Assembly (NCBI RefSeq): GCF_000446015.1
Contig: NC_022093.1
Coordinates: 30,001 to 62,000, forward strand
DNA from: Thermofilum adornatum
GTDB taxonomy: Archaea > Thermoproteota > Thermoprotei > Thermofilales > Thermofilaceae
Direction: 5' to 3'
Length of the DNA: 32,000 nt
Part shown: positions 1 to 32,000 of the stretch, piece after piece
Layout of the letters: each line of letters starts with the position of its first letter
How positions within the stretch are numbered: the first letter of the stretch is position 1
The notes under the pieces: generated by a model
What the model saw: only the letters and a program-made list of their open reading frames with translations
What the model was told of the DNA's origin: nothing
The model's database searches: none
Program-made: the position numbers and the translations under genes

Positions 1-651
1 GTCGTTGTCAGGGTAAAAGGTTCAGACGCCTGTTTTGACTATCCGCCATATTACTCGTCCGTCATTATCGAGACGCCTAACGAGGAGTATCTACTCGTGG
101 ACGTGTTTGAGGGTGTTGTTACGCGGATAAGGAGCAAGGAGAAGCTTTTCTCCGCTCTTGCCGATTTCATCCGAGAGGAAGCGGACTCCATAGAAGACTT
201 GAATCCATATGGAAAACTCTCTGCCGCGGAACATCTATGTTGCGAGGAACTCGGTCGCAAGCTCATGGAAGAATGCATAGCTAGGCGCTGTAAGGGGATG
301 GACAAGGACAACCCTAGATATCTGGACTGTGAAGACGAGTGTTTTGAAGAAGTTGAGAATAACGAGGAGTATCAGGACTGCATTATGGGTGGGGGTGACC
401 CGTCCTGTTGTGACGAGATACAGGACGAGGATCTTAGGGAAGAATGCAAATTAGCATGGGAGAGGGCTGAGGGCGTCCTAGAACGGCTGGGAGTAATGGA
501 GTCGCTTGTAGAAGACCTTGAGAAGGGGCAAGTATCTTTCGAGATCATTGATGCAAGGAGGTATAAGGAGGGGGACTGCTACAGGTATAAGGTCTGTCCC
601 TTCGAGTGTGCAGATGAACGTGGCGGCTGCGTTTTTCTTTCTATAGGATAG
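1..651 (+). CDS. Cysteine-rich, strongly acidic hypothetical protein (5' end probably outside the window)
   Basis: Frame 1 is open from base 1 (VVVRVKGSDACFDYPPYY...) into the listed 97..651 ORF, whose first codon is GTG, so the true start is probably upstream of the window. The 184 listed residues contain 14 Cys, including two CC pairs, within D/E-rich runs (CEDECFEEVENNEEYQDC, PSCCDEIQDEDLREEC). No family recognised. Confidence 0.5.
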   Translation, partial: VVVRVKGSDACFDYPPYYSSVIIETPNEEYLLVDVFEGVVTRIRSKEKLFSALADFIREEADSIEDLNPYGKLSAAEHLCCEELGRKLMEECIARRCKGMDKDNPRYLDCEDECFEEVENNEEYQDCIMGGGDPSCCDEIQDEDLREECKLAWERAEGVLERLGVMESLVEDLEKGQVSFEIIDARRYKEGDCYRYKVCPFECADERGGCVFLSIG

Positions 652-719
652 GCCACTCTCTATTTTTCTTCGTAGGTAGAATGGTAACACTTTTTAGACT
701 TAAATTGTTTCATTTATTC

Positions 720-1202
720 ATGCCCCTAAAACTGATAATTTTAGACCTGGATGGGACGCTCTGGTCCCACAAGGACATCTCTTCAACTCGTCCCCCCTTC
801 ATTAGGATAGATGATGAGACGCTCGTGGATTCAGCCAACAATTTTGTAAGGCTGGATCCCTGTGCTAGGAGGCTTCTAGAGTCAGCCAAGAAGAAGGGGG
901 TTCTGCTTGCCATAGCTAGCTGGAACAATCCGGACATAGCGTTGCAGGCTCTTAGAGTTCTGGGGCTAGACGGTTTCTTTGACTTTCCAGTCGTGGAGCC
1001 TCACCCGGGAAAGGACAGGATGGTCGAGAAGATCCTCGCGAGGCTGGGGGTAGCAGAGGAGGACGCGGTTTTTGTTGACGACACAGAATACATGGTGGAC
1101 CTAGTTAGGGCGAGGTTTCCACGGATGAGTGTCTACAGGGTTGGTGGAGACATACGCGACTTGTGCGAGCTCATAGATAGGCTGGGCTTGTCAGATGCGT
1201 GA
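720..1202 (+). CDS. HAD-superfamily phosphatase, magnesium-dependent phosphatase-1 (MDP-1)-like
   Basis: HAD motif I is DLDGTLW (LIILDLDGTLWSH). It is followed by a ...PPF... segment, motif II-like LAIASWN, a conserved GK (HPGKDRM) and motif IV FVDD. This layout matches my recollection of the MDP-1 family. I prefer the ATG at 720 (MPLKLIILDLDG); an in-frame ATG at 681 is the alternative. Confidence 0.8.
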   Translation: MPLKLIILDLDGTLWSHKDISSTRPPFIRIDDETLVDSANNFVRLDPCARRLLESAKKKGVLLAIASWNNPDIALQALRVLGLDGFFDFPVVEPHPGKDRMVEKILARLGVAEEDAVFVDDTEYMVDLVRARFPRMSVYRVGGDIRDLCELIDRLGLSDA

Positions 1203-1243
1203 GCTGGCCTCGTTCTATTCGTAGCTAGAGATTCGATAGGATT

Positions 1244-1657
1244 TTAGCTTATGAGGATGGTTTCTATGCCTAGATTAGTTGCTACTCTTGCCTGAGCAGC
1301 GTCGCTTGTCAATAGTTTGCCGTATTTTTCTGCCTGTGCTATGTACAAGGAGTCATAAACTGTCAGACCGTGTTGTAGGGCGATATGTAGGGCCCTCGGG
1401 AGATATATACGTTCCTCCTCGAGGACTATTACGCGGGTCTCCGCTAGTCTCCCTACAAGGCTGTAGAGCTCGTGGGCGAGGCTCGCCGGCATCATTTTCC
1501 TGAGGTAGGCATGTTTCCAGAGAGCATTAGCGACTTCTTTTAAAACGTGGTCTACAGAGTATAGCGGGGAAACGTGCCTAAGGGTCTCTGAGACTTTTTC
1601 CCAGCCCTCCTCATGCAAAACATACTTAACCAAGAGCGAGGCGTCAATTACTGTCAC
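1244..1657 (-). CDS. vapC: PIN-domain ribonuclease, VapC-type toxin
   Basis: 137 aa. The N-terminal VIDAS motif carries the first acidic PIN residue, and the length and helical pattern fit. It has a GTG start and overlaps the upstream small antitoxin-like gene by 14 nt. Confidence 0.85.
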   Translation of the reverse strand: MTVIDASLLVKYVLHEEGWEKVSETLRHVSPLYSVDHVLKEVANALWKHAYLRKMMPASLAHELYSLVGRLAETRVIVLEEERIYLPRALHIALQHGLTVYDSLYIAQAEKYGKLLTSDAAQARVATNLGIETILIS

Positions 1658-1871
1658 GGTCCTCCCTCACATAACTGGCAGCCGTGCCCCTGGGGACGGT
1701 GGGTAGCTGGTTTATGAGCTCCTCAAGCCTTGACAGAGTATTTTCCCTCTCTGCCTCGAGTATCTTGTTTTCGATGAATCTTCTTATCTCCTCGCTCCAG
1801 TTTATCTTGTCTCGGTACTTCTGCATTTTTTCCTTGAGCTCTCTGGGAACCCTTACCGATACAACGCTCAT
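1644..1871 (-). CDS. vapB: VapB-type antitoxin (ribbon-helix-helix-like N-terminus)
   Basis: I prefer the internal ATG at 1871: MSVVSVRVPRELKEKMQKYRDKINWSEEIRRFIE. The beta-strand then helix pattern is typical of RHH/CopG-like archaeal antitoxins. The gene is about 75 aa and overlaps vapC. The 29 extra N-terminal codons of the listed ORF look non-coding. Confidence 0.7.
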   Translation of the reverse strand: MSVVSVRVPRELKEKMQKYRDKINWSEEIRRFIENKILEAERENTLSRLEELINQLPTVPRGTAASYVREDRDSN

Positions 1872-1977
1872 TGCCGTCGTGTAATAAATGTTTGTCTTAC
1901 ATTTAAGTATTACGAGCCTGTATGCAAGAGGGGGGCTAATAGTTAAATTGGTTTCCATCTTTTATAGAGGGGTAACC

Positions 1978-3096
1978 ATGCAGGAGCCCGTGCGTGTCGA
2001 CATAATAGTTACCTGTAAACTTGGGTTTGAACGCGTAGTTGCTTCACTCATAAAAGAGCTCTGCCCAGAATGTAGGGCCGTCCCTTCGCCAATGGGGTAC
2101 ATGGGCCTCGTCCTGGTAGAGGCACCCACACAAAACATAGAGGTGCTCGCGAACAATATAAGGGAAAAAGTTCCAGAGGCAGAAAAAGTCTTCAAAGTGG
2201 ATGCCGAGTGCAACGCTAGGCTTCAAGAGCTGGGTGAATGCGTGAAGCCCCTGGCTAGCGGGATAAGTAGCGACGAGAGCTTCGCCGTCAGGACTGTTAG
2301 GCGCGGGAAGCACGACTACACAAGCCTAGATGTAAACGCGTACATCGGCTCTGTCATAAAGGAGGCTACAGGTGCACGTGTAGACCTCGAGAACCCCGAC
2401 AAGGTTGTCCTCATACAGATCCTGCAGGACAAGGCCTATGTCTCCATTGTGCCTGGCTCCGAGTTCTACAGGAAGATGGCCCCCACAAAGTTCCCGATGT
2501 ACAAGCTATATAGGCGAATGGTCGTGACCCACGAGCCCTACCTTGGCCCGCCGGACGCCTCGTATGTGATGGGCACGAGGATTGGCAGGGAGATACAGTG
2601 CTTCGAGGTTGGAAAACTCGTTGTCGCACCAGTTGGGGCAGTCGAGGCAGAGGCTCTACAGCGTTTCCTCAGGGGGGTCATCGATGGCCAGAAGTCTAGG
2701 CTCGGCATCCAGAAAAAGAGCTATGGAAGGGAGGTCCACCGGACAGAGATACTTGTACAGGACATGTACCAGTTCGTGAGGTCTTGGCACGGGAAGCCCC
2801 TAATAATCTTTGAGCCGGAGGGAGAGCCTGTCTCTAGGGTCGGCGGTGAGCTGGCCGACTTTATCATCGAGAAGGTCTTCAGGGAGAAAAAAGAGCTCGG
2901 CGTGATGGTTGGCGCAAGGGAGGGAATCCCATCTGGGCTTTTTAGGTATGCCGACTTCGTTCTAGACGTGGCCCCCGGAGTAGTCATCTCGACCGACCTC
3001 GCCCTGACATCTGGACTCATAGCTATCGGCACGGCTGTCCACGACAAGCTCTTGGGGCTAGACCTCTCGGACGGGGTGGAAAAACTTGCCGAGTAG
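1978..3096 (+). CDS. THUMP-domain RNA-binding protein fused to a SPOUT (SpoU/TrmD-like) methyltransferase-like domain
   Basis: Start taken at the ATG at 1978 (MQEPVRVDIIV). The THUMP signature is FAVRTVRRGKHDYTSLDVNAYIGSVIKEATGARVDLENPDKVVLIQILQDKAYVSIV. The C-terminal half resembles SPOUT motifs: MVVTHEPYLGPPDASYVMGTRIGREIQCFEVGKLVVA, then GVMVGAREGIPSGLFRYADFVLDV...ISTDLALTSGLIAIGTAV. The SPOUT assignment rests on motif resemblance only. Confidence 0.6.
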   Translation: MQEPVRVDIIVTCKLGFERVVASLIKELCPECRAVPSPMGYMGLVLVEAPTQNIEVLANNIREKVPEAEKVFKVDAECNARLQELGECVKPLASGISSDESFAVRTVRRGKHDYTSLDVNAYIGSVIKEATGARVDLENPDKVVLIQILQDKAYVSIVPGSEFYRKMAPTKFPMYKLYRRMVVTHEPYLGPPDASYVMGTRIGREIQCFEVGKLVVAPVGAVEAEALQRFLRGVIDGQKSRLGIQKKSYGREVHRTEILVQDMYQFVRSWHGKPLIIFEPEGEPVSRVGGELADFIIEKVFREKKELGVMVGAREGIPSGLFRYADFVLDVAPGVVISTDLALTSGLIAIGTAVHDKLLGLDLSDGVEKLAE

Positions 3097-3286
3097 GATT
3101 GGTAAAAGGGACCCAGAAGGCTACTATGTCGTCGTTGCTAGGCGAGGCATAGAGCCTTTCCTCGAGGGCATCGGAGACATAAGGATAGAAACGCTGGGAG
3201 ACAAGGTAGTCATTAGGACAAGATCCCGAAACACAGCCCTCAGAATCCTAGAGATAGCCGAGAAGAAGGGGCTATCCTACACCTGA
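3086..3286 (+). CDS. Small hypothetical protein (66 aa), possibly translationally coupled to the upstream gene
   Basis: TTG start overlapping the last 11 nt of the THUMP/SPOUT gene. The composition looks protein-like (YYVVVARRGIEPFLEGIGDIRIETLGDKVVIRTRSRNTALRILEIAEKKGL). No family recognised. Confidence 0.4.
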   Translation: MPSRIGKRDPEGYYVVVARRGIEPFLEGIGDIRIETLGDKVVIRTRSRNTALRILEIAEKKGLSYT

Positions 3287-3372
3287 GACATAGACAACAC
3301 GTGCAACTCTCCTTAACATGCTTATGTGCGGGACCAGTAGCCACCGATCCTCTACCAGCCCACTCCAGAACC

Positions 3373-3612
3373 ATGGTGACAATAGCGTGCACAGAGGGAG
3401 TCCCGAGGAACCCGCTTGAGAGGCTTGACCTGCTGGACGAGTGCCTATGGGTTGCTCCCCGGGTAGAGCCGTTGGTGGTTTCCTTGGAGGAGTTTTTCAA
3501 GTTTTGGAAGAGGAACCCAGCGATAATTGACGCGATGCAAAGCGGTGTCGTCCTTCTCGACAATATTGGCTTAAAAGATTATTTATCGAAGATGAGGAGA
3601 GCTAGTTTCTAA
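3373..3612 (+). CDS. Degenerate minimal nucleotidyltransferase (MNT)-like ORF
   Basis: From the ATG at 3373: MVTIACTEGVPRNPLERLDLLDE...VEPLVVSLEEFFKF...SGVVLLDN. This follows the MNT layout (LFGSxARG-x9-SDxDLLVV ... vDvvv.t.eEf ... G..LyD), but GS is replaced by CT and the first Asp of DxD by Arg. The 3' end overlaps the GH3 gene convergently by 11 nt. A GTG at 3301 is the alternative start. Confidence 0.35.
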   Translation: MVTIACTEGVPRNPLERLDLLDECLWVAPRVEPLVVSLEEFFKFWKRNPAIIDAMQSGVVLLDNIGLKDYLSKMRRASF

Positions 3613-5701
3613 AGGTTTTTTCCTCGTGAATCTTGAACTCGCCTTCTAGGTGTATTCTCCGCGAAGAAGAGCCGACCATGATCTTGTAGGTTCCCTTTTC
3701 GAGGACCCATTCTTTGCCGTTGAAGCTTGCCATGTCCTTATAGCCAATAGTGAGGACTATGTCTTCGTGTTCTCCGGGCTGGAGGAGCCTTGTCTTCTTG
3801 AAGGCTTTTAGCTCTTTTTGTGGCTTGTCGATTTTTCCCTTTGGAGGCTTCACGTAGACTTGTGCGACTTCTTTTCCTGGCATTTTCCCGGTGTTTGTGA
3901 CCCTGAACTTGACTTTTACCTGTTCGCTGTCCTGCTCGATGGATAGGTCGCTGTAGGAGAAGGTTGTATAGCTGAGGCCGTAGCCGAACTCGTAGGCGGG
4001 CTCTTTGCCGAATGTGTCATAGTACCTGTACCCAACGTATATGTCCTCCTCGTATGTCACGCTCTTTGGACTGCCGGCTGGCTCGCCGCCGAACGTCCAT
4101 GAGGGGACGTCTCCCAGTGTCTTGGGGAAGGTTGTTGGGAGTTTGCCAGAAGGATTGACAAGGCCGAGGAGGGTGTCTATTATGGCTCTGCCTGCTTCTT
4201 GTCCTGGTTGCCATGCCAGGAGGATTGCGTCTACTTTTTCCCGCCAGGAAGCCACATCGATTGGTGTGCCGATGTTTAGTATGGCTACGACTGGTTTCCC
4301 GATTTTTCTGTATGCTTCCGAGACTGTGTCTATGAGCCATTTCTCGTCGTCCCTTAGGTAGAAGTCTTCTGGTGCAAGGTCCCATCCTTCACCTGAAACC
4401 CTTGTAACGACTATTACTGCCAAGTCGTTCCTCTGGGCAGTCGCGTAGATGTCTGCCTCGCCTACGACGTCCTCGGATATGCTTGGCTTGTCGGGCTCGT
4501 CCCTGTAGAAGATTTCGAGCTCCTCCTTGTATGTGGAAACTGCCTCTGCATACTTCTTGGCCAGTTCTTCGTCTATGGCTAGAGACCTCTCCCGTGCGGC
4601 ATCTAGGATCGTCGAAACGTATGGTGGATGTGTGTGCCCGCTCCCCATTCCGCCCTTGACTGTCAGGATCTGGCCGACGCCGAAGAATGCTATTTTCTTG
4701 CCTCTGTCTATGGGTAGGGCGCCCTCATTCTTGAGGAGAACCATGCCCTCGACTGCGGCCTCGTATGCTATCTTTGCATGTGCCTCTAGGTCAGGCTTCC
4801 CGGGAGTAGACTTGTAGCCGGCAGAGCCGAGGAGCTTCGAGAGGACCCTTGTGACGGCTCTGTCTATGGTTTCTATTGGTATTTTGCCTTCCCTCACTGC
4901 TTTCAATACTTGTTCGAGTTTGTCTTGTCCCCCTGGCATGATGACGTCGTTGCCCGCATTTATCTGTCTCACAACGTCTTCCCCGGCGCCCCAGTCCGTC
5001 ATTACGAAGCCGTCGAAGCCCCACTCTTCCCGTAAGACCGTGGTCAAAAGCCACTCGTTCTCTGAGCAGTGAACGCCGTTAAGCTTGTTGTATGCGCTCA
5101 TGACTGACCAGGGCTTAGCTTCCTTGACAGCTATCTCGAAGGGCTTGAGGTATATTTCACGCAGAGCCCTCTCAGATACAAAGGTGTCGAGGCCCCATCT
5201 CCCTGTCTCCTGCTCGTTGCCGACAAAGTGCTTTATACAGGCGCCTATACCTGCAGACTGGACTCCCCTTACGTATGCGGAAGCAATTTTTCCAGATAGC
5301 AACGGGTCCTCCGAGAAATACTCGAAGTTCCTGCCGCCCAGTGGATGCCTGTGAATATTCAACGCTGGAGCGAGCAAGACATCTACGCCGCAACTCCTAG
5401 CCTCTTCGCCCATAGCCTTTCCAACCTGTTCGACGAGCTCCGGGTTCCATGTCGAGGCAAGCATCACTTCTACGGGGAAAGCTGTAGCTCTGCAAGCCGG
5501 GTTTTCGATCCTTACTCCTGCGGGTCCATCTGCAAGGACGAAGCCTGGAATGTTGAGCCTCTCTATTGGATGGGTTTGTCCAGCTGCTCCTGGGACCCTT
5601 GCGAGTTGCGAGCTCGTTGTATCACCTATCCCCACGAGAATTTTGACCTTTTCTTCGATGCTCAGCTTTGACAATAATTCTTCAATTATTTGTTGACTCA
5701 T
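3602..5701 (-). CDS. Glycoside hydrolase family 3 beta-glucosidase (cytoplasmic, with C-terminal Fn3-like domain)
   Basis: 699 aa. GH3 hallmarks: KHFVGNEQE, SAYNKLNG...CSENEWLLTTVLREEWGFDGFVMTDW (nucleophile Asp in the MTDW context) and SGEGWD in the second domain. There is a C-terminal beta-sandwich tail and no signal peptide. Confidence 0.92.
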   Translation of the reverse strand: MSQQIIEELLSKLSIEEKVKILVGIGDTTSSQLARVPGAAGQTHPIERLNIPGFVLADGPAGVRIENPACRATAFPVEVMLASTWNPELVEQVGKAMGEEARSCGVDVLLAPALNIHRHPLGGRNFEYFSEDPLLSGKIASAYVRGVQSAGIGACIKHFVGNEQETGRWGLDTFVSERALREIYLKPFEIAVKEAKPWSVMSAYNKLNGVHCSENEWLLTTVLREEWGFDGFVMTDWGAGEDVVRQINAGNDVIMPGGQDKLEQVLKAVREGKIPIETIDRAVTRVLSKLLGSAGYKSTPGKPDLEAHAKIAYEAAVEGMVLLKNEGALPIDRGKKIAFFGVGQILTVKGGMGSGHTHPPYVSTILDAARERSLAIDEELAKKYAEAVSTYKEELEIFYRDEPDKPSISEDVVGEADIYATAQRNDLAVIVVTRVSGEGWDLAPEDFYLRDDEKWLIDTVSEAYRKIGKPVVAILNIGTPIDVASWREKVDAILLAWQPGQEAGRAIIDTLLGLVNPSGKLPTTFPKTLGDVPSWTFGGEPAGSPKSVTYEEDIYVGYRYYDTFGKEPAYEFGYGLSYTTFSYSDLSIEQDSEQVKVKFRVTNTGKMPGKEVAQVYVKPPKGKIDKPQKELKAFKKTRLLQPGEHEDIVLTIGYKDMASFNGKEWVLEKGTYKIMVGSSSRRIHLEGEFKIHEEKTFRN

Positions 5702-5770
5702 TAATGAACATACGGAAATGGATGGCTAAAAACCTATCTAGAATTAAAATCATGTGGGAAAAAGGAGAGA

Positions 5771-5800
5771 GGAAAAATAAAAAAAAGAGAAAAAATTATT
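5771..5800 (-). terminator. Oligo-T termination tract downstream of the coiled-coil protein gene
   Basis: The plus strand reads ggaaaaataaaaaaaagagaaaaaattatt. On the minus strand this gives T5, T8 and T6 runs starting about 12 nt after the TAA at 5812-5814. Archaeal RNAP terminates at oligo-T. Confidence 0.45.
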
Positions 5801-5811
5801 TACAGGGTTCT

Positions 5812-6933
5812 TTAGGGTCCTCTGCCTCCACCACGCATCTGGCGAGCCCTTTCACCGATGTCCTGGGTCTGCCTTGCTAACTCTCCTGGATTGTTCTTAG
5901 CCATCTCTGGGGCCTTTTCTGCAAGGTTTATGGCTTCCTGGACGAGTTCTCTAAGCTGGAGTGCCAGCTGTTTATGTGTTCCTTTAGCCCTTTCCTGTAT
6001 TCTTGCCAAGAGCTGTTCTAGTAGCTGGAGCCTGTTTCTCTGCCTTTCTAGTCCGGGAACGTTCCTTGTAACGTTTAGGAGCGTGTCTGCTGTCTTGTTT
6101 AGCAGGTATTCTTCAAACTTTCTTGCCCTCAAGGCCCTCATAACCTCGCCTACACTCGTCTCATTGACGTCTAGACCATGTCTTCTCATTTCCGCTATGG
6201 TCCTCATCGCACCTGCCCTGGCTAGCTCAGAGGTAGCTTGTCCAATGAGCTTCCTCGCCTCTGCAAGGCGGTGAGCAGACTCGTTTAAGAGACAGTTGGA
6301 TGCAAGGCTCTGGGCCTCTAGTAGCAACTGTCTAGCCTGGTTTAAGAGACGTGTAGCATTAGAGGTGTCGTACCCGCTACTCGCGGCCCTAGATGCAATG
6401 CTCTCTAGCTCATTGACGCGCTGAAGGGAGACATTAATGGCGACATATTGCGGGTAAAAGTCTGGAGACCACTTGCATGTCTCGTTTCTAACCCTATTCC
6501 TGTAGAGGTTTGCCGTCAGATTTGCCTGCTGTGGAGCCAATACTGCCCTGCATGAGGCAAAGGATGTTCCAAGCGTGTCTCTGAGTTTTTCCTGCAGGTC
6601 TAGTGCTTGACCATAGGTTCTTAGTGCTAGTACTGCGTATTGCATTGCCTGTGTAGCGTTGCCGAGGTTCAGGTACTGCTTTGCCTTGGCGAGGTAATTG
6701 TCGCCCGTTGCTGTAAGATTCACTATTTGTGTGAAAAGCTGACTGTTCTGGGAGAGATTTTGGAGCACCTGGTTGCGGCAGTATACGAGTTGCTGTAGTC
6801 TCTCTGCTGATGCTATAAGGCTTTCCGCTGGCGTTGTCACTTGTGGTGCACTGTATATGTATGCCATGGTAGCCAATAGGACTATGGCTATTATTCCCAA
6901 CGTTATTTTCTTGGAGTCAACCATGTCCATCAA
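5812..6933 (-). CDS. N-terminally membrane-anchored, all-helical/coiled-coil exported glycoprotein (hypothetical)
   Basis: Signal anchor KKITLGIIAIVLLATMAYIYS, then about 340 aa of heptad-like helical sequence. It has 11 N-x-S/T sequons (manual count), 4 Cys and a basic Gly-rich tail (RQMRGGGRGP). The listed start is TTG at 6933; an ATG follows at 6930. Confidence 0.7.
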   Translation of the reverse strand: MMDMVDSKKITLGIIAIVLLATMAYIYSAPQVTTPAESLIASAERLQQLVYCRNQVLQNLSQNSQLFTQIVNLTATGDNYLAKAKQYLNLGNATQAMQYAVLALRTYGQALDLQEKLRDTLGTSFASCRAVLAPQQANLTANLYRNRVRNETCKWSPDFYPQYVAINVSLQRVNELESIASRAASSGYDTSNATRLLNQARQLLLEAQSLASNCLLNESAHRLAEARKLIGQATSELARAGAMRTIAEMRRHGLDVNETSVGEVMRALRARKFEEYLLNKTADTLLNVTRNVPGLERQRNRLQLLEQLLARIQERAKGTHKQLALQLRELVQEAINLAEKAPEMAKNNPGELARQTQDIGERARQMRGGGRGP

Positions 6934-7012
6934 TTGACTTGTTTTTGTGGATAAACTTAAGGAATGCTGTGGAAATTAGCCTGAAAATTTAGAAATATTC
7001 TTTTCACTTTCT

Positions 7013-7930
7013 TCATTCCAGTAATTCTACGTAGTTTCTCCCCGCCTTTTTCTCTATCTTTACGTACCCAAGCTCTGCGAGCTTCTTGACCCTCCTCCAG
7101 AGAGTAGTGGGAGGCAAATTAACAGCCTTCTGTAGCTCTCCCTGGAACATGGCCCCTCCTGCTTTCCTCAAGGCATCGAGAATTGCCAAGTCTTCTTCGC
7201 CTAGCTCTACGAGCTCACTTTTCCTTTTACCCCTCAAAGCCAGGAAAACAGCAAGTGCGACAAATATAGCGGCGAGGACAACGAGGTAGGGCAAGAGTAG
7301 CCATAGTACTTCAAATAGTCCCTTAGAGGTCCCAGTCTCTTGTTTTGTGGGCGAGGCAGGAGGCTGTGTCCCTTGGGGAGGGAGAGAAGTTGCAGGCTGG
7401 TATAGTATGACGTATTTTAGCTGTAGGCTTCCTGCGGGATATTCTATTGCCAAGTTTCTTCCTATGGAGTAGATCTTCGTGGGGAGGGGGTTCATGTCGA
7501 CTGGTGTCGCGTTTACTGGCAAAACGACTTTGAGCGGGTAGGGAGAATTCACGCTTATTATCCAGAAGATTCCAGATTTGCTTGTCAAGTCTTGTGTATA
7601 GTAGGAGACGTATACTTGGCTCGAGTTAAGTGTAGCCACTGTCAAGTATCTGCCTGTTTGGTCAGTGTCGAAGGCGAGTGGGAGGCCCTTTTCGTCTACA
7701 ACTGTTACACCTAGGGTAGGGTCAGGCGTCCCGAGCAACTGAATTGTCACGGAGAGGTTTCCTTCAGTTGGAACTAAATATTCGACTTTTGCTATTCCAG
7801 CCTCGCTCAGGGTTATTGTGACTTGTGGCTGGGCAAGAGAGCTACGAGACAGGGAAATGAATGTTAGAATTAGGAAAATGATTATAAGGATGTGTACATG
7901 CCTAGGTGTATCGCGAAGCTTGCCAAGCAT
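7013..7930 (-). CDS. Membrane-tethered winged-helix transcription regulator with an extracellular beta-rich domain
   Basis: Signal peptide (HILIIIFLILTFISLSRSSLAQP), a beta-rich region of about 170 aa, a P/T/Q linker (PPQGTQPPASPTKQETGTS), a TM helix (LLLPYLVVLAAIFVALAVFLAL), the stop-transfer RGKRK, then a wHTH: EDLAILDALRKAGGAMFQGELQKAVNLPPTTLWRRVKKLAELGYVKIEKKAGRNYVELLE. Confidence 0.75.
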   Translation of the reverse strand: MLGKLRDTPRHVHILIIIFLILTFISLSRSSLAQPQVTITLSEAGIAKVEYLVPTEGNLSVTIQLLGTPDPTLGVTVVDEKGLPLAFDTDQTGRYLTVATLNSSQVYVSYYTQDLTSKSGIFWIISVNSPYPLKVVLPVNATPVDMNPLPTKIYSIGRNLAIEYPAGSLQLKYVILYQPATSLPPQGTQPPASPTKQETGTSKGLFEVLWLLLPYLVVLAAIFVALAVFLALRGKRKSELVELGEEDLAILDALRKAGGAMFQGELQKAVNLPPTTLWRRVKKLAELGYVKIEKKAGRNYVELLE

Positions 7931-8012
7931 GTTTGTATTTCAGTTAACTTATCCTAATAAAGATTTTTTTCCTTTAACACATAAGTATAAATATTGTCTA
8001 ATATGATGTTTC
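7931..8012. promoter_or_regulatory. Divergent promoter region with back-to-back TATA-like boxes
   Basis: ctttattagg (minus-strand reading of 7953-7962) lies 23-32 nt upstream of the ATG at 7930. agtataaatatt (7984-7995) lies 18-35 nt upstream of the GTG at 8013 / ATG at 8019. The whole interval is AT-rich. Confidence 0.45.
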
Positions 8013-11000
8013 GTGGCTATGCGGGGAAAGCTTTCATTATTAATCATTGTTCTGGCTTTAAACTTAGTTGCCGTTACCCTTCTCGCACAGCCAACCTATA
8101 GCTCTACACACTTCGATGTATACGACAAGGCAGGCGCTGGACTAGCGTATGCACAGAGCATTGCAAATGCTCTTGAATCGGGATACTCTTCACTTATTGG
8201 TGCGGGGGCTAGCCTGGCCCCGCCGTGTAGTGGAACAAAATACAATGTAACGATAGTGAATCTTAGCGGCGAAGGAGGAGAAGTTAGGTCAAGCTTTCTC
8301 TATGATCCATCGACGGGAAGGATTACCAAGGCCTGCATATCCTACATACTGATGGCTACTGGTCTAAGCGGCTCAACGTTGAACCATATTGCTTACCACG
8401 AGATGGTGCACCTTGCCCAGGCTTCATACTACCAGTACATATCAGTTGTAAGTAGCTACCCCTGGTATGTCGAGGCAAACGCAGAAGGCGTCTCAAGCGC
8501 GCTCTCTGGGGTTTGCGGATGGGAGCCGTGGTACTTCTCCTATTCCCTCTACACAACTAATCCGTACAGCTACAGCGATGGAAACACGCAGTCCTACGCG
8601 TATGGGGCACTCTACTACTGGCTTATCAAAAGTGGAGCCGCATCAGTGCCAGGCACGCTTTCGGGAAGCTTCTCGGGGAGCACCACGAACTCTGACTGGG
8701 TCAATTCAAACTATGTATCCTTCTTGCTGGCCATAACCAAGGGAATAGGCATATGTGGAAAAACCTACTATCCAAGCTACCAGACCGCGACCCTTACGGG
8801 CAACTCTTGGACAACGAGCCTGTCCCTCGATGGGCTGAGCGCCGCATACTACAAGATAACGCTACCAGCCCCAGGAACAGTTGCCATTACGGCTACTGGA
8901 AACGTGAAGAGCAATCTACAGTTGAGCCAGCCCTTCTATGTTTCCAACAGTTCCCTCATATTGGCAATAGTAAACCCGTCTACCTCTAGCATCACCTCTC
9001 AGGTCACGGTAACCTATTCGCCTCCACTCATAGCTCGGGTCGTCAGTGGAGTATATAAGCCGCTTTCCGGCACCCTCACGCTCCAACTCTCGATAACATA
9101 CGCGAACCAGCCAGTCACCGGGACAGTCACGGTTAACGGCCAAAGCGTCCAGGCAAGCAACGGCCAGGCCACTGTCACATTTAGCAATGTAACCTGGGGA
9201 AGCTTCCACATAGACGTGTCCTATTGGTCAGACACCTACAGCTTTGACCTTGCATTGAACAAGCCCACCCTCTCATGGGTAACACAGACACCCCTTTACT
9301 TGACTGGCAACGGCTACGGGTTCATTGTCCTCTCGATAAATAACCCCAGCCAGGTATCCATAGAGACAAATGTCGCCGCCGTTTCGCCCATGAACGGCTC
9401 AACGCCTGTCCTAGCGTTCCAAAACCCCAACATGACTGTAACTTTTCCGCCGGGCCAAAGCACGCTTCAATTCAGCTTCAATGTGAACGGATTTGTCTCG
9501 CAGGGAGACGGGTACATCTATCTATACACGGGCCCAAACGACAAGCTTTCAACAAGCTTCCAGGTTAAGCCAGCTTCGATAAGCATCCTCTCGGCGAGCT
9601 ATGACACATCCATTGACAAAACAAACATACAGGTAGCCGTCCAGCCCGCCGGGATAACACAAAGCATAGACATCAAGGGCACTTCTGGAAGCCTCCAGGT
9701 CAAGCTCTCGACCTATACTGTTGGAACATTGGCCTTCAGTATTCCATCCCCAAATGTGGTGCTACAGGCTTCACCCCAAATCGTGGCGCCCCTGTGGTTC
9801 ACTGCAAGCCTACAAGCAACACTAACGGTCAGCGGGCAATGCCCAAGCTTCCCTGTAGACTACAGGATACAGCTAAAGGTAAACGGGACAGAGGTGGGCG
9901 GCAAGGTGTTTAAGTGCGGCGAGACGGCTTCGCTAAGCAACACCCTAAACCTTACCAGGACCACGGCAGACACATATACACTCGTAGCAAACAATAACCC
10001 TGCCTGGGCCACAAAGGTCAGGATCTGGCTACCCAAGATACAGGTCTCACTAAAGAAGTGGACAGTGACCGACAATGGGAGCAACGTCGTCTTGCAGGTA
10101 AGCGTAAGTGGGTCACACAGGTACCTCGTGTTGGGGCGAATAGTCTCGAACGAGAGCTTTGAAATCTCCTATGACCTTCCGGCCGGAAACAAGACACTAG
10201 TGCTGGACACAGGCTTCGAGAAGAGGGAAATCGGGATGCCTCCCGTGATACTTAAAGTCTATGCTCCAGAAATTGTCCTGCGCCCCTACCTAGTGAACTA
10301 TTCACTGAGCATAAATACAAACGCCACTGTAAAGGCAAGGGTAAAGATACTGCTAAACGGCACCACGATAGGTGAAGCCCTCTTCGACGCCGAGAAAAAC
10401 ATCTCTACCGTAAAGCTGAGCACTGTGCCAAAGGCTCCGGGAGCATACGTCCTCCGTGGGGAAGCATGGTTCGCCAGAAACGAGACAATTTTCCTCTATG
10501 TAAGCATAAACGGAGTCAAAGTCTCTGCGGACAGGTTTAGGCTCCTCGGAACCAATACCACGATTACGGCCTACCTCTTTATCTATCCTAGGATACCGGC
10601 AAGCATAAACCTGACACTTGCTGGGTGCGGCCTGTCCACATTCAAAAAGGTGCCGGCAAACAGCACAATCAGCTTGGGCTTCGCAGAGCCCTGCACGCTA
10701 ACAGTCAAGGCACAAGTCCTCAACTACACAGACCAGGCAACTGTCTACTGGGACGTCCTCAACCTCTACTTAGCAGGGCAACTAGGCTACATGGGGGCCG
10801 AGCCAGTAATAGGCAACGGGACAGTCAGGGGGGAGGCCAAGTTCTCCAACGGCACACTTGTCCCGGGAAAAGTCACCGTAAATGGTGAAAGCGAGGTCTA
10901 TGTCCCCGACACGGGTGAGAAGATTTTCCAGCTAAGGGTCGAGTACATGGGCGTAAGCAACGAGACAACTGTAAAGGCTTTCCTCGTGCCCGCCAACCTC

Positions 11001-11327
11001 TATCTCGAAGCCCTAAACATATCGAGGAAGCTATCATCCTCAGAGAACCTCGCCAAGGAAATAAGCATCGCGACAGTCACGGGCAGGTGGGACAAGGTTG
11101 CACGCGCGGTAAGCCTCTACAGGGAGCTGGAAAAGGGTAGCAACCTCGACCCACTAAACGTCCTCGCGGCGAAGCTCTACGAGAAGTGGTCAGCCCAGGG
11201 AGACGACTCGTTGATCGGCTACGTAGAGTTCTTGAACAGGAACAAGATACCAATATATGCCGGAATCCTCTCGGCCGTCTCCGGGATTGCCTACCTCGTG
11301 GTGCGCAGGCGGAAAGCAAAGACCTAG
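8013..11327 (+). CDS. Giant surface-anchored glycoprotein with an N-terminal HExxH (MA-clan metallopeptidase-like) domain and beta-rich repeats
   Basis: Signal peptide (KLSLLIIVLALNLVAVTLLAQP); HEMVH at 8397-8411 with PWYVEANAEG 20 residues later; about 900 aa of Ser/Thr/Val-rich beta repeats with about 24 N-x-S/T sequons (manual count); a helical stalk; a C-terminal TM (IYAGILSAVSGIAYLVV) and basic tail RRRKAKT. The start is GTG at 8013 or ATG at 8019. Confidence 0.85.
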   Translation: MAMRGKLSLLIIVLALNLVAVTLLAQPTYSSTHFDVYDKAGAGLAYAQSIANALESGYSSLIGAGASLAPPCSGTKYNVTIVNLSGEGGEVRSSFLYDPSTGRITKACISYILMATGLSGSTLNHIAYHEMVHLAQASYYQYISVVSSYPWYVEANAEGVSSALSGVCGWEPWYFSYSLYTTNPYSYSDGNTQSYAYGALYYWLIKSGAASVPGTLSGSFSGSTTNSDWVNSNYVSFLLAITKGIGICGKTYYPSYQTATLTGNSWTTSLSLDGLSAAYYKITLPAPGTVAITATGNVKSNLQLSQPFYVSNSSLILAIVNPSTSSITSQVTVTYSPPLIARVVSGVYKPLSGTLTLQLSITYANQPVTGTVTVNGQSVQASNGQATVTFSNVTWGSFHIDVSYWSDTYSFDLALNKPTLSWVTQTPLYLTGNGYGFIVLSINNPSQVSIETNVAAVSPMNGSTPVLAFQNPNMTVTFPPGQSTLQFSFNVNGFVSQGDGYIYLYTGPNDKLSTSFQVKPASISILSASYDTSIDKTNIQVAVQPAGITQSIDIKGTSGSLQVKLSTYTVGTLAFSIPSPNVVLQASPQIVAPLWFTASLQATLTVSGQCPSFPVDYRIQLKVNGTEVGGKVFKCGETASLSNTLNLTRTTADTYTLVANNNPAWATKVRIWLPKIQVSLKKWTVTDNGSNVVLQVSVSGSHRYLVLGRIVSNESFEISYDLPAGNKTLVLDTGFEKREIGMPPVILKVYAPEIVLRPYLVNYSLSINTNATVKARVKILLNGTTIGEALFDAEKNISTVKLSTVPKAPGAYVLRGEAWFARNETIFLYVSINGVKVSADRFRLLGTNTTITAYLFIYPRIPASINLTLAGCGLSTFKKVPANSTISLGFAEPCTLTVKAQVLNYTDQATVYWDVLNLYLAGQLGYMGAEPVIGNGTVRGEAKFSNGTLVPGKVTVNGESEVYVPDTGEKIFQLRVEYMGVSNETTVKAFLVPANLYLEALNISRKLSSSENLAKEISIATVTGRWDKVARAVSLYRELEKGSNLDPLNVLAAKLYEKWSAQGDDSLIGYVEFLNRNKIPIYAGILSAVSGIAYLVVRRRKAKT

Positions 11328-11360
11328 ACTTAAATACCTAGGCCCGCCGCATAAAAAACG

Positions 11361-11409
11361 ATGATGAATGCACGTCAAACAGAAAAATGAAGAAATTGGT
11401 CTTTGCTGA
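11361..11409 (+). ncRNA. C/D box sRNA candidate (2'-O-methylation guide)
   Basis: The layout is exactly canonical. C box ATGATGA (11361-67), 12-nt spacer atgcacgtcaaa, D' CAGA (11380-83), 3-nt loop aaa, C' ATGAAGA (11387-93), 12-nt spacer aattggtctttg, D box CTGA (11406-09). It lies 34 nt after the stop of the giant surface-protein gene. There is no terminal stem. Confidence 0.6.
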
Positions 11410-11861
11410 TAAGGCAAGCAACTTCTTGACAACAAACGGCCCGCCAATCAAGACGTAGATTCATTAAAAGCCTACATTTTGCTTTGAACTTGCCCAAGTC
11501 CCAATCGTGAAAGCCATGGGACGAAACCTCAACAAAAACACATCATCCTCATTCTCGGTATCCCTGCCCCAGAGGCCAGAACAATCATTAGTCTTCACAA
11601 GACTACCCTCTTCAACAATAGCTATAATCTTGTCTATTCTTCCCAGTGTATGAACTAAAAGTTATTTATGAAAGATGCAACTAAGAAAGAATTGAAGGTG
11701 TAAAAGAGAGAATGTGTTAAATGACTTGTTGTTTCAGGGGGAAGTTAGAACTAGGACTGAGAATGAGTTTGGACTGTGTTTTATTTTTGAGCTCTAGATG
11801 CTTGCCATTGTATGGAAAAGTATAAGTCTTTAGGGGTTTCTTTAGGCTGGTGTCCTGAGGG

Positions 11862-12395
11862 GTGGTGTTGGTGTCTGGAGATCCGAAGATCTTGCGGGAC
11901 GTTTTGCTTGCTTCTGGGAGGCGTGTCAAGCTCTATCGTAGAATAGTTGAGGCCGATGGGAAAACGTTTGAGAAAGACCTCGTTGTATTTGGGTCTAGTG
12001 TGGTGATTGTCCCGGTGCTTGGTGATGGGAGAATTGTGTTTGTCAGGCAGTGGCGCGCCTCTATTGCTGGTTGGGTTCTCGAGTTGCCTGCTGGGAGGGT
12101 GGAGCCCGGAGAAGACCTGTTGGAGGCTGCTGGTAGGGAGCTGGTTGAGGAGACTGGGTTTAGGGCTGGGTCGCTTAGGGTTCTGGGGAGCTTCTATGTG
12201 GCGCCCGGCTATAGTGACGAGGTTATAAGTGTGGTTAGGGCTGACGGTCTGGTGGAGGGCCAGTCGCGTCCCGAAGAGGGGGAAGTGCTTAGGACTGTGT
12301 TTATGAGGCCTGAGGAGTATCTTGGATTGCTGGGTAAGGAGACTCTCGACCTCAAGAGCATCGCGGGTGTTCTCCTGTACATGTCGACTGGGTGA
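11862..12395 (+). CDS. Nudix hydrolase, ADP-ribose pyrophosphatase-like
   Basis: Nudix box GRVEPGEDLLEAAGRELVEETGF (G-x5-E-x7-REUxEExGU), with QWRASIAG..LELPAG upstream and PGYSDE downstream, as in NudF-type enzymes. GTG start. Confidence 0.85.
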   Translation: MVLVSGDPKILRDVLLASGRRVKLYRRIVEADGKTFEKDLVVFGSSVVIVPVLGDGRIVFVRQWRASIAGWVLELPAGRVEPGEDLLEAAGRELVEETGFRAGSLRVLGSFYVAPGYSDEVISVVRADGLVEGQSRPEEGEVLRTVFMRPEEYLGLLGKETLDLKSIAGVLLYMSTG

Positions 12396-13849
12396 AGGGC
12401 TTGGGGCTGAAGACTTCTGGTCTCCTCTTTTATGCAGAGAGGATATACAGCACTGTTGTCGGCTTCCTCTTTATATTGCTGGTCACGAGGAATCTCTCAC
12501 CCGAAGAGTTCGGCGCCTGGAGTGTCTTGTCTTCTATCCTTACATATGCTTGTCTAGCTACTTTTACGAATTACTGGGTTACGAGGCTCAGGGCTAGGGG
12601 GGTAGTGGAGGCTACTACTAGCGGCTTAGTGCTTTCCCTCATTTTTACGCTTGTGGGTGCGGGCGCTCTCCTAGTGCTGATGGATAGGATAGCTATTGAG
12701 TTCAGCGTCCCCGCGTCTTCACTCTTCATTATTCTTTTCTATGTGCCAGTCATTTATCTGAACTCGACTATTTATGCGAGCCTCTACGCCGTCAACCCTT
12801 CAAGGGCCGCCATATCGGAGTTTCTCTTCGAGACGGGTAAAATCGTCGTTGCAGGTGCCTTTTGGCTGGCTGGGAGGATAACTCTGAACACGGCTCTGCT
12901 GGCAGTTCTTGGCGGCCACATTTCCCAGTTTGTGTATCTATTCGTATCTATGAGGAGAGACTTCTCTGTGAGGCCGAGGAAAGAAGTTGTGGGGAAGATT
13001 TTGTCCTTCTCGGTATTTAACGTTTTGACCCAGCCCGCTTCTCTTATTGCGAGCCTCGACGTGCCGCTCATCTCATATGTCATAGGAAACCTTGCAGTGG
13101 CATACTATACAGTCGTAAACACTTTCTCGAACCTCGTCGCTTATTCCTATGTCCTCGCGAGGGGGCTTCTTCCCACGATGTTGCAGACAGACGAGAAACA
13201 TGTCCATTTGAGGAGTATAGAGGAGTCGCTGAGGCTTGTCCTTCTATTAGGTGTCCCTTCACTTGTAGGCGTACTGTTCCTCGCCCCGAACCTCCTGTAC
13301 CTGTTTAGGCCTGAGTATGCCGTTGCCGGTGACGTTCTCAGGCTCGCATCTTTCTCGGCCCTGATTGGAAGCATTAGTGGTGCCCTAGGCGACGCGTTGC
13401 AGGGGATAGAGAGGGCTGACATAGAGGGTAAACCACTGAGAGAAGTAGCTCGATCGCGGATATTCAAGGTGTTCATGCTTGGTTACCTAAGGCTAGCGGT
13501 CGGGTTCCCAATTCTCATCGGGGTAGTTACAGCGATAAGGGACCCGCTGAGGGCAGCCTTATTTGCAAGGGGCGCCTGGCTAATGGGAGACATCGCGGTA
13601 CTTATTGTGCTGGCCATATGGACCCGCAAACTTGTAGACTATAGAAAGATGGGGGCAATCGTTCTCAAGTATCTCGTGGGATCGCTTCCAGCGGCGACCG
13701 TTGCGTGGCTCATAAATCCTCTCAAGATAAGAGAGGCGCTACTTGCCGTGACCCTTGCGGGGGCCATATACTTTGCTATCGTATACTTGTTGGACTCCTG
13801 GTTTAGGAGGCACTTTGCCATGCTATTATCACGCCTGAAGAAAGGTTGA
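12392..13849 (+). CDS. MOP-superfamily polysaccharide/oligosaccharide flippase (Wzx/Polysacc_synt-like)
   Basis: 485 aa with at least 12 hydrophobic segments. The N-terminal pattern (TVVGFLFILLVTRNLSPEEFGAWSVL) is typical of polysaccharide-biosynthesis flippases. The GTG start overlaps the Nudix stop (GTGA, 12392-12395). Confidence 0.72.
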   Translation: MKGLGLKTSGLLFYAERIYSTVVGFLFILLVTRNLSPEEFGAWSVLSSILTYACLATFTNYWVTRLRARGVVEATTSGLVLSLIFTLVGAGALLVLMDRIAIEFSVPASSLFIILFYVPVIYLNSTIYASLYAVNPSRAAISEFLFETGKIVVAGAFWLAGRITLNTALLAVLGGHISQFVYLFVSMRRDFSVRPRKEVVGKILSFSVFNVLTQPASLIASLDVPLISYVIGNLAVAYYTVVNTFSNLVAYSYVLARGLLPTMLQTDEKHVHLRSIEESLRLVLLLGVPSLVGVLFLAPNLLYLFRPEYAVAGDVLRLASFSALIGSISGALGDALQGIERADIEGKPLREVARSRIFKVFMLGYLRLAVGFPILIGVVTAIRDPLRAALFARGAWLMGDIAVLIVLAIWTRKLVDYRKMGAIVLKYLVGSLPAATVAWLINPLKIREALLAVTLAGAIYFAIVYLLDSWFRRHFAMLLSRLKKG

Positions 13850-13880
13850 CGTAGTCTCTCTATTCTCGTGAAGCCGCTGG

Positions 13881-13888
13881 ATATATTA
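13881..13888 (+). promoter_or_regulatory. TATA-like box for the 13912 gene
   Basis: atatatta lies 24-31 nt upstream of the ATG at 13912. This spacing implies a leaderless or very short-leader mRNA. Confidence 0.4.
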
Positions 13889-13911
13889 TCGACTCCCCTT
13901 CTTTTTTACAT

Positions 13912-14592
13912 ATGGCTAGCTCTAGGGAAACTGTCCTCATCGTTGCCGTGCTTGCTCTAGCTATAGCTAACCTTGTCCTAGTCTACACGTTGCTGGGATA
14001 CGTTAAACCCGAGAAAAAGATTGCCCCTACACCTTCTCCCGCTACAAGCACAGAGAATACCACACAGACCACTAGCCCCGAGAGAAATGCTACCTCCAAA
14101 GTCAACAATACATCTGCCGGTAGCCAGCTAAACGTTACAAGAAACGAGGGAACCAACAAGACCACCAGCATTCCTCCAGTAAATCGGACGAAGCAGTACA
14201 CGTACAGCCCGTACAACTACTTCCTCAAGCTAGAAGTTGTAAGCGGGCCCGACTCCAATGTAACGGCTAAGCCATCACTGCCAGCCAATCTTGTCGTTTC
14301 AACCAGCTACATAGACAGAAACAACTATTCCAGCATCTGTGAGGTGACGATGAAGACAAGTATGGAGATGGGCACCGCATACATAAACGTGACAATGCCG
14401 CTTCCAGGCGACAAGTGCTACACCGTGAAACCCGTACCAATAAACATGACCGAGACATCTGCCTACTACAGGCTTGAACTCGTTCCAAGCCTCAATGGGA
14501 CGTGTGGCTACTGTGCCAAATACACACTGAAAATATACTATTTGCCTCCGGGACACTACCTAGTCACAATAGGACCACTCTTAAGAGGTTGA
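13912..14592 (+). CDS. Membrane-anchored exported protein, extremely sequon-rich (hypothetical)
   Basis: Signal anchor (VLIVAVLALAIANLVLVYTLLGYV), a T/S/N/P-rich linker, then a beta-rich Cys-containing domain. It has 12 N-x-S/T sequons in 226 aa (manual count). Confidence 0.65.
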   Translation: MASSRETVLIVAVLALAIANLVLVYTLLGYVKPEKKIAPTPSPATSTENTTQTTSPERNATSKVNNTSAGSQLNVTRNEGTNKTTSIPPVNRTKQYTYSPYNYFLKLEVVSGPDSNVTAKPSLPANLVVSTSYIDRNNYSSICEVTMKTSMEMGTAYINVTMPLPGDKCYTVKPVPINMTETSAYYRLELVPSLNGTCGYCAKYTLKIYYLPPGHYLVTIGPLLRG

Positions 14593-14659
14593 CCCAATTA
14601 CCTCAGGGCTAAAAGGAGATGCACGAAATTATTAAGTGAAGCCGGATTCCAATTGGTGG

Positions 14660-15163
14660 TCACGGCTTTTTGTTCTTGCTGAGTATTTCTTTCACATAGT
14701 TCAGCAACCACTTTGCATGGTCGAGGTTGCCTCTTATGTCTTCTGTGCTATACTTCGCCTCGTGGAAGCCCCATACGTGTATATCGTATGCAATTGCCCA
14801 GACGTATTCAAGCCTAGGCTCGTCTAAAAGTCTTGAAAGCCTGCGGGCGGCTTTGCCGAGGAGCTGTGTCCACCATCTTCCCTCTTTTGTGGCTGTTTGG
14901 TACTCTGGCGTGTCAAAGAGTTGGGCTAGCGTCTTGATGGATTCCTCTACGGCCTTATACAGCTTTTCGGAGGCTTGTATTGGGTCGTTTTTGGAGATAT
15001 ATTCTTCGGCTTCCCGGAGATAATTTTCAGCCATTTCGAGTCTGGCTTCTAGTGCAACTTCTGGGTCTGTCTTCAGCGTGGAAAATATGAGGTCTGTTAT
15101 GTTTAGCCCTCTTTTCTCTATTTCGCGGAGTATTTTTTCGGGTATGTAGACTGTTTTTTGCAT
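14660..15163 (-). CDS. PaREP1-family protein (HEPN-related helical domain)
   Basis: AENYLREAEEYISKNDPIQASEKLYKAVEESIKTLAQ ... IAYDIHVWGFHEAKYS matches my recollection of the PaREP1 pattern (A.e.L.eA..l...gd..qAsEK.w.A...avKalA ... LH..gFye). That family is common in Thermoproteota. Confidence 0.6.
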   Translation of the reverse strand: MQKTVYIPEKILREIEKRGLNITDLIFSTLKTDPEVALEARLEMAENYLREAEEYISKNDPIQASEKLYKAVEESIKTLAQLFDTPEYQTATKEGRWWTQLLGKAARRLSRLLDEPRLEYVWAIAYDIHVWGFHEAKYSTEDIRGNLDHAKWLLNYVKEILSKNKKP

Positions 15164-15228
15164 TTTGCCGTGAAGAATAGTTACGAATAAGATTTATGTC
15201 TTTCCTATCTTATCAGGGCAGTCTTCTG

Positions 15229-15945
15229 TTAGAATACTTCTGGGAGTTGTGGCCCAAAGATCTTTAGTATGGCCAGGTATCCTGGGACAAAGACCTCCTT
15301 TTTCTTTTTCTCTATTGCCCTTATTATTGCGTCTGCAACTTTCTCAGGCGGCTCTCCCCTGGTCGCCTCTGGGAGGCCAGCTCTCGGGTGGAAGTTCGTG
15401 TTTATTAGTCCGGGGTAGACTTGTACGAGGTTTATCCCTTTCTGTCGGAGCTCGTTTCTTAGGGCTTTCGAGGCGTAGTGCAGGGCTATCTTTGTGGCTC
15501 CGTAGAGGGGAAGCTGTCTCATCAATACGAATATGCCCGCCGTGACAACATTTACAACTGTAGAGCCCTGCGGCATGTAGGGGAGAAGGCTGTTGATTAG
15601 GAGAAGCGGGGCTACAAAGTTGACATTGACCATGCTTGTTATTTCTTGCTGTGCCATTTCTGTTATCTTCTTCTTCTGGCCGTAGCCTGCATTGTTGACT
15701 AGCAGGTCTAGAGGAGAAAAGCTACTTGCAACTTTGTTTTTAATCTTCTCGATGTTCTCCGGGTTCGAAAGGTCAGCGACCATATAAGTAAAGCCCGTAT
15801 ATTTTGACGCTAGTTCCTTGAGCTGCTCCTCGTTTCTGCCTATGCCTAGAACCGTGTAGCCTTTGTCGAGTAGCCTTACCGCGAGTGCTCGGCCTATGCC
15901 TGAAGATGCTCCCGTCACGAGTGCGTTCGGCATGTTTTGCACCAT
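15229..15945 (-). CDS. Short-chain dehydrogenase/reductase (classical SDR)
   Basis: TGASSGIGRA cofactor motif, NNAG, and the catalytic YGATK (YxxxK). 238 aa. Confidence 0.9.
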   Translation of the reverse strand: MVQNMPNALVTGASSGIGRALAVRLLDKGYTVLGIGRNEEQLKELASKYTGFTYMVADLSNPENIEKIKNKVASSFSPLDLLVNNAGYGQKKKITEMAQQEITSMVNVNFVAPLLLINSLLPYMPQGSTVVNVVTAGIFVLMRQLPLYGATKIALHYASKALRNELRQKGINLVQVYPGLINTNFHPRAGLPEATRGEPPEKVADAIIRAIEKKKKEVFVPGYLAILKIFGPQLPEVF

Positions 15946-15992
15946 ACACTCTAATATTTAAGGAGTTATATGGCTAACTTTTTGCCGTTTCC

Positions 15993-18098
15993 TTAGCTCA
16001 ATTGCTGTTCAGCCTTTTCCTGTGAAGTTTTCTCCCTTTCGTTTTTATTTTGTCTCTTGGATCTGATATACAAAAGGGAAACAAAGAGAAGAAGTACTAC
16101 TAGTAGTATGTTTATTGCAATAGAGTAGCCCAGAGCTGTTTCTGTCCGTGAAAGCTTTACGGCCAGTTCCTTGTACTGGGCTTGGAGTTTGAGCAGTGTC
16201 TCCATTGTGTCCATATAGTCGTTTATCACTTGTGAGAGCCTTGTCTGTAGGTATGTACAGTTCTGGAGGCACGACTCGTAGAGTGACTTGTATGTTTCTG
16301 CGTCCAGAATGTATTTTGTAGCGTTCTCTATGCAGGACTGTAGGAATGTTTTGTAGGCTTGGAGCTCGGTCTCGTTTATGCATTTTTTGCTTTCTAGCTG
16401 TTGTTGGATTGAAAGAAGCGGCACATATTTCCTGAAGACTTTTTCTGCAAGTTTACCTAAGACGTTGTAGCCTGTCTCGTCCTCTTTCCAGGAGCCCTCG
16501 TCCCAGTAGAAGAAGCCGTTTATTCTTCGCGACTCCTTCAAGAAGAATATCTCCCACAAGCTTGCCTGGGCCTCTTGGTCTGGTTTCCCTCTTCTCTGCC
16601 AGTCCCACGGCTGGAGACCTGGGTTTTCCACGCTCCTGTACCCTATCTCTAGGAATACGACTGGTTTCCCGTAGAGGAACACCAGTGGCTCTATTCTTGT
16701 CTCGTGCACGATGTCCCAGCTCGTAATATTCAGGATTGGGTAATACGCATCTACACCTATGAAGTCAAGCATGTCGGTAAATATCGTGGCCTCGTGTCCC
16801 CAGTTGGCAGAATAGCTTATTGGTCCACTATATTTTGCTTTGACCTTTAAGATGAGGGGGCGCCAGCTGGGGTCGGCCTGTAGCATGGAGAGCTCTGTCC
16901 CAATGATATAGGCATCTACGCTTTTTTCTTGAGCTATTTCCGCATACTTGAGGAGTATAGCCTCGTAGCTCTTGAACCAGAAGTCCCTATTTAGCGGGTT
17001 TACCTCTCCGCTCCAGCTATTTTTGACGTTTAACCCTATTCTTAGGAAGACCTTGAATCCCCTCTGTTTAGCAGCGTCTATAGCGTAGCCAAGCTGGTCG
17101 TCTGGGACTGTTACACTGGAGGTGTGGATAACGCTAAACACCGGAGAGTCCATCTCATAGTAGACTGTGTACTGGACACTGTTGAATCCTATGTCCTTGA
17201 GTTGGTCTAGGAGGTTTTCGAGCCACCCCTTTGGGAAGTCTCCCCATAGGGGCACGTTTACGCCGAGAAAGTACATGGATGCGTTAGAAGGCTCAGAGAA
17301 CGGGTAAAATACGTTGCTGTCCTCTCCGTAGTCTTCCTGTATCGCTACCGCGTCGCATCCCCCATATATGTAGGTTAAGGCATCGTAGCCAATCATCTTG
17401 TTGAGGGGACTCGTAGAGGCCTTTGTGGATACTATGCACCACGTAGACGCATTAACAGCTTTGGCGGCGCTTGCCATCTTGTAGTAGTGGTCGATGTATT
17501 CCCACTTCTTCTCCCCATAACCGTAGACCGCGCTTTCAATCACTATCTCCACGCCTGAGAGATTAAGAGAGACGCCTCCTACAGGGCCGAAGACGTCATC
17601 TGGGTTCCAGAAGTTTATCGCTACCCTCATGTTCTTGCTCTTGACGTAGTCTATGAGCTCTTTCTGGTGTAGCCTAGCCTGCTGCTTGTTCGAGGCGACT
17701 CTTCCCACTAGATAGTCGAAGCCGAACTCGTCGAGGAATATGCCAGCTACGCCCATGTCTGTCCACAGGTCTATCCTTTTCTTTGCTTCGTCTAGTGGCA
17801 AAGTAGACTGCACATATCCGTAGAAAGTCGCCCTTGATCTCTGGATAATCTTCAATGCGTTAAGGTGGTCTGGATGTTCAGGCGACTCTAGCCCCGCTCC
17901 TAGAACTACAATGTCGTATTTGTCGAAGAGTCTTGCAGCGCCCTGTATAGTAGTGCTACCGTTGAAGAGGCTCGGGTAGCCGTAATAGATAAGTAGCTTT
18001 TTTGGCTTGTTCTGTGGAGAGACAGAGGGATAGCCATATGCTATAGCCATCGCTATAATTATTACAGCGATCAATGCAAGCGATACAATCCTAGACAT
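15993..18098 (-). CDS. Doubly anchored extracellular protein with two glycosidase-like TIM-barrel regions and a C-terminal coiled-coil stalk
   Basis: N-terminal signal anchor. Region 1 (LLIYYGYPS...YDIVVLGAG...FYGYVQST...GVAGIFLDEFGFDY) resembles the spherulin-4/GH135 or GH114 pattern. Region 2 (AYIIGTELS...ISYSANWGHE...LDFIGVDAYYP...VVFLEIGYRS) resembles clan GH-A/GH113-like enzymes with two candidate catalytic Glu. This is followed by a Cys/sequon-bearing coiled coil, a TM helix (ALGYSIAINILLVVLLLFVSLLYI) and a Lys/Glu-rich tail. Confidence 0.65.
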   Translation of the reverse strand: MSRIVSLALIAVIIIAMAIAYGYPSVSPQNKPKKLLIYYGYPSLFNGSTTIQGAARLFDKYDIVVLGAGLESPEHPDHLNALKIIQRSRATFYGYVQSTLPLDEAKKRIDLWTDMGVAGIFLDEFGFDYLVGRVASNKQQARLHQKELIDYVKSKNMRVAINFWNPDDVFGPVGGVSLNLSGVEIVIESAVYGYGEKKWEYIDHYYKMASAAKAVNASTWCIVSTKASTSPLNKMIGYDALTYIYGGCDAVAIQEDYGEDSNVFYPFSEPSNASMYFLGVNVPLWGDFPKGWLENLLDQLKDIGFNSVQYTVYYEMDSPVFSVIHTSSVTVPDDQLGYAIDAAKQRGFKVFLRIGLNVKNSWSGEVNPLNRDFWFKSYEAILLKYAEIAQEKSVDAYIIGTELSMLQADPSWRPLILKVKAKYSGPISYSANWGHEATIFTDMLDFIGVDAYYPILNITSWDIVHETRIEPLVFLYGKPVVFLEIGYRSVENPGLQPWDWQRRGKPDQEAQASLWEIFFLKESRRINGFFYWDEGSWKEDETGYNVLGKLAEKVFRKYVPLLSIQQQLESKKCINETELQAYKTFLQSCIENATKYILDAETYKSLYESCLQNCTYLQTRLSQVINDYMDTMETLLKLQAQYKELAVKLSRTETALGYSIAINILLVVLLLFVSLLYIRSKRQNKNEREKTSQEKAEQQLS

Positions 18099-18138
18099 TT
18101 ACCCCACGGGGTCTTATATTTAGAGACATTTAATTATC

Positions 18139-19005
18139 TTATCTGTGCCAATTTTCCCGACAATGCCCTACAAAGGGACATTCTCTACATTTTTGGCGGG
18201 AACAGTAGGTCGTGCTGTGATGATAAAAGACTGTTTGAACCCAGCCTGCAATTGTTCCATACTCGTTGCCAAGTTTAGCCCTCAAACAAGTGTTGTACGC
18301 GGGGCATTCCCCGCAGGAATGCTTTGTGCACAGCTCTTTTCTTGGTGGGCTTCCCGCTATTCCAAGGCGTCTAGCCATTCTTAGGGCGTGTCTATCTATT
18401 GGCGTAGCTGAGGGGTCTATACCTGTAAACAGTAGGTATGCATCTGCAGTTTTGGGTCCCACATGGTCTAGCCTCAGAAGCGCCTTTCGTGCCTCCCAAG
18501 GGTCTTCCAAAGGATAAACGTTTTCGACATATTGCCTGAAGACACGGTTCAACTGTCTTAGCTGGAAACTTGTCCCGAACTTTGTAAAATCTAAGCGGAG
18601 CAGTTCTTCTATGTCGTCCTTTTCGAAAATCCTTTCTGTCCATTTCAGGACATTTGTTTCCCAAGAGGTTGTGCGGCTCAAAAATACCGCGATGAATATT
18701 AGGTGTCGGTCGCTGGGACTAATAGCAAGCCCTAGATCCCTATGGGCATAGAACAGTGACCCGGCTCTCTCTACTATTTTTTCTTTTCCGAGCCAGAGTC
18801 CACTCCAGTGCCTCAGGTCAAGTGTATCGCAGTCCTCGCAGTATACGTTTGCACCGTTTTGCCATAGCTTTGCTCCTTTGCCTTTCCCGGCAATCTTTAC
18901 GTATTTTAATCCACGGCGCCGAAAAAGTGGCCTTATAAATGAGGGTTTAAGCGTTTCTTCCAGGCTGAAGCCTTCCCACGACTGAATGTAAATCATTTCT
19001 TGCAT
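18139..19005 (-). CDS. HhH-GPD superfamily DNA glycosylase (probably bifunctional glycosylase/lyase) with a duplicated Cys motif
   Basis: Helix-hairpin-helix LLRLDHVGPKTADAYLLF with Lys in the hairpin (as in Nth/Ogg), and a downstream Asp (TPIDRHA). The C-terminus carries CTKHSCGECPAYNTC and CSRQKCRECPFVGHC. Confidence 0.8.
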   Translation of the reverse strand: MQEMIYIQSWEGFSLEETLKPSFIRPLFRRRGLKYVKIAGKGKGAKLWQNGANVYCEDCDTLDLRHWSGLWLGKEKIVERAGSLFYAHRDLGLAISPSDRHLIFIAVFLSRTTSWETNVLKWTERIFEKDDIEELLRLDFTKFGTSFQLRQLNRVFRQYVENVYPLEDPWEARKALLRLDHVGPKTADAYLLFTGIDPSATPIDRHALRMARRLGIAGSPPRKELCTKHSCGECPAYNTCLRAKLGNEYGTIAGWVQTVFYHHSTTYCSRQKCRECPFVGHCRENWHR

Positions 19006-19085
19006 GAAGGAGGGGGGCGGGGTTTATATTTTCTCTTCCTGGGCAACAAACTATTTTTAGGTAAAGGCGCATGGAAAAACTGTAG
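19006..19085. promoter_or_regulatory. Divergent promoter region (glycosylase / radical SAM)
   Basis: aaaatataaa (minus-strand reading of 19023-19032) lies 18-27 nt from the ATG at 19005. ctatttttagg (19051-19061) lies 25-35 nt from the ATG at 19086. Confidence 0.35.
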
Positions 19086-19817
19086 ATGTCCACACATAGC
19101 GACGCTCGGCAAGGCTATGACCCCCTAAAGTTGGGAGAAGCGGTTCAGGCGCATGTAGTGAGGGGAGACGAGAGGAAATATTATCGGTTTAGGGGTGGCA
19201 AGTGGTATGGAGGCATCGCTACAGCGTACTGTGTCGGCTGTAACTTGAGGTGCGTGTTTTGCTGGGGCTGGAAGGCAAGGGACAACTTCAAGACATATGG
19301 AGACTACTACGGGCCAGAAGATGTCTACAGGAGGCTTGTAGGTATAGCATCAAGGAAAAATTATAGGTATGTTAGGGTCTCTGGGAACGAGCCGACCCTT
19401 GCGTGGAGCCACCTGCTAAAAATTCTCGAGTATTTTGACCAGGATGGCCGCTTCCGCTTTATCCTCGAAACGAACGGCATCGTTATCGGGGCAGACAAGT
19501 CCAAGGCGAGAGACCTTTCAAAGTTCGGAGTGATCCACGTCAGGGTTTCACTTAAGGGTACAAACGAGGAGGAGTTCCAAATGCTTACAGGTGCAGGGGG
19601 CGAGTTCTTCAGCTACCAGCTAAAGGCTCTTGAGAACCTCCTCAACTATGGTGTAAGGGTTCATCCAGCTGTGATGTTCTCTTTTTCTAGTGATAAAAAC
19701 GTCGAGGAACTAAAAAATAGGCTTGCCAATATCGATAAGAGGCTGGTAGAAGAATTCGAGGAAGAATATGTCTTTCTATACCCTCACGTTGTTGCACAGC
19801 TTGAGAAATCAGGCTGA
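19086..19817 (+). CDS. Radical SAM domain protein
   Basis: CNLRCVFC (C-x3-C-x2-C) at 19239-19262 within YCVGCNLRCVFCWGW, followed by a GNEPTL glycine-rich SAM-binding-like motif. 243 aa. No subfamily assigned. Confidence 0.85.
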   Translation: MSTHSDARQGYDPLKLGEAVQAHVVRGDERKYYRFRGGKWYGGIATAYCVGCNLRCVFCWGWKARDNFKTYGDYYGPEDVYRRLVGIASRKNYRYVRVSGNEPTLAWSHLLKILEYFDQDGRFRFILETNGIVIGADKSKARDLSKFGVIHVRVSLKGTNEEEFQMLTGAGGEFFSYQLKALENLLNYGVRVHPAVMFSFSSDKNVEELKNRLANIDKRLVEEFEEEYVFLYPHVVAQLEKSG

Positions 19818-19943
19818 AAACCTAGAATAGCATATGAGCCCAGCAATATCCCTGAGGAGCTGGTTTGAATGGTGTTGTCAATATAGTCTATATTGTTAAA
19901 GTCAAGTTTAAATAGCTCTTCATAAATATAATGTCGAAGAAAA

Positions 19944-21665
19944 ATGAAAAGGCGGAATAATTGGAACGCACAGAGAAGAGTTGCCGGAGAAATGCTTCGC
20001 AATGTGCTTCGGTCTAATATACTCGTCTGGACCGGTATACTTGTATCAGTTGCCACGATGCTCTTTTCTAGCTGGCTTTCTGTCTTGCCGTTAGTCCTGC
20101 TAGCACTTGCTCTGAGCATTATGGCATCTGAGAGACGGGGCATAAACTACAGGTTGCTCGCTTTTCTGCTGGGCCTCGTTTCTTTCCTTGTGGCAGTATT
20201 CGTATTTGCTACCATTCCTCCACTTTATCTCTCTTGGATAGCCTTTTTTGGCTTTCTCTTGGTTCTATCTGCTAGGAACTCGAAGATCCTCGTGGTGTTC
20301 ATAATCCTCTTGTTTGTAATCCTGCCTCTTCTTGTAGCCTTCAGGGAGTACCTGACGGTTTCTACCTACAACATTGTAAGGGTTGGCTCCCCAGAGGAGC
20401 TGAAGACCCTCTTTAATAACCCGGGCTCTGTCGTCCTCGTTGGACACGCGATGGCCGATGCGGTCGCGCATACACAGCTTTCCCCCAACGAGAGGATAGC
20501 AGAATGGGAAGAAGTGGTCATAAACGGGACTCCTTACTGGATATTTGCAGTTACACCATTAAACACAATTGCGCAGAACTATGTTAGCAAGCTTATACTT
20601 GTAGATGTCCAGACAGGAGAGACTAAAGCGATACCCGTCCACATGTCGGTTGGCTCGGGACTCTGGCTTACCAACAGCATTGAGCTGAGAAGCTTCCTCT
20701 TGAGTAGCCAGCCAATAGGAAATACCTACCCATTCATCCATGGAGGCAAGCCCTACTTCGCCGCATGCGTGAATAGGCTTGCAAATCTGGGACTCTCAGA
20801 GTACCCAGGCGAGGTATACGTGTATGACCAGGACGGAAACCTGAGAAGGTCTCCCCAGTTCAGCGGAGACATGTCTATGCCTGAGAACTATGACTGGGAG
20901 TACCTAGACTGGTACGTTGGGAAGTGGCTCTACTATCTCTCTAGCCTGTCGCCGGTCTCCCACTCTTTCTTCTCGAGGGGGTTCCTATGGATCCCAGCGA
21001 GCCAATACAGCCAGGACCTGCTCAACATGACTCTACTGTTGCCTGGAAGAAGCGGCGACACTGTCCGCGTGTATTTCGGCGTTAGCCCCAACAACCCGAA
21101 CAGCATAGTCTCGATAATCATAGCAAACAATACAGGTGTCTATTATTATGACGTCAAGACATTGGGAATCTACAGCCCATACTACGTCCAGTCCCTAGTG
21201 CAGGCAAAGCTACCAGCGATAAGCGGGGGACACCTATACTCAAAATACGCACAGCTAGTCTACTCCAATGGCTACCTATGGGTTATACCCATATACGCCC
21301 AGACAAACGTGGTCTCCCTCTGGGGTCTAGCCCTAGTTAACGCGACAAGCCCGTCCGAGATGAGCATTTACCAGTATTCGCCCAGCTACGGGTCCTACAA
21401 AGACTTCCTAGCAATGGCGCTCAGCTTAGGCACAGGTCAAATAAGCCATCCGACATGCAAAGTTGTAGCGGGCAACGTGACCCGCTTACTACAGTTTGTC
21501 TACAAGGGCGACACCTACTTGGTTCTCGAGGTTAACGGAAGACTACTATACGCGACCCCAGACATCGGCATCCAGGAGTTTACGAGGCTCCTCACAGTCA
21601 AGACAGGCGACCAGGTGAGGCTTTGCGTCAGCGATGATAGGATTGTCCAGGTTTTTAAGCCTTAG
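19944..21665 (+). CDS. Polytopic membrane protein with a large C-terminal extracytoplasmic domain (hypothetical, faint UPF0182-like resemblance)
   Basis: About 5-6 TM helices in the first ~135 aa, then about 430 aa that look soluble. The C-terminal stretch (AQLVYSNGYLWVIPIYAQTNVVSLWGLALVN) is reminiscent of the ...LYVEPIYL... region of UPF0182/COG1615 proteins. This resemblance is weak and recalled from memory. A TATA-like cataaatataa lies upstream (19921-19931). Confidence 0.65.
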   Translation: MKRRNNWNAQRRVAGEMLRNVLRSNILVWTGILVSVATMLFSSWLSVLPLVLLALALSIMASERRGINYRLLAFLLGLVSFLVAVFVFATIPPLYLSWIAFFGFLLVLSARNSKILVVFIILLFVILPLLVAFREYLTVSTYNIVRVGSPEELKTLFNNPGSVVLVGHAMADAVAHTQLSPNERIAEWEEVVINGTPYWIFAVTPLNTIAQNYVSKLILVDVQTGETKAIPVHMSVGSGLWLTNSIELRSFLLSSQPIGNTYPFIHGGKPYFAACVNRLANLGLSEYPGEVYVYDQDGNLRRSPQFSGDMSMPENYDWEYLDWYVGKWLYYLSSLSPVSHSFFSRGFLWIPASQYSQDLLNMTLLLPGRSGDTVRVYFGVSPNNPNSIVSIIIANNTGVYYYDVKTLGIYSPYYVQSLVQAKLPAISGGHLYSKYAQLVYSNGYLWVIPIYAQTNVVSLWGLALVNATSPSEMSIYQYSPSYGSYKDFLAMALSLGTGQISHPTCKVVAGNVTRLLQFVYKGDTYLVLEVNGRLLYATPDIGIQEFTRLLTVKTGDQVRLCVSDDRIVQVFKP

Positions 21666-21688
21666 TTAAGCAAGCAACTTCAATGGAT

Positions 21689-21700
21689 CCTTTTTTCTAT
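21689..21700 (+). terminator. Oligo-T tract after the 19944..21665 gene
   Basis: ccttttttctat with a T6 run at 21691-21696, about 25 nt after the stop codon. Confidence 0.35.
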
Positions 21701-21711
21701 AATATTCTAGG

Positions 21712-22107
21712 TTATGGTATTATGTGTAGCCCACTCCTAGAGGCGAGTTTTCTCAGCTTCTTGTCATAAGTTGCAAGTGCGCCTTCACGGAGAGCAACAC
21801 TGAACACGATATAGTCGTTCAACGTCTCTAGCGAAGCTCCCTCTTCCAGCATTCTACCTATGCCTCTCCGCACAGTTTCATAGTCCTCACATATAAGCTC
21901 AAAATCTGACAACTCCTTCATCTTGAGCTCTAAAAAAGAAGGATTACCTGTAAGCCTGGCAAGTACCCAGAGATACTCGTAGAGAACAATGCGAGGCACT
22001 ACTACCTCGTTTTCTTGGAGTACCGCGTAAGCCTCTTTATGATGCTCGCTGTCCTCGAAAGTAGCATACACAAGAACATTAGTGTCAACTACTACTCGAT
22101 GCCTCAT
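21712..22107 (-). CDS. vapC: PIN-domain ribonuclease, VapC-type toxin
   Basis: VVVDTNVLVYA N-terminal PIN motif. 131 aa. It overlaps the upstream AbrB-type antitoxin gene by 23 nt. Confidence 0.85.
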   Translation of the reverse strand: MRHRVVVDTNVLVYATFEDSEHHKEAYAVLQENEVVVPRIVLYEYLWVLARLTGNPSFLELKMKELSDFELICEDYETVRRGIGRMLEEGASLETLNDYIVFSVALREGALATYDKKLRKLASRSGLHIIP

Positions 22108-22321
22108 CCAGAGCCTCCCTGACTATCTCATCGATGTCTTCTGGGCTTAGACTTCTGCCGAGCCTAAGCGTAGTCCACCTCCTCCTGTAAGGTTTCACGA
22201 GAATTACTCCGCCCTCTTCGTCAAGCTCTACTTCGACGTAGTCTCCCTCCTTTATGCCAATCCTGCTTCTTATATCTGCTGGTATAGTAATCTGGAAGTT
22301 CCTAGTAACTTTAACCCGCAT
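22085..22321 (-). CDS. vapB: AbrB/SpoVT (MazE-like) antitoxin, VapB-type
   Basis: From the internal ATG at 22321: MRVKVTRNFQITIPADIRSRIGIKEGDYVEVELDEEGGVILVKP, a swapped-hairpin AbrB signature. A TATA-like tttatttatta lies about 25-35 nt upstream on the minus strand. Confidence 0.85.
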   Translation of the reverse strand: MRVKVTRNFQITIPADIRSRIGIKEGDYVEVELDEEGGVILVKPYRRRWTTLRLGRSLSPEDIDEIVREALDEASSSS

Positions 22322-22465
22322 AGTAAAAATATGTAACATCTAATAAATAAATCTTTCTAGTATAAAGGAGGAAAATAAAACCTTTCAACAAAGCAGGAGG
22401 GCAAAGATAGTTGCCGTGCTAAATGCGGAAAACTAGCAAGCCGTTCTAATCTAAATTTTCACATC

Positions 22466-24607
22466 TTACAATATCTCTCGGGCTTTCCTGATGCACTCTT
22501 CCCTGAATGCATTGTAGGCCTCTGTGAAGCCTTTCATTGTCTTTGTTCTCGAGCCGAAGCTGGCCCACTCGTTTGGCTTTAGGCCTCCTGTGCCCATCTC
22601 TTCTACCCCATAGATTCCGACCTCTTTAAGAGTCTTTGCAAGTTCTGGCGTGAGCTCGTAGGCCTTCCTGAAGTCCTCGATCGTCAATAATGTTTCTAGA
22701 ACTTCTGGGCTGTGTTTCCTGGTTATTGACCAGTCGTAGTCCTCGAGTCTTAACCCTTTTTCGGCGTACTCTAGGTGGACGTTGAGCTGGTGGTTGGGAA
22801 ACTCAGTGTTTGTCATGTTTCTCCTGGCTAGTGTTAGGTATGTGTCGGAGGGCTTTCTCTTTGACGCTGGTAGGACGTCTATGCCTCTTAGAACCTGTTC
22901 GGCTTGCGTGGGGTTGATGCTGTAGTTCTTGACGAGGTAGCTTATCCATTTTGGATAGTTTTCGTCGCTGAAGAATATCCACCAGACTCTTTGGGCCACA
23001 AGGGTTCCTGCGAGGCTGATTGCCTCCTCGTATCTCTTCAGGTAGGCCATGACCTCTTCTAGCGTTTTCCCGTGGGTGCCTGCCTTTAGTAGGAAATCGG
23101 CTAGAGCCTCGCTTGCAAGGGTCCTTATGTATGCCTGGCTAGCTGTCAGGTAGGCTTTTTCCTCCAGGCTAGACGCCTCCACGCTGTATCCCCAGCCCGT
23201 CGGTGCACGCCATGTTTTGCCTGGCTCCGCCCCGGGAACCCCGAGCCTCTTTGCCAGCTCTGCTAAGGCTTGCTCGGGCTGCTCGAGCCTTCTCAGCGCT
23301 TCTAGTATTAGTTCGGCCGCCTTGGCTTCTCTTAGATGTGCCTCGAGCCTGCCACCCATGTTTGTCTCGTATACTTTGGTTAGTCTAACTCCTCTCTTCA
23401 CTGCTTCTGTCCTCCCCTCTATTTTGGCTAGGATGAGCTGGACCTCTTGGGAAACAGTAAACGTGACTGTGTTGTTTGTGCCTATACCGAGGCTTTCAAG
23501 CCTCCTAGTTATCTCTATGGACGCCTCGCTACTACCTGCGACCTTAAACACGATGTTGGGTCTTCCTCTTTCCAAGTGGCTTGGCCATCCCCAGAGCAGG
23601 TACGCGTCGTATCGCCTAAAGTAGTCTTCACTTAGCTGGTAGATCCTCATTGCGTCTCTCAGGCTTCCCTCAACATCATCAGCAACGTTTGGGTTTAACT
23701 GGTAGCTGACCATCCCGTCCTGAAAGTCTAAGAGATAGGCGGCTGGCCTCAAAACCTCCATGTTAGGCCATAGAGCAATCAGTGTAGCTGCCATGGCCAG
23801 GGCGTCAGGGTCTTTTTCGATGTTTTCGACTAGTTCTGGGTGCTTCTTGAGGTAATCTTTGAACCTGTCCCAGAGAGAGGGGTCGTCCTTGTAGGCCTCG
23901 GCTGCAAGAACGGGATTCGTGGATACCTGGACGAAGCCCATGTGCCTGAGCCATCTCAGTCCAAGGGCGTAGTCGTTGCCGAACCTGCATAGACCCAGCT
24001 TAGACATCTTGTAGTATGCGTTGGCTTGGAGTTCTCGTACAGCCTCAAAGAGGAAGCTGGATGCAGGAAATGCTGGGTCAATTTTCTTCTCTATTTTTTC
24101 AGCCATCCATGCAAGCATGCTCTTTGTTTTTGGGTTGCTTGACATGACCTTCTTCATGTCTCCCAGAATGTGGTCGACAATGTACTTGGCGGATACGGGC
24201 TCTGCTACCTTACTTCTCTCTTCTTTTTCTAGTGAGGAAACTTCCTCCCTGATAAAAGACAGCGCCTTGACTCGTTCCTTTTCAGGTATTTTTGCCCAGT
24301 CGGCCTCTAGTCCAGCGGTGTTTAGGGCTATTTCTATTAGAAGCTGGTAGATCCATGCCCTCTTTGCAAGCTTTTCTTCGCTACTAGCCGACTCCAGTCT
24401 TAGAAATTCTAGGTGTGCTTGCCTGCATACTTGACCAACGATTCGCGAGTACTCGCCGATTGTTGCAGGATTTAGGATGTTGTCGGCTCCCAGCTCTGGG
24501 TATCCTTTTAGTGCTAGGTACACAGCAAGAGAAGAATGGTCATGTGTAGGTGGGACTGTGGGGAGTTCTTCTCGGTATAAAAACGGGGGGCTTTTAGGAC
24601 TCGACAT
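22466..24607 (-). CDS. Large (713 aa) protein with a divergent transaldolase/fructose-6-phosphate-aldolase-like TIM-barrel core
   Basis: Residues ~205-425 carry the TAL/FSA motif series in order: FGND (FLDT-like Asp), VQVSTNPVL (TTNP), GMVSYQLNPNVADDVEG (VS.EV...; Glu replaced by Gln as in FSA), NIVFKVAGS (iKIP Schiff-base Lys), GIGTNNTVTFTVSQ (GI.tN.TL.FS..Q), YETNMGGRLE (SPFVGR). The ~200 aa N-terminal and ~290 aa C-terminal helical extensions are unrecognised. Confidence 0.55.
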   Translation of the reverse strand: MSSPKSPPFLYREELPTVPPTHDHSSLAVYLALKGYPELGADNILNPATIGEYSRIVGQVCRQAHLEFLRLESASSEEKLAKRAWIYQLLIEIALNTAGLEADWAKIPEKERVKALSFIREEVSSLEKEERSKVAEPVSAKYIVDHILGDMKKVMSSNPKTKSMLAWMAEKIEKKIDPAFPASSFLFEAVRELQANAYYKMSKLGLCRFGNDYALGLRWLRHMGFVQVSTNPVLAAEAYKDDPSLWDRFKDYLKKHPELVENIEKDPDALAMAATLIALWPNMEVLRPAAYLLDFQDGMVSYQLNPNVADDVEGSLRDAMRIYQLSEDYFRRYDAYLLWGWPSHLERGRPNIVFKVAGSSEASIEITRRLESLGIGTNNTVTFTVSQEVQLILAKIEGRTEAVKRGVRLTKVYETNMGGRLEAHLREAKAAELILEALRRLEQPEQALAELAKRLGVPGAEPGKTWRAPTGWGYSVEASSLEEKAYLTASQAYIRTLASEALADFLLKAGTHGKTLEEVMAYLKRYEEAISLAGTLVAQRVWWIFFSDENYPKWISYLVKNYSINPTQAEQVLRGIDVLPASKRKPSDTYLTLARRNMTNTEFPNHQLNVHLEYAEKGLRLEDYDWSITRKHSPEVLETLLTIEDFRKAYELTPELAKTLKEVGIYGVEEMGTGGLKPNEWASFGSRTKTMKGFTEAYNAFREECIRKAREIL

Positions 24608-24741
24608 GTGTAGGTTTTCTTATACAACTGCATATTATCTTTTTTGGCAAGACTTATATGAAGGGCTGTACAAATCCTTGAACACATGTGTCCAATACGT
24701 GGCTTAATTAGGCTGGGCTACCAACTATTTCTTGACAGAAA

Positions 24742-25986
24742 ATGCAGAAACCAAAAAGATATGTAAGGATCGCCGCCATACTACTTTTGTTTGTTGCAGT
24801 AGGAACAGGGATAGGAATGTTACTCACAAATAGGGGGCAACAGTCCCAAACCCAGATACCGAGCCTTCCATCTGTTAAAGCTAGCCCAGTAGAGTCATAC
24901 ACGGGCTTCGCCTTGAAGTTCGCGCTACTGTCTGGTCTTGGAGACAAAAATACAGCAGTGTCGCCTTACAGCGTCTACCAGGCGCTGTTAATGCTGACCG
25001 AGGGATCCGCAGGGGATACAAGGTCAGAACTGCTAGGTGCTCTCCAGCTGTCTTCCCAGGCTGAGGCTAGAGAATGGTTTAGGTCAAGCACCCAGAGGTT
25101 CCTAAGTGTCCAGCAACCAGCCAGGACAGCTATTGCGAACAGTATTTGGATAAGGGAGGGCGTACCCGTAAAGCAGACCTACGTGAATATCCTCAGGGAA
25201 TATTATCTTGCAGAGGAATACTCTTTTAGCGAGCCCTTAGACGCCACAAAGAGAATAAACCTATGGGTATACGACAAGACATACAGGCTCATAGACAAGA
25301 TAATAGACCACCTTGACCAGTCCGCGATTATAGTACTCGTAAACACGGTTTACTTCAAGGCAAACTGGACAACACCTTTTGAAAACACCTTTAATGATAC
25401 TTTCAACTCGCCTAGGGGGCCCGTAACGGCCACATACTTATCGGGTACAGTAAATGCAAAAGTGTTGGAAACTGACAGCTACATAGCTGTTGCGCTGGGC
25501 TACGTTGGGACAGATATAAAGTTTGTAGCTATAATGCCCAAGAAAGCCGACCTGAAAAGCTTTATGACGAAAATCTCCGAGAAAGATCTACTAGGCATAT
25601 TTACTGAGCTTATGAAGAAAGAAGACGAAAGAGTCAAGCTCGTACTGCCCAGATTCGACATAGACAGCGGCATTATAGAGCTTGTACCCCTCCTGAAACA
25701 GATGGGCATAAAGAAGGTATTCGACCCAGACCAAGCAGACCTCACCGAGATGCTTGACACGAGCAAGCTCGCTGGTAAAGCATTTGCCAGCAATGTTTTC
25801 CACAGGGCTAGGGTAAAAGTAGACCTTTACGGGACAGAGGCGGCAGCCGCAACAGCGATCGTAATCAAGGTTACGGCTGTTCCGGGAGAACTGAAAACAA
25901 TAAGGGTAGACAGGCCCTTCGCATTCTTCCTGGTAGACCCCTCTACAAACGCCATCCTCTTCGCTGGAAGCTACGTGGAGCCTTAA
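24742..25986 (+). CDS. Serpin (serine protease inhibitor family) with an N-terminal membrane anchor/signal
   Basis: Hinge and reactive-centre loop GTEAAAATAIVIKVTAVPGELKTI, followed by RVDRPFAFFLVD...ILFAGSYVEP, the classic serpin C-terminus. The conserved NTVYFKANW is present. The N-terminus has a hydrophobic segment (IAAILLLFVAVGTGIGMLL). Confidence 0.9.
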   Translation: MQKPKRYVRIAAILLLFVAVGTGIGMLLTNRGQQSQTQIPSLPSVKASPVESYTGFALKFALLSGLGDKNTAVSPYSVYQALLMLTEGSAGDTRSELLGALQLSSQAEAREWFRSSTQRFLSVQQPARTAIANSIWIREGVPVKQTYVNILREYYLAEEYSFSEPLDATKRINLWVYDKTYRLIDKIIDHLDQSAIIVLVNTVYFKANWTTPFENTFNDTFNSPRGPVTATYLSGTVNAKVLETDSYIAVALGYVGTDIKFVAIMPKKADLKSFMTKISEKDLLGIFTELMKKEDERVKLVLPRFDIDSGIIELVPLLKQMGIKKVFDPDQADLTEMLDTSKLAGKAFASNVFHRARVKVDLYGTEAAAATAIVIKVTAVPGELKTIRVDRPFAFFLVDPSTNAILFAGSYVEP

Positions 25987-26007
25987 AAATTATTTTTCTC
26001 TTTTACT

Positions 26008-27132
26008 CTATTTCTTTTTCAGCTCCTCGGCAAATGCAACCAAATCATAGTAGGCCCGTATTTTGGACACGTGTCTCGCACCCATAGGGCCGGGACGCTT
26101 CATATAGAACCTGTTAACCTCTGGGAGGGTTCCATACAAGCCCTTCTTCAATGCGAGGAAGCCGAGACGGGCAAGGTCAACAATGTATCCTGCGAGCGCC
26201 GGGCTATCATTTATACGCATGTTTACTACGAGCTCGTCCATGAAGCCGCCAAAGCTAATCCACTGCATATGCATGGAAACAAACTTCTTGTCTCCTAGCG
26301 GCTCTAGGTATCCCGTAGGTCTAATATAGTGGGGAGGGTCGTAGCCTAGAATATCCTTTAAGAAGCTTGACTTTGTCTTCTCCTTGGCATCGTTCCTGTC
26401 TGGATCCATCAGAGCGAGGAAATCAGTGTTGCCCCCAATATTGAACTGCGCAATTGAGAGAATCTTCCTATTCCTCTCCTTCAGATGTTCAGCAAGATCA
26501 ATAGTGAGAGGGGTTGCTCCGGTTGCCCCATCATCTCCTAGGACGAGAGACCTGCTTTGTTCTGCTCTCTTAATAAAGCCGGGGCTCCCAGCCACGTATG
26601 CCGGCTGAAGGTTAACATGGGCAAGATTGCCGCGCCTGAGCAACAGGTAGGCATATACCTGTGAATGTGGCAAGATGCCTTTGAGGGCTTTTTCCTCTGC
26701 TTCCTCCCAGGAGAGTACAGGCTCAGAGTAAACAGTGCTAGTAACATCTATAACAACGTCTGGCTTAACATCGTCTAGCCACTCCTCGAACTTAGCATAG
26801 GCGTCTCCAAGACTCCTGCCCGAATCGAGGGACTTAACCTTCAAAAAGCTGGGTGTACTCCTAAGAGCTAGACCCGGCGAGACATAGATATCCCTAAGCT
26901 CCGGCTCGGGCTCCAGCCCATACATTTTAGCAACTTCATATAGGCTTTTGCCGACCTTCTCCTCATCTACATCGATACTCCCCACAATTTCGAGGTCACT
27001 GATGCCTATGCCAAGATCTAGATTCCCGAGAGGAACCCCAGAAGGCTCAAGCTTCCCTGCCTTAATCTTCGAAAGCCCCCATGCAAAAATAGTTGCCACA
27101 TATCCCTGTCCAATCAGCGCCACTCTGACCAT
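26008..27132 (-). CDS. ino1: myo-Inositol-1-phosphate synthase (archaeal short type)
   Basis: N-terminal Rossmann motif VALIGQGYVAT. The FNIGGNTDFLAL motif corresponds to the conserved (S)YN.GGN.D region of MIPS. The protein has about 374 aa, like the archaeal/bacterial enzymes. Confidence 0.78.
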   Translation of the reverse strand: MVRVALIGQGYVATIFAWGLSKIKAGKLEPSGVPLGNLDLGIGISDLEIVGSIDVDEEKVGKSLYEVAKMYGLEPEPELRDIYVSPGLALRSTPSFLKVKSLDSGRSLGDAYAKFEEWLDDVKPDVVIDVTSTVYSEPVLSWEEAEEKALKGILPHSQVYAYLLLRRGNLAHVNLQPAYVAGSPGFIKRAEQSRSLVLGDDGATGATPLTIDLAEHLKERNRKILSIAQFNIGGNTDFLALMDPDRNDAKEKTKSSFLKDILGYDPPHYIRPTGYLEPLGDKKFVSMHMQWISFGGFMDELVVNMRINDSPALAGYIVDLARLGFLALKKGLYGTLPEVNRFYMKRPGPMGARHVSKIRAYYDLVAFAEELKKK

Positions 27133-27134
27133 AT

Positions 27135-27170
27135 TATTTCATAGTTATGAAATAGTTTATAAATATAAAC
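27135..27170 (-). promoter_or_regulatory. Promoter of the MIPS gene: TATA-like box plus a perfect 9-bp inverted repeat between TATA and the start codon
   Basis: tatttcata-gt-tatgaaata (27135-27154) is a perfect 9+2+9 palindrome starting 3 nt upstream of the ATG (27132-27130). gtttata-aa-tataaac (27155-27170) is a TATA-like element 23-38 nt upstream. Confidence 0.4.
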
Positions 27171-27443
27171 TTTTTTCCCTTGCAATACCTATTACAGTAA
27201 CAAGAACCTGGATAGGCCTAAGCCCAATGTCAACTCGACTACCAACAGTATATACCTTCAGGAAATATTATCATATCCCTACTTATAACCCGTATACCCA
27301 AAAAACTCGAACAGAAAATCCAGGAAGTTGATACTTAATTGAAGTGACGAGATAGGAAAATTATAATCAAGCGGGCAGACGAGGGGACCCGACAAAAACA
27401 CCTAAAAGAGTACATCGATGTGTTCAAAAGGAACCGGTAGAGT

Positions 27444-27476
27444 TGAAAAAGAAGGGCGTCCTTCAAGAGTAAAAAA
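27444..27476 (-). terminator. Oligo-T tracts downstream of the ABC operon
   Basis: The plus-strand A runs (ttgaaaaag at ~27444-27452; aaaaaa at 27471-27476) are T5 and T6 on the minus strand, 30-60 nt after the stop at 27506. Confidence 0.35.
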
Positions 27477-27505
27477 TGGGAGATGTTTACCTAGAAGAAC
27501 TTTGA

Positions 27506-28462
27506 TTACTCGTAGAGCCAGCACTTGACTTTTCTCCCGTCTTTTGTAATGACTGGAGGTGCCTGTGTTATACACTTGTCCATCCTGTAGGGACACCTGT
27601 CTGCAAATGGGCATCCAGTAATCTTTCCTGCAAACTCAACCTTCCCAGGTCTATATTTTATTTTTTCTTCCCATGGCTTGTCGATGCTTGGAGTAGACTC
27701 TGACAGCATTTTGGTATAGGGGTGGAGCGGGTCCAATAAGATGCTGGCAGGACCCTCTTCTACTACTTGGCCCTTGTAGAGAACCAGAATCCTGTCTGAG
27801 GCATAGTGCATTGTTGCCAGGTCGTGTCCTATGAGGAGGATCGATATCCCAAGTTTCTGTTTGAGATCCAAGAAGATGTTGAGTATGTCTACCCTGGTTG
27901 AGGCATCAACCATGGAGACAGGCTCGTCTGCAACTATTAGGTCGGGCTTGACAAGAAGTGCTCTTGCTATGGATATTCTCTGAAGCTGTCCACCGCTTAG
28001 CTCGTGCGAATGCTTGTGGAGAACTTCGTCGTAGTTAATCCCAACCATTTCTAAGTGTTGCCTTATCATGCCCTCTGCCTCGACCTTGTCATGTGTAAGC
28101 TCGTAGTTGTTCACCACGTCGAAAAGGGGCTCGAGGACTGTTCTCCTGGGGTTAAAGGAGCCGTAGGGGTCTTGGAAGACTCCCTGGACATGTTTATAGT
28201 AGTTTTTGAGGAAGCTAGCAGAATAAATGTTAGTGATGTCTTTGTCTCTGAAAAGTAGCTGGCCACTCGAGGGCTTGTATACTTTGAGTATTATTCTGGA
28301 TATTGTTGATTTTCCGCTACCAGACTCTCCGAGCAAGCCTACGATTTCGCCTTTCTTCACGTCAAAGGACACATCACTTAGTGCCTGCACGACCGTGGAG
28401 CCGAATAGTCCGAGCTTAAATGTCTTCGACACGTTCCGGAGCTCAATTATTTTTTCACTCAT
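27506..28462 (-). CDS. Opp/Dpp-family ABC transporter ATP-binding protein (OppF/DppF-like)
   Basis: Walker A GESGSGKST, signature LSGGQLQRISIARAL, Walker B LIVADEPVSMVD, and the Cys-containing Opp-type C-terminal extension (GCPFADRCPYRMDKC). It overlaps the upstream ATPase gene by 4 nt. Confidence 0.92.
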   Translation of the reverse strand: MSEKIIELRNVSKTFKLGLFGSTVVQALSDVSFDVKKGEIVGLLGESGSGKSTISRIILKVYKPSSGQLLFRDKDITNIYSASFLKNYYKHVQGVFQDPYGSFNPRRTVLEPLFDVVNNYELTHDKVEAEGMIRQHLEMVGINYDEVLHKHSHELSGGQLQRISIARALLVKPDLIVADEPVSMVDASTRVDILNIFLDLKQKLGISILLIGHDLATMHYASDRILVLYKGQVVEEGPASILLDPLHPYTKMLSESTPSIDKPWEEKIKYRPGKVEFAGKITGCPFADRCPYRMDKCITQAPPVITKDGRKVKCWLYE

Positions 28463-29439
28463 TCCTTTCTCACCTCATAATATAACCAACAAGAAACCCT
28501 GCGACCGTTTGCCAGAGTGACTACTGGGGGCTCGTCCGTAAAGCAACGTTTAACAGCGTATGGGCACCTTGGATGGAAAACACAGCCTGGCAGCGGAGCG
28601 GCGAGGTTTGGCGGGACACCTTTTACGCCCTCCAGCCTAGTAGTTGTATAGTGTACGCCTTTGGGTGGAATAGCCTTGATTAGCATCTTCGTGTAGGGGT
28701 GGAGCGGGTTACTGATAATTTCGTCTATGGGTCCTTCTTCAACGATTTTTCCTCCATACATTACAACTATTCTGTCGGCGATCTGCCTAATTGACGAGAT
28801 GTCGTGTGAAATTATGAGGATAGACTCTACGATGCCGCTGTCTCTTAGGTCTTTTAGAAGCTCCAAGACGTATCTCTGGCTAACGACGTCCAATGCCGAG
28901 GTAGGCTCGTCCGCGATTAGCAAGCTAGGATTGAAAAGTGTCGCAATTGCTATTGCAACCCTCTGTCTCATGCCTCCTGAGAGCTCCAGTGGGTACATGT
29001 CTAGAACCTTTTCTGGTAAATTCATCATGTTGAGCCTCTCGACGAATATTTTCTCTAGCTCTTTGGGGTCAACGTCTTTCTCGACTGCCAAGTCGTGTAG
29101 GAATACTCTAAGCTTTCTTATCACAGGAAGCGCATCTAAGACGTACTGCGGTATTATCGAGACCTTTTTTAAGAGTATTTTGCGGCGCAGAGCTGGACCT
29201 ATCTTTACGAGGTCTATGTCCCCGTTTAATACGGCTGAGCCGTCCACAATATGCATTGGGGGCTTCGGCAACACAAGTGACTGGGCCAGTGTAGATTTTC
29301 CGCTACCAGACTCTCCTATTAGACCAACTATGCTTCCCTTGGGGACATCAAATGAAACCTTGTTCACTGCCTTGATGGTTGCAAACAGTGTCCTATAGTG
29401 GACAGTAAGGCCCCTAACCTCAAGCGTATTTGCCGACAC
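28459..29439 (-). CDS. Opp/Dpp-family ABC transporter ATP-binding protein (OppD/DppD-like)
   Basis: Walker A GESGSGKST, signature LSGGMRQRVAIA, Walker B LLIADEPTSALD, and C-terminal GCVFHPRCPYAVKRC. GTG start. Confidence 0.92.
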   Translation of the reverse strand: MSANTLEVRGLTVHYRTLFATIKAVNKVSFDVPKGSIVGLIGESGSGKSTLAQSLVLPKPPMHIVDGSAVLNGDIDLVKIGPALRRKILLKKVSIIPQYVLDALPVIRKLRVFLHDLAVEKDVDPKELEKIFVERLNMMNLPEKVLDMYPLELSGGMRQRVAIAIATLFNPSLLIADEPTSALDVVSQRYVLELLKDLRDSGIVESILIISHDISSIRQIADRIVVMYGGKIVEEGPIDEIISNPLHPYTKMLIKAIPPKGVHYTTTRLEGVKGVPPNLAAPLPGCVFHPRCPYAVKRCFTDEPPVVTLANGRRVSCWLYYEVRKE

Positions 29440-29441
29440 AT

Positions 29442-30326
29442 CTATTCACCTCTAGCCCTAGGATTGAATACCTCCTCAAGCGAATTGACGAGGAGGTAAA
29501 GCGAAGTTATCAGGACGACTATCACTATTCCTGGAAGGAGCCATGCCCACCATACCCCTGATACCAGTGCCCCCATCTGGAGCCACTGCTGTACCCTTGC
29601 GAATAGGGACCAGTCTGATGCCTTGATGCCGAGAAACTCTAATGTAACGATGGTTCCCAGGGCATTGGCAAGCTGTATAACGAAGACTAGGAGGACATAC
29701 GACGCCATGTTGGGCAACAGATCCTTAAAGATTATTTTCAATGTAGAGTTGCCGCTAAGCTTCGAGACGGCTACGAAGTCGCTGACCTTTAGTGCCGAAG
29801 CTATAGACCTTGTAGCCCTGGCAGTCCAGTGCCAAGAAAGCAGACCCGTCATAACGCCGAGGAGCACTATTGTATATAGGTCTTTAAATGGCCCTGTCAC
29901 TGGGGCTCCCAAGATGTAGAATGTCCCCAGGATGACTAAGAGAAAAGCCGGCGGAATCATCAATAAGAGAATTGTTAAACCGTCTAGAACTGAGTCTGTT
30001 ACTCCACCTACGTAGCCGGCTATGATGCCGAGGCCGACACCGACTATTGTTGCAATTAGCGCGGCAATAAGTCCTACTGATAGAGATACCCTTAGCCCAT
30101 ACACAGTTGCACTGAAGACATCGTATCCCATATTATCGACACCGAAGGGGTGTTCCCATGAGGGTGGCTGGGACCTCACTGGGAGAACCTGGTTGGGCTT
30201 GTATGGCGTCAAAAAAGGCCCAATTATGGCTAAAGCGATTACTGCGAAGATTGCTGAAACGCAGAACCAGAACATCTTATTCCTCTTTAACAAATAGATA
30301 GTTATGCTTCTCGACATTTTACACAC
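29442..30326 (-). CDS. Opp/Dpp-family ABC transporter permease (OppC/DppC-like)
   Basis: Six hydrophobic segments, with an N-terminal TM followed by a periplasmic loop (PFGVDNMGYDVFS) typical of OppC/DppC. The start is GTG at 30326 or ATG at 30317. Confidence 0.85.
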   Translation of the reverse strand: MCKMSRSITIYLLKRNKMFWFCVSAIFAVIALAIIGPFLTPYKPNQVLPVRSQPPSWEHPFGVDNMGYDVFSATVYGLRVSLSVGLIAALIATIVGVGLGIIAGYVGGVTDSVLDGLTILLLMIPPAFLLVILGTFYILGAPVTGPFKDLYTIVLLGVMTGLLSWHWTARATRSIASALKVSDFVAVSKLSGNSTLKIIFKDLLPNMASYVLLVFVIQLANALGTIVTLEFLGIKASDWSLFARVQQWLQMGALVSGVWWAWLLPGIVIVVLITSLYLLVNSLEEVFNPRARGE

Positions 30327-31332
30327 CCGATATGCCGAGCCTTATCCTTGGGTCTAGCATTGCGTACAAAATGTCCACAATAAAATTGGCCACAATAACC
30401 ATCAATGTGTATGCGACAATTATGCCCTGGATGAGAAAGACGTCCCTGAAGTTAATTGCATAAATCAAAGCTATGCCTGCTCCAGGATAATTAAACACAG
30501 AGGAGACAACGATGCCCGCGACTATTATCGTTCCTAGCTGTATTCCGAGACCAGATATCTGTGGATTAATAGCGTATCTGAACGCGTACTCTGCAATTTT
30601 CCTGTCGGAGAAGCCTAGCATCTCCATGTACCTGGAATAGTTTGAGCCAAGCTCCTGAATCATCATAGACCTCATTCCAGACGCCCATCCACCAATAGCT
30701 ATGAGGGTCAGTGACAAGAAGGGGAGAGTGTAAGCTTTCAAGAAATTTGTCAGGGTCTCCCCGTTGAAAGAAGTGAAAATAGCGTCTATGTCGCTAGACA
30801 TAATCGTTGCCTTGAATACGGGATAGACCACGCCGAGCTCATAGGCAAAGAGGAGCCCAAGTAGGAAATAGGGAGTAGCTGTCAAAACGTAGAATATGGG
30901 CAAAAGAAACTTGTCGAGCTTTCTGTTCCTAGCGGCTAGAGCACCGACATAGTTCCCGATGAACCAGCTAACGAGGACGCTTGGCGTCAAGAGTAAGAGA
31001 TCTCTAACGAGTATCTCACGCAACTTGCTTGTTACCGGTGCAGAGAAATAGGTACTGTAGCCCAGGTCACCCATTATTAGCCTGCTCCAAAACAGTGCGT
31101 ACTGCTGTGGCAGGGGAAGGTTCCACCCTAGAAACTCTATAGCTCTCCTCCTGTATTCTTCGATTTGTTCCTCTGTGTATCTTACGCCTGGAGCCATCAT
31201 GGACCTCATTACATTGGTAAGGGCTGGGTCTCCTGGGGCGAAGCGGATAAGTAGCCATACAATAGTTATGGCAATAACGAAAACGACTAGATATGTTGCT
31301 CCGCGCTTTAGAATATAGGATTTAACAGACAT
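30319..31332 (-). CDS. Opp/Dpp-family ABC transporter permease (OppB/DppB-like)
   Basis: N-terminus ILKRGATYLVVFVIAITIVWLLIRFAPGDP and C-terminus DILYAMLDPRIR are hallmark OppB/DppB motifs. Confidence 0.88.
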   Translation of the reverse strand: MSVKSYILKRGATYLVVFVIAITIVWLLIRFAPGDPALTNVMRSMMAPGVRYTEEQIEEYRRRAIEFLGWNLPLPQQYALFWSRLIMGDLGYSTYFSAPVTSKLREILVRDLLLLTPSVLVSWFIGNYVGALAARNRKLDKFLLPIFYVLTATPYFLLGLLFAYELGVVYPVFKATIMSSDIDAIFTSFNGETLTNFLKAYTLPFLSLTLIAIGGWASGMRSMMIQELGSNYSRYMEMLGFSDRKIAEYAFRYAINPQISGLGIQLGTIIVAGIVVSSVFNYPGAGIALIYAINFRDVFLIQGIIVAYTLMVIVANFIVDILYAMLDPRIRLGISGV

Positions 31333-31383
31333 GTTTTCTACACCTAAAAATATAAAACAAAAAAATATATTTTTTAATTTTCT
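31333..31383 (-). promoter_or_regulatory. AT-rich intercistronic region between the binding-protein and permease genes (possible attenuator plus internal promoter)
   Basis: The minus strand reads agaaaattaaaaaatatatttttttgttttatatttttaggtgtagaaaac. It has a T7 run followed by the TATA-like ttttatattttta, about 15-30 nt upstream of the ATG at 31332. Confidence 0.3.
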
Positions 31384-32000
31384 TTATTTCTTTCCCGCCT
31401 CTTCTTTTTTGGGCTTCTTTCTAAGGAACATGTAGACAGCTATGACAATGATGACAAGCACTACGATGACTATGCCTATTGTAGTGTAGTCTGGGCCAGC
31501 AGGAGCTGTTGGCTGTGTAGTTGGCTGGGGCTGTTGCTGTGCTGGCTGTGTTGCCGGCTTGAGGTTGAGGAGCACCAGCAAGCCGCCGTGTTGCCATTGT
31601 CCGTTCCAGTTTGTTGGAACAGCGTATGGGTTATTATCGTTCGGCCACCCTGTCCAGTACTTCTGGGAAGCAAGGAACCAGTAACCATTCAGCCAGAGTG
31701 GTAATGCTGGCATCTCGTCTAGCAAGATCTGCTGGATGTCCCTCAGGACGCTCTTCATCTTGTCCGTCTGGTCTGGAGGTATCTTGCCGAGCTGGGTAAT
31801 CAGTTGCTGTAGCTTCGCGTTCTGGTATCTACCCATGTTTCCTGTCCATATGCCAGGCGTAGCGTTGTAGGCCCAGTAGTATAGCTGGTATGGAGTGGGC
31901 GCGGCGAAGCTTCCGAAGTTGTTTATAGCTGCGTCATATGTGCCCTTGTCTATTTGCTCAACATATGCGCCGAAGTCTGGGAAGACAGCTTCCGCGTTTA
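31384..32000 (-). CDS. ABC transporter substrate-binding protein, family 5 (OppA/DppA-like), C-terminal part, membrane-anchored (5' end outside window)
   Basis: The reading frame stays open upstream of the listed Met to the window edge (...PYQLYYWAYNATPGIWTGNMGRYQN...). The C-terminus has a Q/P/T-rich linker (PATQPAQQQPQPTTQPTAPAGP), a TM helix (IGIVIVVLVIIVIAVYMFL) and a Lys-rich tail, the typical archaeal anchoring mode for binding proteins. Confidence 0.75.
   Translation of the reverse strand, partial: NAEAVFPDFGAYVEQIDKGTYDAAINNFGSFAAPTPYQLYYWAYNATPGIWTGNMGRYQNAKLQQLITQLGKIPPDQTDKMKSVLRDIQQILLDEMPALPLWLNGYWFLASQKYWTGWPNDNNPYAVPTNWNGQWQHGGLLVLLNLKPATQPAQQQPQPTTQPTAPAGPDYTTIGIVIVVLVIIVIAVYMFLRKKPKKEEAGKK

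Follow-up and report, generated by a model that had tools for sequence, protein, structure and literature searches.

A putative regulator–helical glycoprotein pair and a neighbouring gluzincin-like surface protein in Thermofilum adornatum

Introduction

How archaea pass signals from outside the cell to transcription is, to our knowledge, poorly understood, and we know of only a few membrane-bound archaeal regulators that have been characterised. In a 32-kb stretch of the Thermofilum adornatum genome (hereafter the window), three neighbouring open reading frames at 5812-6933(-), 7013-7930(-) and 8013-11327(+) encode a helical protein (gene (i)), a membrane-bound regulator (gene (ii)) and a giant surface protein (gene (iii), the giant). 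An initial annotation had read them as one self-contained module and as a candidate undescribed system, in which the regulator controls the giant through the 82-bp spacer at 7931-8012. Here we ask whether the three genes belong together and, if they do not, which gene the regulator is likely to control.

Results

All three reading frames lie where they had been annotated, and their coordinates and sequence features agree with the description of all three products as envelope proteins (Table 1). The helical protein starts at TTG 6933 in the list of open reading frames (373 aa), with ATG 6930 as the likely start because database copies have 370-372 aa. Its hydrophobic N-terminal segment (aa 10-27) is a candidate stable anchor or cleaved signal peptide. 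The helical character, 11 sequons and 4 Cys that had been assigned to it hold: hydrophobic periodicity peaks at 3.52 residues, helix is favoured over strand in 75% of sequence windows, the 11 N-x-S/T sequons compare with 2.9 ± 1.5 in shuffles, and nine homologues all keep C51 and C127. No family for the protein was found in Pfam, NCBIfam, PADLOC or PHROG, and a PDB profile search returned only designed or low-complexity helical proteins. A SlaB-type S-layer stalk, with a signal peptide and with beta-sandwich domains and a coiled coil ahead of a C-terminal TM anchor, was considered and rejected: in the window copy the hydrophobic segment is N-terminal, with no C-terminal TM helix and no beta domain. 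Transcription termination in archaea occurs at oligo-T tracts, and by direct reading the tract noted earlier behind gene (i) consists of T6, T9 and T5 runs, all at most 40 nt past the stop codon.

Table 1 Features of the three-gene locus in the window (aa, position in the protein; nt, position in the window).
Feature	Position	Strand	Remark
Exported all-helical N-glycosylatable protein ('CC'), predicted	5812..6930	-	372 aa from ATG 6930
Oligo-T terminator-like tract after helical-protein gene	5770..5811	-	minus strand ...TTTTTTCTCTTTTTTTTTATTTTTCC
TATA-like box CCTTAAGTTTA of helical-protein gene	6952..6962	-	22-32 nt upstream of ATG 6930
17-bp promoter-proximal element TTCCACAGCATTCCTTA	6958..6974	-	conserved in related loci
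Operator-like palindrome TGAAAAGAATATTTC (GRAAA-N5-TTTYC), putative	6992..7006	-	similarity across loci
Single-pass (type I) transmembrane transcription regulator, predicted	7013..7930	-	305 aa
Regulator signal peptide	aa 1-34, nt 7829-7930	-	ends ...SLA/QP
Regulator beta-rich ectodomain	aa 35-180, nt 7391-7828	-	beta-type periodicity
Regulator P/T/Q linker	between ectodomain and TM helix	-	
Regulator TM helix	aa 208-232, nt 7235-7309	-	then RGKRK
Regulator cytoplasmic Lrp/AsnC-like winged helix	aa 242-303, nt 7022-7207	-	HTH_24 match
Divergent intergenic region giant/regulator	7931..8018	.	two TATA-like boxes
TATA-like TTTATTA (regulator side)	7955-7961	-	28 nt from ATG 7930
TATA-like TATAAATA (giant side)	7986-7993	+	24-30 nt from 8013/8019
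Membrane-anchored surface protein with gluzincin-like head, predicted	8013..11327	+	1104 aa
Giant signal peptide	aa 1-25	+	
Giant peptidase-like domain	aa 26-243, nt 8088-8741	+	AlphaFold alpha/beta head (aa 27-243)
Giant HEMVH	aa 129-133, nt 8397-8411	+	
Giant E154	nt 8472-8474	+	candidate third zinc ligand
Giant Ig-like domains, about nine	aa 244-992, nt 8742-10988	+	beta-sandwich in model
Giant helical bundle, five helices	aa 994-1076, nt 10992-11240	+	
Giant TM helix	aa 1078-1099, nt 11244-11309	+	then basic tail RRRKAKT

Gene (ii) had been described as a one-component transmembrane regulator with a signal peptide, beta-rich ectodomain, P/T/Q linker, TM helix and winged helix, and the predicted architecture agrees in every part. 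The C-terminal winged helix matches Pfam HTH_24 with 35.3 bits against a cut-off of 21.9. All 16 aligned members of the family match both HTH_24 and HTH_AsnC-type (best E among members 1.7e-10), the latter reaching 17.5 bits in the window regulator itself, under the cut-off of 27; no OmpR-type/Trans_reg_C match was found in Pfam. PDB matches to the winged helix are Lrp/AsnC DNA-binding domains, the closest of them archaeal and including FL11 (1ri7), and W278, R279 and R280 of the recognition helix are invariant in the 16 members. The TM helix and the N-terminal signal sequence are kept across the alignment, as judged from hydropathy only, and the ectodomain sequons N58, N140 and N102 are kept in 14, 13 and 11 of the 16 homologues, respectively. 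With a predicted DNA-binding domain and at least one predicted TM region, the protein is a candidate member of the transmembrane transcription regulator (TTR) class as delimited in PMC10269533. An origin in a defence system or virus had no support: PADLOC gave only a generic Csa3/CARF-type wHTH for gene (ii) and PHROGs nothing meaningful.

For the giant, ATG 8019 is the probable start because the database copy has 1102 aa. The signal peptide, HExxH motif, 24 sequons (12.8 ± 3.2 in shuffles), helical part and C-terminal TM helix of its initial description all stand; the beta region, put at about 900 aa, is closer to 750 aa because the AlphaFold model (mean pLDDT 83) places the beta-sandwich domains at aa 244-992. 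Twelve homologues share H129, E130, H133, E154 and E158 without exception. E154 lies 21 residues past H133 and is followed by E158 within an invariant PWYVEAxAEG, and in the model both glutamates sit on helix 151-165, the next after the active-site helix 120-139. A profile search of 1.8 billion proteins extends the pattern, with HExxH kept in 36 of the 43 tabulated distant relatives and a downstream W-x-x-E visible by eye in most of these 36; the other seven are short fragments or two variant proteins.

Foldseek with the whole 1104-aa model was dominated by generic multi-Ig proteins, and the head domain was therefore modelled alone (pLDDT 90.9, pTM 0.90). Its top 50 PDB matches are all MA-clan zinc peptidases, with a best E of 6e-4 that is marginal; they comprise M30 lugdulysin (E 6e-4, TM 0.50), M9 collagenases and M1 LTA4H, with MMPs at the weakest ranks. 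Neither Pfam nor NCBIfam gave a peptidase family for the giant, 11 homologues or 10 distant relatives, and PDB sequence and profile searches with the giant yielded no peptidase; the profile matches were limited to beta domains of CARDB-like type and to designed repeats, the latter spurious. With its invariant motif and its marginal fold matches, the HExxH domain resembles a genuine metallopeptidase domain, in keeping with the initial suggestion that the giant may be proteolytic, and we infer a surface zinc metallopeptidase of gluzincin type.

Comparison of gene neighbourhoods separates the trio into two parts (related loci are given as L numbers). Four Thermofilaceae lineages have the regulator gene next to the helical-protein gene, their regulators being 32-58% identical to that of the window. 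The regulator comes first in the window clade and L025, and likewise in L029/L030, the helical protein comes first in L012/L013 and in L034/L037/L040/L045, and the two genes are convergent in Bathyarchaeota (L015, L047 and L048), so that adjacency takes three gene orders across Thermofilaceae and Bathyarchaeota. In hhalign, the 300-aa Bathyarchaeota partner comes out as a homologue of the helical protein (probability 96%, E 2e-9). The pair is also lost together: L053 has decayed fragments of both genes and an intact giant (78% identical), and in P0028 an in-frame fusion deletes across both. Six loci (L010, L011, L026, L027, L031 and L032) have the regulator without the helical protein, and there the regulator must therefore act on other or additional targets.

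The giant family spans Thermofilaceae and Pyrobaculum, with a full-length homologue in Pyrobaculum islandicum (hhalign E 4e-59, 975 columns). It adjoins the regulator only in the window clade and in L025 (giant ~60% and regulator 55% identical), where the arrangement giant/regulator/helical protein/GH3 is kept with proteins 55-65% identical. At seven loci (T. pendens, L008, L009, L054, L055 and two Pyrobaculum-type) it occurs without the regulator or the helical protein, and the regulator family has no giant in any lineage other than the window clade and L025. The giant thus fails the co-localisation test of a self-contained three-gene module across related loci; the helical protein, also counted as part of that module, keeps its tie to the regulator through adjacency and shared loss.

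The sequences upstream of the helical-protein gene point the same way. Its TATA-like box resembles, in position and similarity only, the CCTTAAA-type boxes found ~25-30 nt upstream of starts at related loci. The overlapping 17-bp element TTCCACAGCATTCCTTA is unique in the window even with two mismatches allowed. In ~640 kb of loci, its only exact copies precede the helical-protein homologues of L025, L029/L030 and Bathyarchaeota L015, and copies with one base different occur in L047 and L048; Thermofilum and Bathyarchaeota L015 have TTCCRCAGNATTCCTTA letter for letter in common, although their proteins are only ~27% identical. Further upstream, 7 nt past the regulator stop codon and ~40 bp from the TATA-like box, lies the operator-like palindrome, followed by additional TTTTC/TTTCC half-sites at ~10-bp intervals. 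The pattern TGRAAAGNNNNTTYC has one match in the 32-kb window (0.12 expected) and, in ~600 kb of loci, occurs only in upstream regions of helical-protein genes plus one stray match. One-mismatch or perfectly palindromic variants occupy the same position in L029/L030 and Bathyarchaeota, and TGAAAAG...TTTTC repeats precede the helical-protein homologue in L039/L041, 5-7 kb from the regulator. Wherever the DNA upstream of a helical-protein gene could be read, in six lineages, it contains a GRAAA-N5-TTTYC palindrome, and four of these lineages, Bathyarchaeota included, have the 17-bp element unchanged or with a single base different. This test of motif specificity is partly circular because the search pattern came from the promoters against which it was then searched; the sites in Bathyarchaeota, L029/L030 and L039/L041 were found afterwards.

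The giant-regulator spacer does contain the back-to-back TATA-like boxes described earlier. Neither the operator motif nor the 17-bp element occurs in its 82 bp, and the window and L025 share only the regulator TATA box there. The conserved motif, expected at 7931-8012 if the regulator controlled the giant as proposed initially, instead precedes the helical-protein gene, and an operator-like palindrome before the adjacent gene hints at transcriptional control by the membrane-bound regulator. Gene (i), rather than gene (iii), is the probable target of the regulator. Where the helical protein is missing, the operator motif is absent near the regulator gene even with one mismatch allowed. Upstream of the regulator in L010 is a loosely operator-like GTGAAAG...CTTTATCCTTAAG.

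Discussion

On balance we lean towards reading the trio as two separate things, a regulator/helical-protein pair and an unrelated giant surface peptidase-like neighbour, because the giant fails co-localisation and the motif fronts gene (i). Neither part is categorically new. In the circuit that we propose for the pair, the glycosylated beta-rich domain of the regulator would lie outside the cell and its Lrp/AsnC-type winged helix at the cytoplasmic membrane face. As a dimer or higher oligomer, the winged helix would bind the palindrome before gene (i) and also the phased TTCC half-sites between that palindrome and the TATA-like box. A cue from outside or from the envelope would in this way pass through the regulator to transcription of the exported helical glycoprotein, activation being likelier than repression because the putative site sits upstream of the TATA-like box. 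The helical protein would be the output and may, by analogy with CpxP-CpxA or ToxS-ToxR, feed back on the outer domain of the regulator. We infer the binding of the promoter elements, the direction of control, the signal and the feedback, and hold only tentatively to the full picture of a hitherto unrecognised envelope-sensing circuit spanning the classes of Thermofilaceae and Bathyarchaeia, in which a type-I, membrane-tethered Lrp-type factor drives a secreted helical glycoprotein that acts back on its sensor.

Two other readings of the pair and its neighbour have to be weighed. That all three genes form one surface module, with the regulator controlling the giant from the 82-bp divergent promoter and the helical protein as stalk or partner, draws on the back-to-back TATA-like boxes and the gene order kept in L025. 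The neighbourhood data have largely refuted it, with giants that lack both partners from T. pendens to Pyrobaculum-type loci, an intact giant beside decayed remnants in L053 and a regulator family that has no giant outside the window clade and L025; given also a spacer that lacks the motif and shares only the regulator TATA box with L025, we regard it as very improbable. A lineage-specific regulatory link between giant and regulator may exist, their divergent arrangement being kept at 55-60% identity in L025; on our main reading, lineage-specific synteny alone places the giant next to the pair. It is less improbable, if still unlikely, that the regulator physically partners the helical protein at the membrane, for instance in a sensor complex, with another factor binding the motif or with the winged helix mediating protein-protein contacts. 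A protein complex explains adjacency equally well, six loci have the regulator alone, another factor could bind GRAAA-N5-TTTYC, and the 5-bp spacer of the palindrome differs from the 3 bp typical of classical Lrp-type sites (PMC2715240). Against this stand a winged helix that exceeds the Pfam cut-off as a DNA-binding HTH, its basic recognition-helix residues kept in every member, a GAAA/TTTC half-site used by the closest solved relatives (PMC2715240), and a motif that tracks the helical-protein gene across three gene orders.

The giant itself would be a gluzincin-type peptidase held off the membrane by about nine Ig-like domains and anchored by its C-terminal helix; its catalytic activity is predicted, and its substrates would probably be proteins at or beyond the S-layer, which it would degrade or process. 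We consider it quite unlikely, more so than a purely physical partnership of the pair, that the giant is instead non-enzymatic and structural or adhesive, such as an S-layer component, with the HExxH head as a binding module. Like PySLP-type S-layer proteins (bioRxiv 10.64898/2026.08.21.746120), the giant combines Ig-like domains in tandem with a TM helix at the C-terminus and a basic tail in the cytoplasm, although its head is peptidase-like and the place of their membrane-proximal beta-hairpin is taken by a helical bundle ahead of the TM helix. No Pfam peptidase model matched, and in Pyrobaculum the gene of the homologue lies divergently next to an operon encoding 638-aa and 2656-aa proteins, of S-layer-protein size. 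However, the metal ligands and catalytic Glu are invariant across the family while the stalk diverges, the pattern expected from selection on catalysis. The giant was also rejected as the Thermofilum S-layer protein: two preprints predict A1RY64 for T. pendens (1711 aa; supplement of bioRxiv 10.1101/2024.05.28.596244), whereas the orthologue of the giant is A1S136. With gluzincins (M30 lugdulysin/hyicolysin, M9 and M1) the giant shares the HExxH helix and the Glu ~21 residues on, and its predicted fold resembles theirs at TM-scores of only ~0.5, but it has no sequence-level membership in M30, M9 or M1, and its domain tops a ~750-aa Ig stalk with a C-terminal membrane anchor.

STABLE, on the tetrabrachion stalk of Staphylothermus marinus, and pyrolysin are envelope-bound subtilisin-type serine proteases. 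The giant is likewise a candidate protease displayed away from the membrane near the S-layer of a peptide-using hyperthermophile; STABLE is bound to an S-layer stalk, whereas the giant carries its own stalk and anchor. For the regulator, ArnR offers a comparison, with an N-terminal HTH and C-terminal membrane helices, and we know of no member of the window regulator's own family that has been studied. TTRs, whose single polypeptide carries both a membrane span and a DNA-binding HTH, are reported to be common in Thermoproteota (PMC10269533), archaeal examples being ArnR/ArnR1 of Sulfolobus acidocaldarius (PMC6396743). The window regulator is like them in this combination and in its presumed membrane-based regulation, but differs in placing a C-terminal DNA-binding domain after a cleavable signal peptide, a beta-rich ectodomain and a single TM helix.

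Bitopic membrane regulators encoded beside an exported partner include the ToxR-ToxS, TcpP-TcpH and CadC-type systems, and CpxP, a helical periplasmic protein encoded next to the genes of its sensor, is a target of CpxAR and modulates it in turn. ToxR, CadC and TcpP have their OmpR/PhoB-type winged helix N-terminally in the cytoplasm and, after one TM helix, a C-terminal sensor in the periplasm; the window regulator reverses this order, its DNA-binding domain is Lrp/AsnC/MarR-like rather than OmpR-like, and there is no sequence homology to the ToxR-type or Cpx proteins. The pair is, moreover, archaeal with TATA/BRE promoters, and its partner is a large glycoprotein. Compared with Lrp/AsnC (FFRP) proteins, the window regulator has no RAM domain, and its wHTH is C-terminal and membrane-tethered, with an extracellular domain added. 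Archaeal Lrp/AsnC (feast/famine) regulators such as Pyrococcus FL11 bind palindromes built from GAAA/TTTC half-sites, and also several sites in phase; the window palindrome has this half-site in common with the SELEX optimum of FL11, CCGAAA[AAT/ATT]TTTCGG (PMC2715240).

The regulator family offers a testable hypothesis, with a 15-bp palindrome, a 17-bp element, a single conserved target gene and a cultivable Thermofilum, and the circuit is directly testable because the operator is conserved across classes. If true, it would be an archaeal counterpart of the CpxP/CpxA or ToxS/ToxR logic. The giant defines a family, so far uncatalogued, of gluzincin-like proteins that occur across Thermoprotei and carry a stalk and a membrane anchor. 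Because the Pyrobaculum gene adjoins the operon with the 2656-aa S-layer-sized gene, the giant is a candidate for foraging on proteins, or for processing those of the surface, in peptide-dependent hyperthermophiles. The locus also teaches that a short spacer between divergently transcribed genes says little about co-regulation. Some neighbouring genes hint at metal or sugar sensing, namely CDF and YbjQ in L037, GH1 and MFS in L035, and GH3 both in L025 and in the window; these hints were set aside because each is restricted to one clade.

Results and discussion

The initial annotation read three neighbouring Thermofilum adornatum genes as one self-contained surface module, in which a membrane-tethered regulator would control a giant surface protein and a helical protein could serve as stalk or partner. 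This reading is partly supported. The regulator and the helical protein are linked as a pair by adjacency and by a putative operator, but the neighbourhood test sets the giant apart, and the region is described as a two-gene regulatory pair and an independent surface peptidase rather than a three-gene system.

All three ORFs are present as described, and proteins identical to theirs occur in CP007493.1 and several Thermofilum MAGs. The coiled-coil-like character of the helical protein agrees with a hydrophobic periodicity peak of 3.52 residues, and recounting gives the same 11 sequons and 4 Cys (shuffles give 2.9 +/- 1.5 sequons); its N-terminal segment is hydrophobic, and the protein may be anchored or soluble. 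In the regulator we see the proposed signal peptide, beta-type ectodomain, P/T/Q linker, single TM helix (aa 208-232, RGKRK directly after) and C-terminal winged helix, the last scoring above the Pfam HTH_24 cut-off. Of the three ectodomain sequons, two are conserved in 13-14 members of the 16-homologue alignment and one in 11. The giant has the signal peptide, HExxH motif (HEMVH, aa 129-133) and 24 sequons ascribed to it, and its AlphaFold model (pLDDT 83) gives the domain layout in the table. Both the TATA-like boxes in the 82-bp spacer between regulator and giant and the oligo-T tract 3' of the helical-protein gene can be read straight from the sequence. In the ORF list, the giant begins with GTG 8013 and the helical protein with TTG 6933 (window 8013-8021 and 6928-6933); ATG 8019 and ATG 6930 are the likely true starts, because database copies have 1102 aa and 370-372 aa, respectively, and because of the TATA spacing. 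Transcripts of all three genes look leaderless.

Coordinates of the three genes, the domains of the giant and related features at homologous loci (L0xx, loci; P00xx, single proteins)
Feature	Sequence	Position	Remarks
Helical-protein gene	window	5812-6933(-)	exported helical glycoprotein
Regulator gene	window	7013-7930(-)	membrane-tethered winged helix
Giant gene	window	8013-11327(+)	1104-aa surface protein, HExxH head and Ig-like stalk
Alpha/beta head	giant, aa	27-243	AlphaFold model
Beta-sandwich domains, ~nine	giant, aa	244-992	AlphaFold model
Five-helix region	giant, aa	994-1076	AlphaFold model
TM helix	giant, aa	1078-1099	AlphaFold model
P0054, 1182 aa, full-length giant homologue	L058, Pyrobaculum islandicum CP000504.1	1-9549	divergent from 638-aa + 2656-aa operon
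P0048, 1196 aa, full-length giant homologue	L057	1-6591	divergent from 635-aa + 2676-aa operon
Regulator and helical-protein remnants upstream of giant	L053	4580-4940	pseudogene decay of the pair

Across relatives, the proposed co-localisation of giant and regulator fails outside the clade of the window and one further locus. The two genes adjoin in the window clade (L001-L006, L022-L024) and in L025, where synteny with the window covers giant, regulator, helical protein and GH3 (55-65% identity), but the neighbours of the giant are unrelated in T. pendens (L007) and in L008, L009, L054 and L055. Relative to T. pendens, small ORFs, GH3 and the genes for the helical protein and the regulator form an additional block in the window, placed between the giant and the THUMP methyltransferase gene. 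At L053 the giant is intact (78% identity), and upstream of it the regulator and the helical protein are reduced to fragments (aa 4-71 and aa 131-177, respectively). No copy of the operator motif was found in the giant-regulator spacer (7931-8012). The giant is followed by a NUDIX hydrolase gene, which overlaps a gene for a polytopic membrane protein of 485 aa without a Pfam family (window 11862-13849). Both genes are also near the giant in T. pendens (L007 10643-12658) and therefore mark its ancestral synteny. A 633-aa protein (L009 2984-4885) is encoded on the opposite strand ~1 kb upstream of the giant homologue of that locus, with winged-helix families HTH_5, HTH_20, DUF7347 and HVO_A0261_N in an architecture unrelated to that of the window regulator.

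A word-indexed homology search with the giant returned only 12 relatives, each ~1100 aa long and of Thermofilum or Thermofilaceae origin. The best-conserved part of their alignment is the N-terminal 250 residues, and H129, E130, H133, E154 and E158 (PWYVEAxAEG) are invariant. The spacing of HExxH, 21 residues and then a Glu on the next helix is, at the sequence level, the gluzincin arrangement. A head-domain profile found 45 proteins among 1.8 billion representatives; HExxH is retained in 36 of the 43 tabulated, the seven exceptions being five fragments shorter than 130 aa and the variant proteins P0052 and P0058, and most of the 36 have a downstream W-x-x-E as judged by eye. Pfam matched no family in the ten of these relatives searched. 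Many of the relatives have just 350-560 aa and combine a Thr-rich linker with a C-terminal TM helix. Six of 370-460 aa (P0057, P0059, P0064, P0065, P0067, P0072) retain HExxH and the downstream Glu, and a Thr/Val-rich repeat linker (TVTVT...) replaces the Ig stalk before the TM helix; the head is therefore a mobile module on different stalks.

The structure search proposed in the initial annotation, run on the separately modelled head (pLDDT 90.9, pTM 0.90), matched clan-MA zinc peptidase folds. The best 50 Foldseek matches in the PDB all belong to this clan: M30 lugdulysin (E 6e-4, TM 0.50), M9 collagenases and, from M1, LTA4H and aminopeptidases, with MMP catalytic domains at ranks 47-48. 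This model-based evidence for a putative peptidase is consistent and numerically modest. We infer that the giant is a surface-displayed, membrane-anchored, gluzincin-like metallopeptidase on an Ig stalk, with presumed catalysis. That the giant is the Thermofilum S-layer protein was rejected: the T. pendens orthologue is A1S136, and the predicted S-layer protein there is A1RY64 (1711 aa). As delimited by alignment, the giant family extends to Pyrobaculum (P0054, 975 aligned columns, hhalign E 4e-59). The 2656-aa protein of P. islandicum matches the colossal Pyrobaculum S-layer protein (bioRxiv 10.64898/2026.08.21.746120) in size, and the site of the giant homologues in L057 and L058 may correspond to the S-layer-protein neighbourhood that this preprint mentions as conserved.

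To follow the regulator family, 16 members were aligned and 43 loci taken from scans of genomes and metagenomes, a taxonomically narrow sample. The proposed co-localisation of the regulator with the helical protein holds, the two being adjacent in four Thermofilaceae lineages. Gene order takes three forms: the regulator comes first, the helical protein comes first, or, in Bathyarchaeota, the two genes converge; the Bathyarchaeota partner is a homologue of the helical protein (hhalign probability 96%, E 2e-9). In six loci the regulator stands alone between a deacetylase gene and an enolase-superfamily gene, and in L039 and L041 a helical-protein homologue lies 5-7 kb away. P0028 (214 aa, on a 3855-nt JGI metagenome contig) joins regulator aa 61-176 in frame to helical-protein aa 279-373, corresponding to window 5812-7750; it is either a natural deletion spanning both genes or an assembly chimera. 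Joint decay in L053 and P0028 fits a dispensable, functionally coupled pair. The helical-protein homologues of L012 (8411-9838) and L013 (8391-9818) have 475 aa, with an extra ~100-aa beta-rich, Ig-like-looking domain that follows the N-terminal hydrophobic segment and precedes the helical region.

An alignment of the DNA upstream of helical-protein genes revealed an invariant TG[AG]AAAG core inside a palindrome, GRAAA-N5-TTTYC, then further TTTTC/TTTCC half-sites about one helical turn apart, and a proximal element, TTCC[AG]CAG-N-ATTCCTTA, which extends into a TATA-like box located 22-32 nt ahead of the start codon. A candidate search pattern for the regulon is GRAAA-N5-TTTYC followed by TTCCRCAGNATTCCTTA. 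The motif TGRAAAGNNNNTTYC has one copy in the window, 6992-7006(-), against 0.12 expected, and in the ~600 kb of loci fetched every match but one stray precedes a helical-protein gene, in a specificity test that is partly circular. L029 and L030 have TGGAATGCTCATTCC in the position of the window palindrome, in Bathyarchaeota loci the palindrome is perfect, TGGAACGGCCGTTCCA, and directly adjoins the proximal element, and the detached homologue of L039/L041 retains two TGAAAAG...TTTTC units. The window (6958-6974), L025, L029/L030 and Bathyarchaeota L015 share an identical 17-bp proximal element, which is found nowhere else in the searched DNA, although the proteins are just ~27% identical across this Thermofilum-Bathyarchaeota span. 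Non-coding conservation at this level stays with the helical-protein gene in all three gene orders and beside different upstream neighbours, which indicates a putative dedicated transcription-factor site.

The regulator is the most economical candidate for binding this operator, given its Lrp/AsnC-type winged helix (PH0140 and FL11/PH1519 are among its best PDB sequence matches), recognition-helix residues W278, R279 and R280 that are invariant in its alignment, the FL11 half-site and the conserved adjacency. The SELEX optimum of FL11 is CCGAAA[AAT/ATT]TTTCGG (PMC2715240); it shares the GAAA/TTTC half-site with the operator but has a shorter spacer. In front of the helical-protein gene, the winged helix would bind the palindrome, which lies ~40 bp upstream of the TATA-like box, and the half-sites that follow it. 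In archaeal promoters, an operator upstream of the TATA box suggests activation, and by analogy this position suggests that the helical-protein gene may be activated. Since membrane-bound one-component regulators are already known and common in Thermoproteota (PMC10269533), with ArnR/ArnR1 among them (PMC6396743), the regulator is a new family with a new topology inside a known class. The pair offers a precise operator-target prediction open to testing.

YbjQ (putative heavy-metal-binding) and cation-efflux (CDF) transporter genes, assigned by Pfam, precede the pair in L037 (3978-5177) and likewise lie upstream of the helical-protein gene in L040 and L045; the helical proteins of this clade end in His/Gly-rich tails. 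These features may hint at a metal link, in one clade only.

The flanks mapped in L001 include toxin-antitoxin genes (an RHH/PIN pair and a MazE-like antitoxin), glycosidase genes (GH113, GH3) and a gene for a PaREP1 protein, marking the region as chromosomal, saccharolytic and rich in toxin-antitoxin genes; no mobile-element signs were seen around the three genes. Beta-glycosidase genes lie beside the pair or the regulator in two lineages, as a cytoplasmic GH3 downstream of the helical protein (window 3602-5701(-), L025 10351-12444) and as GH1 with an MFS transporter convergent with the regulator in L035/L038 (L035 8809-11657), and reflect either a regulon or coincidence.

Follow-up and report, generated by a model that had tools for sequence, protein, structure and literature searches.

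The 32-kb window, by which we mean the whole stretch of DNA that was analysed, contains on its minus strand a single gene for a 713-aa transaldolase-like (TAL-like) protein, running from an ATG start to a stop codon at 22466-22468. The gene is unclustered, standing alone in its window, and is separated from a divergent serpin gene by a short intergenic region. Two TATA-like, A/T-rich elements were read there by eye only on the TAL-like strand, at 24632-24638 (ATAATAT, -25 to -31 from the ATG) and 24654-24659 (ATATAA), and the gene has a putative promoter of its own in this region. The features of the locus, with the evidence for each of them, are:

24608..24741, no strand assigned: intergenic region of 134 bp, common to the TAL-like gene and the divergent serpin gene (sequence read)
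22466..24607, minus strand: complete CDS of the 713-aa 'long TAL-like' protein (ORF list, translation check, full-length homologues of 690-745 aa)
23993..24607, minus strand: N-terminal all-helical domain, residues 1-205 (AF2 pLDDT ~92, no PDB fold match, bridging alignment)
23348..23992, minus strand: barrel strands 1-6, residues 206-420, with D212, S229-T230-N231, Q303, K355, N378/T380 and T415/M417/R420 (PF00923 match, AF2 strands, TalB/FSA residue map)
23699..23701, minus strand: codon of Q303, at the position of the transaldolase catalytic Glu (TalB E96) and of Gln59 in FSA (alignment; invariant in 75/75)
23543..23545, minus strand: codon of K355, the predicted Schiff-base lysine, equivalent to TalB K132 and FSA K85 (hhalign register; invariant in 75/75)
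23357..23359, minus strand: codon of M417, at the position of TalB F178 and FSA Y131 (bridging alignment; invariant in 75/75)
22883..23347, minus strand: insertion of 155 aa, residues 421-575, between strands 6 and 7 (AF2 secondary structure, alignment)
22469..22882, minus strand: strands 7 and 8 and C-terminal helices, residues 576-713 (AF2 strands, TalB alignment, invariance)

The protein matched PF00923 at E = 2.5e-13 over residues 222-400, with 50.5 bits against a gathering score of 27 and therefore far beyond chance, while profile positions 17-152 of 285 alone align because of the insertion. The transaldolase equivalog models gave at best 29.6, 29.5, 23 and 20.5 bits against cutoffs of 344, 367, 712 and 234, respectively, and thus stayed below all of them. 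Sequence searches of the PDB returned marginal matches to one transaldolase (E = 0.13 with the protein and 0.0028 with the family profile) and were useless for classification, so that a fold search was needed. The AF2 model (pLDDT 92.3, pTM 0.90) has eight barrel strands in order, and all 34 Foldseek matches at E ≤ 1e-3 were transaldolases, with TM up to 0.69 and top alignments of ~525 columns spanning the insertion. In the predicted structure, the (beta/alpha)8 barrel with TAL topology is complete though interrupted by the insertion, with strands 1-6 at 208-211, 225-230, 299-303, 352-357, 377-382 and 412-416, strand 7 at 576-579 and strand 8 at 598-602, followed by the TAL C-terminal helix. 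The sequence-only reading had placed the whole barrel within residues ~205-425, which was too narrow, as strands 7 and 8 lie beyond it (576-602), after the insertion. Its description of both flanks as helical sequence with no recognisable domain holds for the N-terminal part but not for the C-terminal ~290 aa, where strands 7-8 and an anion-binding motif are found.

Searched alone against the PDB, the N-terminal domain gave no significant fold match (best E = 0.6), and according to the bridging alignment it is confined to the long family, with a shorter version in a sister family of 455-465 aa. The insertion, which in the AF2 model consists of helices and a beta-hairpin at 466-478, is missing in TalB, FSA and the sister family in the same alignment, and its part at ~454-470 is deleted in many Bathyarchaeial members. 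Overall, the family is present in 164 GTDB species, mostly Thermoproteota including Bathyarchaeia, and it is a distinct, uncharacterised 'long' subfamily of the TAL/FSA fold, i.e., a known fold in a new variant. This bears out the suggestion of a new aldolase/transaldolase subfamily made from the sequence, which the PF00923 match, the invariance of K355 and the complete predicted barrel all support. In the literature on archaeal transaldolases and on inositol and fructuronate catabolism we found no description of the family or of a fructuronate aldolase.

Inspecting the active site, we found all TAL/FSA motifs of the sequence-only reading at the positions it had claimed, its range of 23348-23974 running exactly from D212 to R420. 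D212 lies in RFGNDYALG (codon 23972-23974), S229-T230-N231-P232 in VSTNPVL, Q303 in VSYQLNP, K355 in NIVFKVAGS, N378 and T380 in GTNNTVTFT, and M417 and R420 in ETNMGGRLE (R420 codon 23348-23350). In the register against E. coli TalB/FSA, E96/Q59 corresponds to Q303, K132/K85 to K355, N154 to N378, T156/T109 to T380, F178/Y131 to M417 and R181/R134 to R420, and D212 and N231 align to TalB D17 and N35. The hhalign comparisons of the family with the single TalB and FSA sequences, which had probabilities of 11.8% and 1.5%, were used for this register only, and the bridging alignment afterwards confirmed it. By alignment, the protein has the features of the TAL/FSA superfamily, namely the Schiff-base Lys on strand 4, the Asp on strand 1, the Asn on strand 2 and the Asn/Thr on strand 5. 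Beyond the insertion, L579-P-A-S582-K583-R584 (LPASKRKP) corresponds to TalB GASFR (S226, R228) and is an anion-binding motif by alignment, and in the bridging alignment T599-N-T-E602-F-P604 (TNTEFP) corresponds to TalB LTIAP. Among 75 sequences with 43-73% identity, D212, T230, N231, P232, Q303, K355, N378, T380, T415, M417, R420, S582, K583 and R584 are invariant. Both departures from the transaldolase active site seen in the single sequence, Gln for the catalytic Glu and Met for the Phe/Tyr, are thus fixed in the family: the Glu of classical transaldolases (TalB E96) is Gln303 in 75/75, which agrees with FSA (Q303 = FSA Q59), whereas the catalytic Tyr131 on strand 6 of FSA is Met417 in 75/75.

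The loss of the canonical Glu and Phe/Tyr, together with ~490 extra helical residues that possibly make protein-protein contacts, would suit a non-catalytic sugar-binding scaffold or regulator retaining the TAL fold, the second option of the sequence-only reading. However, the Schiff-base Lys and the other catalytic and anion-binding residues are invariant across phyla at the above-mentioned identities, and the Gln/Met pair is itself invariant and common to the sister family, therefore indicating a different catalytic solution rather than decay. Furthermore, the TAL-like protein holds the place of an enzyme in catabolic operons of its homologues. We consider such a scaffold highly improbable and rejected it on residue invariance; as judged from conservation, the TAL-like protein is best explained as a catalytically competent class I (Schiff-base lysine) enzyme of the TAL/FSA fold.

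The gene is unclustered in the genome of the window, and its function was therefore transferred from homologues that are 43-57% identical. No iol, UxaE or hydroxypyruvate/glyoxylate reductase (2HADH) genes were found elsewhere in the 32-kb window, the closest clade (L008-L011) is likewise without such neighbours, and none of the best 120 of 220 UxaE matches could be assigned to the window's own genome. The first four homologue loci inspected suggested no conserved context, and a pattern emerged only on clustering the neighbours of 80 loci. Ignoring kinship among the loci, 30 of the 74 full-length loci have at least one of IolM, IolN, IolO, UxaE and KduI/IolB within 10 kb and 44 have none of them; the iol/UxaE-type association occurs in six of seven sequence groups, in archaea and bacteria. 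2HADH is a further recurrent neighbour. Locus L084 has TAL-like, GDPD, IolN, IolO, XylIso2, UxaE, IolG and IolM in a row on one strand, and IolG, IolM, IolN, IolO and UxaE neighbours (the latter by PF16257) were found in L084, L071, L069, L070 and L080. The neighbours scored 551 bits for IolM (cutoff 450) and 359 for IolG (355), but just short of the NCBIfam cutoff for IolN (240, cutoff 245) and below it for IolO (229, cutoff 300), the IolO neighbour matching the TM0416 structure at 2e-45. The 2HADH neighbour scored as a glyoxylate reductase with 600 bits (cutoff 455), and the UxaE neighbour in L084 matched PDB 9kcs at 3e-129. In L035, L069 and L071 the TAL-like and UxaE genes are directly adjacent or overlapping, in P0212 the two are fused, with a XylIso-TIM gene coming next, and the giant ORF P0182 joins 2HADH, PfkB and TAL-like segments. 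For the second XylIso-TIM protein no sequence relative was found in the PDB, its best NCBIfam match being a weak one to hydroxypyruvate isomerase (35.9 bits), and the role proposed for it below is speculative. The core clusters contained no UxuA, UxuB, KdgK or KdgA and no kinase.

Considering these neighbourhoods and the residue pattern, the probable activity of the TAL-like protein is the cleavage of a six-carbon keto-sugar acid and not a step of the pentose phosphate pathway. The tie to the absence of a non-oxidative pentose phosphate pathway, drawn from the sequence alone, is not supported: the genomic evidence points mainly to inositol/hexuronate catabolism, to which the recurrent neighbours belong, and the protein did not pass the tests that define transaldolase and FSA. 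We consider it unlikely that the protein is a genuine, if divergent, transaldolase or F6P aldolase acting on sugar phosphates in pentose-phosphate or central carbon metabolism, e.g., one supplying or recycling C3 units for ribose 5-phosphate in archaea without a canonical transaldolase. Such a role would agree with the conservation of all transaldolase phosphate-binding residues (R420, S582, R584), with the NCBI name of the family, 'transaldolase family protein', and with the housekeeping surroundings of many TAL-like loci. Within 10 kb lie Fae-Hps (RuMP pathway) in five Bathyarchaeial loci and PRPP synthetase in four loci, and the UxaE gene of Infirmifilum sits amid housekeeping genes, adjoining that for ribose-5-phosphate isomerase (RpiA), with pyruvate kinase and PRPP synthetase nearby. 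Yet Gln replaces Glu and Met replaces Phe178 in all 75 members, and TalB E96Q is severely impaired; the equivalog models reach 20-30 bits against cutoffs of 233-712, the essential Tyr of FSA is missing, no transketolase or Rpe was seen near the TAL-like genes, and Fae-Hps is restricted to one sequence group, compared with six for iol/UxaE.

From the fold, the invariance of the catalytic residues, the failed transaldolase and FSA tests and the neighbourhood association we infer substrate, products and direction of the reaction as follows. K355 on strand 4 would form an imine with the C2 carbonyl of a 2-keto sugar acid, D212, N231, N378 and T380 would place the substrate as in transaldolase, and the anion site of R420, S582, K583 and R584, which in transaldolase holds phosphate, would bind the C6 carboxylate, the conservation of an Arg/Ser/Arg site being equally compatible with carboxylate and phosphate. 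The likeliest substrate would be D-fructuronate, the 6-carboxy analogue of fructose 6-phosphate, which could be supplied from myo-inositol via IolG, IolM, IolN, IolO and a UxaE-type C4 epimerase or, alternatively, from hexuronates via a KduI/IolB-type isomerase. IolO and then UxaE set the C3 and C4 stereocentres of the ketose to the D-fructo configuration required by TAL/FSA enzymes. Cleavage between C3 and C4 would yield an enzyme-bound dihydroxyacetone unit, to be released or passed to an aldehyde acceptor such as glyceraldehyde 3-phosphate, and tartronate semialdehyde, which the adjacent hydroxypyruvate/glyoxylate reductase would convert to glycerate, perhaps via the Hyi-like TIM-barrel protein. 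That the protein is a Schiff-base aldolase/transaldolase splitting D-fructuronate into a dihydroxyacetone unit and tartronate semialdehyde is quite possible, if somewhat short of an even chance.

The same clusters might instead employ the aldolase on another intermediate, which we regard as distinctly unlikely. Its substrate could then be a neutral ketohexose (D-fructose derived from D-tagatose, with dihydroxyacetone and glyceraldehyde as products), D-tagaturonate or 5-keto-L-gluconate as such, or a keto-acid phosphorylated by a PfkB or FGGY kinase that some loci encode nearby. A Thermoprotei UxaE-family enzyme, the one close relative of the UxaE neighbour to have been characterised, was assayed on the neutral sugars tagatose and fructose and is active on them in vitro, and the L084 copy of this neighbour matches PDB 9kcs; moreover, PfkB kinases occur in seven loci and FGGY kinases in nine, and P0182 unites PfkB with 2HADH and the TAL-like segment. 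The invariant and highly basic anion site (S582-K583-R584 with R420), however, points to an anionic substrate, the five best core clusters are without a kinase, and some of the FGGY genes go with glycerol kinase/G3P dehydrogenase genes that form a set next to the cluster. That both epimerases are encoded fits a requirement for the D-fructo configuration. Taking the D-fructuronate reading one step further, and more tentatively, the family may be the missing C-C-cleaving enzyme of an undescribed archaeal (sporadically bacterial) inositol/hexuronate route, in which a TAL-fold Schiff-base enzyme would split D-fructuronate into the two C3 products with no ATP-dependent activation, bypassing the universal mannonate/KDG/KDPG branch, and in which the N-terminal domain and the insertion would provide the new specificity and the missing acid/base residue.

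If true, this would mean a new enzyme activity, a keto-uronate aldolase/transaldolase, and a new end to inositol/hexuronate degradation. Sediments and hot springs harbour the host lineages (Bathyarchaeia, Thermofilaceae, Desulfurococcales, Hadarchaeota, Brockarchaeota) in abundance, and nearly all that is known of the carbon metabolism of these lineages comes from annotation. The automatic label 'transaldolase' may cause MAG reconstructions to include a non-oxidative pentose phosphate pathway which is possibly absent. Having neither the transaldolase Glu nor the FSA Tyr, this natural enzyme of the TAL fold would need a third acid/base arrangement, and a hyperthermostable, dihydroxyacetone-utilising aldolase that takes carboxylated aldehydes would be of value for biocatalysis. 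UxaE is present in cultured Infirmifilum species, and one sequenced genome, that of Infirmifilum sp. SLHALR2, has both UxaE and the TAL-like gene on CP182482.1, ~0.9 Mb apart; the hypothesis is therefore directly testable.

Among known systems, the classical transaldolases (EC 2.2.1.2; E. coli TalB and the N. gonorrhoeae and C. glutamicum enzymes, PDB 3clm, 7bbx, 3r5e) come closest in structure (E = 1e-8, TM up to 0.69) and share the (beta/alpha)8 fold and strand order, the Lys, Asp, Asn and Asn/Thr on strands 4, 1, 2 and 5, the Arg/Ser/Arg anion site and the C-terminal helix. In contrast to them, the TAL-like protein has Gln for Glu96 and Met for Phe178, is twice as long through its 205-aa N-terminal domain and the 155-aa insertion between strands 6 and 7, and its homologues stand in the context of inositol/uronate catabolism and not of the pentose phosphate pathway. 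With FSA (E. coli FsaA) it shares the Gln (Q59 = Q303) and the Lys, Thr and Arg positions, and the FSA reaction corresponds to the proposed one with phosphate instead of carboxylate, a dihydroxyacetone unit being freed from a fructose-configured 2-ketose with a C6 anion. FSA differs in having Tyr131 where Met417 stands, in its 220 aa without extra domains, and in its substrate, which for the TAL-like protein is probably not phosphorylated. The 6-deoxy-6-sulfofructose transaldolase of the sulfo-TAL pathway likewise uses the TAL fold on a fructose analogue with a non-phosphate C6 anion and leaves a C3 aldehyde-acid for a neighbouring dehydrogenase/reductase; the likeness is one of logic only, as this is a transaldolase of ordinary length with a sulfonate rather than a carboxylate substrate.

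The sister family (455-465 aa; P0187, P0192, P0213 and others; uncharacterised) has the same Gln-for-Glu and Met-for-Phe exchanges, shorter N-terminal helices and the common motifs WGNDYA, TTNP, SLQxxP, FKVPGT, GIGVN, MxGRLDD and ASxRGP, but is bacterial, lacks the insertion between strands 6 and 7 and has its genes flanked by those of a LacI regulator and of an MFS transporter, without a kinase. Finally, the homologue clusters contain the same five enzyme families as the IolG-IolM-IolN-IolO set and UxaE of Thermotoga maritima, which together would make D-tagaturonate and D-fructuronate. The T. maritima inositol pathway ends with the step from 5-keto-L-gluconate to D-tagaturonate, and in Thermotoga fructuronate goes on via UxuB, UxuA, KdgK and KdgA (PMC5931981, PMC12632266), whereas the archaeal clusters have, instead of these four enzymes, the TAL-like protein and a hydroxypyruvate/glyoxylate reductase.

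Transaldolase-like (TAL-like) gene in the window
22466-24607, minus strand, TAL-like CDS, 2,142 nt, ATG start, 713 aa

To judge from its translation, the product of this gene is a genuine, non-chance relative of transaldolase, since Pfam PF00923 (TAL_FSA) matched it significantly (E = 2.5e-13, 50.5 bits, gathering score 27; residues 222-400, profile positions 17-152 of 285), a search that the sequence-only reading had proposed, and since all residues listed in that reading occur where it had placed them. These are D212 in RFGNDYALG, S229-T230-N231-P232 in VSTNPVL, Q303 in VSYQLNP, K355 in NIVFKVAGS, N378/T380 in GTNNTVTFT and M417 with R420 in ETNMGGRLE; the nucleotide span it had assigned to them, 23348-23974, ends exactly on the R420 and D212 codons.

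An AlphaFold2 model built from 32 homologues was very confident (mean pLDDT 92.3, pTM 0.90) and bore out the suspected barrel, with all eight beta-strands (208-211, 225-230, 299-303, 352-357, 377-382, 412-416, 576-579 and 598-602) predicted in the order expected for a (beta/alpha)8 fold. The model places an insertion of 155 residues between strands 6 and 7, helical and bearing a hairpin at 466-478, and opens with about 205 helical residues ahead of strand 1. In a Foldseek search of the PDB, all 34 matches with E <= 1e-3 were transaldolases, led by the Neisseria gonorrhoeae structures 7bbx/3clm (E ~1e-8; target-normalised TM <= 0.69); with about 525 columns, the alignments bridge the insertion. 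Modelled by itself, the N-terminal domain was again confident (pLDDT 92.2), and a fold search of the PDB gave no significant relative (best E 0.6, TM <= 0.41; mostly designed helical repeats). The earlier view that the C-terminal ~290 residues hold no recognisable domain proved partly mistaken: the insertion comes first there, followed by the last quarter of the barrel and an anion-binding motif. Residues were mapped to E. coli transaldolase (TalB) and fructose-6-phosphate aldolase (FSA) by an alignment that used a shorter sister family as a bridge.

Residue correspondences from the bridging alignment
D212: TalB D17
S229, T230, N231: TalB T33, T34, N35
Q303: TalB E96, FSA Q59
K355: TalB K132, FSA K85
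N378: TalB N154
T380: TalB T156, FSA T109
T415: TalB S176
M417: TalB F178, FSA Y131
R420: TalB R181, FSA R134
S582: TalB S226
R584: TalB R228
TNTEFP (599-604): TalB strand-8 motif LTIAP
Helix 685-712: TalB C-terminal helix

Across 75 full-length sequences with 43-73% identity to the window protein, D212, T230, N231, P232, Q303, K355, N378, T380, T415, M417, R420, R426, S582, K583, R584, E602, P604 and Q607 are invariant, and Y413 and H424 have one exception each. The putative Schiff-base lysine is thus conserved, and both substitutions noticed earlier, Gln for the catalytic Glu as in FSA and Met at the Phe/Tyr position, are fixed throughout. Such invariance argues for an active enzyme in which the Gln/Met pair is a settled feature and not a sign of decay, and it makes a non-catalytic role highly improbable. 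Its profile match, fold and catalytic lysine place the protein in the TAL/FSA superfamily. Filing it as a classical transaldolase was rejected because the catalytic Glu is missing and the transaldolase equivalog models score only 20-30 bits (cutoffs 233-712), and filing it as FSA because, with the Gln kept, Met stands in place of the catalytic Tyr. We consider it very probable that the protein belongs to a new subfamily and is active, as a Schiff-base aldolase or transaldolase, which was one of the two options raised from the sequence.

The family has matches in more than 1,000 database clusters; its full-length members have 690-745 aa and form only about a dozen representatives at 50% clustering, and NCBI labels them only as 'transaldolase family protein'. 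In the GTDB species genomes scanned, the family was present in 164 species, and all 80 loci listed are from MAGs: archaeal ones of Thermofilaceae/Infirmifilum, Bathyarchaeia, other Thermoproteales and Desulfurococcales, Nitrososphaeria-labelled MAGs, Hadarchaeota and Brockarchaeota, and a few bacterial ones of Aerophobetes, Anaerolineae, Dehalococcoidales and Clostridia. One Thermofilaceae MAG carries two paralogues on separate contigs (CAZCTW010000011.1 and CAZCTW010000001.1; loci L013 and L014), one of them adjoining GFO, DegT and KduI/IolB genes. TAL-like segments also occur in giant predicted proteins (P0182, 4369 aa; P0199, 2953 aa; P0225, P0233, P0235), P0182 joining 2-hydroxyacid dehydrogenase, PfkB and TAL-like segments. 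They could be genuine fusions of several enzymes; alternatively, reassigned stop codons or faulty gene calls may have led to read-through. The sister family (455-465 aa) likewise has the Gln and Met substitutions but shorter N-terminal helices and no insertion.

In the window the TAL-like gene is apparently monocistronic: upstream it has a 134-bp A/T-rich spacer in common with a divergently transcribed serpin gene, and downstream 126 bp separate it from a VapB/VapC pair.

Other features of the window
24742-25986, plus strand, serpin, 414 aa (PF00079, 263 bits), N-terminal hydrophobic segment
26008-27132, minus strand, myo-inositol-1-phosphate synthase family (PF01658, 96.6 bits), 1.4 kb from the TAL-like gene
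21712-22339, minus strand, VapB (MazE/AbrB-type) and VapC (PIN) toxin-antitoxin pair
1244-1958, minus strand, second PIN gene and small upstream partner ORF
3602-5701, minus strand, GH3 beta-glycosidase
15993-18098, minus strand, GH113-family protein
27506-31332, minus strand, Opp/Dpp-type ABC transporter, four genes
8013-11327, plus strand, 1104-aa ORF, no Pfam match at E <= 1e-4
12392-13849, plus strand, 485-aa ORF, no Pfam match at E <= 1e-4
19944-21665, plus strand, 573-aa ORF, no Pfam match at E <= 1e-3, several hydrophobic stretches at its start
5812-6933, minus strand, 373-aa ORF, no Pfam match at E <= 1e-4

The remaining genes are an SDR and housekeeping genes, and no iol or uronate genes lie in the 32 kb. 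Serpins are uncommon in archaea. The GH3, GH113 and transporter genes, as annotated, indicate a polysaccharide-degrading heterotroph, and the synthase gene shows a predicted capacity of Thermofilum adornatum to make inositol; given the link of the homologues to inositol catabolism, its proximity is suggestive and not evidence in itself.

That link emerged from the 80 GTDB loci, in which ORFs up to 10 kb on each side were called, clustered by all-against-all BLASTP and annotated where recurrent.

Recurrent neighbours of TAL-like genes
GFO/IDH/MocA oxidoreductase, 19 loci: IolG TIGR04380, 359 bits (cutoff 355)
Zn-ADH, 12 loci: IolM NF041097, 551 bits (cutoff 450)
Creatininase-family hydrolase, 9 loci: IolN NF041098, 240 bits (cutoff 245)
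Xylose-isomerase-like TIM barrel, 9 loci: IolO NF041099, 229 bits (cutoff 300); PDB TM0416, 2e-45
UxaE-family epimerase, 13 loci, 6 of 7 sequence groups: PF16257; PDB 9kcs, 3e-129
KduI/IolB cupin, 12 loci: PF04962
2-hydroxyacid dehydrogenase, 14 loci: glyoxylate reductase NF009714, 600 bits (cutoff 455)

Papers citing Rodionova et al. have the Thermotoga maritima inositol pathway finish with 5-keto-L-gluconate followed by D-tagaturonate (PMC5931981, PMC12632266), and PMC3750489 describes UxaE as interconverting tagaturonate and fructuronate. At least one of IolM, IolN, IolO, UxaE and KduI lies within 10 kb in 30 of the 74 full-length loci, and at least two of the wider neighbour set in 23. L084 is a one-strand array of TAL-like, GDPD, IolN, IolO, second TIM-barrel, UxaE, IolG and IolM genes, a set found in different orders in L069, L070, L071 and L079/L080; the UxaE stop codon abuts the TAL-like start codon in L035 (Aerophobetes), and the two genes overlap in L069 and L071. 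A distant relative, P0212 (1,084 aa; L092 5379-8633), is a natural fusion of a TAL-like barrel with a UxaE domain, and the gene after it encodes a xylose-isomerase-like TIM barrel; the contig also encodes Arf-like (faint match) and Roadblock/LC7 proteins, which suggests an Asgard source. The second xylose-isomerase-like barrel (~310 aa) is constant in the clusters and has no PDB sequence relative. Among annotated neighbours within 10 kb, the core clusters hold no UxuA, UxuB, KdgK or KdgA and no kinase. Also recurrent is a small cyclophilin-like protein of unassigned function (PF04126; L057 1091-1474, L080 13318-14046, L069 14772-15152, L070 6019-6420 and others).

By established carbohydrate chemistry and in 2-ketose numbering, IolO and then UxaE invert C3 and C4 in turn. 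The resulting D-fructuronate shows the D-fructo configuration needed by TAL/FSA enzymes and, apart from the carboxylate at C6, is the same as fructose 6-phosphate. On these grounds we tentatively propose D-fructuronate as substrate, a possibility that we hold, with every step that follows, somewhat short of probable. K355 would form an imine at C2, R420, S582, K583 and R584 would hold the carboxylate, and C3-C4 cleavage would leave an enzyme-bound dihydroxyacetone unit and release tartronate semialdehyde. The former would be hydrolysed off (FSA-like, fitting Gln303) or passed to an aldehyde, for example GAP; the latter would be reduced to glycerate by the adjacent hydroxypyruvate/glyoxylate reductase. 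Before that step, the second TIM-barrel protein may serve as hydroxypyruvate isomerase (35.9 bits to that model, a weak match), and hexuronates would enter the D-fructuronate hub by way of the KduI/IolB neighbours. The sister-family gene P0187 (L090 6314-7702, L091 8001-9389; fermentation-metagenome bacterium) is flanked by a LacI regulator and an MFS transporter with no kinase in the unit, which fits an unphosphorylated imported substrate. In a Bathyarchaeial group (L049/L050/L059 18-4490, L041, L060) the FGGY kinase close to the TAL-like gene is part of a glycerol kinase/FAD-dependent G3P dehydrogenase (GlpA-like) set, and a product such as dihydroxyacetone or glycerol could be processed by this set.

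Because the anion site cannot separate phosphate from carboxylate, a role in pentose-phosphate metabolism with phosphorylated substrates is a serious, if rather unlikely, rival. In over half of the loci, among them the window and those closest to it, none of IolM, IolN, IolO, UxaE and KduI is a neighbour, and in Infirmifilum sp. SLHALR2 the TAL-like (P0007, ~1.62 Mb) and UxaE-like (P0355, ~0.72 Mb) genes are unlinked. The rival also draws on the conserved UxaE-like block of Infirmifilum genomes (L093 5173-11434; L094 5432-11455 and 17521-18408), with ribose-5-phosphate isomerase A, thioredoxin-like, class I tRNA synthetase and ASCH-domain genes, pyruvate kinase nearby and, in I. lucidum with the same synteny, PRPP synthetase. 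The latter recurs close to the TAL-like/UxaE pair in four further loci, and five Bathyarchaeial loci have Fae-Hps nearby. It seems to us unlikely that the protein acts in these clusters on some other substrate, be it another keto-uronate or a neutral ketohexose; the latter is a candidate because tagatose is epimerised in vitro by a UxaE homologue from Thermoprotei.

In the literature searched we found no description of this family or of a fructuronate aldolase, nor of how a Thermotoga-type inositol pathway ends in archaea. The fold and type of chemistry are already known; new are the architecture, with its N-terminal domain and intra-barrel insertion, the catalytic residue set with neither Glu nor Tyr, and the proposed substrate.
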